From: Octopus sinensis
Lineage: Eukaryota
NCBI RefSeq assembly: GCF_006345805.1
Contig: NC_043011.1
Coordinates: forward strand, 66,290,464 to 66,354,463
Length of the DNA stretch: 64,000 nucleotides
Direction: 5' to 3'
The notes below the pieces were generated by a model. The model ran no database searches. It was not told where the DNA came from and saw nothing but the letters and a program-made list of their open reading frames with translations. Positions 1 through 64,000 of this stretch are shown piece after piece. Position numbers and translations under genes: made by a program. Within the stretch, counting starts at the first letter, position 1. Each line of letters opens with the position of its first letter.

Positions 1-233
1 GTACTGGAAAGTCCCACAGAATCGTTACATTTTCTCCTTCAGTTACAGCCTCAGGGTGGTGATTATACCACTTGTCGGTAGTTTTGATATTGTAATGCCG
101 ACTTATTAGCCAGTGTAGATATTGGCGAACACTATCATGTCTTAATTTATACTCCACTAGTGCTAAGACTTTACATCCAGAGATTAGGTGGTCCACTGTT
201 TCAATCATGTCGTTGCAGAATCGGCATTTTGGG
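1..233 (-). mobile_element. R4/Dong-like RLE LINE fragment, family X (continues beyond the window start)
   Basis: Nearly identical to 1048-1280, with the same 5' truncation point (cggcattttggg|tattatt). Encodes the C-terminal Cys/His knuckle region (ETVDHLISGC...RHD). Confidence 0.85.
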
Positions 234-384
234 TATTATTATTATTATTTTTATTATTATTTTTTATTATTATTTTTATTATTATTATTATTATTATTAT
301 ATTATTATTATTATTATTTTTATTATTACCATTATCATTATTCTTCTTCTTCTTCTTCTCTTCTTCTTCTTCTTCTTCTTCTTC

Positions 385-437
<53 letters not shown>

Positions 438-507
438 TTTATTAATATTATTATTATTATTATTGTTATTCTTATTACTATTATCATTATTATTATTAAT
501 ATTATTA

Positions 508-539
<32 letters not shown>

Positions 540-540
540 T
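234..540. repeat. Compound (ATT)n/(CTT)n microsatellite
   Basis: Seen directly. The same interruption pattern recurs at 1281-1515. Confidence 0.95.
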
Positions 541-1280
541 ATTTTTGTTCTTCTTTCAAATTTGCTTCCATGTCTTGCCGAGTGTCTTCCCGACTCCTAG
601 GGCAAAGAAACTCATAGTATAAATTGGTAGGCCATTAAACCAAACTCAGTAGTTCGTTCTTTTTTTTTTTAAAAAGTTAAATTAAAACACATGAGCAGCA
701 ACAGTTCTCACATCGACAATGCTCTTCTCAATACGTGTGATGTACCAGTTAAGACAATTTGTGCACTTCGTGCAGGGATGGTAAGCCAGGGATCATTCTC
801 ATATAATTTTCGGTTCCCTTCTTGATCATTCCTAGTGCTCCTACGATCACTGGTATTGTAACCGCCTTGAGATGCCACATTTTCTCAATTTCAATGAGTA
901 GTTCTTTATATTTTCTGAGCTTGTCAAACTCTTTCGCTGAGATATTATGATCACAGGGGATGCTCATGTCGATCAATAAGCAAACTTTATTGTTTTGGTC
1001 TTTCACAACAATATCTGGTTTATTGGCCTTGATGGTTCGGTCTGTATGTACTGGAAAGTCCCACAGAATCGTTACATTTTCTCCTTCAGTTACAGCCTCA
1101 GGGTGGTGATTATACCACTTGTCGGTAGTTTTGATATTGTAATGCCGACTTATTAGCCAGTGTAGATATTGGCGAACACTATCATGTCTTAATTTATACT
1201 CCACTAGTGCTAAGACTTTACATCCAGAGATTAGGTGGTCCACTGTTTCAATCATGTCGTTGCAGAATCGGCATTTTGGG
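541..1280 (-). mobile_element. 5'-truncated R4/Dong-like LINE, family X: restriction-like endonuclease end plus 3'UTR
   Basis: ORF 749..1255 has ETVDHLISGC/RHD and KPDIVVKD..K.CLLIDMSIP (PD-(D/E)xK RLE). The 3'UTR matches 55590-55765. (ATT)n on both sides. Confidence 0.9.
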
Positions 1281-1306
1281 TATTATTATTATTATTTTTA
1301 TTATTA

Positions 1307-1363
<57 letters not shown>

Positions 1364-1402
1364 CCATTATCATTATTCTTCTTCTTCTTCTTCTTCTTCT
1401 TC

Positions 1403-1458
<56 letters not shown>

Positions 1459-1466
1459 TTTATTAA

Positions 1467-1500
<34 letters not shown>

Positions 1501-1775
1501 TTTAATATTATTATTAGTATTATCTCTGGAAGGTGTTTTCTTTTCAATGAATTCACATTATATCACTTTCCTTACTTAACATATGACATAACACTGTGTT
1601 GATCACAGTAATACACGAAGTTGAATGCTTCAAGATCTTACTCGTTAATCCCAATAATTATTTTAGCAAACATTTTAAGAGCTCTTTCAGAAATGTATGT
1701 GAAATAGAAAATAAATACTATTACGCTACTTATTTATAATTTAACAAAATATTTCCTCTTTTCTTTTAGTCAATA

Positions 1776-5560
<3,785 letters not shown>

Positions 5561-6104
5561 TATAAATCTTACATTTTAATAAACATTCAACTATAGACCT
5601 TCAAAAATATATCACTATAGCAACGGAAAAGATTATAGAAATTAATATTATAATAAGTACAGAAATGCAACAAGTAAAAATATAAAATAAGAAAGAGAAG
5701 AAACTTCTATGATTAAGTAAAAATACGTAAATAATAAAACAAATGAATGAAGAAAAACAAAAATATATAGCAAACGTAATTAATATAATTATACACAGCT
5801 CCGGATTCCGAAAGTTTTATCAAGTGTCGCTACTTAACATAGTCACATGGAAACATTTCTCATTCTGCTCCGTATCTTACAATATGAATTACAAAATGTT
5901 AAAATGATTGTATCAAATGTCTGAAAATTTGTATAAAAATCTCATAAGCATGTATAAAATATATTTACACCAACAGGTATCGTGTTTCCTCTAGATTTGA
6001 AATATTATCAACACTCTTCACAAAAAAACCCCCAAAGAAGTGGGAAATTGAATACAACTAAAGTTACCAAATTAAAAATTATTCCAAAGTACACTAAATT
6101 TATG

Positions 6105-6482
6105 ACGTGGTATTCCGTCGGTTACAGCGCCGTGGGTTCCAGTTGATCCGATGAACGGAACAACCTGCGCGTGAAATTAACGTGTAAGTGGCTGCGTACT
6201 CCAGAGCCACGTGTACCTTTAACGTAGTTCTCGGGGAGATTCAGCGTGACACAAAGTGTGACTAGGTTGACCTTTGAAATACAGGTACAAGAGAAGAAAA
6301 AAGTGAGAAACAGCTGTGGTGAAAAAGTACAGCAGGATTCGCCAACCATCCCTTGCCGCAGCTACTTGGAACTTCAGGTGTTTTCTCTCAATAAACACTT
6401 ACAACGCCCGGTCTGGGAATCGAAACCGCGATCCGACGACCGTGAGTGCGCTGCCCTAACCACAGGGCCATTGCATCTCCAC
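6105..6482. mobile_element. SINE remnants: probable SINE body fragment on + (6105-6290) and SINE family 2 head on - (6290-6482)
   Basis: The minus-strand head has tggccctgtgg / ggtttcgattccc boxes and matches 18839-19113 and 36552-36830. The + fragment is assigned from recollection only. Confidence 0.7.
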
Positions 6483-7592
6483 ACTAAATTCATAAATACA
6501 ATTACAAATCGAAAATATGGTCTTCCAATATATTGGAGTACAAAGTGATCTAATGAAATTGTTATCGACATACTTTTAATTTTCTCTTGAGCAACTTATT
6601 ATTAAGACCAATAATAATCTTTTCTACCCTAGGCACAAGGCCCGAAGATTTTGGGAGAGGGACAGTCGATTAGATCGACCCCAGTACGCAGGTGGTACTA
6701 AAATTAATCGACCGCGAAAGTATGACAGGTAAAGTCATAATCTGCAGATAGGACCAATAATAATGTTGAGGCGATTTTTCAGATGAACAATGTTTGAAAA
6801 TAAAATCAGTCTGTGTTATGAAAAACAATAAATCTTCAACATGTCCCTTATTCATATCTGTGCGTGTGTGTGCATCCTTATGCTTGCGCTTTCCCCCACC
6901 GCCACTACCACCACCATGACATGACAACTGATGAGCCTATATTTATATACCCGTAACTTAGCGACTTGGCAAGATAGAGAGAATAAGTCACAATACTTGC
7001 AAAATACTTGTACAGCGGTCGATTCATTCGATTACATTAGTTTAAGGCATTATGTATATACGTACATATGCATTTATGTGTAACTATATACTTATGTGTA
7101 TACAATTCTCACTAAATCACACTAGAGTGTAAGAGAGTCTACATTGCTAGAAAGAAGAGCGAAAAAGCTCTAAAACTGTTAAGGCACATAACTGTATACA
7201 TAGGCACTGAAATCACTCGTAAACACCGATCGATGGGTCATTTTCCTTTAATTCCGTAGCTTCATCAGTGGAAACCGCTCGATTCGGCTTATATCGAACT
7301 TGATTCACTTTGCGAACGAATATCTATAATCAATCTTTTGCATACACACTACCGATTCACTAAATCATCCATGGATTGTTTTGGTGAATACATATGTACG
7401 GGCAGAGAGATTAGTCCGGAATCACGCGAATTGAGAGAGGATTTTCGGGCGATTAGAAGCCCAGTATATACATAAGTATACAAGCATATGGTTTAACTAC
7501 AGCATTAGAGCATTTTAGATCTAATTTCGAATAATTTAGTTGTTCTCACACCCTAGTCATAGTTAGTGACAATTATAGTTTACTTTGTACAC

Positions 7593-7654
<62 letters not shown>

Positions 7655-7670
7655 TATATATATATAAAAT

Positions 7671-7920
7671 GATAAATCTCAGAGCGAGTTATATACAGTG
7701 GCGGTAACACATCGTGACGCGTATTTGCCATTTGAATATGGCTAACCCCTAAGGGTGGATGCTACTGTAGTTTGTAGCCCCAGGATGATATCTCCTCCAG
7801 CTGGCTATAGACATACTATCTCTGTCCTCTCAGTATTTGTGAAGGGGAGTCATATTTAAATGGCAAATATGCGTCACGATGTGCTACCGCTACTGTTTAT
7901 AACTCGCTCTGAGATTTATC
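7671..7920. mobile_element. 250-bp MITE-like element with about 70-bp terminal inverted repeats
   Basis: 7671-7740 is the near-perfect reverse complement of 7851-7920. The internal part recurs inverted at 8091-8229. Confidence 0.85.
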
Positions 7921-8020
7921 ATTGTTTGATTTCACTTTTCCAATATCAGTGTCAACCGACACTGGAAAAAGTATATGTATTTGTGAAGGGAGCTGACTTC
8001 TCGTCGACAACCATGATTAT

Positions 8021-8065
8021 CACACGCTGATGAAAGGTAAACACCTTGAAACACGGGTCCGTGTG
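8021..8065 (+). ncRNA. Minimal type-I hammerhead ribozyme
   Basis: cacacg-CTGATGA-aagg(taaaca)cctt-GAAA-c(acgg)g-TC|cgtgtg: 6-bp stem I, intact core, 4-bp stem II, minimal stem III, GUC cleavage triplet at 8057-8059. Confidence 0.85.
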
Positions 8066-8225
8066 TATCATGAGTTGAAGACGGGGAGGATGACACTCCT
8101 TCACAAACATTGAGAGGACACAGATAGTGTGTCTATAGCCAGATGGAGGAGATATCTTCCTGGGACTACAAACTACAGTAGCATCCACCCTTAGGGGTTA
8201 GCCATATTCGAAAGGCAAATATGCG

Positions 8226-8311
<86 letters not shown>

Positions 8312-8312
<1 letters not shown>

Positions 8313-10149
8313 TGGTTGGCATCCTTTCTGTCTAGGGAGACAATGGAGTTGCGCATAAAGTAGTCTAGTCCGGCTTTTATATTTCATGTGCTGATACATT
8401 TCCTGCTGCGGCTGTGTAGTCCTATCCTGGACAAACTCTCCCTCTGGCAGGTACCGCAAATGTAGCGAAGACAGTTCCTGGCTGGTGGTAATGCCATAGT
8501 CTCTTGTTGACGTCTCTTCTTTTCTTTACATTTCTCCTCTCTCTCTCTATGTCATTCCTTTGTATTCCCTCTTTTACGGTACGACGCCATTTTCCACGGT
8601 TGCCGGCAACTGCCTCCCAACCGCTAATATTGATGTTGCAGGCCTTCATGTCCCTTTTGCAAACATCCTTGTAACGTAAGATCGGTCTACCCACAGACCT
8701 AGTACCCCTAGCAAGCTCTCCGTAGAGTATGTCCTTGGGGATTCTGCCATCTTTCATACGGCTAACATGCCCAAGCCATCTCATACGTCTTTGTGTGAGG
8801 AGTGCAAACATGCTTGGTATTCCTGCTTGCCTGAGGACATCTTTGTTGGGGATATGATTCTGCCATTTGATGCGGAGGATTTTTCGGAGGCAGCGCAGGT
8901 GAAAGATGTTTAGACGACGCTCTTGGCGTGTGTATAGCGTCCAGGTCTCACTTCCATGCAGTAGAGTGCTGAGTACACATGCCTGGTAGGTCTTCATTTT
9001 CGTGGTCTTGGTCAGCTTATTGTTGTCCCAAGCCCGTTTGGAGAGTTGGGCCATCGCAGCAGCTGCCTTGCTAATGTGTATATTGAGCTCAGCGTCAAGG
9101 GATAGGTTGTAGGTGACGGTAGAGCCCAGATAGGTAAACTTCTCCACCTCTTGTAATCTGTGGTCTCCAATATGTATGTTTGGGATGTCCGATGTAGCCT
9201 GGCTCATGATGTTGGTATTCTTAAGGCTGATAGCTAAGCCAAAGTCGTTACATGCTTGCTCAAAACAGTTAATGAGCCTTTGGAGGGCTTTTTCTGTGTG
9301 TGTTACCAGAGCGGCATCATCAGCAAATAACATCTCCTTGATCAGGATGTTTCTGATTTTGGTCTTGGCACGCAGGTGCGAGAGATTGAACAGTTTACCG
9401 TCGCTTCTACTGTGCAGAAACACTCCATCATCTGATGTCTGAAAGGCATGTGAAAGTAAGAGCGAGAAGAAGATCCCAAGCAATGTAGGAGCGAGGACAC
9501 AACCTTGCTTTACCCCGTTTTTTATTTGGAAGGTTGCTGATGTTGAACCGTCGTGCTGTATGGTGCCTTGCATGTCATCATGGAAAGACTTGATGATCCT
9601 CAGCAGCTTTGGTGGACATCCTATTCTTTGGAGCAGGATGAAGAGGTCTGTTCTGCTTACCGAGTCAAAAGCCTCTGTTAGATCAATGAAGGCCATATAC
9701 AATGGCATTTTCTGCTCTCTGCACTTCTCCTGAAGTTGGTGTATGGAGAATATCATATCGATAGTTGATCTGTTCCTTCAAAGCCACACTGCGATTCAGG
9801 AGAGATTCGAGAAGCAAGTAGTTGTAGCCTGGCCAGGGTAACGCGGGCAAGATCTTGACACTCTCGAGTGCCTGCCTCAGCCACTGTAGTCTCCCGTGAG
9901 TAGAGATCCTGGTAGTGCTCCACCCATCTATCCATTTGCTTGCCTTGATCCCTGATGAGATCTCCAGTAGTTTATTTTAAGAGGGGCTGACTTTGTTGCG
10001 GATGGACCGAGGGCCTTCTTCAATTCGGCATACATCCCACGGGTGTCGCCCCTGTCAGCAGCTGACTGGATACTCTGACAGATTTCCTGCCAATACCGAT
10101 TTGCACAGCGTCTGGCTGTCAGTTGGGTTTTATTTCGTGCCTTTCTGAG
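8312..10149 (-). mobile_element. RTE-clade LINE R1 (5'-truncated, with an internal deletion)
   Basis: RT motifs QGCVLAP, FADD, FTYLGS and RLRWLGHV-like in ORF 8422..9756. Homologous to 51790-55500. Confidence 0.92.
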
Positions 10150-10330
10150 TATGTATATATATATATATATATATATAAGTATGTATATATATATAAAGGC
10201 TTTACTCTTTTATTTATTTCAGTCATTTTACTGTGGCCATGCTGGAGCACCGCCTTCCGTCGAGCAAATCGATCACAGGCCTTTTTCCTTGCGATCCTAG
10301 TACTTATTCTATCAGTCTCTTTTGCCGAAC

Positions 10331-12565
10331 CACGGTCAAGAAGTGGGACCAGATGTGTGAGACACTTCACAAGCACTTCGCCGAGTTGTTCGGGAGGTGC
10401 GGGAGGCTGGATCATGGTGAGGCCCTTAGGGACTTCCTGTCTGGTGGTCCGCGTTTCTCAGCACGAGAGGCTGAGTGCTGTGAAGGGCCAATCACAGCCG
10501 AGGAGGTAATCGAGGTGTTGGGCAAGTGCCCCGAGGAGAAGTCGCCGGATCTGGATGTTCTGCCCTATGAAATTTATAAAAGTATGCCAGACTTGTTCGG
10601 GCACCTGCTGGCTAGGGTTTACGCCAACCTGCAGCAGAATGGGAGAATTCCCAAGTCTGCGAGCCGGGGGGTTGTGACTTTGAACAGGAAGGACCCGAGC
10701 ATGGGGGACGAGATAGGAAACTTCAGGCCCATAACTCTGCTGAACACAGAGTTAAAGATTCTAGCAAAAAGGTTGGCACGGGCCGTGGACAAACTTGTCG
10801 GGGAAGCGCAAACGTGCGCTATCCCTGGCAGAACGATCCACGATAATCTCCACCTTATACGCTACTCCTTAGAGAGGGTGGGGAGCTTTCTGGCGCAGGG
10901 GGAGCACTGGTACATTTAGACCAGTGTAAAGCATTTGATAGGGTCGACCATCGGTACTTGGCGGCGGTCCTCGGAGAAGCTGGCCTAGGACCAAACTTTC
11001 GAGGTTGGATCGCTGCTTTGTATAGCGACATCGAGTCTGTAGTCAAGGTGAACGGTTTATTTTCGAAGCCGTTCAGGATCGAACGTTCAGTTTGTCAGGG
11101 GTGTCCCCTGTCTTCGCTCCTATACGTATTGGCTCTTGATCCTTTGCTGCGGATGTTGGAGGCACTAGGGGGCGCGCCGCATGATCTATGGTGTGGAAGA
11201 GGAGCTACGCCGTATGCGGATGACACCTCCATCATCGTGGCAGACGAAGGCCAGCTTCCAGTGGTGGAAGAGACCATCAAAAGCTACGAGTCGGTGGCAG
11301 GAGCAAAGGTTAACAAGGACAAGTCGGTCGGTTTGCAACTCGGCACCTGGAGGGGCAAGCAGATGTCGTCCAATAACGTTGTGGGGCGTTGGACGGAAGG
11401 TCCTGTTAAGCTAGTCGTCGTCTGGATTGGTCCAGACCTCTAGATAGAGAAAAATTGGAGTGAGGTTGCCAGCAAGTTGACCGCTCTAACCCAAACCTGG
11501 TCTGGGTTGACGTTATCCCTGCTAGGGAAGGCGGAGGTGGTGCAGATGTTTATAGCATCAGTAATCACCTACCGTCTGACCGTGGTGCCTTGCCCCGATT
11601 TGTGGTTGAACAAGTTGGGGAGAATCCTTTTCCGCTTTTTGTGGAAAGGAGGAAAGCCACTTGAAAAGCGCTCTGTCTGCTGCCAGAAACAGCTAAATGC
11701 TGGGCTACGGATGCCTTGGCTGAGGATGCGAAAACTCGCGTTAAGGTTGAGGCACTTCTGGCTTTACCTGGATGGAGAGCCGGTGTGGTCACTGCAAGTC
11801 CGGTTCTACCTTCTCCAGTTAACATCCCTAACGGACATCGGTGCATGGATCAAGCGGAAACGTAAACTCGGCGAATGGCATTTGGAGTGCCGTCAGGCGC
11901 TCCAGCTACTCTCTCGGGCGGGCAACGCCGGCAACAGGAGTTCCACTACGGATTTCTATAGTGGGTTCGTGGAACTTATGTCAGAAGACGCCTTTGGAGA
12001 AACCGTAGGCTACGATGAAAATCAGTTGGTCAACCTTTTCCGGAGGACGTTCGGGCCGGGGTATCTGGATAATTACTAGAAATCCATGGCCTGGCAGTGT
12101 TTCCGTGCGGCTTTACCTGTTCGCGACAAGCTGTCAAGGCACGGAAGTGCCGTCTCGCCGACATGCCCGCTTTATGAGCAGGATAGGGAAACCGTCTTGC
12201 ACGCATTCGTGGAGTGTCCGGAGTTATCGGGACTGATAGCTTTTGCCGAACAACTGTTGTCAGTGATGAGAAGAGTACAGCTATCAGCTGAGTCTATCAT
12301 CGAGATTGTGCCGCCTCCTTTCCTTAACAGAGAGAGAAAGGCTTGTTTTTTTCTGTGTAGTAGCCATACTGAAAGAAACAGTATGGAAGACGCGTACGAA
12401 AGGTATAGTGACAGGCACCTTTGTCTCCGGCCAGGGGTTGATTAACTTTTTTAGCTACCACCTCAGTAGCAAACTCTGGCTGGAGAAGAGGTGTCTGTCA
12501 CGAGATATGTTTGTGAAAAGATGGAAGCCTGTGGCATGCAAGCTAGGTATGTGTAGCACCAGGTA
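10331..12565 (+). mobile_element. Tx1/L1-clade LINE ORF2 (RT plus C-terminal Cys/His knuckle), frameshifted
   Basis: KSPDLD.LPYE.YK, NFRPITLLNTELKILAK, QTCAIPGRTIHDNL, QGCPLS, YADD and CP....ETVLHAFVEC in successive ORFs. Confidence 0.9.
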
Positions 12566-12625
12566 AGTTTGACCGGATCAAAAAGTAGAGGTCCTACCCG
12601 GATGGCTGGGTGTCTGTCCCACATG

Positions 12626-12990
12626 TTACCTGGAAAATTTGAATTTTGTCCGTCTTTTATATAACAGGGCGGCCACTACCTCTACAGGATCTACTTCCGG
12701 TGGTGCTTCTGCAATCCTGACCCGGGACGTCCTGCGTCCCCTATAGGTTGGCAGAAGTACCACCACCTTGGTTTTTAGGGGATTCACAGAATGCCTGCGG
12801 GCTACCTCTTCCCCCGAGAAGCGGACCTCCACAGTGATATATGCCCGTCCCCTGGTGACAGTCACAATGACCTTCCAAATCGGGGACAGGCATTTCTCGA
12901 TAGTATTCTTTTCAAAATGTTTGAACATTCTGCTTTGTGGACAGAAGGTTTTTAAACACTACGGTCCGCTTCTCGGTCTCCACGATACTG
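12626..12990 (-). mobile_element. Possible Tx1-type ORF1 fragment, inverted against the adjacent ORF2
   Basis: ORF 12626..12928 (VVVLLPTYRGRRTSRVRIAEAPPEV..VEVVAALL) resembles RRM-like ORF1 of Tx1 elements. Resemblance judged by eye only. Confidence 0.4.
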
Positions 12991-13640
12991 GCGGAGGGTG
13001 ATATTTTTACATCACCACCCTCTTCTTTCATTCTCTTAAATAGCTCGACGAGCTATTGATGTCAATGTTCTCGGTTGCCACTGCGGCTACCGCCCAAACC
13101 TTTTTACTACAGTTATCAACATTGCTCTCCTCTAGAGCACTATTTTCGTGAATAATCTCAACAGACACTATTCTGTTGAAATTAGTATTAGACATCACAA
13201 AAAATACAAATATTGGTTTCACACAAAACTGGGAAACCTATAAAAAGTTTTTCTTGCAAGCAGTTCAATGAGTGGTAAAAAGCAGTTCAAAAATTTCAAT
13301 TCCCACTCCCATTCGTGGGAGGGACACGAAAATAGTCTGGCAAGACTATATACAGTCACGAAGATAAAAAGCCACAATGGCTAACAGTCCAACAGTAACA
13401 AATTATCCAATTATTCCCCGGTAAAACCGGAGAACAAGACAGTTCAACAACGTTCAAAAACAAATTTTCAGTAGTAAAATGCAACAAGTTCCAGATAGTA
13501 CGAAGTAATATTAACAACACAGCAAAACTCTTACCGGGAAGAAAACGCGTCCAAACCGTAGTAAGGTAAGCCAAGTCACTCTTCAGTCAGTAAGGTTAGC
13601 AAGCTACTTACCACACAGCCACTCCAACGCCTATTTTAGA

Positions 13641-13758
13641 AAGACTTTTACAGTACCTAGGTTTCCCAAGCGGTCAGCCATCTAAGTAGCAACTAGGCTC
13701 GACTTAACTTCGAAGATCGCACGAGAAGCGATGTTTTCAAAGTGATATGGCCATAAAC
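13641..13758 (-). pseudogene. Degenerate full-length 5S rRNA copy
   Basis: Minus strand reads GTTTATGGCCATATCAC...CTCGTGCGATCTTCGAAGTTAAG...TACTTAGATGGCTGACCGCTTGGGAAAC..GGTACTGTA, colinear with eukaryotic 5S but with an internal deletion and many substitutions. Confidence 0.8.
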
Positions 13759-13791
13759 ATATATCTATATCTATATCTATCTATCTATATC

Positions 13792-13855
<64 letters not shown>

Positions 13856-13882
13856 AGGCCAAAGAGTGTACGGGCCTCGCTC

Positions 13883-14256
13883 TATATATTATTTGTAGAA
13901 AAATACAAACTGGGACAAGAACGTAAAACATTTAGAAGACGATACAAAAACACGGACGGGACATTCGAAGCCTTCAATCTTCAGTCAAGAACCGGATCAT
14001 CCTCGCAATTTCGGCTGATTAATCTTGAGATCGCTCCGATCCATTTTCCAAGAAATCTGATGCTCGTAGCTTAGTTTTTCCATGGGGCTGGCCGGATCGG
14101 AGCGATCTAAAGATTAATCAGCCGAAATTACTAGGATGATCCGTTTCTTGACTGAAGATTGAAGGCTTCGAATGTCCCGTTCGTGTTTTTTGTATCGTCT
14201 TCTAAATGTTTTACGTTCTTGTCCCAATTTGTATTTTTCTACATTTAATATATATA
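13883..14256. mobile_element. Foldback/MITE: about 160-bp inverted arms with a 51-bp spacer
   Basis: 13883-14042 is the near-perfect reverse complement of 14094-14256. TA-rich ends. Confidence 0.9.
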
Positions 14257-14258
14257 TA

Positions 14259-15551
14259 CGAGGGGCGTTCAATAAGTAATGCCCCTGACCCACTTCCCAT
14301 AGCAGTAGAGCAACGAAACTTGGCACAGTTATTAGTCTTTTTCTACATAGGAATCACTCAGAGTTACACATTTCTCCCATCGTTTGAGGCAACTCTGGAG
14401 ACCGTTTTTGTAGAAGACCCCAGCTTGGTCCTGAAACCACGACGTGACTTCAGAAATCAAAGCTGCATCATCTGGGAAACGCTTTCCTTTCAAAAACAAC
14501 TTCATGGGTAGGAAGAGGTGAAAATCAGAGGTTGCAAGGTAAGGAGAGTAGGGGGATGGGGGAGGAGTTCATAGCCGCACGCCTGTGCTTCTGATCTGGC
14601 GATACGCGAGTTGTAGACCGGAGCATTGTCCTGCAGGAGGAGGACGCCTTTGCTGATCTTGCCCCGCCTCTTGATTTTGATAGCTTCTCTTAATTTCCTC
14701 AAAAGTGAAGCATTATAGGCTCCTGTAATTGTGGTACCCTTTGCCAGGAAATCTGTCATCACTACTCCGTCCTGGTCCCAGAAGACTGTGAGTATAACCT
14801 TGCCAGCGGAGGGCTGCACCCTTGCCTTCTTTGGAGGAGGTGAGTCACGGAGCTTCCACTGCATTGACTGGGCTTTGGTCTATGGATTATAGTGACGGAC
14901 CCAGGTTTCATCCTGTGTAATCAGTCTTTTGAAAAGTTTTGACTCATCTTCTTGGCACATCTCCAAATTCATCCTCGAGCACTCAACGCGTTCTTGCTTC
15001 TGGAAAGGTGTGAGCAACCTGGGAATCCATCTGGCAGACACCTTTTGCATATGCAAATGGTCATGAATGATAGTTTCCACAGACCCGGTACTAAACCTGA
15101 CCTCATGGGCTATTTGGCGAATAGTTATGTGTCGATCTTCCAAATTGGCAGCCTCAACTTGACGGACAGATGGCTCATCAATGGCAGAAGGGGGGCGACC
15201 AGATCTGGGAGCTGTTTCCACAGAGTTCCGACCATGTTTGAATTCACGATGCCAGCGTTGTACAAGATCATATGATGGGGCATCAGCACCATAAGTTACT
15301 TTCATTTCATCAAAAGTCTCCCGTGGTGTGCGACCTTTCAAATACAAAAAACCGGATCACTGCTCGACAATCAACAGGCTCCATTTCACACTTGGCTCAG
15401 TTCAAACACCTGTAAATCAGAAACCACAATTAGTTCAGAGCTGTAGTTTTCCACTTCATCTATAGAGGTATGAATAATTACACATGTAAATTTTCAGCTA
15501 GATCAAACAACTGCAAGTGGGTCAGAGGCATTACTTATTGAACGCCCCTCG
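14259..15551 (-). mobile_element. Full-length mariner (irritans/Himar-like), 1293 bp, transposase disrupted
   Basis: About 37-bp TIRs (CGAGGGGCGTTCAATAAGTAATGCC...) with TA target duplication. Motifs RSGRP, WIPRLLT, DETW, QDNAP and LPHPP. ATG at 15384, frameshifted between ORFs 14880..15347 and 14502..14864. Confidence 0.95.
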
Positions 15552-15598
15552 TATATATTTGTCTATGTATGTTTATGTATATACCTAAAATTACGTAT

Positions 15599-15635
<37 letters not shown>

Positions 15636-16821
15636 AAATGTACACATGTATATATATATATATATATATACATACACACACACACAGTCACGCGAAACTG
15701 AAACTCACTATCCACACACATACACCCGTATAATATAATTGTTTGTGCTCCTTCACAGTGACAGCAATATCGACGAACATTAATGGCGGTGCCGACAAAA
15801 CTAATTTGTATTATACGCGAAAAATCCCATACCAAGCTTGTTGCAAGTTATATTGACAGGAAGTTGACATTTTCAATATTATGAATCCATCAAATATATG
15901 AAAATGGAATCGTTTTGCTATTACTAGTTACCGAGGAGGAGAACAAAAATGAAAACATGTTTCATAATTATTTTGTCTCTGCAGCAAGTAATCTGTTGAC
16001 GCAACTGTCTTTTCTTAATCTCAAATATTTAATTTTGGTATATGCTTTAACATATGCTACCTCGATCTATTTTGATATATTATCTTTTATTACAATTTAT
16101 TATATTGTATTAGCGTGGACGATTTTTTAATTGTATATACGACACATGAAAATTTGTGTTTCTCCGATTTAAGCTGCCGGAAACTATAAATTCACTTTTA
16201 GTGAGAAATATTATTACAGAGCGTATTACAAACATTTGAGGAGAAATATATATATTTAGTCTCCTTTTTTTATTCATGTGTTTCATAATGAATGCTTTAA
16301 ACAAAATGTACACAACGGTAATGTCTATTATATTCTCAAAGATCAAAAAGTAGCAATCTGGCAGAAAATTTAGAAAATTTTGTCCGTTTACGCCCTGAGT
16401 TCAAATTCCGCCAAGAGTGATTTTGTCTTCCGAATTTTCGGAATCAATAGTCAATTACAGCAATGCCGGTGCTGAATTTGTACCTATTTTATCAAAAAGA
16501 AAAGGCAGATTAAATGCAAATTCATTGTGACAAAATTTGAACTCTGAACGTAATGCAGTACAGGAAGGTTTGCCCTGTGTGCTATCGGTCCTGCCAATTC
16601 TCTTTAATAATATAAATAACAGACATTAGCATAGTGTACTTCTTGTCTCTTATACTAGAATCATTCCTTACAAAACTTATGAATACAAAATGTAGAGTAA
16701 GTACACATTTTTCTCCTTAAATGTTTGTAACACCATCTGTAATATCCATTTTCAGGGAAAGTGGATTAATTTCTTTTCGGCATCTTAAACTTGTAAATAC
16801 ATAAATATTTAACGTCGCAGA

Positions 16822-16948
16822 TATAAAATTAAAGCGTCAAATAATTCACTATGCTAATAACATTACTCAAAAAATGTCATGAAAGATAATATTTGAAAAC
16901 GGTTCGAACTAACATATGTTACAGCATCTTCTAAATAAATCTATTTAA
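16822..16948 (+). promoter_or_regulatory. Candidate TATA elements of the peptide gene (TATAAAA 16822-16828; TATTTAA 16942-16948)
   Basis: Motif and position upstream of the ATG at 16989. Both are kept in copy 2. The start site is unknown. Confidence 0.35.
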
Positions 16949-16988
16949 GGATAAGTAAAGAATTGCGTGTTGTAGAGACTGAATCACT

Positions 16989-17025
16989 ATGAAACTTACT
17001 CTGTTCATTTTTGCTCTCCTCTTTG
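16989..17025 (+). CDS. Secreted Cys-rich peptide, copy 1, exon 1 of 3 (MKLTLFIFALLF-G, signal peptide)
   Basis: ATG, hydrophobic stretch, and a strong phase-1 donor G|GTAAGT at 17026. Confidence 0.8.
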
Positions 17026-18090
17026 GTAAGTAGTTATTGCAAAATTATTTTATATTATTGTCATTTGTCTGATGAGTTCATATTTTACCATGTGAGATTT
17101 CCATCAATATATCTAGCAACAATATTTCTACGAGATTTCTCCATACGTATAATATTTATCTGTACCTCCTTTATACAGCTATAGTTTGTCTAAATCGTAT
17201 TCACTGGCATTAAGCACCCATGTTATATGTGTATATATGTGTGCGTGTGTGTGTGAGTGTGTGTGTGTACACGGGCCTGTGTGCATGTGTCTGTGCATAT
17301 ATGTGTATAAGCATATATATGCATTCATATGGTTATAAATACATTTAGATATATATGTGTGTATGTGCTTGCATGGGCGTGTTTGTGTGGTTGTGTGTCT
17401 GCGGAAATGGTGTTTCTTATGTCACCCTATCATAACAATTTCCGTTGATTTGAAAGAGTCAGCAATACATTATATTGACTGAATATTTGTTATAATTTCA
17501 CAAAACTAGTTTCGAGTATGACTTTGTAGATTTGGTCAACCAGCAAACATGGGACTGGTTGTAAGGGGTGCATGGATACGCGCGATCGCTTGTGTGTATT
17601 TATTTATGTGCAAACAGGCGAAATTGTGTCTGCTTCTGTGGTTAATGAAAAAAAAATACGTTTATAAAATTCCAAAATCTGACGCTTAGGAATTCAACAG
17701 AAAACAACTTTAAAAAAATGAATAGGCAATTTATTAAGACAAAGATTTCAGTTAAGATCTCCCCAGAAATAAAAAGCCATCTTTAACTTATAAACTTTGC
17801 ATGTCATCTACAAAAAAACATGACAGCAGTGCATAGATGACTTGTCAGTAGTCACACCTTATAACCTTGAATGGCTGCAGACGTACTGCACCGCATAGAC
17901 ACATATCTCGTTTAAAGAAAAAAAGCCCAAACGTTAAAAACAAAACTGGAGTGATTTTACTCAGTTATTTTTGTAAGATTTGATGCCATAAAATATAACG
18001 GTTGACGTAAATTACCTCAAAAAATGTGTTGTAAATTCTATTCAGAGTATTACATATGCAACCACTAACAACCAAACTTTACTTTTCTAG

Positions 18091-18193
18091 GGAACCTATT
18101 CGCAGTGGATGTCAAGAAATGCGAAGGTTTAGCGAGAAAACATTGCGCTAACGATTTTGCGCACTTTCAACAATTTTATATAGAAACTTGCGA
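18091..18193 (+). CDS. Secreted Cys-rich peptide, copy 1, exon 2 of 3 (G-NLFAVDVKKCEGLARKHCANDFAHFQQFYIETC-D)
   Basis: Branch CTAAC at 18065, tttacttttctag acceptor, 103 nt open in phase 1 to 2, donor GA|GTATGT. Confidence 0.8.
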
Positions 18194-18197
18194 GTAT

Positions 18198-18232
<35 letters not shown>

Positions 18233-18259
18233 TACTGAAATCTATCAACGATAATATTA

Positions 18260-18320
<61 letters not shown>

Positions 18321-18325
18321 CTCTA

Positions 18326-18356
<31 letters not shown>

Positions 18357-18412
18357 ACCTTTCTATATATATACATATTTATATATATATATATACATCC
18401 ATCAATCCATAC

Positions 18413-18466
<54 letters not shown>

Positions 18467-18484
18467 GTATATATAACTGAAAAC

Positions 18485-18538
<54 letters not shown>

Positions 18539-18678
18539 GTGCACGTATATATGTGATTGTATATGTGTATTATATATATACACACATATAAGTGTAATGA
18601 ATAATGGGGAGACACGCAGATGTTATTTAAATCTTTTATAAAACCATTTCTATAACATTTTGTGAGTTTGTGTTTCAG

Positions 18679-18718
18679 TCTTCCAGGGAATTATCACCCA
18701 TGCAAGTGTGATTACTAA
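18679..18718 (+). CDS. Secreted Cys-rich peptide, copy 1, exon 3 of 3 (D-LPGNYHPCKCDY*)
   Basis: tgtgtttcag acceptor with compatible phase 2, TAA at 18716-18718, ATTAAA 66 nt downstream. Confidence 0.7.
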
Positions 18719-18783
18719 CTTCTTAGGCACCTGTGTAACGTTAGGCTCCCCCTTTAGCTGTTTCTCTGGATATTTCCTTGTAA

Positions 18784-18789
18784 ATTAAA
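18784..18789 (+). terminator. Polyadenylation signal ATTAAA, peptide gene copy 1
   Basis: Variant poly(A) hexamer just after the stop codon. Also present at 36496-36501. Confidence 0.55.
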
Positions 18790-18795
18790 CACACT

Positions 18796-18838
<43 letters not shown>

Positions 18839-18844
<6 letters not shown>

Positions 18845-19113
18845 ATCACGTGACCGACCAAGCAATCAGATGTTGTTACACATCGCTGGTCACAATGCGT
18901 TCGAATGACGCCAAGCGAGCAGGCCAAGAGAAGTAAGAGTGGGAGAAAGACTGGTGAAAGAGTACAGCAGGGATCACCCCACCCCTGCCGGAGTCTCGTG
19001 GAGCTTTTAGGTGTTTTCGCTCAATAAATACTCACAACGCCCGGTCTGGGAATCGAAACCGCGATCCTGCGACCGCGAGTCCGCTGCCCTAACCACTAGG
19101 CCATTGCGCCTCC
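18839..19113 (-). mobile_element. tRNA-derived SINE family 2
   Basis: Head ggaggcgcaatggcctagtggttagg...ggtttcgattccc with a (TA)n tail. Paralogue at 36552-36830. Confidence 0.85.
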
Positions 19114-19310
19114 ACACACTCATGACCGATAGACGAAGTACAAATCTTGAGGTTGATTTGTTCGTTTAAAACCCTTCAAGTCAGTCACCCTGAATGGCTA
19201 CAGTCACATTATTAAAGGATGTAAAAGCATTAATAAATAAAAGAAAATATATCCCCAAGCGTAAACAAATTACATGATTATTTACTATATGCGTATTAAC
19301 TTATTTAATA

Positions 19311-20012
19311 CGAGGGGCGTTCAATAAGTAATGCCCCTGACCCACTTCCCATAGCGGTAGAGCAACGAAACTTGGCACAGTCATTAGTCTTATCCTACAT
19401 AGGAAGTACACAGAGTTATGCATTTCTCCCATCGTTTGATACAGCTCTGGAGACCGTTTTTGTAGAAGACCCCAGCTTGGTCCTCCAACCACGAAGTGAC
19501 TTCAGAAATCAAGGCTGCATCATCTGGGAAACGCTTTCCTTTCAAAATCACCTTCATGGCTGGGAAGAGGTGAAAGTCAGAGGGTGCAAGGGGAGGGGTT
19601 CATAGCTGTACGCCTGTGCTTCTGATCTGGAGACACGCGAGTTGTGGACCGGAGCGTTGTCCTGCAGGAGGAGGATGACTTTGCTGATCTTGCCAAGCCT
19701 CTTTATTTTGATAGCTTCTATTAATTTCCTCAAAAGTGAAGCATAATAGGCTCCTGTAATTGTGGTACCCTTTGCCAGGAAATCTGTCATCACTACTCCG
19801 TCCTGGACCCAGAAGACTGTTAGCATAACCTTGTCGGCAGATCACTGCTCGACACTCAAGAGGCTCCATTTCACACTTGACTCAGTTAAAACACCTGTAA
19901 ATCAGAAACCACAATTAGTTCAAAGATGCAATTCGTCACTTTATCTATAGAAGTATAAATAAGTGCACATATTGCGACTGCAAGTGGGTCATTTCTTATT
20001 GAACGACGCTCG
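19311..20012 (-). mobile_element. Internally deleted mariner (same family as 14259-15551)
   Basis: Left TIR intact, right TIR degenerate, TA flanks, C-terminal transposase remnants. Same insertion site as 37167-38306. Confidence 0.9.
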
Positions 20013-20204
20013 TATGTTGCAAAGGCCGGTCTTATCAGTATTTATTGGACGTGTAGAAGTTTATCAATCGCGAGTGCAAACTCGGCATAGATAAACTTTT
20101 AGCTATAAATTCTTGCATTGATCATTAATGTTAACAAATGTATTAATATACACCCCCAAAAGCATATGTATATGCAGGGAAACAATTTTTTTTTCAAGTG
20201 GCTG

Positions 20205-20387
20205 CGTTGTAAGTAGCTTGCTTACCAACCACAGGGTTCCGGGCTCAGCCCCACTGCGTGCAACCTTAGGCAAGTGTCTTCTGCAATAGCCTCGGGCCGA
20301 CCACAAGCTTGTGACTGGATTTGGTAAACGGAAACTTAAAGAAGCCCCTTCGTATATATGTACATGGATATATATATGTATATAGAA

Positions 20388-20444
<57 letters not shown>

Positions 20445-20660
20445 TGTGTATGTGTGTGTGTTTGTGTGTCTGCGTTTGTACCACCAACATCGCTTGATAA
20501 CCGATGCTGGTGTGTTAATGTCCCCGTTACTTATCAGTTCGGCAAAAGAGACCGTTAGAGTACGTACTAAGCTTACAGGGAATAAGTCCTGGGGTCGATT
20601 TGCTCGACTAAAGGCGGTGCTCCAACATGGCCACAGTCAAATAACTGAAACAATTAAAAG
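20205..20660 (+). mobile_element. tRNA-derived SINE family 1
   Basis: Homologous to 4251-4778, with the central (TA)n(TG)n tract. Confidence 0.85.
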
Positions 20661-20996
20661 AGTAAATATTTCAATGTTCCTTTTCTTAGTGTGGGACTAC
20701 ATGTTTCATTGATCCTTTTCAGCACCTACATTCAATTTCTGCGTTGCTTTGAAAGAAGAGGCGATGACTGCTTTGAATACTTTAAGAAGAAGCACTTCTG
20801 TCGCGTAAGCACTTTATTAACCTATTTTTTGTTGGGAGGCGTATAAACTGAAGAATCAAATAGTATAGAAAACAACAAACAGAAATTTTGTTGATGGTTC
20901 GTTGAAATCTCACAGGTATTCGACAAAAGAAATGATTATGTTGTGCGGAATTTAACTGACAAGAGCTCTGTCGTCATAAATTTAACATAGGCCTAT

Positions 20997-21161
20997 GAGT
21001 GGCTGTATGGTAAGTAGCTTGCTTACCAACAACATGGTTCCGGCTTCAGTCCCATTGCGTTGCACCTCGGGCATGTGTTTTCTACTATAACCTCGGGCCG
21101 ACCAAAGCCTTGTGAGTGAATTTGGTAGGCAGAAACTGAAAGAAGCTCGTCGTATATATGT

Positions 21162-21202
<41 letters not shown>

Positions 21203-21453
21203 GGTGTACGTGCGTGTGTATGTGTGTGCGTATGTTTGTGTGTATGTTTGTGTGTCTGTGTTTGTCCCCCCAACATCGCTTCACAACCGATGCTAATATG
21301 TTTACGTCCCCGTAACTTAGTGATTCGGCGAAAGATACCGATAGAACCAGTTCTAAGCTTACAAAGAATACGTCCTGGGATCGATTTGCTCAACAAGGCG
21401 GTACTCCAGCTTGGCCACACTCAAATGTGTGAAATAAGTAAAAGAGTAAAAGA
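20997..21453 (+). mobile_element. tRNA-derived SINE family 1
   Basis: Homologous to 4251-4778. Confidence 0.85.
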
Positions 21454-21915
21454 GTCGGATACGTTAATATTGTGAGTAGATTTAGTTGCAAATAATGATG
21501 AAAAGGCGATATCTCCCTTATTATTATCCGAAGTAATTAAAGTGTTTGCAAAATATTATTGATTAGCTCAGAGTAATCATCCATGCGACACGTTCTACGT
21601 GTGTAAGAAAGAGTTCAAAGCAGGAATGTCGAATACACCGTATATTGGTCATGGCATCAAAACGATTGAAAGGAAAAGCACCCAGAACAAATTTTCCGAA
21701 ATATAGTTCAACATTTGCTTCTCATTGGTATCCAAATAAATTTGAACGAACATTTAATCGCTGAAGTCATAGAGTATATTACATATTTCGTTGTGAGGTT
21801 TTATGGAATCCGGATCAAACTCAGGTTGCATTTGTGAAGATAAAAATAAATACAAAATGTTTCGTATTTATAATTTTATATTAATTTATTATTCCTTCTT
21901 TTATTTTAGGCGTGG

Positions 21916-24900
21916 ATGACTGATTTGAACACCGGTAACAAAGTTAAGGTACGCGATATCATCTGAACTATTTTATCATAATTTTAACTGCTTTATAACT
22001 GATGCAAATTGTAATTTAACACGGAGGATATAGCTAATGCAACATACCATTTTTGCAACATAACGTTATACAGAGAATGTCTGTGTAATACAGATTTATG
22101 ACATTTGTAAAATATTTGATCAACTACATAATAACATTCCTAGTTTAATATAAAATAAGTTAACGTACCCATTATTACTTGTATTAGTATTATTAACCAA
22201 CAGCCAAAATGATTACAATATCAATCCAATGGATGATCACATATCAATATGGTGCGCGTACATTGACATCACTGTTTCTCATTATATATATGTAATGATA
22301 TATATATATATATATATATATATAATAATAATAACAATAATAAATATTAGGGAATAAATCCAAACTTACAGGGAAAAATCAGATTTAGGATTGAATCCAA
22401 TTTATAGTAAAATATTATATTATATAAATTAGAGACAAAACCACTATTATGAAAATCAAACAAAGAAAGACTTAATCCAATACATAAATTAATTTATATA
22501 ATTTAGAAATTTAACAATTATTAATATCCAATTAATTTCTTTGTTTGATTTGCATAATAGTGGTTTTGCCTCTAATTTATATATATATATATATATAGCA
22601 ATACATTTATAATTTTCAAAATATTTTATAGCATAAAATATACTCATTCGCCATTCAACCGTGCAGAGTGTTAATTCAATTTTCATTTATTATTTCGTAA
22701 TAAACTATTCGTTGCACCAACTCGTAGCCTATCACTGACAGTCTGTAATTGTTTTAGTTTCAACATAGTGTTTCAGGTGAAACACCGTTCACGGCGAGTA
22801 CACTTCATAAAGCGCCTTTCCCTATCATGTATAGAGATATACTACTTTACATCCCTTCTCTTTACAGATGATCTGCCAATCAACAATATTTACTACAGCT
22901 GTGGGTATGTTACTGAATTGATGCACAACAAAATAGGCTCAATGCTACCACAATAACACACCTGTGTTATTCTGAAGATTTTACTAAAACTACAGTCATG
23001 TGACTATGAAATACGTCATCACAGTTATGTGAATGAAAACATAGTAACAACATTTTTATTTCAATTTTACTTTTAATTAAACCATGAAAATTCAATATCT
23101 AGTAAATTATTTTATGGTTTTACTGCAACCAAGAGGAAGATAGCGACCACGCTGGAGTTCTGTGTACGTAATTTCCATTACTATGGTTTTCGTAAAATTG
23201 CAGGAACGTTCTTCAGGAATTGCAAAATAGTAAAGACCCCAGGGAATACTGAAACTAATGTACTTTCACCCCAGGTATACCATTCAATTGCTATGGCAAT
23301 ATATTCAAAATTTGCAGGCCAACACACTTATGTATACAGTTTATTTAAATAATGGTTTCAATTACAAAATTTCTATGTAGATTGCTACAGATAATTATAA
23401 GGATTATAGTTATTATGTATAAGGCATCGAGCTTCCATAATCTTTAGCACATTTGGCGAAATGCTCAGCGGTATTTTGCCTGTCTCTGCATTCTGAGTTC
23501 AAATTCTCCCTAGATCGAAATTACATTTCATCCTTTAAAGGCTGAAAAAATTCGTAATGGAAGGAACATAAACCTTTCACAGACTCGTCTCCTGGCTACC
23601 CTACCCGGATGTGGGTTTCATATTTCCAGCATCTTTGTCTCACATGTAGTACTACTTCTCTCTCCGGTTGTTTCTATGAACACTGAACGCCTCAGCAGCA
23701 GCAACAGCGCATACCACCATTCTGATGACCTCACAGTATGGTGGCAGTATGAATGTGATATCCCTTTGTCTACCTACTGTTGTCGATGTTTCTGTAAAGA
23801 TCTTTATGTAAGTAATGTGCGAGAGTGAAGTAGATTTTCTCGAGTTAAGGACAAGAGAACAGGAACTCGTCCTAAGATTAACCTATGACACTACATTATG
23901 TCGATGCTTATAACTTGAATAGTTTCTGCTTCAGGGGGCATGAATGAGAAAGGCCATCCATGATAATTTCATTATCGAAGAAGCATCACATGGCACACAG
24001 AATTGCCTGGACTTTACGTACACGAAATCTAGAACAGGCATGTGAAAAGTGATTGCACATGTAATACTTGTTAGTATAAATACTTCGTTGAAAATCTATA
24101 TTGTCAAGTCCAATTAGAAATTACACAAGAAAAACCAAGGAGCAGCCATCTTTGTCAGTGTAACTGGGGGCGTAGCCTACATTTTCATCACATAGGACGA
24201 CAAAAAATGCAGGTAATCCTTAGTTGTGATAGTTGTAATACTATTGTGCAGATATGTAGAGGATATCAACAATATCATTACGACAGTCCTATTGATGATT
24301 CTTCGGACGCCTAGGGAATTACGATGGAGTACATTAAGAGTATAGCTAACTCCATCGACCAGAGTATGAAGGTAGCGATTACCTACTACACTAAGCACCA
24401 GAGCAACATATTTCCTGTTTTAGTTACAGGACTTTAGTTACAGATTACGAACAAGTTCCAACACTTCCACAGCGTTTATATAAAACTCAGAGCTTCCAAA
24501 TACGTCCTTTATAAGAATTCAGTTTTATCACTCAATAAGAGAACAAGTATATACATAGCGGATTTCGTCAGGATAATGAAGAACATATTTCCCTTTTCAG
24601 ACCCTGTGAAATAATGTGGCATGCACAGGACTTTATGTTTAGTATGCATTTCGCAGTCTACGACGGGTCATATTGGCGAAATGGAATATATATTCATATA
24701 TCTATTTGTATATGGACACATTACCATCCCTAACACATTTTTGGATCGATCCAGCCTACATGCAATGTATAGTTTGATATATAAACACATGTATTCTTTC
24801 CTTTAAAATGATAAAGGAACGTTAGAGCAGTTCAAGGCAAAAGAGATGCTACAATAAATGTTTGTTTACGAAAATGCGGATGAGAGGATTCGAGCCTGAT

Positions 24901-25850
24901 ATTGCATTTAATAACTTTTGCAGGTTAACAATTCACAAGATGATTCCAATACATTAAAATGCATAACGCTTCATGGTTGCGAGATCATGAGAATATATTG
25001 TACAGATATGTTTATAGTTTAATACCGTCCATATGGTGCTTATTACACTTTCCATTCCATACATTTTCAAAAATATATGCTAAAATAGATTTACATAAAT
25101 GCTGATCTGAGTGTAAAATAAGTTTGTCACGAAAGAGAGAGAGGAATTTATATCATTCACAGCAAAAAAGAAACGGTTGTTAAGTACCGAAATGATCAGT
25201 CTTCGGCACATTATCAATTTCTCATCACTAAATGCATATTTTATCATTCGTTTCATTCTTCAATCTCGACAGCACATTCTTCCTGATAATATGACAATGA
25301 AGTTTGAGTTATAACTTATAGTGAGCCAGTCATTGATTTTGTGTAGTTCTTTATTATTGTATTGTAGATTACAATCGTATCATTTCTGTCAGTATGGGTT
25401 CAGCTTTCTCAGTAAACTGATGAAAATGACACCGCATTTTAGATAAGGCTCATCACATTCAGTGGAATGATAATAGGCTGACACGACATACTTCTTTAAA
25501 AAAGATCATCCGAGGAGCAGTGTTTTACGCATTGGATGCATAATGTCAATTACACAAGAACTAACCTGTGTACAGCAGGTTTTCAATGCGCTGAAACTGT
25601 TGAAAACAAAAAGTCATGCATTCCGTTTCCTATCATTTGCCTGTTTACCTAAACTCTACGGATACTGCTGTATGTAGAGTAGCAAGATCATTTGTGGCGT
25701 GTGATGACATCTGGCAGTCAGTAAATGTGAAAGGGCTTTGCACATGCGCACATACAAACGCACATGTTCCTTCAATGGAAGTAACAGAGATACAAGCAAT
25801 ATTCAAACTATTTCTCTCTGTAGCTTTCATCTTTGACTTGTTTCAGTCAT
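21916..25850 (+). pseudogene. Decayed long ORF, copy P2 (MITE/SINE insertions at about 22290-22620 and 23350-23790)
   Basis: Conserved translated blocks with P1: PTAK..TISIQW...YQYGARTLTSL, KY.INY.ITFL, VG.LL, MQYI.N.QA..TYV, V.C.SEVDF, LVLRLT, LPNT.FIR. In-frame stops. Confidence 0.6.
22421..22583. mobile_element. About 160-bp AT-rich MITE inside P2 (also near 40720-40885)
   Basis: 22421-22468 and 22536-22583 are inverted arms (2 mismatches in 45). TA flanks. Absent from P1. Confidence 0.75.
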
Positions 25851-26220
25851 GAGACTGCGGCAAAAAGGGGTCAGCGCCGTGAAAAATTCTTAGTCGAACG
25901 AATTGACACCAGTACGTATACCATACACCTGGGACTTATACTATCGTTCTCTTTGCCGAATCGCTAATCTATTGGGGCTGAAACCTGCCAACACCAGTTG
26001 TCAATCGGTTGTGGGGTCCAAATAAAGACACAAGAAACATGTATAGGACATATACGTGTAGATATGAGTGTGCGTATGCGTGCGGGTGTGTGTGTGTTTG
26101 TAAAAGATGGGTTGCTTTTAGTTTCCTTCTACCATATACATTCACAAGACACTGGTCGACCGGAGGCCACAGTAGAGGGTATTTACCCAATGTATCACGC
26201 AAGGGCCTGCACCAGGTAAC
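25830..26220 (-). mobile_element. Diverged SINE family 1 relative
   Basis: 3' body motifs (ctctttgccgaa, gttgtcaa, ttcacaag). Duplicated near 44140-44530. Confidence 0.55.
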
Positions 26221-27129
26221 ATCTGATCGGGAATCAGGTTTCGTACTCCACAGAGACGCCTACGCCTATATACTGCATGAATTTTTGATATATTAATTTA
26301 CAAATACATATAGGTCTTGAGGCCGAGGTTCGATTTAGACGTAATGCCATGAGTATTTAGAATTGCATGTACCAGTGCATGCACAACTTTATAGAAATAT
26401 ATACGCATATATCTCTAAGTCATGTTTTGCATGTATAATTAAAAGGAGATAAACTGAGAGAAAAAACCCTTAGAATTTATTTGATTGTAATTCAAAAAGT
26501 AAAAAGAAAAATATATTTCATGATATCAAATATTCTTTTCTACTCTAGGCACAAGGCCCAAAATTTGGTGGGAGGGAGCCAGTTGATTAGATCCACCCCA
26601 GTATGCAGTTGGTACTTAATTTATCGACCCCGAAAAGACGTAAGGCAAAGTTGTAGTATAATGCATACAACATTATTGATTGGCGAAAATATTCCCATTT
26701 CTAAACAGGGAAGACAATTCGAAAGTAGTGATGTTAATTTGAATGAAGTTATTCGAAAGATGGCATTGTTAAGTGAAGAAGATAGACAAGAACAAGTGTG
26801 TCTACATATATCAAAATATGCAATCAGCACTTTAACTGTCCTTGTATTCAGTAGACACAAAATACATTTTCGAAAAGACATCGTTAGAGGTAGTAGAGAC
26901 ACTTATGGGAATTAATATTATACAAGATATTGTAATAGTGGACTGAAAAAAATCATAAAAAAAGAAATACAAATGAAGGGGGAAAGAAAAATACATAAGT
27001 AAGGAAAACAAATATGAAATGAGAAAAATTCGGAGGAAAATGTAAGATAGCTAATACAATTATAGAAAAAAAATGGTTCAAGTGAAAACAAACTATATTT
27101 GGTGTACATAGAAATTAATACAAGATAGT

Positions 27130-27448
27130 AAAGGAAAGACATTCGATAGGTTATTATTTAAGACAGTAAAGAATTGAAAGTTTGATGTAATCTATGTAAA
27201 ATATTAAGGGTGCGATCGTCTAATTGAGTGAGCCTAAAGTAATGAAAACGTCAAATCTCTGGAACGGAAGCATGAAATGAGAACAGAAATAGAAACAATA
27301 AATGCAAGTGGACTTTTGAATTCAAAATAACAGCCAAAAAGATATAGATATATGCCTTTGGGATAGTTAACTTGGATGTTGGAGTAGATTGATAACATCT
27401 AGAGTAGCCAATATTGCCTCTTCATTAATTGTTTTTGCTAGGTGTACT
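27130..27448 (-). mobile_element. Penelope-like RT remnant, truncated at the 27448 breakpoint
   Basis: Near-identical to 45430-45752, where the sequence continues into a recognisable Penelope RT. Confidence 0.6.
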
Positions 27449-27555
27449 CGTTTAGGCAATTACTTCTTCCGAGGTTTTGCTACTTATATAACCCATGTAG
27501 CCTGGATTTTATCTACTTCATTCCCTAAATTTAGACACGCAAACACATAGACAGT

Positions 27556-27589
<34 letters not shown>

Positions 27590-27701
27590 CATGTGTGTGT
27601 GTGTATACAAATATTCTTCTATATTTAAGAGTTGGGGAATTATGTACATTATATACATTAGTTACATTTGACGGATATTTGTCTTTATTTTTATTCTTGT
27701 T

Positions 27702-27747
27702 AACACAACATTTCGTCTGATATACCCTGCAGCCTTCATCAAGTGTC
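27702..27747 (-). ncRNA. Degenerate minimal hammerhead, family 2 (also 49521-49566 on + and 47472-47517 on -)
   Basis: gacac-tTGATGA-aggctg(cagggtatat)cagac-GAAA-tg-TT-gtgtt: hammerhead topology with a core C3-to-U change. Confidence 0.5.
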
Positions 27748-27816
27748 TTGGGGAAGTTTCGAACCTGGGTTCTCATTCCTAAGGCATTTTACGATGGTGA
27801 TATTATTATTATTATT

Positions 27817-29617
27817 AGTATTCTATGTTTGACTTTTGCTTTATGTCTGTACAAGTTGGCTCCATTTCTCACCCACAGACCTCAAGAGACAATAGGTTGG
27901 AAGTTCTGTGCCATATATTTGGGTTTGTTTTTGTTGTTTTTTTTTGGTGTTGTACTAGTGAATGTCTAATACATTAAAATAAATAAATAAATAAATAAAT
28001 AAAAACAATAAAAATAAAAAAAAGTTTGTTTTAAACCTTGGGATTACATAGAGAGTATTTTGCGTAGGATATGAACAGTTCCAATGAGCACTATCTTTTG
28101 AATTTCTGCCATTTTGGGGTTTCCTGGTATCTGAGTTAGGTAGCAATCAGTCCCTTTCGCTATCATTCCCAGGGCACCTATGACAACAGGTATTGTTTTA
28201 GTCTTCAGCTTCCACATTTTGCTGATTTCTATTTCAAGATCTTTATATTTGCTCAGTTTTTGGTAGGTCTTGACAGATACGTTTATATCGATTGGGACAG
28301 TCATATCAATGAGGAGGCATGTTCTTTGTCTGAAGTCTTTCAATATGATGTCTGGCCTATTTGCATCTATCTTCCTGTCAGTTTGAATGGTGAAGTTCCA
28401 GAGGAGTGAGATGTGGTCATTTTCAAGCACAGGAGGTGGATTGTGTTCCCACCAGTTTTTTGCATGGGGCAAATCCAGGTTTTTGCAAATTACCCAGTGA
28501 ATATATTGTGCAGCTCTATGATGCCTACTGAGGTACTCTGTAGGCGCTAGAAGACTGCATTTGGAGACAACATGGTCAATGGTTTCATTTTGTTGTCGGC
28601 ATACACGACATGTTGGGCTACTGCCGTTCTTTAATATGTTGGCCTGGTAGTTTCTTGTTGGTAGGCATTGATCTTGAGCTGCTATGATAAACCCCTCTGT
28701 TTCAGATTTTAAGCCAGAGGCCATTAGCCATTGATGGGTCAGGGCTTTGTCGATATCTGCATTATACGCTCTCTTTGAGTATTTGCCATAGATAAGTTTT
28801 TCTTGCTATTTATTATTCAGAATATCTAAGGCCGCAGTTTTGGCACGGGTTTTCATGCGCCTAGCTTTTTCTGTACTTGTTTTTTGTATATCTATCTCTA
28901 ATTCCGAAATTGGTTGTATTCGGAATTCACTTAGATATTCCTTTGCCTGTTTTGTTACTGAGTATGATACTTTCTTGTTTTCATGTTTTGAGACAACTTT
29001 TAACATCCAGTCCTCAGAGTTTTTCAGGTACGTGCCTAGGCCAATTGTAGCAATCTTCATTGTTATTGCCATTTGCAAAAGACCACGACCTCCCACTTTT
29101 CTTGGCAGATAGAGTCGTTCTGTATCTGCCTTAGGGTGGTGCATTCTATGCATTGTCAACAGTTTCCTTATTTTTCTGTCGAGCTGACATATTTCAGTAA
29201 TTGACCAGTTAACAATATTGAAACTGTAAGTCACGACTGGTATGGCTAATGCATTGATCGCTTCGATTCTGTTTCTTGCATTCAGCTCTGTCTTGAGTAT
29301 TGCTCTCACTCTTCGATAGCATTCTCTCCTGATCCTTTCCTTCATCTCTGAATGCCTTATTCCGTTCCCTTCAATTACCCCTAGGTACATGTAGCTCTCC
29401 GCTGGGTCTAGTTCTTTTATGACATTCTGCTGGTCAAGGTTAACGTTAGATGTTTCTGTCATTTTTCCTTTGATAAAGGTAGCTTTTGCACATTTATCGA
29501 GGCCGAATTGCATCCTGATGTCGTCACTGAATTGTTTGACTATCGCTAGTAAGCCCTTGAGTTGTTGGTCATTTTTTGCAAAAAGCTTTAAATCATCCAT
29601 GTAAATGAGATGATTTA
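27817..29617 (-). mobile_element. 5'-truncated R4/Dong-like LINE, family Y (D3)
   Basis: YMDDLKL, FGLDKC, YLGV, CRVC...ETIDH...C, RPDIILKD and LLIDMTVP. (ATT)n at both ends. Confidence 0.92.
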
Positions 29618-29634
29618 TATTATTATTATTATTA

Positions 29635-29682
<48 letters not shown>

Positions 29683-29700
29683 GATTATTATTATTATTAT

Positions 29701-31579
29701 TTGTATTGTATTGGCATCCTTTTATATCCTGATACATTTCCTGCTGTGGCTGTGTAGTCCTATCCTGGACGAACACTCCTTCTGGCAGGTACCGCAAATG
29801 TAGCGAAGACAGTTCCTGGCAGGTTGTAATGCCATAGTCTCTTGTTTACGTCTCTTCCTTTCTTTCCATTTCTCCTCTCTCCCTCTCTCTGTCACTCCTT
29901 TGTATTCCCTCTTTTATGGTTGCCGGCAACTGCCTCCCAACCGCTAATATTGATGTTGCAGGCCTTCATGTCCCTTTTGCAAACATCCTTGTAACGTAAG
30001 ATCGGTCTACCCACAGACCTAGTACCCCAAGCAAGCTCTCCGTAGAGTATGTCCTTGGGGATTATGCCATCTTCCATACGGCTAACATGCCCAAGCCATC
30101 TCATACGTCTTTGTGTGAGGAGTGCAAACATGCTTGGTATTCCTGCTTGCCTGAGGACATCTTTGTTGGGGATATGATTCTGCCATTTGATGCGGAGGAT
30201 TTTTCGGAGGCAGCGCAGGTGAAAGATGTTTAGACGACGCTCTTGGCGTGTGTATAGCGTCCAGGTCTCACTTCCATACAGTAGAGTGCTGAGTACACAT
30301 GCCTGGTAGATCTTCATTTTCGTGGTCTTGGTCAGCTTATTGTTGTCCCAAGCCCGTTTGGAGAGTTGGGCCATCGCAGGAGCTGCATTGCCAATGCGTA
30401 TATTGAGCTCAGCGTCAAGGGATAGGTTGTAGGTGACGGTAGAGCCCAGAAATGTAAACTTCTCCACCTCTTGTAATCTGTGGTCTCCAATATGTATGTT
30501 TGGGATGTCCGATGTAGCCTGGCTCATGATGTTGGTATTCTTAAGGCTGATAGCTAAGCCAAAGTCGTTACATGCTTGCTCAAAACAGTTAATGAGCCTT
30601 TGGAGGGCTTTTTCTGTGTGTGTTACCAGAGCGGCATCATCAGCAAATAATATCTCCTTGATCAGGACGTTTCTGATTTTGGTCTTGGCACGCAGGCGCG
30701 AGAGATTGAACAGTTTACCGTCGCTTCTACTGTGCAGAAACACTCCATCATCTGATGTCTGAAAGGCATTTGAAAGTAAGAGCGAGAAGAAGATGCCAAG
30801 CAATGTAGGAGCGAGGACACAACCTTGCTTTACCCCGTTTTTATTTGGAAGGCGGCTGGTGTTGAACCGTCGTGCTGTATGGTGCCTTGCATGTCATTAT
30901 GGAAAGACTTGATGATCCTCAGCAGCATTGGTGGACATCCTATTTTTTTGGAGCAGGATGAAGAGGCCTATTCAGCTTACCGAGTCAAAAGCCTCTGTTA
31001 GATCAATGAAGGCCATATATAATGGCATTTTCTGTTACAATCACCAAGGTCACCTTTGTTTTTGTAAAGCGTGATGATGTTAGCATCCCGCATATCCTGA
31101 GGGACTCTACCCTCTTCCCAGCACTGACACAGAAGCTCATGAAAGTGCCGAAGCAGGACGGTGTTTTTGCCGGCTTTGATGATCCCTGAGGGGATGCCGT
31201 CTTTTCCCGGAGCCTTATTTCTTGCTATGGTGTCAACTGCCTTGGTAAGCTCTGATATAGATGGCGGACTGTCAAGTTCGCACATGACTGGCAAGATCTT
31301 GACACTCTCGACTGCAGCCTCAGCCACTGTAGTCTCCCGTGAGTAGAGATCCTGGTAGTGCTCCACCCATCTATCCATTTGCTTGCCTTGATCCCTGATG
31401 AGATCTCCAGTAGTTGATTTCAGAGGGGCTGACTTGGTTGCGGATGGACCGAGGGCCTTCTTCTGTTCGGCATACATCCCACGGGTGTCGCCCCTGTCAG
31501 CAGCTGACTGGATACTCTGACAGATTTCCTGCCAATACCTATTTGCACAGCGTCTGGCTGTCAGTTGGGTTTTATTTCG
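29701..31579 (-). mobile_element. RTE LINE R2, chimeric (left end like R3, right end and junction like R1)
   Basis: ORFs 29892..30803 and 30998..31477. Shares two deletions and point variants with 51790+ on the left, and point variants plus the SINE/Tx1 junction with R1 on the right. Confidence 0.9.
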
Positions 31580-31586
31580 AGTATGT

Positions 31587-31640
<54 letters not shown>

Positions 31641-31644
31641 TATG

Positions 31645-31992
31645 TATATATATATATAGTCTTTTACTCTTTTATTTATTTCACTCATTTTACTGTGGAA
31701 ATGCTGGAGCACCGCCTTCCGTCGAGCAAATCGATCCCAGGACTTATTCCTTGCGATCCTAGTACTTATTCTATCAGTCTCTTTTGCCGAACCACTTAGT
31801 TAAGAGGACGTGAACACACCAGCATCAGTTGTCAAGCGATGTTCGCGGGACAAACACACACACACGCACATATATATATACATATATACGTCGGGCTTCT
31901 TTCAGTTTCCGTCTACCAAATCCATTCACAAGGATTTTGACCTCCCGAGGCTATAGTAGAAGACACTTGCCCAAGTGGCCACGCAGTGGGAC
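31645..31992 (-). mobile_element. SINE family 1 (5' head truncated by the Tx1 element)
   Basis: Homologous to 4251-4778. Its shorter paralogue is at 10200-10333. Confidence 0.8.
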
Positions 31993-31994
31993 CA

Positions 31995-34098
31995 AACCCA
32001 CATTTTAGCGGTGAGAACGGCATTAGACCGTCACCTCAAAACCAAACATGAGGGATGTAGAGTTCGGGCTAAAGTAGGAGCATTGGTCCGTGAGGGAATT
32101 AATGTTGCCGGATGGGCCCGTACGATAGAAACACAGCGTGGCAACGAAGCCACAATTGGGTCTCTTGTCGATGAAAACGGATGCACGGTCAAGAAGTGGG
32201 ACCAGATGTGTGAAGCACTTCACAAGCACTTCGCCGAGTTGTTCGGGAGGTGCCGGACGCTGGATCATGGTGAGGCCCTTAGGGACTTCCTGTCTGGTGG
32301 TCCGCGTTTCTCAGCACGAGAGGCTGAGTGTTGTGAAGGGCCAATCACAGCCGAGGAGGTAATCGAGGTGTTGGGCAAGTGCCCCGAGGAGAAGTCGCCG
32401 GGTCTGGATGGTCTGCCCTATGAATTTTATAAAAGTATGCCAGACTTGTTCGGGCACCTGCTGGCTAGGGTTTACGCCAACTTGCAGCAGAATGGGAGAA
32501 TTCCCAAGTCTGCGAGCCGGGGGGTTGTGACTTTGATCAGGAAGGACCCGAGCATGGGGGACGAGATAGGAAACTTCAGGCCCATAACTCTGCTGAACAC
32601 AGAGTTAAAGATTCTGGCCAAGGTGCTAGCAAAAAGGTTGGCACGGTTCGTGGACAAACTTGTCGGGGAAGCGCAAACGTGCGCTATCCCTGGCAGAACG
32701 ATCCACGATAATCTCCACCTTATACGCTACTCCTTAGATAGGGTGGGGAAGCTTTCTGGCGCAGGGGGAGCACTGGTACATTTAGATCAGTCTTAAACAT
32801 TTGATAGGGTCGATCATCGGTACTTGGCGGCGGCCCTCGGAGAGGCTGGCCTAGGACCAAACTTTCGAGGTTGGATCGCTGCTTTGTATAGCGACATCGA
32901 GTCTGTAGTCAAGGTGAACGGTTTCTTTTCGAAGCCGTTCAGGATCGAGCGTTCAGTTCATCAGGGGTGTCCCCTGTCTTCGCTCCTATACGTATTGACT
33001 CTTGATCCTTTGCTGCGGAAGTTGGAGGCACTAAGGGGCGCGCCGCATGATCTATGGTGTGGAAGAGGAGCTACGCCGTATGCGGATGACATCTCCATCA
33101 TCGTGGCAGACGAAGGCCAGCTTCCAGTGGTGGAAAAACCCATCAAAACTACGAGACGGTGGCAAGAGCAAAGGTTAACAAGGTCAAGTCGGTCGGTTTG
33201 CAACTCGGCACCTGGAGGGACAAGCAGATGTCGTCCAATAACGTCGTGGGGCGTTGGACGGAAGGTCCTGTTAAGCTAGTCGTCGTCTGGATTGGTCCAG
33301 ACCTCTAGATAGAGAAAAATTGGAGTGAGGTTGCCAGCATGTTGACCGCTCTAACCCAAACCTGGTCTGGGCGGACATTATCCCTGCTAGGGAAGGCGGA
33401 GGTGGTGCAGATGTTTATAGCATCAGTAATCACCTACCGTCTGACCGTGGTGCCCCGATTTGTGGTTGAACAAGTTGGGGAGAATCTTTTCCGCTTTTTG
33501 TGGAAAGGAGGAAAGCCACTTGTAAAGCTCTCTGTCTGCTGCCAGAAACAGCTAAATGGTGGGCTACGGATGCCTTGGCTGAGGATGCGAAAACTCGCGT
33601 TAAGGTTGAGGTACCTCTGGCTTTACCTGGATGGAGAGCAGGTGTGGTCACTGCACGTCCGGTTCTAACTTCTCCAGTTAACATCCCTAACAGACATCGG
33701 TGCATGGATCAAGCGGAGACTTAAACTGGGTGAATGGCATTTGGAGTGCCGTCAGGCGCTCCAGCTACTCTCTCGGGCGTGCAACGCCGGCAACAGGAGT
33801 TCCACTACGGATTTCTATAGTGGGTTAGTGGAACTTATGTCAGAGGACGCCTTTGAAGAAACCGTGGGCTACGATGAAAATCAGTTGGTCAACCTTTTCC
33901 GGAGGACGTTCGGGCCGGGGTATCTGGATAATTACTAGAAAACCCTGGCCTGGAAGTTTTTCCGTGCGGCTTTACCTGCTTGCGACAAGCTGTCAAGGCA
34001 CGGAAGTGCCGTCTCGCCGACATGCCCGCGATGGGAGCAGGATAGGGAAACCGTCTTGCACGCATTCGTGGAGTGTCCGGAGTTATCGGGACTGATAA
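31995..34098 (+). mobile_element. Tx1/L1-clade LINE ORF2, paralogue of 10331-12565, 3' end deleted
   Basis: KSPGLDGLPYEFYK, NFRPITLLNTELKILAKVLAKRL, GALVHLDQ, QGCPLS and YADD. Confidence 0.9.
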
Positions 34099-34700
34099 CT
34101 GAGTTCAAATTCCGCCAAGAGTGATTTTGTCTTCCAAATTTTCGGGATCGATAGTCAATTACAGTAATGCCGGTACTGAAATTGTATCTATTCTATCCCC
34201 CCCCCCAAAAAAAAAAGGCAGATTAAATGCAAATTCATTGTGACAAAATTTGAACTCCGAACGTAATGCAGTACAGGAAGGTTTGCCCTGTGTGCTATCG
34301 GTCCTGCCAATTCTCTTTAATAATATAAATAACAGACATTAGCATAGTGTACTTCTTGTCTCTTATACTAGAATCATTCCTTACAAAACTTATGAATACA
34401 AAATGTAGAGTAAGTACACATTTTTCTCCTTAAATGTTTGTAACACCATCTGTAATATCCATTTTCAGGGAAAGTGGATTAATTTCTTTTCGGCATCTTA
34501 AACTTGTAAATACATAAATATTAACGTCGCAGATATAAAATTAAAGCGTCAAATAATTCACTATGCTAATAACATTACTCAAAAAATGTCATGAAAGATA
34601 ATATTTGAAAACGGTTCGAACTAACATATGTTACAGCATCTTCTAAATAAATCTATTTAAGGATAAGTAAAGAATTGCGTGTTGTAGAGACTGAATCACT

Positions 34701-34737
34701 ATGAAACTTACTCTGTTCATTTTTGCTCTCCTCTTTG
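34701..34737 (+). CDS. Secreted Cys-rich peptide, copy 2, exon 1 of 3
   Basis: Identical to 16989-17025, with the GTAAGT donor. Confidence 0.8.
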
Positions 34738-35802
34738 GTAAGTAGTTATTGCAAAATTATTTTATATTATTGTCATATGTCTGATGAGTTCATATTTTAC
34801 CATGTGAGATTTCCATCAATATATCTAGCAACAATATTTCTACGAGATTTCTCCATACGTATAATATTTATCTGTACCTCCTTTATACAGCTATAGTTTG
34901 TCTAAATCGTATTCACTGGCATTAAGCACCCATGTTATATGTGTATATATGTGTGCGTGTGTGTGTGAGTGTGTGTGTGTACACGGGCCTGTGTGCATGT
35001 GTCTGTGCATATATGTGTATAAGCATATATATGCATTCATATGGTTATAAATACATTTAGATATATATGTGTGTATGTGCTTGCATGGGCGTGTTTGTGT
35101 GGTTGTGTGTCTGCGGAAATGGTGTTTCTTATGTCACCCTATCATAACAATTTCCGTTGATTTGAAAGAGTCAGCAATACATTATATTGACTGAATATTT
35201 GTTATAATTTCACAAAACTAGTTTCGAGTATGACTTTGTAGATTTGGTCAACCAGCAAACATGGGACTGGTTGTAAGGGGTGCATGGATACGCGCGATCG
35301 CTTGTGTGTATTTATTTATGTGCAAACAGGCGAAATTGTGTCTGCTTCTGTGGTTAATGAAAAAAAAATACGTTTATAAAATTCCAAAATCTGACGCTTA
35401 GGAATTCAACAGAAAACAACTTTAAAAAAATGAATAGGCAATTTATTAAGACAAAGATTTCAGTTAAGATCTCCCCAGAAATAAAAAGCCATCTTTAACT
35501 TATAAACTTTGCATGTCATCTACAAAAAAACATGACAGCAGTGCATAGATGACTTGTCAGTAGTCACACCTTATAACCTTGAATGGCTGCAGACGTACTG
35601 CACCGCATAGACACATATCTCGTTTAAAGAAAAAAAGCCCAAACGTTAAAAACAAAACTGGAGTGATTTTACTCAGTTATTTTTGTAAGATTTGATGCCA
35701 TAAAATATAACGGTTGACGTAAATTACCTCAAAAAATGTGTTGTAAATTCTATTCAGAGTATTACATATGCAACCACTAACAACCAAACTTTACTTTTCT
35801 AG

Positions 35803-35905
35803 GGAACCTATTCGCAGTGGATGTCAAGAAATGCGAAGGTTTAGCGAGAAAACATTGCGCTAACGATTTTGCGCACTTTCAACAATTTTATATAGAAACT
35901 TGCGA
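35803..35905 (+). CDS. Secreted Cys-rich peptide, copy 2, exon 2 of 3
   Basis: Identical to 18091-18193, with the same splice signals. Confidence 0.8.
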
Positions 35906-35909
35906 GTAT

Positions 35910-35944
<35 letters not shown>

Positions 35945-35971
35945 TACTGAAATCTATCAACGATAATATTA

Positions 35972-36032
<61 letters not shown>

Positions 36033-36037
36033 CTCTA

Positions 36038-36068
<31 letters not shown>

Positions 36069-36124
36069 ACCTTTCTATATATATACATATTTATATATAT
36101 ATATATACATCCATCAATCCATAC

Positions 36125-36178
<54 letters not shown>

Positions 36179-36196
36179 GTATATATAACTGAAAAC

Positions 36197-36250
<54 letters not shown>

Positions 36251-36390
36251 GTGCACGTATATATGTGATTGTATATGTGTATTATATATATACACACATA
36301 TAAGAGTAATGAATAATGGGGAGACACGCAGATGTTATTTAAACCTTTTATAAAACCAATTCAATAACATTTTGTGAGTTTGTGTTTCAG

Positions 36391-36430
36391 TCTTCCAGGG
36401 AATTATCACCCATGCAAGTGTGATTACTAA
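36391..36430 (+). CDS. Secreted Cys-rich peptide, copy 2, exon 3 of 3
   Basis: Identical to 18679-18718. ATTAAA at 36496-36501. Confidence 0.7.
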
Positions 36431-36507
36431 CTTCTTAGGCACCTGTGTAACGTTAGGCTCCCCCTTTAGCTGTTTCTCTGGATATTTCCTTGTAAATTAA
36501 ACACACT

Positions 36508-36551
<44 letters not shown>

Positions 36552-36558
<7 letters not shown>

Positions 36559-36830
36559 ATCACGTGACCGACTAGACCATCAGATGTTGTTACACATCGC
36601 TGGTCACAATGCGTTCGAATGACGCCAAGCGAGCAGGCCAAGAGAAGTAAGAGTGGGAGAAAGACTGGTGAAAGAGTACAGCAGGGATCACCCCACCCCT
36701 GCCGGAGTCTCGTGGAGCTTTTAGGTGTTTTCGCTCAATAAACACTCACAACGCCCGGTCTGGGAATCGAAACCGCGATCCTACGACCGCGAGTCCGCTG
36801 CCCTAACCACTAGGCCATTGCGCCTCCACA
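36552..36830 (-). mobile_element. tRNA-derived SINE family 2
   Basis: Paralogue of 18839-19113. Confidence 0.85.
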
Positions 36831-36838
36831 CACTCATG

Positions 36839-36889
<51 letters not shown>

Positions 36890-37166
36890 TGTGTGTGTTT
36901 GTGTGTGTGTGTGTGTGTGTGTACATATATATGTATGAATGTGTATGTATATTCGTGTGAGTGCGCACCCGTGCTTGGCATTCCGTGACCGATAGACGAA
37001 GTATAAATCTGATTTGTTCGTTTAAAACCCTTCAAGTCAGTCACCCTGAATGGCTACAGTCACATTATTAAAGGATGTAAAAGCATTAATAAATAAAAGA
37101 AAATATATCCCCAAGCGTAAACAAATTACATGATTATTTACTATATGCGTATTAACTTATTTAATA

Positions 37167-38306
37167 CGAGGGGCGTTCAATAAGTAATGCCCCTGACCCA
37201 CTTCCCATAGCGGTAGAGCCACGAAATGTGGCACAGTTATTAGTCTTTTCCTACATAGGAATTACCCAGAGGTATGCATTCCTCCCATCGTTTCATACAG
37301 CTCTGGAGACCGTTTTTGTAGAAGACCCCAGCTTGGTCCTCCAACCACGAAGTGACTTCAGAAATCAAGCTGCATCATCTGGGAAACGCTTTCCTTTCAA
37401 AATCACCTTCATGGCTGGGAAGGGGTGAAAGTCAGAGGGTGCAAGGGGAGGAGTTCATAGCTGCACGCCTGTGCTTCTGATCTGGTGACACGCGAGTTGT
37501 GTACCGGAGCGTTGTCCTGCAGGAGGAGGATGAATTTGCTGATCTTGCCCCGCCTCTTGATTTTGATAGCTTCTCTTAATTTCCTCAAAAGTGAAGCATA
37601 ACAGGCTCCTGTAATTGTGGTACCCTTTGCCAGGAAATCTGTCATCACTACTCCGTCCTGGTCCCAGAAGACTGTTAGCATAATCTTGTCGGCGGAGGGC
37701 TGCACCCTTGCCTTCTTTGGCACATCTCCTAATTCATCCTCGAGCACTCAACGCGTTCTTGCTTCTGGAAAGGTGTGAGCAACCTGGAAATCCATCTGGC
37801 AGACACCTTTTGCATATGCAAATGGTCATGAATGATAGTTTCCACAGACCCGGTACTAAGCTTGACCTTATGGGCTATTTGGCGAATAGTTATGCGTTGA
37901 CCTTCCAAAATGGCAGGCTCAACTTGACGAACAGACGTCTCATCAACGGAAGAAGGGGGCGACCAGATCTGGGAGCTGTTTCCACTGAGTTCCGACTATA
38001 TTTGAATTCACAATGCCAGCGTTTTACAAGGTCATTTGATGGGGCATCATCACCATAAGTTACTTTCATTTCATCAAAAGTCTCCCGTGGTGTGCGTCCT
38101 TTCAAATACAAAAACCAGATCACTGCTCGACACTCAACAGGCTCCATTTCACACTTGACTCAGTTCAAACACCTGTAAATCAGAAACCACAATTAGTTCA
38201 AAGATGCAATTTATCTATAGAGGTATGAATAAGTGCACATGCAAAATTTCAGCCAGATCAAGCAACTGCAAGTGGGTCAGGAGCATTACTTATTGAACGC
38301 CCCTCG
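37167..38306 (-). mobile_element. Mariner with a small internal deletion
   Basis: Both TIRs and TA flanks present. MEPVECRAVIWFLYLKG start and QDNAPVH. Orthologous insertion to 19311-20012. Confidence 0.92.
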
Positions 38307-38499
38307 TATGTTGCAAAGGCCGGTCTTATCAGTATTTATTGGACGGGTAGAAGTTTATCAATGACGAGTGCAAACTCGGCATAGATAAACTTTTAGCTAT
38401 ATATTCTTGCATTGATCATTTATGTTAACAAATGTATTAATATACTCCCCCCAAAAGCATATTTATATGCAGGGAAACAAATTGTTTTTCAAGTGGCTG

Positions 38500-38709
38500 T
38501 GTTGTAAGTAGCTTGCTTACCAACCACAGGGTTCCGGGCTCAGCCCCACTGCGTGCAACCTTAGGCAAGTGTCTTCTGCAATAGCCTCGGGCCGACCACA
38601 AGCTTGTGATTGGATTTGGTAAACGGAAACTTAAAGAAGCCCCTTCGTATATATGTATATGTATATATATATATATGTATATAGAAAAATATATATATAT
38701 ATATGTGTC

Positions 38710-38741
<32 letters not shown>

Positions 38742-39450
38742 TGTGTTTGTGTGTCTGCGTTCGTGCCACCAACATCGCTTGATAACCGATGCTGGTGTGT
38801 TTATGTCCCCGTTACTTATCAGTTCGGCAAAAGAGACCGTTAGAGTACGTACTAAGCTTACAGGGAATAAGTCCTGGGGTCGATTTGCTCGACTAAAGGC
38901 GGTGCTCCAACATGGCCACAGTCAAATAACTGAAACAATTAAAAGAGTAAATATTTCAATGTTCCTTTTCTTAGTGTGGGACTACATGTTTCATTGATCC
39001 TTTTCAGCACCTACATTCAATTTCTGCGTTGCTTTGAAAGAAGAGACGATGACTGCTTTGAATACTTTAAGAAGAAGCACTTCTGTCGCGTAAGCACTTT
39101 ATTAACCTATTTTTTGTTGGGAGGCGTATAAACTGAAGAATCAAATAGTATAGAAAACAACAAACAGAAATTTTGTTGATGGTTCGTTGAAATCTCACAG
39201 GTATTCGACAAAAGAAATGATTATGTTGTGCGGAATTTAACTGACAAGAGCTCTGTCGTCATAAATTTAACATAGGCCTATGAGTGGCTGTATGGTAAGT
39301 AGCTTGCTTACCAACAACATGGTTCCGGTTTCAGTCCCATTGCGTTGCACCTCGGGCATGTGTTTTCTACTATAACCTCGGGCCGACCAAAGCCTTGTGA
39401 GTGGATTTGGTAGGCAGAAACTGAAAGAAGCTCGTCGTATATATGTATAC

Positions 39451-39483
<33 letters not shown>

Positions 39484-39735
39484 GGTGTACGTGCGTGTGT
39501 ATGTGTGTGCGTATGTTTGTGTGTATGTTTGTGTGTCTGTGTTTGTCCCCCCAACATCGCTTCACAACCGATGCTAATATGTTTACGTCCCCGTAACTTA
39601 GTGATTCGGCGAAAGATACCGATAGAACCAGTTCTAAGCTTACAAAGAATACGTCCTGGGATCGATTTGCTCAACAAGGCGGTACTCTAGCGTGGCCACA
39701 GTCAAATGAGTGAAATAAGTAAAAGAGTAAAAGAG
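38500..39735 (+). mobile_element. Two SINE family 1 copies (about 38500-38950 and 39288-39735)
   Basis: Paralogues of 20205-20660 and 20997-21453. Confidence 0.85.
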
Positions 39736-40196
39736 TCGGATACGTTAATATTGTGAGTAGATTTAGTTGCAAATAATGATGAAAAGGCGATATCTCCCTT
39801 ATTATTATCCGAAGTAATTAAAGTGTTTGCAAAATATTATTGATTAGCTCAGAGTAATCATCCATGCGACACGTTCTACGTGTGTAAGAAAGAGTTCAAA
39901 GCAGGAATGTCGAATACACCGTATATTGGTCATGGCATCAAAACGATTGACAGGAAAAGCACCCAGAACAAATTTTCCGAAATATAGTTCAACATTTGCT
40001 TCTCATTGGTATCCAAATAAATTTGAACGAACATTTAATCGCTGAAGTCATAGAGTATATTACATATTTCGTTGTGAGGTTTTATGGAATCCGGATCAAA
40101 CTCAGGTTGCATTTGTGAAGATAAAAATAAATACAAAATGTTTCGTATTTATAATTTTATATTAATTTATTATTCCTTCTTTTATTTTAGGCGTGG

Positions 40197-40584
40197 ATGA
40201 CTGATTTGAACACCGGTAACAAAGTTAAGGTACGCGATATCATCTGAACTATTTTATCATAATTTTAACTGCTTTATAACTGATGCAAATTGTAATTTAA
40301 CACGGAGGATATAGCTAATGCAACATACCATTTTTGCAACATAACGTTATACAGAGAATGTCTGTGTAATACAGATTTATGACATTTGTAAAATATTTGA
40401 TCAACTACATAATAACATTCCTAGTTTAATATAAAATAAGTTAACGTACCCATTATTACTTGTATTAGTATTATTAACCAACTGCCAAAATGATTACGAT
40501 ATCAATCCAATGGATGATCACATATCAATATGGTGCGCGTACATTGACATCACTGTTTCTCATTATATATATGTAATGATATAT

Positions 40585-40631
<47 letters not shown>

Positions 40632-43600
40632 ATAATAACAATAATAAATATTAGGGAATAAATCCAAACTTACAGGGAAAAATCAGATTTAGGATTGAAT
40701 CCAATTTATAGTAAAATATTATATTATATAAATTAGAGACAAAACCACTATTATGAAAATCAAACAAAGAAAGACTTAATCGAATACATAAATTAATTTA
40801 TATAATTTAGAAATTTAACAATTATTAATATCCAATTAATTTCTTTGTTTGATTTGCATAATAGTGGTTTTGCCTCTAATTTATATATATATATATATAT
40901 AGCAATACATTTATAATTTTCAAAATATTTTATAGCATAAAATATACTCATTCGCCATTCAACCGTGCAGAGTGTTAATTCAATTTTCATTTATTATTTC
41001 GTAATAAACTATTCGTTGCACCAACTCGTAGCCTATCACTGACAGTCTGTAATTGTTTTAGTTTCAACATAGTGTTTCAGGTGAAACACCGTTCACGGCG
41101 AGTACACTTCATAAAGCGCCTTTCCCTATCATGTATAGAGATATACTACTTTACATCCCTTCTCTTTACAGATGATCTGCCAATCAACAATATTTACTAC
41201 AGCTGTGGGTATGTTACTGAATTGATGCACAACAAAATAGGCTCAATGCTACCACAATAACACACCTGTGTTATTCTGAAGATTTTACTAAAACTACAGT
41301 CATGTGACTATGAAATACGTCATCACAGTTATGTGAATGAAAACATAGTAACAACATTTTTATTTCAATTTTACTTTTAATTAAACCATGAAAATTCAAT
41401 ATCTAGTAAATTATTTTATGGTTTTACTGCAACCAAGAGGAAGATAGCGACCACGCTGGAGTTCTGTGTACGTAATTTCCATTACTATGGTTTTCGTAAA
41501 ATTGCAGGAACGTTCTTCAGGAATTGCAAAATAGTAAAGACCCCAGGGAATACTGAAACTAATGTACTTTCACCCCAGGTATACCATTCAATTGCTATGG
41601 CAATATATTCAAAATTTGCAGGCCAACACACTTATGTATACAGTTTATTTAAATAATGGTTTCAATTACAAAATTTCTATGTAGATTGCTACAGATAATT
41701 ATAAGGATTATAGTTATTATGTATAAGGCATCGAGCTTCCATAATCTTTAGCACATTTGGCGAAATGCTCAGCGGTATTTTGCCTGTCTCTGCATTCTGA
41801 GTTCAAATTCTCCCTAGATCGAAATTACATTTCATCCTTTAAAGGCTGAAAAAATTCGTAATGGAAGGAACATAAACCTTTCACAGACTCGTCTCCTGGC
41901 TACCCTACCCGGATGTGGGTTTCATATTTCCAGCATCTTTGTCTCACATGTAGTACTACTTCTCTCTCCGGTTGTTTCTATGAACACTGAACGCCTCAGC
42001 AGCAGCAACAGCGCATACCACCATTCTGATGACCTCACAGTATGGTGGCAGTATGAATGTGATATCCCTTTGTCTACCTACTGTTGTCGATGTTTCTGTA
42101 AAGATCTTTATGTAAGTAATGTGCGAGAGTGAAGTAGATTTTCTCGAGTTAAGGACAAGAGAACAGGAACTCGTCCTAAGATTAACCTATGACACTACAT
42201 TATGTCGATGCTTATAACTTGAATAGTTTCTGCTTCAGGGGGCATGAATGAGAAAGGCCATCCATGATAATTTCATTATCGAAGAAGCATCACATGGCAC
42301 ACAGAATTGCCTGGACTTTACGTACACGAAATCTAGAACAGGCATGTGAAAAGTGATTGCACATGTAATACTTGTTAGTATAAATACTTCGTTGAAAATC
42401 TATATTGTCAAGTCCAATTAGAAATTACACAAGAAAAACCAAGGAGCAGCCATCTTTGTCAGTGTAACTGGGGGCGTAGCCTACATTTTCATCACATAGG
42501 ACGACAAAAAATGCAGGTAATCCTTAGTTGTGATAGTTGTAATACTATTGTGCAGATATGTAGAGGATATCAACAATATCATTACGACAGTCCTATTGAT
42601 GATTCTTCGGACGCCTAGGGAATTACGATGGAGTACATTAAGAGTATAGCTAACTCCATCGACCAGAGTATGAAGGTAGCGATTACCTACTACACTAAGC
42701 ACCAGAGCAACATATTTCCTGTTTTAGTTACAGGACTTTAGTTACAGATTACGAACAAGTTCCAACACTTCCACAGCGTTTATATAAAACTCAGAGCTTC
42801 CAAATACGTCCTTTATAAGAATTCAGTTTTATCACTCAATAAGAGAACAAGTATATACATAGCGGATTTCGTCAGGATAATGAAGAACATATTTCCCTTT
42901 TCAGACCCTGTGAAATAATGTGGCATGCACAGGACTTTATGTTTAGTATGCATTTCGCAGTCTACGACGGGTCATATTGGCGAAATGGAATATATATTCA
43001 TATATCTATTTGTATATGGACACATTACCATCCCTAACACATTTTTGGATCGATCCAGCCTACATGCAATGTATAGTTTGATATATAAACACATGTATTC
43101 TTTCCTTTAAAATGATAAAGGAACGTTAGAGCAGTTCAAGGCAAAAGAGATGCTACAATAAATGTTTGTTTACGAAAATGCGGATGAGAGGATTCGAGCC
43201 TGATATTGCATTTAATAACTTTTGCAGGTTAACAATTCACAAGATGATTCCAATACATTAAAATGCATAACGCTTCATGGTTGCGAGATCATGAGAATAT
43301 ATTGTACAGATATGTTTATAGTTTAATACCGTCCATATGGTGCTTATTACACTTTCCATTCCATACATTTTCAAAAATATATGCTAAAATAGATTTACAT
43401 AAATGCTGATCTGAGTGTAAAATAAGTTTGTCACGAAAGAGAGAGAGGAATTTATATCATTCACAGCAAAAAAGAAACGGTTGTTAAGTACCGAAATGAT
43501 CAGTCTTCGGCACATTATCAATTTCTCATCACTAAATGCATATTTTATCATTCGTTTCATTCTTCAATCTCGACAGCACATTCTTCCTGATAATATGACA

Positions 43601-44150
43601 ATGAAGTTTGAGTTATAACTTATAGTGAGCCAGTCATTGATTTTGTGTAGTTCTTTATTATTGTATTGTAGATTACAATCGTATCATTTCTGTCAGTATG
43701 GGTTCAGCTTTCTCAGTAAACTGATGAAAATGACACCGCATTTTAGATAAGGCTCATCACATTCAGTGGAATGATAATAGGCTGACACGACATACTTCTT
43801 TAAAAAAGATCATCCGAGGAGCAGTGTTTTACGCATTGGATGCATAATGTCAATTACACAAGAACTAACCTGTGTACAGCAGGTTTTCAATGCGCTGAAA
43901 CTGTTGAAAACAAAAAGTCATGCGTTCCGTTTCCTATCATTTGCCTATTTACCTAAACTCTACGGATACTGCTGTATGTAGAGTAGCAAGATCATTTGTG
44001 GCGTGTGATGACATCTGGCAGTCAGTAAATGTGAAAGGGCTTTGCACATGCGCACATACAAACGCACATGTTCCTTCAATGGAAGTAACAGAGATACAAG
44101 CAATATTCAAAATATTTCTCTCTGTAGCTTTCATCTTTGACTTGTTTCAG
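40197..44150 (+). pseudogene. Decayed long ORF, copy P3
   Basis: Nearly identical to P2, including the in-frame stops I checked. Confidence 0.6.
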
Positions 44151-45429
44151 TCATGAGACTGCGGCAAAAAGGGGTCACCGCCGTGAAAAGTTCTTAGTCG
44201 AACGAATTGACACCAGTACGTATACCATACACCTGGTACTTATACTATTGTTCTCTTTGCCTAATCGCTAATCTATTGGGGCTGAAACCTGCCAACACCA
44301 GTTGTCAATCGGTTGTGGTGTCCAAATAAAGACACAAGAAACATGTATAGGACATATACGTGTAGATATGAGTGTGCGTATGCGTGCGGGTGTGTGTGTG
44401 TTTGTAAAAGATGGGTTGCTTTTAGTTTCCTTCTACCATATACATTCACAAGACACTGGTCGACCGGAGGCCACAGTAGAGGGTATTTACCCAATGTATC
44501 ACGCAAGGGCCTGCACCAGGTAACATCTGATCGGGAATCAAGTTTCGTACTCCACATAATCGCCTACGCCTATATACTGCATGGCTTTTTGATATATTAA
44601 TTTGCAAATACATATAGGTCTTGAGGCCGAGGTTCGATTTAGACGTAATGCCATGAGTATTTAGAATTGCATGTACCAGTGCATGCACAACTTTATAGAA
44701 ATAAATACGCATATATCTCTAAGTCATGTTTCGCATGTATAATTAAAAGGAGATAAACTGAGAGAAAAAACCCTTAGAGTTTATTTGATTGTAATTCAAA
44801 AAGTAAAAAGAAAAATATATTTCATGATATCAAATATTCTTTTCTACTCTAGGCACAAGGCCCAAAATTTGGTGGGAGGGAGCCAGTCGATTATATCCAC
44901 CCCAGTATGCAATTGGTACTTAATTTATCGACCCCGAAAAGACGTAAGGCAAAGTTGTAGTATAATGCATACAACATTATTGATTGGCGAAAATATTCCC
45001 ATTTCTAAACAGGGAAGACAATTCGAAAGTAGTGATGTTAACTTGAATGAAGATATTCGAAAGATGGCATTGTTAAGTGAAGAAGATAGACAAGAACAAG
45101 TGTGTCTACATATATCAAAATATGCAATCAGCACTTTAACTGTCCTTGTATTCAGTAGACACAAAATACATTTTCGAAAAGACATCGTTAGAGGTAGTAG
45201 AGACACTTATGGGAATTAATATTATACAAGATATTGTAATAGTGGACTGAAAAAAATCATAAAAAAAGAAATACAAATGAAGGGGGAAAGAAAAATACAT
45301 AAGTAAGGAAAACAAATATGAAATGAGAAAAATTCGGAGGAAAATGTAAGATAGCTAATACAATTATAGAAAAAAAATGGTTCAAGTGAAAACAAACTAT
45401 ATTTGGTGTACATAGAAATTAATACAAGA

Positions 45430-46330
45430 TAGTAAAGGAAAGACATTCGATAGGTTATTATTTAAGACAGTAAAGAATTGAAAGTTTGATGTAATCTATG
45501 TAAAATATTAAGGGTGCGATCGTCTAATTGAGTGAGCCTAAAGTAATGAAAACGTCAAATCTCTGGAACGGAAGCATGAAATGAGAACAGAAATAGAAAC
45601 AATAAATGCAAGTGGACTTTTGAATTCAAAATAACAGCCAAAAAGATATAGATATATGCCTTTGGGATAGTTAACTTGGATGTTGGAGTAGATTGATAAC
45701 ATCTAGGGTAGCCAATATTGCCTCTTCATTAATTGTTTTTGCTAGGTGTACTAGCATGTCTAAATCATCTCTAATGAAACTTTTGATGTATTTCAGCAAG
45801 TGTTTCAGTAGGATGTCTAGAAAATTGTTTATGCGGTGGGTTTCACAGGCTGGCCCAGCCACAATGGGTCTTAAAGTCAAGTCTTCTGTCATTTGTTTAT
45901 TAATGTATTTGCCTGGTGATTGTTTACAGGTATCATCGATTATCTTGCTCTTGTGTATTTTAGAAAGGCCGTAAAAAAGACTGGGTTTACATTTGAAGTT
46001 CGTGATGTAGTCTGTTTATTTTTCTGTCAGGACTTTTCCATGTAGAAGAATTAAGGATGCAAGATTTTTCATTGTTTTTTTCTTCTTTATAGTTTATAAG
46101 GTTTCCGTAGAAGGCCTAGTTTTCTAGTATGGATAGTACTAGTTTTTTTTTACAGTGGTCTGTGTCCATCAGAATTACTGCACTTATTTTGACTGCTTGT
46201 GTAATTGCCAGGCCTTCGTCGTTTTGTAGTTCAATTAAAATTTTTCCATTCTAGATTGTTGAAGATCGAAATAATTTTTCGTTTCTGTGATGTATAAAGG
46301 AAATTTTGGATATGGTCTCAGAAGTCATCA
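45430..46330 (-). mobile_element. Penelope-like element, RT remnant
   Basis: ORF 45671..45892: LRPIVAGP.C.THR..NFLDILLK...KYIKSFIRDDLDML...LATLDV, matching Penelope RT motifs. Confidence 0.75.
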
Positions 46331-46550
46331 CTCGTAAATAACATCACACGCAGCATGGACAAAAATTTCTTCTTAAGAAAATACCTATTCAAATAAGTAA
46401 ACCATAGTATCATAAACAGTTAAAGCGAAACCGTTCGATATATAAAAACTATATTAAAACTATGTTAAGTGTGTGTATTTTCCTTTTTTTAATTTCTTAT
46501 ATATAGTACAAATCCCTAGGTGGGGATAATCGAAATTCCTCCTTTTCTGT

Positions 46551-46643
<93 letters not shown>

Positions 46644-46667
46644 GTCTGCATGTAAATGTATATGTAA

Positions 46668-46715
<48 letters not shown>

Positions 46716-46770
46716 ATGTATGTCTGCATGTAAATGTATATGTATATACATACATATATATATATATTAT

Positions 46771-46850
<80 letters not shown>

Positions 46851-46869
46851 TGTATATATAGTTATGTTA

Positions 46870-47345
46870 TATTCTGTTCCGAACATAATGGAGTACAGCA
46901 TAAAGTTCGTCGAACTTCGCATTGCTGTACCATCCAGTAGTAGTATTATACGCACTCTTAGATTTGCGTTGGGCACCTGTCGTGTGTGTATAGATAACTG
47001 AAAAAAGAAATTGGAATCAACAAAAATGAGTTCGGTGGACATTTATTGTTTAATCACTACAACTGTTTCCAAGCTACGTTGCTCTTGTGACGGGCTGGTA
47101 CTTGATTATAAAACGTTTCTCTGAATCATGAGGTTTTGTTGTGTTTCCGCCGGTGACATCTAATATTGTCTGCCTAAGTTCAAAGACTTCTTCTTCTAGA
47201 ACATCTTCTCTGTCCGTCGTGGCCTGGATTTCGTAGTTGTTATCGAGTTTATCAGTGTGTGTTCTCCGTGAAGGACCGTTGGTAAACTGGTTTGAATGTG
47301 TAAATGTAGTTAGATGGTGGTTCTGCTACTGTTAATATCGTTGCT
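46870..47345 (-). mobile_element. Probable Penelope 3' end / pseudo-LTR (GIY-YIG C-terminus remnant)
   Basis: The minus frame ends ...DSEKRFIIKYQP..., resembling Penelope ORF termini. It lies upstream of the RT remnant in the same orientation. Confidence 0.4.
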
Positions 47346-47549
47346 GTTTTAGGGGGATTGGCATTTGATATATATATATATATGTGTATATATATATATA
47401 TAGGTATACACAAACAGATATGTATACGTTATTTATATTTGACGAATATTTTCCTCATCTTGTTTCTTGTTAACACGACCTTTCGGCTGATATACCCTCC
47501 ATTCGTAATCGGATGTCTTGGGGGAAATGTCCAACCTGTGTTCTCATAC

Positions 47550-47550
<1 letters not shown>

Positions 47551-47600
<50 letters not shown>

Positions 47601-47810
47601 TAATAATAATAATAATAATAATAATAAGAAGAAGAAGAAGAAAGAAGAAGAAGAAGAAAGAAGAAGAAGAAGAAGAGAAGAAGAAGAAGAAGAAAGAAGA
47701 AGAAGAAGAAGAAGAAGAAGAAGAAGAAGAAGAAGAAGAAGAAGAAGAAGAAGAAGAAGAAGAAGAAGGGGAAGAAGAAGAAGGAGAAGAAGAAGAAGAA
47801 GAAGAAGAAA
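47551..47810. repeat. Compound (AAT)n-(AAG)n microsatellite
   Basis: Seen directly. Confidence 0.95.
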
Positions 47811-48378
47811 TGCCCTGATGCAGTACCAGGCAGTGGCTCTCATGGCTTCTGATCTTAACTGATTGGAAGTGTTATCATGTACATTGTTTTGTCTTGGTAT
47901 AAAAGATGGGCTACAGCAAATATTCTGCTCAATACCACAGATTTGCTTGTCAGTTGTTTGACCTTAACCAGTTGACCATGTCCCTTAGTGGCTGACGATA
48001 TGTGCATCTCTGATCACGAGCAGAATTAGTGGGGGAGCATCATAGCCATGTGTTGAGAGGGATTCTTTGGGGTTTGAATAGTTCACCTCTGGAAACATGG
48101 GTGGTTCTTTCAACATCCTTAAACAACCCTTATTCAGGTACCGTTTGAGCGGGATGGGCTACTCATCCTGAAGAAAATTCTAACTGGGCCCCATCTGCAA
48201 GGTCATGTGCTGTTTATCTTGATATGAGATCACCATGTCGCGCACATATGGTTGTGATGCATGTGCCTGGTGTACCTTTAACAGACGGGTAGTCATGATG
48301 GGTATATTGGGTTTCGTATATTTTACCCCAGTGTCACTTTGATGGCATGAACTGCTCTCTCACTCAATAATAATAATA
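47810..48378. mobile_element. About 570-bp non-coding insert bounded by triplet microsatellites (probable non-autonomous retroelement)
   Basis: No ORF, higher GC than its flanks, ends ...ctctctcactc(AAT)n. Single copy in this window. I recall it as a common octopus repeat (unverified). Confidence 0.45.
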
Positions 48379-48379
48379 A

Positions 48380-49432
48380 AAACAAGCACAGAAAAAGCTA
48401 GGCACATGAAAACACGTGCCAAAACTGCTGCCTTGGATATTCTGAATAATAAATGGCAAGAAAAACGTCTCTATGGCAAATACCCAAAGAGAGCGAATAA
48501 TACAGATATCGACAAAGCCCTGACCCATCAATGGCTAATGGCCTCTGGCTTAAAATCTGAAACAGAGGGGTTTATCATAGCAGCTCAAGATCAATGCCTA
48601 CCAACAAGAAACTACCAGGCCAACATATTAAAGAACGGCAGTAGCCCAACATGTCGTGTATGCCGACAACAAAATGAAACCATTTACCATGTTGTCTCCA
48701 AATGCAGTCTTCTAGCGCCTACAGAGTACCTCAATAGGCATGATAGAGCAGCACAATATATTCACTGGGTAATTTGCAAAAACCTGGATTTGCCCCATGG
48801 AAAAAACTGGTGGGAACACAGTGCTTGAAAATGACCACATCTCACTTCTCTGGAATTTCACCATTCAAACTGACAGGAAGATAGATGCAAATAGGCCAGA
48901 CATCATATTGAAAGACTTCAGACAAAGAACATGCCTCCTCATTGATATGACTGTCCCAATCGATATAAACGTATCTGTCAAGACCTACCAAAAACTGAGC
49001 AAATATAAAGATCTTGAAATAGAAATCAGCAAAATGTGGAAGCTGAAAACTAAAACAATACCTGTTGTCATAGGTTCCCTGGGAATGATAGCGAAAGGGA
49101 CTGATTGCTACCTAACTCAGATACCAGGAAACCCCAAAATGGCAGAAATTCAAAAGATAGTGCTCATGGGAACTGTTCATATCCTACGCAAAATACTCTC
49201 TATGTAATCCCAAGGTTTAAAACAAACTTTTTTTTATTTTTATTGTTTTTATTTATTTATTTATTTATTTTAATGTATTAGACATTCACTAGTACAACAC
49301 CAAAAAAAAAACAACAAAAACAAAACCCAAATATATGGCACAGAACTTCCAACCTATTGTCTCTTGAGGTCTGTGGGTGAGAAATGGAGCCAACTTGTAC
49401 AGACATAAAGCAAAAGTCAAACATAGAATACT
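48380..49432 (+). mobile_element. 5'-truncated R4/Dong-like LINE, family Y (D4)
   Basis: ORFs 48406..48828 and 48797..49207 with knuckle and RLE motifs. (TAA)n on both sides. Its 3' flank is the inverted copy of 27445-27830. Confidence 0.92.
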
Positions 49433-50909
49433 AATAATAATAATAATAATAACAATAATAATAATAACACCATCGTAAAATGCCTTAGGAATGAGAACCC
49501 AGGTTCGAAACTTCCCCCAAGACACTTGATGAAGGCTGCAGGGTATATCAGACGAAATGTTGTGTTAACAAGAAAAAAGATAAAGACAAATATCCATCAA
49601 ATGTAAATAATGTAAATAATGTAAATAATGTACATAATTCCACAACTCTTAAATATAGAAGAATATTTGTATACACACACACACATGTATATATGTGCGT
49701 GTGTGTGTGTGTCTGTCTGTCTGTGTGTTTGCATGTCTAAAATTAGGGAATGAAGTAGATAAAATCCAGGCTACATGGTTTATATAACTAGCAAAACTTC
49801 GGAAGAAGTAATTGCCTAAACGAGTATAATGCGCTAGTTACCCGTCAGGCAATCTATAATTACGTTACAATTTTCTACAAATATATAAATGCCACAGGAT
49901 TAGCATTTCAATAATTTTTTTTGAGGAATAGAAAATTTAAATATATCATATCTATGGAAATGGAAATTCATATCGAAAGCAAATTATATAATGCTTAGAA
50001 CACAATAATGTTTTAATATATTTTACAAAATATTTTATAATATACATTTTTCAAAAATATATCGTAGGGGAGTTGAAACATTTTAGGAATGACTATTAAA
50101 GAAAGAAATGAAATGAAAGTAGTAAATAATACAGCAAAATAAGGAGAACTACGCAGGTGAATGATGATGTAAATATATAATGCATAAAGAATCAAAAGAT
50201 GGATTAAATAAAGAAAAAAACCGAGAAAAATATAGCAACCATAAATTATATGTTTTTCAGATTTCTGAAAGTTATTTAAATAAAAGTTCTACCTGTCAAG
50301 CTTTATATTTCCTACCTCAGAAATCTCACACTGGCCTCCATATTTTACAATGCGAAAACAACAAAATATTAAAATAATTGTTACGGACTGCAAAAAATAT
50401 GCTTTAAAATAATGACGTGCATGTGTATAGGTATGAATCATACCGCCTTATATATGTTATTTTGTTTGTTTGCTTGCTTTGTAATGGAGTGAGCTAGCAG
50501 ATTCGTTACCACACTGGGTATAATGCTTAGTGGTAATTCGTCCGTATATCAGTCATGAGTTCAGATACTGTCGGTCTGACTTTGCCGTTCATACCTTAGA
50601 TGTAGATAAAATGAGTACAAGTTGAGAGCTGGGATTGATATAATCAACTTTCACCCACTCCTCAAATTGCTGGCTTTGTGGCAAAATTTAAAGCCACTAT
50701 ATATCGTATTTTATTTGGTTATTAAATTACATCATGTAGCTGCATAAAAAATAAACTTGTAACGAAATGCATCTTATGTTACCGAGTTACAGATTATTTG
50801 AACATTGTTTCTCACTTCCGCTTCTTACAGCAGAGCTTAGAAACAAGGTGCGTAACGTGTGATCGTCGCATTGACCGTGGCAGAGAAAGTTGTCGTAGCG
50901 ATACATATT

Positions 50910-51215
50910 TATAGGCTTTCACAGAGTTGCATAAAGCGTATGGACAGGAGTGTCTATGTCCCACACAAGTCAACGAGTCGTTCAGGCGTTTGCAAGATGA
51001 CCGAAAACGTGTCGATGTTGACGAACGTTCTGGGGGACCTGCAACTAGAAGTCAGGAAAGCATAATTTATGTGCATACAGCCGTGAGGGGAAATCACTGA
51101 ATCACCATCTGTGAGTTATAAGGGAATGTGCCGATTTGTTACGGTTCAGTTCAGTCCACTATCACTGAAGATATGGATACGAGATGTATGTCTGTCATGT
51201 TTTAGTCAAAACTGC
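50910..51215 (+). mobile_element. Old mariner transposase N-terminal remnant (different family)
   Basis: Translates as ELHKAYGQECL..TQV..FRR.QDDR..VD.DERSG.P..S...ITI.EL....I.YGSVQS.ITED, a mariner HTH region. Confidence 0.7.
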
Positions 51216-51750
51216 TTTCTCCGATCAACTCACTCTCTCTCTGTTATGGTCAATACAACGATCATGTGCTACACTCTTTATTTCAAAGCACTACTGTAAT
51301 CAGCGGAAGTAAGTTGAGACGTTAAAATTTAGTGCACAGCACAAAATGCACAACAATGCCCAACGTCAATTAGTGCCAAACGGCTTTATTCTGCAGGCTT
51401 TAGCTTCGTTACTATCAGAACAGTTCTGATACTTATTGTTAAGACTACGTATTCTCATACTTTAACGAGAATAGTATTGATTATGACTTCGAAGTTTCGA
51501 GCAGCTAAGACATAATTAGATGGCGATTCATTTTATTTTATCCCGGTGTTATTCAAAGCATTTATACTTCCAACTTATGCTTCGAAAAAAGCATTGAGAT
51601 TATTCCGGAGGGAACAAAAAGGATGTAAAGCAATGCAATCATCTCATCAGGGAAAAATAGGAAGAAAACACATCAATAAGCCATTTCAATTAAATGTAAT
51701 ACGCTTGTGGCAAATAAATAAAATTATTATTATTTTTTATCATTATTTTA

Positions 51751-51789
<39 letters not shown>

Positions 51790-54700
51790 TGTATTGTATT
51801 GGCATCCTTTCATATCCTGATACATTTCCTGCTGTGGCTGTGTAGTCCTATCCTGGACGAACACTCCTTCTGGCAGGTACCGCAAATGTAGCGAAGACAG
51901 TTCCTGGCAGGTTGTAATGCCATAGTCTCTTGTTTACGTCTCTTCCTTTCTTTCCATTTCTCCTCTCTCTCTCTCTCTGTCACTCCTTTGTATTCCCTCT
52001 TTTATGGTTGCCGGCAACTGCCTCCCAACCGCTAATATTGATGTTGCAGGCCTTCATGTCCCTTTTGCAAACATCCTTGTAACGTGCGATCGGTCTACCC
52101 ACAGGCCTAGTACCCCTAGCAAGCTCTCCGTAGAGTATGTCCTTGGGGATTCTGCCATCTTTCATACGGCTAACATGCCCAAGCCATCTCATACGTCTTT
52201 GTGTGAGGAGTGCAAACATGCTTGGTATTCCTGCTTGCCTGAGGACATCTTTGTTGGGGATATGATTCTGCCATTTGATACGAAGGATTTTTCGGAGGCA
52301 GCGCAGGTGAAAGATGTTTAGGCGACGCTCTTGGCGTGTGTATAGCGTCCAGGTCTCACTTCCATACAGTAGAGTGCTGAGTACACATGCCTGGTAGGTC
52401 TTCATTTTCGTGGTCTTGGTCAGCTTATTGTTGTCCCAAGCCCGTTTGGAGAGTTGGGCCATCGCAGCAGCTACCTTGTCAATGCGTATATTGAGCTCAG
52501 CGTCAAGGGATAGGTTGTAGGTGACGGTAGAGCACAGATAGGTAAACTTCTCCACATCTTGTAATCTGTGGTCTCCAATATGTATGTTTGGGATGTCCGA
52601 TGTAGCCTGGCTCATGATGTTGGTATTCTTAAGGCTGATAGCTAAGCCAAAGTCGTTACATGCTTGCTCAAAACAGTTAATGAGCCTTTGGAGGGCTTCT
52701 TCTGTGTGTGTTACCAGAGCGGCATCATCAGCAAATAACATCTCCTTGATCATGACGTTTCTGATTTTGGTCTTGGCACGCAGGCGCGAGAGATTGAACA
52801 GTTTCCCGTCACTTCTACTGTGCAGAAACACTCCATCATCTGATGTCTGAAAGGTATGTGAAAGTAAGAGCGAGAAGTAGATGTCAAACAATGTAGGAGC
52901 GAGGACACAACCTTGCTTTACCCCGTTTTTTTATTTGGAAGGCGGCTGATGTTGAACCGTTGTGCTGTATGGTGCCTTGCATATCATCATGGAAAGACTT
53001 GATGATCCTCAGCAGCTTTGGTGGACATCCGATTTTTTGGAGCAGGTTGAAGAGGCCTGTTCTGCTTACCGAGTCAAAGGCCTTTGTTAAATCAATGAAG
53101 GCCATATATAATGGCATTTTCTGCTCTCTGGACTTCTCCTGAAGTTGGTGTATGGAGAATATCATATCGATAGTTGATCTGTTTCTTCTAAAGCCACACT
53201 GCGATTCCGGATAGATTCGAGAAGCAAGTAGTTGTAGCCTGGCCAGGGTAACGCGGGCAAAGGTCTTTCCAAGAGTGCTTAGAAGGGATATACCACGGTA
53301 ATTGTTACAATCACCACGGTCACCTTTGTTTTTGTAAAGCGTAATGATGTTAGCATCCCGCATATCCTGAGGGACTGTACCCTCTTCCCAGCACAGAAGC
53401 TCATGAAGGTGCCGAAGCAGGATGGTGTTTTTGCCGGCATTGATGATCTCTGAGGGGATGCCGTCTTTTCCCGGAGCCTTATTTCTTGCTAGGGTGTCAA
53501 CAGCCTTGGTGAGCTCTGCTATAGATGGCGGACTGTCAAGTTCGCACATGACTGGCAAGATCTTGACACTCTCGACTGCAGCCTCAGCCACTGTGGTCTC
53601 CCGTGAGTAGAGATACTGGTAGTGCTCAGCCCATCTATCCATTTGCTTGCCTTGATCCCTGATGAGATCTCCAGTAGTTGATTTCAGATGCGCTGACTTG
53701 TTTGCGGATGGACCCAGGGCCTTCTTCTGTTCGGCATACATCCCACGGGTGTCGCCCCTGTCAGCAGCTGGCTGGATACTCTGACAGATTTCCTGCTAAT
53801 ACCGATTTGCACAGCGTCTGGCTATCAGTTGGGTTTTATTTCGTGCCTTTCTGAGTTCTTCGAGTGACTTTGTAGAAGAATCACTCTTGTATTGCACCAG
53901 AGCTGCACGCTTTGCTTCGATAACTGGCTCCAGCTCTGAGAGCCCAGCATTGAAACAATCTCGGTTTTGCCTTTCTCTCATGCCGAAAGTATCCAATGAT
54001 GTCGTATACATGGCTTCCCTGATATAGTCCCACCTACTTTTAGCAGAGGAGGTTGGGCAGCTACTGAGGGCAACCTTGATAGAAGCATCAAAACATTTTC
54101 ACAGTGTATGGTCCGAGGTTCTGGCGATGTTGGTGCGTGGTCGGCCCATTTTCTTGGAGCGATGGACTTTTTTAGGCAGAATCCTCACTCTACTTCTAAT
54201 TAGTGAGTGGTCCGTGTCACAATCCGCGCTTTGGTAACTGCCGGTCAGTAGAGTAGAATTCAGAAAGGATCTCCGTGTAATGATGAGATCCAGCTGATGC
54301 CAGTGGTGAGATCTTGGATGTCTCCAGGATGCCTTGTGGGATGGCTTGTTGGTAAAGAATGTGTTTGTAATACACAGGTTGTGGTATGTGCAGAATTCGA
54401 GTAGTCTCTGACCATTGTCATTCCTGTTGCCAATACCAAAGTGTCCAACACAAATGGGCCACGAATCATGGTCAGATCCCACGCGAGCGTTAAAATCCCC
54501 TAGAAGGTAGATATTTTCAGTCGTTGTTAGATTTTCTATGACACAGTTGAGATCTTTGTAGAACTGGTCCTTGGTCTCCTCTGAGCTGTAGAGAGTGGGA
54601 GCATAGATGCTGAGTAGATGTTCTGAGCCAGAAGAAGTCGCGAGGCGCAGTGAGAGGATACGATTTTCCCTGCCAAAAGAAGGTGAAATCCTGCTCTTTG

Positions 54701-55500
54701 AGTTTGCGTTTGAGGCAAGTCTTGTCTCCTGCAGCCCAGCAATATCTATGTTGAGCCTCTTTAGTTCACGATCAATGATGGCCGTTTTCCTTGTGTCTTC
54801 AATCCTGAGAAGATCATCAGATATTCCAAGACACATGGTCCTGACATTCCAGCTTGCCAACCGCAGAACTGGTGTTTTCTTGACTTTTAGTTGCTTGCCT
54901 GGTGCAGAGGTTGCAGGCCGCTTTTCGAATCATACTCTTAGCTCCAAGCACCCAATGGAGCAGGCGGCTTGTGGCGAGTCAGCACCTTATTAACTGGGGG
55001 CTGCCCAGCTTGAGGTGGGCAGTAGCTAACCAATAGGACACGGAGTTCCCTCCCACCGTCAGAGGTAACCCGTAGCGCCCATATTTTACGCCAATCTGAA
55101 TGGACATATCACTCGTGACTGTTACATCCCGTGTTGTTTCTGCAGCTTTTTACAGCAGCACTGAAGTGTCCTCTCCAGTTTTGCTCAGGCCTGGGCTATA
55201 GATAAGAAAGTCCTTGGTAGCCCAATCGTCAGGTTTCCTCTCTCGACCTTGCTGATGTAGTCCAGTGGAGTGCAGAGCATTACGTTTGGCACCAGCTTGG
55301 TTGCAGGGGCTGCCGTAAGAGTGTCGGGTCGAACACTAGACCGCCTTCGGGGCTCCACTCCGGATTTCTTTGAAAGTTGTCTCCTTTCCGTAACCCTGGA
55401 TAGCGGCCCATACCGGGTTCTGTCAGCCGGAGCCAGCTGAGCCCGGAACTCGTGTTAGGCAGGGTCGTTACTCCCTGAAGTAGTGAAGAAGTCCGCTACC
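51790..55500 (-). mobile_element. Near full-length RTE LINE R3 (APE endonuclease plus RT), disrupted
   Basis: MASWNVRT, AGLQETR, GDFNARVG and HWHQLDLII (APE); KAPGKDGIP, NYRGISLL, QCGFR, FIDLTKAFD and FADD (RT). (ATT)n at both ends. Confidence 0.95.
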
Positions 55501-55523
55501 CACTACCTTTTCAAGTAATGTTA

Positions 55524-55582
<59 letters not shown>

Positions 55583-55589
55583 CATTATT

Positions 55590-58500
55590 ATTTTTTTTTT
55601 CTTCTTTCAAATTTGGTTCCATTTCTTGCCGAGTGTCTTCCCGACTCCTAGGGAAAAGAAACCCATAGTATACATTGGTAGGCCATTAAACCAAACTCAA
55701 TAGTTCGTTCATTTATTTTAATTTTTGTTTAAAGTTAGATTAAAATACATGAGTAGCAACAGTTCTCACATCGACAATGCTCTTCTCAATATGTGTGATG
55801 TACCAGTTAAGACAATCTTTTGCACTTCTTGCAGGGATGGTAAGCCAAGGATCATTCTCATATAATTTTCGGTTCCCTTCTTGATCATTCCTAGTGCTCC
55901 TACGATCACTGGTATTGTAACCGCCTTGAGATGCCACATTTTCTCAATTTCAATGAGTAGGTCTTTATATTTTCTAAGCTTGTCAAACTCCTTCGCTGAG
56001 ATATTATGATCACAGGGGATGCTCATGTCGATCAATAAGCAAACTTTATTGTTTTGATCTTTCACAACAATATCTGGTTTATTGGCCTTGATGGTTCGGT
56101 CTGTATGTACTGGTAAGTCCCACAGAATCGTTACATTTTGTCCTTCAGTTACAGCCTCAGGGTTGTGATTATACCACTTGTCGGCAGTTTTGATATTGTA
56201 ATGCCGACTTATTAGCCAGTGTAGATATTGACCAACTCTGTCATGTCTTAATTTATACTCCACTGACGCTAAGACTTTACATCCAGAGATTAGGTGGTCC
56301 ACTGTTTCAATCACGTCGTGGCAGAATCGGCATTTTGGGTCTGCTCCATTTTTCATCACATTGGCCTGGTAGTTCCAGGTTAATAGGCTTTGATCTTGAG
56401 CAGCCAGGATGAAACCTTCGCTCTCTGCTTTTAGCCTTGAATTCGTAGCCACTGATGGGTTTGCTTCTGGTCAACATCAGCTTGTTTGCTGCGGCCACAT
56501 ATTGGCCGTGCAGAGGTTTCTCCTCCCCCCTATCAGCCAATTGCTCGTGCGCTTTTTTCTTTGCCATCATTTTCACCTTCTTTGCAACAATAGTTGCCGT
56601 ACTATCCTCGGGTTGTTCAGTTTGGGTATCCTGCACGAGATCAATAGCAAATGTTTTGGTTTCCTTTATGATAGAATGAAGCTTCTTTCGTCTCTCGTGA
56701 TTTTCCACGAGCTTTAGCATGCAGTCATTCGTCGTTTCGAGATATTTGGCCAGTCCAAATGTGGTTGTTTTGTAAGCTAGTTCAAATTGAATCAGGCCTC
56801 GACCTCCTTGGGCTCTGGGAAGGTAAAGACGATCTACATCTGCCTTTGGGTGGTGCATCCTATTACAACTCAGCAGCTTGCGTATTGTCCTATCTATATT
56901 CTTTACTTCACTTATATTCCAGTTCAACACATTGTAGCTATAAGTAACAGCTGGAAACGCTAAGGAATTTATAGCTAACACCTTGTTACGTGCATTTAGT
57001 TCAGATTTCAGGACTGCACGAATTCTCCTATAACATTCCTTCCTGATCTTCACTTTCATGCTTGCATGCTGAATACCAGAGCCTTCAATTATCCCTAAAT
57101 ATTTGTAGGTTTGTTCTCGCTCAAGCTCTCTTATGACTGTGTCAACATCTAACACGACTGAATTTGTGGTCTTCACTTCCCCTTTCTGGAAAGTGGCCTT
57201 GGCACACTTCTCAAGTCCAAACTAAATCCCGATGCCATCGCTGAATGCTTTCACAGTGCGCAATAGGCCTTCAAGTTCATTATTGTCTTTACCATAGAGT
57301 TTTAAGTCATCCATATAAAATAGATGGCTTATTTTTTTATTGGCAATTTTATACCCATACCCTGTTCTGTTTAATTCACTTGTAAGGGGTATTAGGGCTA
57401 TGCAGAATATTAAAGGTGAAAGTGAGTCACCTTGAAAAATTCCACAGTTGATGTTTATATTTTCTGAGGCAAGTACTCCATTAGAGTGGTGTAATTGGAG
57501 ATTCGTATTCCACAACGACATACTGTGCTTCAGGAAGTTTGAAATCACAGGGGAAATTTTGAAGATGTCCAGCGATCTCAAGATCTATGGATGCGGTACA
57601 CTGTCGAAGGCCTTTTTATAGTCAATCCATGTCACAACAATTTCTGCGCTTGTTGTGACAGCTCTCAAGGATCATACGATTAATTAGCAGTTGATCTTTG
57701 CATCAGTAAGAGCCTCGGCGGCACCCTTTTTGTTCAATTGGGAAAATATCGTTCTTCTCCATGAATGCATATGTTTTCTCCGCCAGGATAGATGTTAGGA
57801 TTTTATACGTGGTGGATAGACAGGTTATAGGCCGATAGTTTTTTGGAAGGTTGGTTTCGTTATTCTTTCGGAGTAGGTAAGTAATGCCACTTGCTAACCA
57901 TTCTGGTGATTTCTTTGGGTCTCTCATAATTCCATTGAGCAGCTGAACTAGCTTACCATGTGCGCATGGGAGCGATGCGAGCCAGAAATTCGGCACCCTA
58001 TCTTTACCGGGGGATTTCCAATTATGGGCCTTCGTCAGTGCCTTTCTTAGGTCTGCTATTGTGATGTCTTCCCATGCTTGTTGTTGTAAATTTTGGTAGG
58101 ATCCTTCAGTTTGTATAATCCAGTCTGCATTTATGTTGTACGTCTTCTTGTCACTCCAAATCATTTTCCAAATGATTTGAACATCTTCCATAGGAGAGGG
58201 GTCTTTAACAGTTACTTTCTCCTTCACTTTTTTGGCATTGGATGTAAACAGCTTATTTTGCTTGTAAAACTTGTTTCTCTTCTCAAATCTTCGTATTCTT
58301 TGGGCTTTTGCTTGGACTTTTTGTTTCAGCGTTTCTTTTATTGATATCAGTTCTTCTCTTGGTGAGGATCCAAATTTTCTCTTCATCTTTCTTCCTGTTC
58401 TGGATCTTACATCAGTTCCACATATTAGTTCATTTAATATTGATATTTCCCCTCTCATAAATTCAATCTCGTTTTCAATTTTACTTCTCCAGGTTTGATT

Positions 58501-59460
58501 TCTTCCCAGGTTTGGTTTTCTTTGTTTTTTCGGGGGCATACAGCTGGTTTCAATTGCCCTAGCAGAAGCGTAAATAATTTCATTTAACTCAGTAAAATCA
58601 GGTTTTAATTCTCGTATTATTTCATTTGTTACATAGTTGCCAATTTGGATTTTTTTTTTATTTTGGTTTGTATTTGAGAGTTTATGAAGTGGTTCTCTAT
58701 CATTCATACTTGTATGTCTTACAACTTCAAGCGTATTCAGGATTTTCTGCCTCATTTCTGCCATAGGCTCTCTGTGTTCTTCAGCAAATGCGAGATCTTC
58801 AGTTACTGTTGTTTTATCATTTTCTTGGCTATCTTTAACAGGTACAATAGAATTTCTTGTATCTTCAGGCCTTTGCGTACTTTGGTCAAATGGCAGTCTT
58901 TCAATTAAGCCTCGTGGCGGGCTATACTGTTCATCTGATTCTTCATTTCCTTTGTGTCTTATATTTATGTCATTTTCCGTTGCGTGCTTGATCACGCTTA
59001 TTTCACTGTCTGTGGGTCTGTTATTTCTAAGGATATCCCTCCTCACATTTGCTAATTTGTTCTCGTCCAAATAGGGCCTACTGTCTTGATTCCGTGTTCT
59101 CCATATACTGTAAGAGTTTGCGGTGTGTCTCTCTTGAGATGGCCTACCTAATGCATCGTAATAAGCGTATATTACTTCTTTATACTCTTCTCGGGTCCAT
59201 TTGTTCCGCTTACATTTTTCTTTCTGTGGTGGTTATGGTGGTGAACTTGGAGGGCTCGAGTTGGGGGATTTCCCGTTCAAGTGACCATCCATGTCCGTAT
59301 TCGGAGAAAAGTTTGTGCCAGTTGATGACTTTTCGATCCCAGGCTGGCTCTTCCCTGGGGGACGCGCTTCCAGATTAACCATAGGACAAGCGATTTGGTA
59401 TACTGATTTAGTTTTCCTTTTAGTTTCCAAAAACATTTTGGTGCTACGATAATGTTATCA
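55590..59460 (-). mobile_element. Near full-length R4/Dong-like LINE, family X (D5), about 3.9 kb, frameshifted
   Basis: N-terminal DENKLANVRRDI, KSPGKD, NYRPITCL, EQKGCRRG, GIFQGDSLSP, YMDDLKL, CRFC..ETVDH..C and KPDIVV..LIDM. Confidence 0.95.
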
Positions 59461-59674
59461 TTTTTGAGCTTTGATTGGCTCGTGGGGAGACGGCCATCAT
59501 TGCCGTTACAATTATAATCGTACCATTATAGCAGCCGTAGTCGGCTTATTAATGTTATTATCATCACCATTATTATCACTATTATCATTATCACCACCAT
59601 TACCATCATCATTATCATCATCACCATCACCATCACCATCACAACCATCATCATCAACGATATTATTATTATTA

Positions 59675-59704
<30 letters not shown>

Positions 59705-59709
<5 letters not shown>

Positions 59710-60620
59710 TAGTTTTATTTTTATAGCGTGCTTTCACTTCACTACCGAGCCGAGCTCTGTGTGCCTTGGGTATTTGCTGTGATTTGTTGTGATGCTCTGA
59801 TGGTTATTGAATGGAAAGTGTTCTGCGTAGGATGTGTGCAGTGCCTAGTAGTGCAATTTTCTGTATGTTTTAGGTGTTTGTAAGTCCTGGTGTTTTTGTT
59901 ATGTATTTGTCTGAATATTTTTTTATCATGCCTAATACACCTACTATGATAGGAATTGTTTCTGTTTTCAGGTTCCACATTCTAGTTACCTCTATTTCCA
60001 GGTCTTCGTATTTTGAGAGTTTCTCCATTTCTTTTAGAGACACGTTCTCATCTGCCGGTATTGATACATCAATTAGAAAGCATTTTTTTTCTTCATGATC
60101 ACTGACAACTATATCTGGTCTGTTGGCCTTAATTTCTCTATCTGTGTGTATCGGCATATCCCAGAGTATGGTTGCTTTCTCGCTTTCTGTGACCTTTTCT
60201 GGTGTGTGCCTATACCATCTTTTTTCTGTTGTTATTCCATAATGTTGGCATAGCTTCCAATGTATGTAGGTTCCAACTCTGTCATGTCTGTGAATATATT
60301 CCTTCTTAGCCAGGACTGGGCAGCTAGAGATAATATGATTTATTGTTTCTTGTCCATCTCCACATATTCTGCAGTTACTTGTAATATTTCTTTTCATTAC
60401 ATGTTTTTGGTAATTTCTGGTGGGGAGGCTTTGGTCTTGTGCTGCAATTAAAAATCCCTCTGTTTCTGCTTTGAGTCCTGAGCCTCTCAACCATTGCTGG
60501 GATTTTTCTTTGTCTATTTCTTTTGCGCTTAGTTTAGTGCAGTATTTACCATGAAGGGGCTTTTCTTGCCATCGTTTTATCATGGTTCGTTGCTGTTCTA
60601 TTTTTAGTTTGGATTTCATT
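59705..60620 (-). mobile_element. 5'-truncated R4/Dong-like LINE, family W (D6)
   Basis: ORF 59870..60619: LKAETEGFLIAAQDQ, CRIC...ETINHIISSC, RHDRVG, RPDIVV and LIDVSIP. Has a distinct 3'UTR. Confidence 0.92.
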
Positions 60621-60777
60621 TGTTTTATAGCTTTTGTTGTTTCTTCATCATCTTCTTCTTCTTCTTTGTGCTTATTAGGTGGTATGATTTCTTGTTTGTA
60701 TTTGTATTATTATTGTTATTATCATTATTATTATTATTATTTTTATTATTATTATTATTATTTATATTATTATTATT

Positions 60778-62740
60778 ATTCTATGTTTGACTTTTGCTTT
60801 ATGTCTGTACAAGTTGGCTCCATGTCTCACCCAGAGACCTCAAGAGACAACAGGTTGAATGTTCTGTGCCGTATATTTGGGGTTTTTTTGTTTGGTGTTG
60901 TACTAGTGAATGTCTAATACATAAAAAAATTTTTTTTTTAAATAAAAGAAATAATAAAATAAAAATAAGAATAAAAAAAAGTTTGTTTTAAACCTTGGGA
61001 TTACATAGAGTGTATTTTGCGTAGGATATGAGCAGTTCCATTGAGCACTATCTTTTGAATTTCTGCCATTTTGAGGTTTCCTGGTATCTGAGTTAGGTAG
61101 CAATCAGTCCCTTTCGCTATCATTCCCAGGGCACCTATGACAACAGGTATTGTTTTAGTCTTCAGCTTCCCCATTTTGCTGATTTCTATTTCAAGATCTT
61201 TATATTTGCTCAGTTTTTGGTAGGTCTTGACAGATACGTTTATATCGATTGGGACAGTCATATCAATGAGGAGGCATGTTCTTTGTCTGAAGTCTTTCAA
61301 TATGATGTCTGGCCTATTTGCATCTTTCTTCCTGTCAGTTTGAATGGTGAAGTTCCAGAGAAATGAGATGTGGTCATTTCCAAGCACTGGGGGTGGATTG
61401 TGTTCCCACCAGTTTTTTTCATGGGGCAAATCCAGGTTTTTGCAAATTACCCAGTGAATATATTGTGCTGCTCTATCATGCCTATTGAGGTACTCTGTAG
61501 GCGCTAGAAGAATGCATTTGGAGACAACATGATCAATGGTTTCATTTTGTTGTCGGCATACACGACATGTTGGGCTGCCGCCGTTCTTTAATATGTTAGC
61601 CTGGTAGTTTCTTGTTGGTAGGCATTGATCTTGAGTTGCTATGATAAACCCCTCTGTTTCAGATTTTAAGCCAGAGGCCATTAGCCATTGATGGGCCAGG
61701 GCTTTGTCGATATCTGCATTATACGCTCTCTTTGGGTATTTGCCATAGAGAGGTTTTTCTTGATATTTATTATTCAGAATATCTAAGGCCGCAGTTTTGG
61801 CACGGGTTTTCATGCGCCTAGCTTTTTTGGTGCTTGTTTCTTGTATGTCTATCTCTAATTCCGAAATTGGTTGTTTTCGGAATTCACTTAGATATTCCTT
61901 TGCCTGTTTTGTGACTGAGTATGATGCTTTCTTGTTTTCATGTTTTGAGACAAGTTTTAACGTCCAGTCCTCAGAGTTTTTCAGGTAGGTGTCTAGGCGA
62001 ATTGTAGCAATCTTCATTGTTATTGCCAGTTCAAAAGACCACGGCCTCCCTCTTTTCTTGGCAGTTAGAGTCGTTCTGTATCTGCCTTAGGGTGGTGCAT
62101 TCTATGCATTGTCAACAGTTTCCTTATTTTTCTGTCGAGCTGACATATTTCAGTAATTGACCAGTTAACAATATTGAAACTGTAAGTCACGACTGGTATG
62201 GCTAATGCATTGATCGCTTCGATTCCGTTTCTTGCATTCAGCTCTGTCTTGAGTATTGCTCTCACTCTTCGATAGCATTCTCTTCTGATCCTTTCCTTCA
62301 TCTCTGAATGCCTTATTCCGTTCCCTTCAATTACCCCTAGGTACTTGTAGCTCTCCGCTGGGTCTAGTTCTTTTATGACATTCTGCTGGTCAAGGTTAAC
62401 CTTAGATGTTCCTGTCATTTTTCCTTTGATAAAGGTAGCTTGTGCACATTTATCGAGGCCGAATTGCATTCTGATGTCGTCACTGAATTGTTTGACTATC
62501 GCTAGTAAGCCCTTGAGTTGTTGGTCATTTTTTGCAAAAAGCTTTAAATCATCCATGTAAATGAGATGATCTATATTTTTATCAAACATTTTATACCCGT
62601 ACTGCGCGTCATTGAGCAGCTTTGAGAGAGGTATTAAGGATAAACAAAAGAGGCGTGGTGACAGTGAGTCACCCTGGAAAATGCCACACGAAATTTTTAC
62701 ATCACCAGCATTTAGGGACTCATTGTCACTGTTCAGAAGT
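60778..62740 (-). mobile_element. 5'-truncated R4/Dong-like LINE, family Y (D7)
   Basis: ORFs 61001..62017 and 62065..62589. GIFQGDSLSP at the 5' end. 3'UTR shared with D3 and D4. (ATT)n flanks. Confidence 0.92.
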
Positions 62741-62767
62741 TATTATTATTAATATTTTTTTTATTAC

Positions 62768-62803
<36 letters not shown>

Positions 62804-62851
62804 CATTATTATTATTATTATTATTATCATTATTATTATTATTATTATAAT

Positions 62852-62889
<38 letters not shown>

Positions 62890-62890
62890 T
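62741..62890. repeat. (ATT)n-(ACT)n microsatellite
   Basis: Seen directly. Confidence 0.95.
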
Positions 62891-63335
62891 TGCATATCAC
62901 ACGCTTTCCATGGATATTTAAATTATGATTACTACCAAAGTCGTTGCTAGCATTATAATTAATATTACTTATACTGTTGCGTTCGTTTTGGCTACAGCTG
63001 TCCGACCCAACGTGAAACGGTACTGTTTTGTCATCATCCCAGTCAAATGTTACATTGTCCAGGACATTTCGGTGACCGGAGTAACAGCAGAACTATTTAT
63101 CCGTTGCATAATCCTCATTTAATTTGACAATAGAATTCACGCTCATATTACTCCTGCCAAAATTATTAAGATGTTCCAACATCTCTCCCTCTCCATGCGG
63201 CAGTCACTAGTTGCCGGATGCAGCCGCATTTAGATGTAAGTAGAATTGGTGGAATTATCCAATTGATTCGTATTATATAACGTGGTTCAATATGAATGTC
63301 TGAGCATTTGTATACTACAAGTACTTTACTATTTT

Positions 63336-63373
<38 letters not shown>

Positions 63374-64000
63374 GGAGAGAGAGAGCGGGGGAGGAATTAC
63401 TCTCAAAACTTCAAAAAACATTTTGGCATCTAGAATTATTACATAAGGAAGATTGTACCACAAAATCCCCTTAAACATAATCGGGTATGCAGACAAAACC
63501 CAATGTATAGTTTAGGTATGATTATGATATACGGTTTCAGGATTATTCATTGTATATCACAGAGAAATTTTATTAGAAAAATGCTTCGTTTTGTAAAGTG
63601 TTCCTTATTGCATAAACCTTACAATTATTATGCTAGTTATGATGAGTGACATTTTTAGTTATAGGTATAGGGCACCTAGTACAAGGTGCTTAAAACGGAA
63701 TAGTTAGCCCACCGCATTTTTATAATTAGCAGCAGAATTGGATATAGAATATTCTTTATATCCGGCTATGCTTAGAGTTTCGTTATGGTAATGAGCGCGG
63801 TGTTTAAAAAATCATTTTCATTTTAAAGCTATTATTGTCAAAACTGACGTTATTAAGCGTTACTGAAATTTCAAATTGTAAGATAAAAATAATACGTCAT
63901 TTGTACGTGAAACAGGTAAGAATCACCTTTAATTTCTTTAATTGATCCTAGCATTAATTTCGGAGATACAAAAGTTATAATCTATAAAACTAAAGAATAA

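Follow-up and report, generated by a model that had tools for sequence, protein, structure and literature searches.

A three-exon gene model for a 59-residue cysteine-rich peptide was found on the plus strand of the 64,000-nt stretch of DNA analysed here (the window), and we give a probability of about one half to the reading that this locus is a real, lineage-restricted gene for a small secreted peptide in an octopod-type genome. The octopod-type genome is favoured because the LINE reverse transcriptase encoded in the window has its best match in Octopus bimaculoides.

Splicing of the exons 16989-17025, 18091-18193 and 18679-18718 yields a 180-nt ORF, uninterrupted between its ATG and its stop, the product of which comprises 59 aa (MKLTLFIFALLFGNLFAVDVKKCEGLARKHCANDFAHFQQFYIETCDLPGNYHPCKCDY, followed by the stop). 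Both introns are of the GT-AG type with compatible phases 1 and 2; the donors read G/GTAAGT (intron 1) and GA/GTATGT (intron 2), and the acceptors TTTTCTAG/G (intron 1) and GTTTCAG/T (intron 2), the slash marking the junction. The parts of this first copy of the gene are as follows.

16942-16949, plus strand: TATA-like box TATTTAAG, 47 nt 5′ of the ATG
16989-17025, plus strand: coding part of exon 1, MKLTLFIFALLF and the first base of Gly13, with the donor GTAAGT next to it
17026-18090, plus strand: intron 1, phase 1, 1065 nt, with a (TG)n/(TA)n microsatellite, CTAAC, a pyrimidine tract and a TAG acceptor
18091-18193, plus strand: exon 2, predicted end of the signal peptide and three of the five Cys (…GNLFAVDVKKCEGLARKHCANDFAHFQQFYIETC…)
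18194-18678, plus strand: intron 2, phase 2, 485 nt, nearly all (TA)n and (TATC)n microsatellites, with donor GTATGT and acceptor TTTCAG
18679-18718, plus strand: coding part of exon 3, …LPGNYHPCKCDY and the TAA stop, the least certain exon
18784-18789, plus strand: ATTAAA poly(A)-like signal, 66 nt 3′ of the stop codon

The first-pass annotation had described three exons, GT-AG sites, a CTAAC branch point, phases 1 and 2, an ATTAAA and a 59-aa product; all of these were re-derived from the sequence, and with its anatomy correct the locus looks like a gene. The CTAAC branch point lies at 18065-18069, 22 nt 5′ of the acceptor of intron 1. Exon 2 opens a 34-codon frame, this reading frame being open from 18069 to 18254 only, and its observed/expected CpG ratio of 1.74 falls in the top 2.6% among comparable 103-nt windows. 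Across the ORF, the GC content of the first, second and third codon positions is 0.48, 0.30 and 0.38, respectively, which is the usual coding pattern. Among the flanking signals, a TATA-like motif of this kind is present at 13% of positions picked at random from the AT-rich window and thus carries little weight, and a purine stands at −3 of the ATG, for which the background frequency is 50%. Between 18194 and 19000, A[AT]TAAA is found only as the ATTAAA at 18784-18789 (background frequency 13%).

Splice sites were scored with a home-made, approximate matrix not trained on cephalopods, which gave high scores for intron 1 (4.2 bits for the donor, 5.5 bits for the acceptor) and low ones for intron 2 (0.36 bits for the donor, 0.03 bits for the acceptor). 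On both strands of the window (128 kb), a strong acceptor with CTAAC was found only at exon 2 of this gene and of its second copy, described below; likewise, a signal-peptide-like ATG exon ending in a strong donor was found in the window only at the two copies of exon 1, with a null expectation of 0.4 per window. Since exon 1 and the acceptor are each unique of their kind in the window, intron 1 is hard to explain by chance, and multiplication of the null frequencies gave a rough value of ~6e-4 per window for the coincidence of its features. An exhaustive scan of the window for spliced models that combine a signal peptide with four or more Cys, thresholds that were chosen post hoc, returned the two gene copies only, while Markov-simulated windows contained 0.13-0.25 comparable three-exon models per window, at least one model being present in 13-15% of them. 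As for intron 2 and exon 3, the sequence and the GT-AG sites proposed in the earlier annotation were confirmed, but both sites are weak, at about 0 bits, and splicing to another acceptor or intron 2 retention is possible; exon 3 is one among several possible endings and the weakest part of the model.

The N-terminus of the product is strongly hydrophobic, with hydropathy declining past residue 17, and inspection together with hydropathy delineated a signal-like segment with the n-region MK (Lys2), the h-region LTLFIFALLF and the c-region GNLFA, which is interrupted by the phase-1 intron. The predicted cleavage site has Ala at −1 and Leu at −3, the latter being tolerated but atypical. Five Cys had been counted in the mature part, and they were located at residues 23, 31, 46, 55 and 57; an odd Cys number is atypical in stable secreted mini-proteins. 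Tryptic peptides of the predicted product are HCANDFAHFQQFYIETCDLPGNYHPCK and CEGLAR. The predicted mature 42-mer contains 5 Lys/Arg versus 6 Asp/Glu and has a pI of 6.27. Because of this slight acidity (pI ~6.3), the antimicrobial role suggested earlier fits poorly, and a cationic antimicrobial peptide was rejected for want of a net positive charge; the venom and pheromone roles are speculation.

A tandem duplication encloses the gene and has the following features.

34701-36430, plus strand: gene copy 2, with exons 34701-34737, 35803-35905 and 36391-36430, at an offset of +17712
16546-18592 versus 34258-36304, no strand assigned: homogenised tract common to the copies, with 1 substitution and one 1-nt indel in 2047 columns
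12238-16395, no strand assigned: 4.1-kb segment missing from copy 2, identified from the block offsets of the duplication

The exons and splice-site flanks of copy 2 are identical to those of copy 1, and the region 16809-18797 differs from its counterpart by 5 substitutions and no indel. The two copies are thus coding-identical, exactly as the first-pass annotation had reported, but this identity lost its value as a sign of function because the whole 2-kb tract 16546-18592 is near-identical, introns and microsatellites included, compared with 1.3% divergence in the rest of the duplication (Poisson P = 9e-11), and a gene-free tract of ~3 kb (22395-25394) is equally identical between the duplicates. 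Copy identity is therefore uninformative on selection, its use as a sign of selection being rejected in view of the divergence profile along the duplication, and the near-identity speaks for gene conversion or else for an effect of the assembly. The duplicates run in the same direction at a distance of 17.7-21.9 kb, their units are bordered by LINE copies, and the duplication is patchy, tracts with almost no differences alternating with tracts of 1-6% divergence; in orientation, LINE-edged units and alternation of identical and divergent tracts they resemble young tandem segmental duplicates with gene conversion. The 4.1-kb segment 12238-16395 holds a LINE 3′ end, a 5S-like element, a mariner fragment and an inverted arm with an exon 1 relative, and a zf-RVT ORF (12086-12445) spans its breakpoint; the absence of this segment from copy 2 would most simply be a deletion there. 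A false duplication from two assembled haplotypes may also account for the second copy, although real paralogues are favoured by the indel of 4.1 kb and by the LINE part, in which the copies diverge by 5%.

The inverted arm, present in copy 1 only, is a previously undescribed feature of the locus and is older than the tandem copies. It contains a diverged relative of exon 1.

15597-16331, minus strand: inverted arm, ~63-67% identical to 16616-17364 (promoter, exon 1 and start of intron 1), E = 4e-52
15932-15965, minus strand: diverged exon 1 paralogue, ATGAAACATGTTTTCATTTTTGTTCTCCTCCTCG/GTAACT, encoding MKHVFIFVLLL(G), with no matching exon 2 or 3

Identity along the arm is highest, 0.85, over 17005-17044, which covers the 3′ half of exon 1 and the donor. 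The paralogue retains the ATG, the frame across a 3-nt deletion, the hydrophobic core and the GT donor, and the chance survival of such an intact exon 1 was roughly estimated at ~5-9%. Gene models starting at this paralogue were all rejected, each entering microsatellite or mariner sequence, and tblastn together with sensitive blastn in the window detected no exon 2 or exon 3 paralogues besides those of the two copies.

Searches for relatives of the peptide returned no word-sharing protein among 5.8 billion clusters, and the exact 59-aa sequence was absent from a collection of 15 billion proteins, in which the species seems to be poorly represented (best LINE match 76%). Pfam gave no family at E ≤ 0.01 and no relevant match at E ≤ 10. 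The sole match to exon 2 (35 aa) in an exhaustive phmmer search, P0001 (E = 2e-4), was discarded as spurious: this ORF, a tandem repeat of 21 residues from a 1.6-kb TARA ocean metagenome scaffold, owes its score to the sum over five repeats and aligns with none of the Cys. Degenerate back-translated patterns had no match in metagenome contigs, a full-text literature search with peptide fragments found no paper, and the literature on octopus combined with cysteine-rich and signal peptide yielded nothing specific. Every large ORF in the window belonged to a LINE or mariner element. Across these searches, the locus appears as one without detectable relatives.

A phmmer search of the PDB returned saxiphilin only (E = 3.5), with YIETCDLPGNYHPCKC of the peptide matched to YIPQCDEKGNYHPVQC on both thyroglobulin type-1 (Thy-1) domains of that protein. 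The peptide would then derive, by truncation or as a relic, from a Thy-1 gene whose signal peptide and first half-domain it keeps after loss of the CWCV half, an origin that we consider very improbable. It is suggested by the first-half pattern Cys1 … Y-x-x-x-C-D-x-x-G-N-Y-x-P-x-x-C, by saxiphilin being the only PDB match and matching on both domains, and by a Cys spacing equal to that of the MHC class II p41 invariant-chain fragment and the thyroglobulin repeats; with these and saxiphilin the peptide shares the local spacing aromatic-x3-C-D-x2-G-N-Y-x-P-x2-C, and its Cys ~22 residues upstream falls at the Cys1 position. Our own HMM, built from Thy-1 alignments, gave the peptide 7.6 bits, a score reached by only 115 of 20000 shuffles, but the resulting p of ~0.006 is for a family picked post hoc and is not significant, and neither is the family-agnostic E of 3.5. 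Compared with a Thy-1 domain, the peptide has the first half only, without CWCV and Cys4-6: it stays below the Pfam gathering threshold of PF00086, with no match even at E ≤ 10, and instead of six Cys with C-W-C-V and Q-C it stops two residues past the Cys aligned to that of Q-C, the Gln being replaced by Lys and the conserved Pro of the motif also being replaced. No CWCV exon was found 3′ of the gene, the CWCV strings of the window sitting in a dispersed repeat. We likewise see a slim chance that the product is a new, bioactive, octopod-restricted secreted mini-protein derived from, or convergent on, the first half of Thy-1, in which the fifth Cys would form a disulfide dimer; tandem duplication together with gene conversion would then be amplifying the gene, as in venom, defence or pheromone peptide genes.

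A weightier alternative, somewhat unlikely in our judgement, is that there is no functional gene, the model being a chance arrangement or a decaying gene remnant in AT-/T-rich, repeat-laden DNA and the identity of its copies coming from recent duplication or homogenisation. Hydrophobic ATG-led stretches and GT/AG sites are frequent in AT-rich repeat DNA, the flanks are LINE and mariner debris, and the third copy of exon 1, which lacks downstream exons, shows that parts of this locus survive without a function. The gene reading is further weakened by the number of simulated models, the sites of intron 2 at ~0 bits, the five Cys, the lack of a homologue, family or database entry, the origin of copy identity in homogenisation, and the 5-9% chance estimated for the exon 1 of the paralogue. 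Chance accounts poorly, however, for a unique signal exon with a strong donor and a unique CTAAC acceptor 1 kb apart, phase-compatible and opening into the 34-codon frame (~6e-4 per window), or for the correct placement of the TATA-like box, the −3 purine and the single poly(A) signal, and exon 1 is still intact in a copy of 63-67% identity. We favour a gene because the combination of donor, branch point and acceptor of intron 1 is unique in 128 kb of both strands, because these flanking signals stand where expected, and because of the codon-position GC pattern, the CpG-rich exon 2, the N-terminal hydropathy, the scan passed by two loci only, and the ATG, frame, hydrophobic core and GT donor kept in the inverted paralogue. 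Also to be weighed is a locus transcribed and spliced from exon 1 to exon 2 with a product other than the 59-aa model, which we regard as distinctly unlikely. Possible forms are retention of intron 2 (giving another C-terminus), use of the acceptors 18727, 18758, 19355, 19779 or others, a 5′ UTR exon spliced to the AG 16975-16976, and a non-coding RNA. Several acceptors score equal to or better than the weak second pair of sites and lead to other short C-termini, a product was also derived by conceptual translation for intron 2 retention, and the AG directly 5′ of the ATG is retained in the inverted paralogue (TGTAG/AGAC versus TGCAG/AGAC); yet the nearest acceptor is the one that leads to the proposed exon 3, which contributes two Cys and has its stop 66 nt before the sole poly(A) signal, and the Thy-1-like motif crosses the exon 2/exon 3 junction, although that match is not significant.

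For the preferred reading of a small secreted peptide gene, we infer the following course from the sequence. The TATA-like promoter would drive a primary transcript of ~1.85 kb, from which the two GT-AG introns (1065 nt, phase 1; 485 nt, phase 2) would be removed to give an mRNA of ~0.3 kb polyadenylated past the ATTAAA. This mRNA would encode the 59-residue precursor, of which residues 1-17 are the predicted signal peptide. Small secretory proteins below the length for co-translational SRP targeting enter the ER post-translationally via Sec61/Sec62, and because the precursor is too short for SRP targeting, its entry would probably follow the same route. Cleavage after Ala17 would release a slightly acidic 42-residue peptide of 4.9 kDa, whose five Cys could form two internal disulfides and leave one spare thiol, making a covalent dimer possible, and the Lys-Lys pair immediately before the first Cys is a possible further processing site. 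The gene sits in a LINE-flanked tandem segmental duplication, in which its two copies have been homogenised recently, with gene conversion as the probable cause; the third, orphan copy of promoter and exon 1 stems from an inverted duplication of greater age.

The closest known kind is presumably the lineage-restricted small secreted Cys peptides of molluscs, such as those of three-exon conopeptide-type genes and Aplysia attractin. These share with the candidate a short precursor with the signal peptide directly before the Cys-bearing mature part, a phase-1 intron in the signal region, small exons and long repeat-filled introns, tandem duplication, and homologues undetectable outside a narrow lineage. 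Unlike conopeptides and attractin, with which it has no sequence similarity, the octopus candidate has an unrecognised Cys framework with five instead of an even number of Cys and no evident propeptide. Standard annotation often overlooks such genes, with their tiny exons and no homologues, and taxon-restricted secreted peptides sometimes prove to be toxins, pheromones or signalling molecules. At present, the value of the locus is that of an ab initio model, a candidate for comparison with RNA-seq, and its general lesson is that identical coding sequences in duplicates are not evidence of selection. If real, the gene would provide a further cephalopod example of a small secreted peptide restricted to its taxon and would illustrate a route by which such a gene is multiplied, namely LINE-flanked tandem duplication with homogenisation of the copies, besides an inverted duplication of promoter and signal exon at an earlier time.

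The exons, splice sites, branch point and phases that the first-pass annotation had proposed for a putative secreted, cysteine-containing peptide of 59 residues were all reproduced from the sequence at 16800-18900 by scripted splicing and translation. The candidate gene consists of the following exons:

16989-17025, + strand: exon 1, ATG…TTTG, followed by GTAAGT
18091-18193, + strand: exon 2, preceded by CACTAAC-N17-TTTTCTAG and followed by GTATGT
18679-18718, + strand: exon 3, preceded by GTGTTTCAG and with TAA at its end

The introns are in phase 1 and then phase 2, and the spliced product reads MKLTLFIFALLFGNLFAVDVKKCEGLARKHCANDFAHFQQFYIETCDLPGNYHPCKCDY, from which a predicted mature 42-mer with five cysteines (4.9 kDa, pI 6.3) was computed, in agreement with the roughly 42 residues and five cysteines claimed earlier. 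The same exons and splice flanks were found again at an offset of +17712, where a second copy had been reported. A TATA-like box is situated 47 nt upstream (background 13%), a purine occupies −3 (background 50%), and ATTAAA at 18784, the sole poly(A)-like hexamer from exon 2 to 19000, lies 66 nt past the stop (background 13% for a lone signal). GC contents at codon positions 1, 2 and 3 of the candidate ORF are 0.48, 0.30 and 0.38, and the CpG content of exon 2 places it within the top 2.6% among comparable windows. In our view the locus is best explained as a genuine, lineage-restricted gene that encodes a small secreted peptide, with a probability of roughly one half.

By an approximate metazoan splice-site matrix of our own making, the sites of intron 1 were strong, with 4.2 bits at the donor and 5.5 bits at the acceptor, and those of intron 2 weak (0.36 and 0.03 bits). 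Both strands were scanned exhaustively for models of two or three exons that begin like a signal peptide and encode four or more cysteines. In the real window nothing but the two gene copies passed, and Markov-simulated windows (order 1, 3 and 5) gave 0.15-0.25 passing start codons each; this rate was 0.13 once the summed site score had to equal or exceed the observed value. A comparable whole model is expected in about one in seven random windows, under thresholds that were chosen post hoc and favour the real model, which is consistent with a somewhat unlikely reading of the locus as a non-functional, chance or decayed arrangement. ATG-led hydrophobic exons with a donor of at least 4 bits were confined to the two exon 1 copies (null, 0.4 per window), and CTAAC in the branch-point zone, occurring at 1.1% of random positions, was found at only the two exon-2 acceptors among 79 strong acceptors. 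By a rough product of frequencies, a signal exon and a CTAAC acceptor no more than about 1 kb apart, in a phase opening a 34-codon frame, would arise ~6e-4 times per window, and the exon 1/exon 2 unit is unlikely to have formed by pure chance. Judged on sequence, exon 3 is one among several possible endings, which would fit a quite unlikely alternative, namely a transcribed locus with another 3′ end, or one without a coding role.

Relatives of the peptide were sought widely: Pfam yielded no family at either E ≤ 0.01 or E ≤ 10, a word-indexed search of 5.8 billion clusters gave no candidate, exact look-up among 15 billion sequences did not find the peptide, degenerate DNA patterns of two peptide stretches had no match in metagenome contigs, and none of nine peptide fragments was printed in any paper in the literature full text. 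An exhaustive search with exon 2 alone returned one match, a tandem-repeat ORF on an ocean metagenome scaffold, which was rejected as it aligned no cysteine. In the PDB, a sequence search with the mature peptide matched saxiphilin only (E = 3.5), on both of its thyroglobulin type-1 (Thy-1) domains (YIETCDLPGNYHPCKC versus YIPQCDEKGNYHPVQC); the match crosses the proposed exon 2/3 junction, and its cysteines are spaced as in the p41 fragment and thyroglobulin repeats. An HMM built from p41/thyroglobulin alignments gave the peptide 7.6 bits, a score reached by 115 of 20000 shuffles (p ~0.006, for a family picked post hoc). Pfam's own Thy-1 model did not match and, unlike a Thy-1 domain, the peptide ends before the CWCV half, CWCV strings in the window being confined to a dispersed repeat; membership was therefore rejected. 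The resemblance is a lead at the level of sequence, and descent of the locus from a Thy-1 domain gene, as a relic, is highly improbable.

The window is AT-rich with many microsatellites, and its ORFs of at least 150 aa all belong to non-LTR retrotransposons (LINEs) carrying endonuclease, RVT_1 and zf-RVT domains. For one LINE ORF, the top database match was a protein of Octopus bimaculoides at 76% identity, which makes an octopod genome probable. Copies of that LINE family in the window share 95% identity with each other; with no relative above 76%, the source species appears poorly represented in protein collections, and the negative homology results are therefore weakened. Further elements are as follows:

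14249-15554, 19302-19833 and 37158-38309, − strand: Mos1/mariner-type fragments with HTH_48 and Transposase_1 domains
13645-13758, − strand: 5S rRNA match (Rfam RF00001), full length, scoring 58 bits (gathering score 38)
20368-20670, 21154-21456, 38653-38955 and 39435-39737, and inverted at 4250-4760: dispersed repeat of ~300-500 nt

Mos1-type sequence was identified at 14502-15347 and 19554-19826; each gene copy is followed ~0.5 kb downstream by a mariner fragment. The 5S match is diverged from typical 5S and is followed directly by sequence (GGCGTTGGAGTGGCTGTGTGGTAAGTAGCTTGC…) that resembles the abundant octopus SINE body; it represents a pseudogene of 5S rRNA or, possibly, a SINE with a 5S head. 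The dispersed repeat, probably a SINE-like element, starts beside a (TG)n run, has copies 70-80% mutually identical, and contains CWCV in translation by coincidence.

Self-comparison of the window revealed a tandem segmental duplication (~8.4-27.4 kb versus 29.7-45.8 kb), the LINE part of which has a third copy at ~51.7-53.8 kb. A 4.1-kb segment (12238-16395), which holds the 5S match, is missing from copy 2, with the junction there at 34097/34099; since the breakpoint falls inside a LINE zf-RVT ORF (12086-12445), copy 2 has probably lost the segment, as opposed to copy 1 having gained it. Young LINE families are represented by several copies and fragments, in both orientations and 92-97% mutually identical, at 8382-12445, 27445-34097, 48378-49826 and 51723-62589. 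LINE copies flank the tandem unit, which fits an origin of the duplication in unequal recombination among them. Divergence between 16395-27448 and 34099-45752 is mosaic. In the 2047 alignment columns of the tract 16546-18592, which runs from 440 nt upstream through exon 1, intron 1 and exon 2 and takes in most of intron 2 with its microsatellites, only one substitution and one 1-nt indel occur, whereas the remaining duplication is 1.3% divergent (Poisson P = 9e-11). Neighbouring patches differ by as much as 2-6%, and those between this tract and a second near-identical one by 1-6%. This pattern suggests repeated gene conversion between the duplicates, or possibly a haplotype-mosaic assembly. 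Since the homogenised tract includes introns, coding identity of the two copies is expected and is uninformative on selection; the second tract, 22395-25394, shows the same level of identity and contains no gene. Thus, the coding identity noted in the first-pass annotation was observed and fails as an argument for a gene; the sequence features it described stand, and its reading of a gene is partly supported.

An older, inverted paralogue of the promoter region, exon 1 and the initial 340 nt of intron 1 was found on the opposite strand (16616-17364, +, versus 16331-15597, −), with 67% identity by sensitive blastn (E = 4e-52) and 63% by global alignment. Its sequence, ATGAAACATGTTTTCATTTTTGTTCTCCTCCTCG followed by GTAACT, encodes MKHVFIFVLLL(G) and retains the ATG, the hydrophobic core and the GT donor; the lone exon indel is of 3 nt and preserves the frame, and identity is highest (0.85) across the donor and the 3′ half of exon 1. 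From the rates of substitutions and indels in the alignment, the probability of such retention by chance was estimated at ~5-9%, which is suggestive, not decisive. Exons 2 and 3 were absent beside the inverted copy in the window searched, every gene model from it hits a microsatellite and the mariner insertion that interrupts its downstream region, and it is an orphan fragment. The arms, 285 nt apart, each end in (TG)n/(TA)n microsatellites, and two blocks better conserved between them than their flanks (16700-16745 and 16880-16925) might be regulatory. An AG immediately 5′ of the start codon, at 16970-16977 (TGTTGTAG/AGAC), is also present in the inverted paralogue near 15980 (GCTGCAG/AGAC); being shared, it might be the acceptor of an ATG exon preceded by an untranslated 5′ exon.

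If the locus is a gene, it would be transcribed from the TATA-like box and lose two introns, and the 59-residue precursor would carry a signal peptide (MK / LTLFIFALLF / GNLFA) cut after Ala17. Small secretory proteins can enter the ER post-translationally via Sec61/Sec62, a route the precursor would probably take because it is so short. The 42-mer could form two disulfides and leave one free cysteine, making a covalent dimer possible, and a Lys-Lys pair ahead of Cys23 may be a processing site. The slightly acidic mature peptide argues against a classical cationic antimicrobial peptide, a role suggested previously; the venom and pheromone roles raised alongside it are speculative. Overall, this is a reasonable candidate gene within a familiar general class, the orphan genes for small secreted peptides, and it lies in a locus duplicated in tandem.
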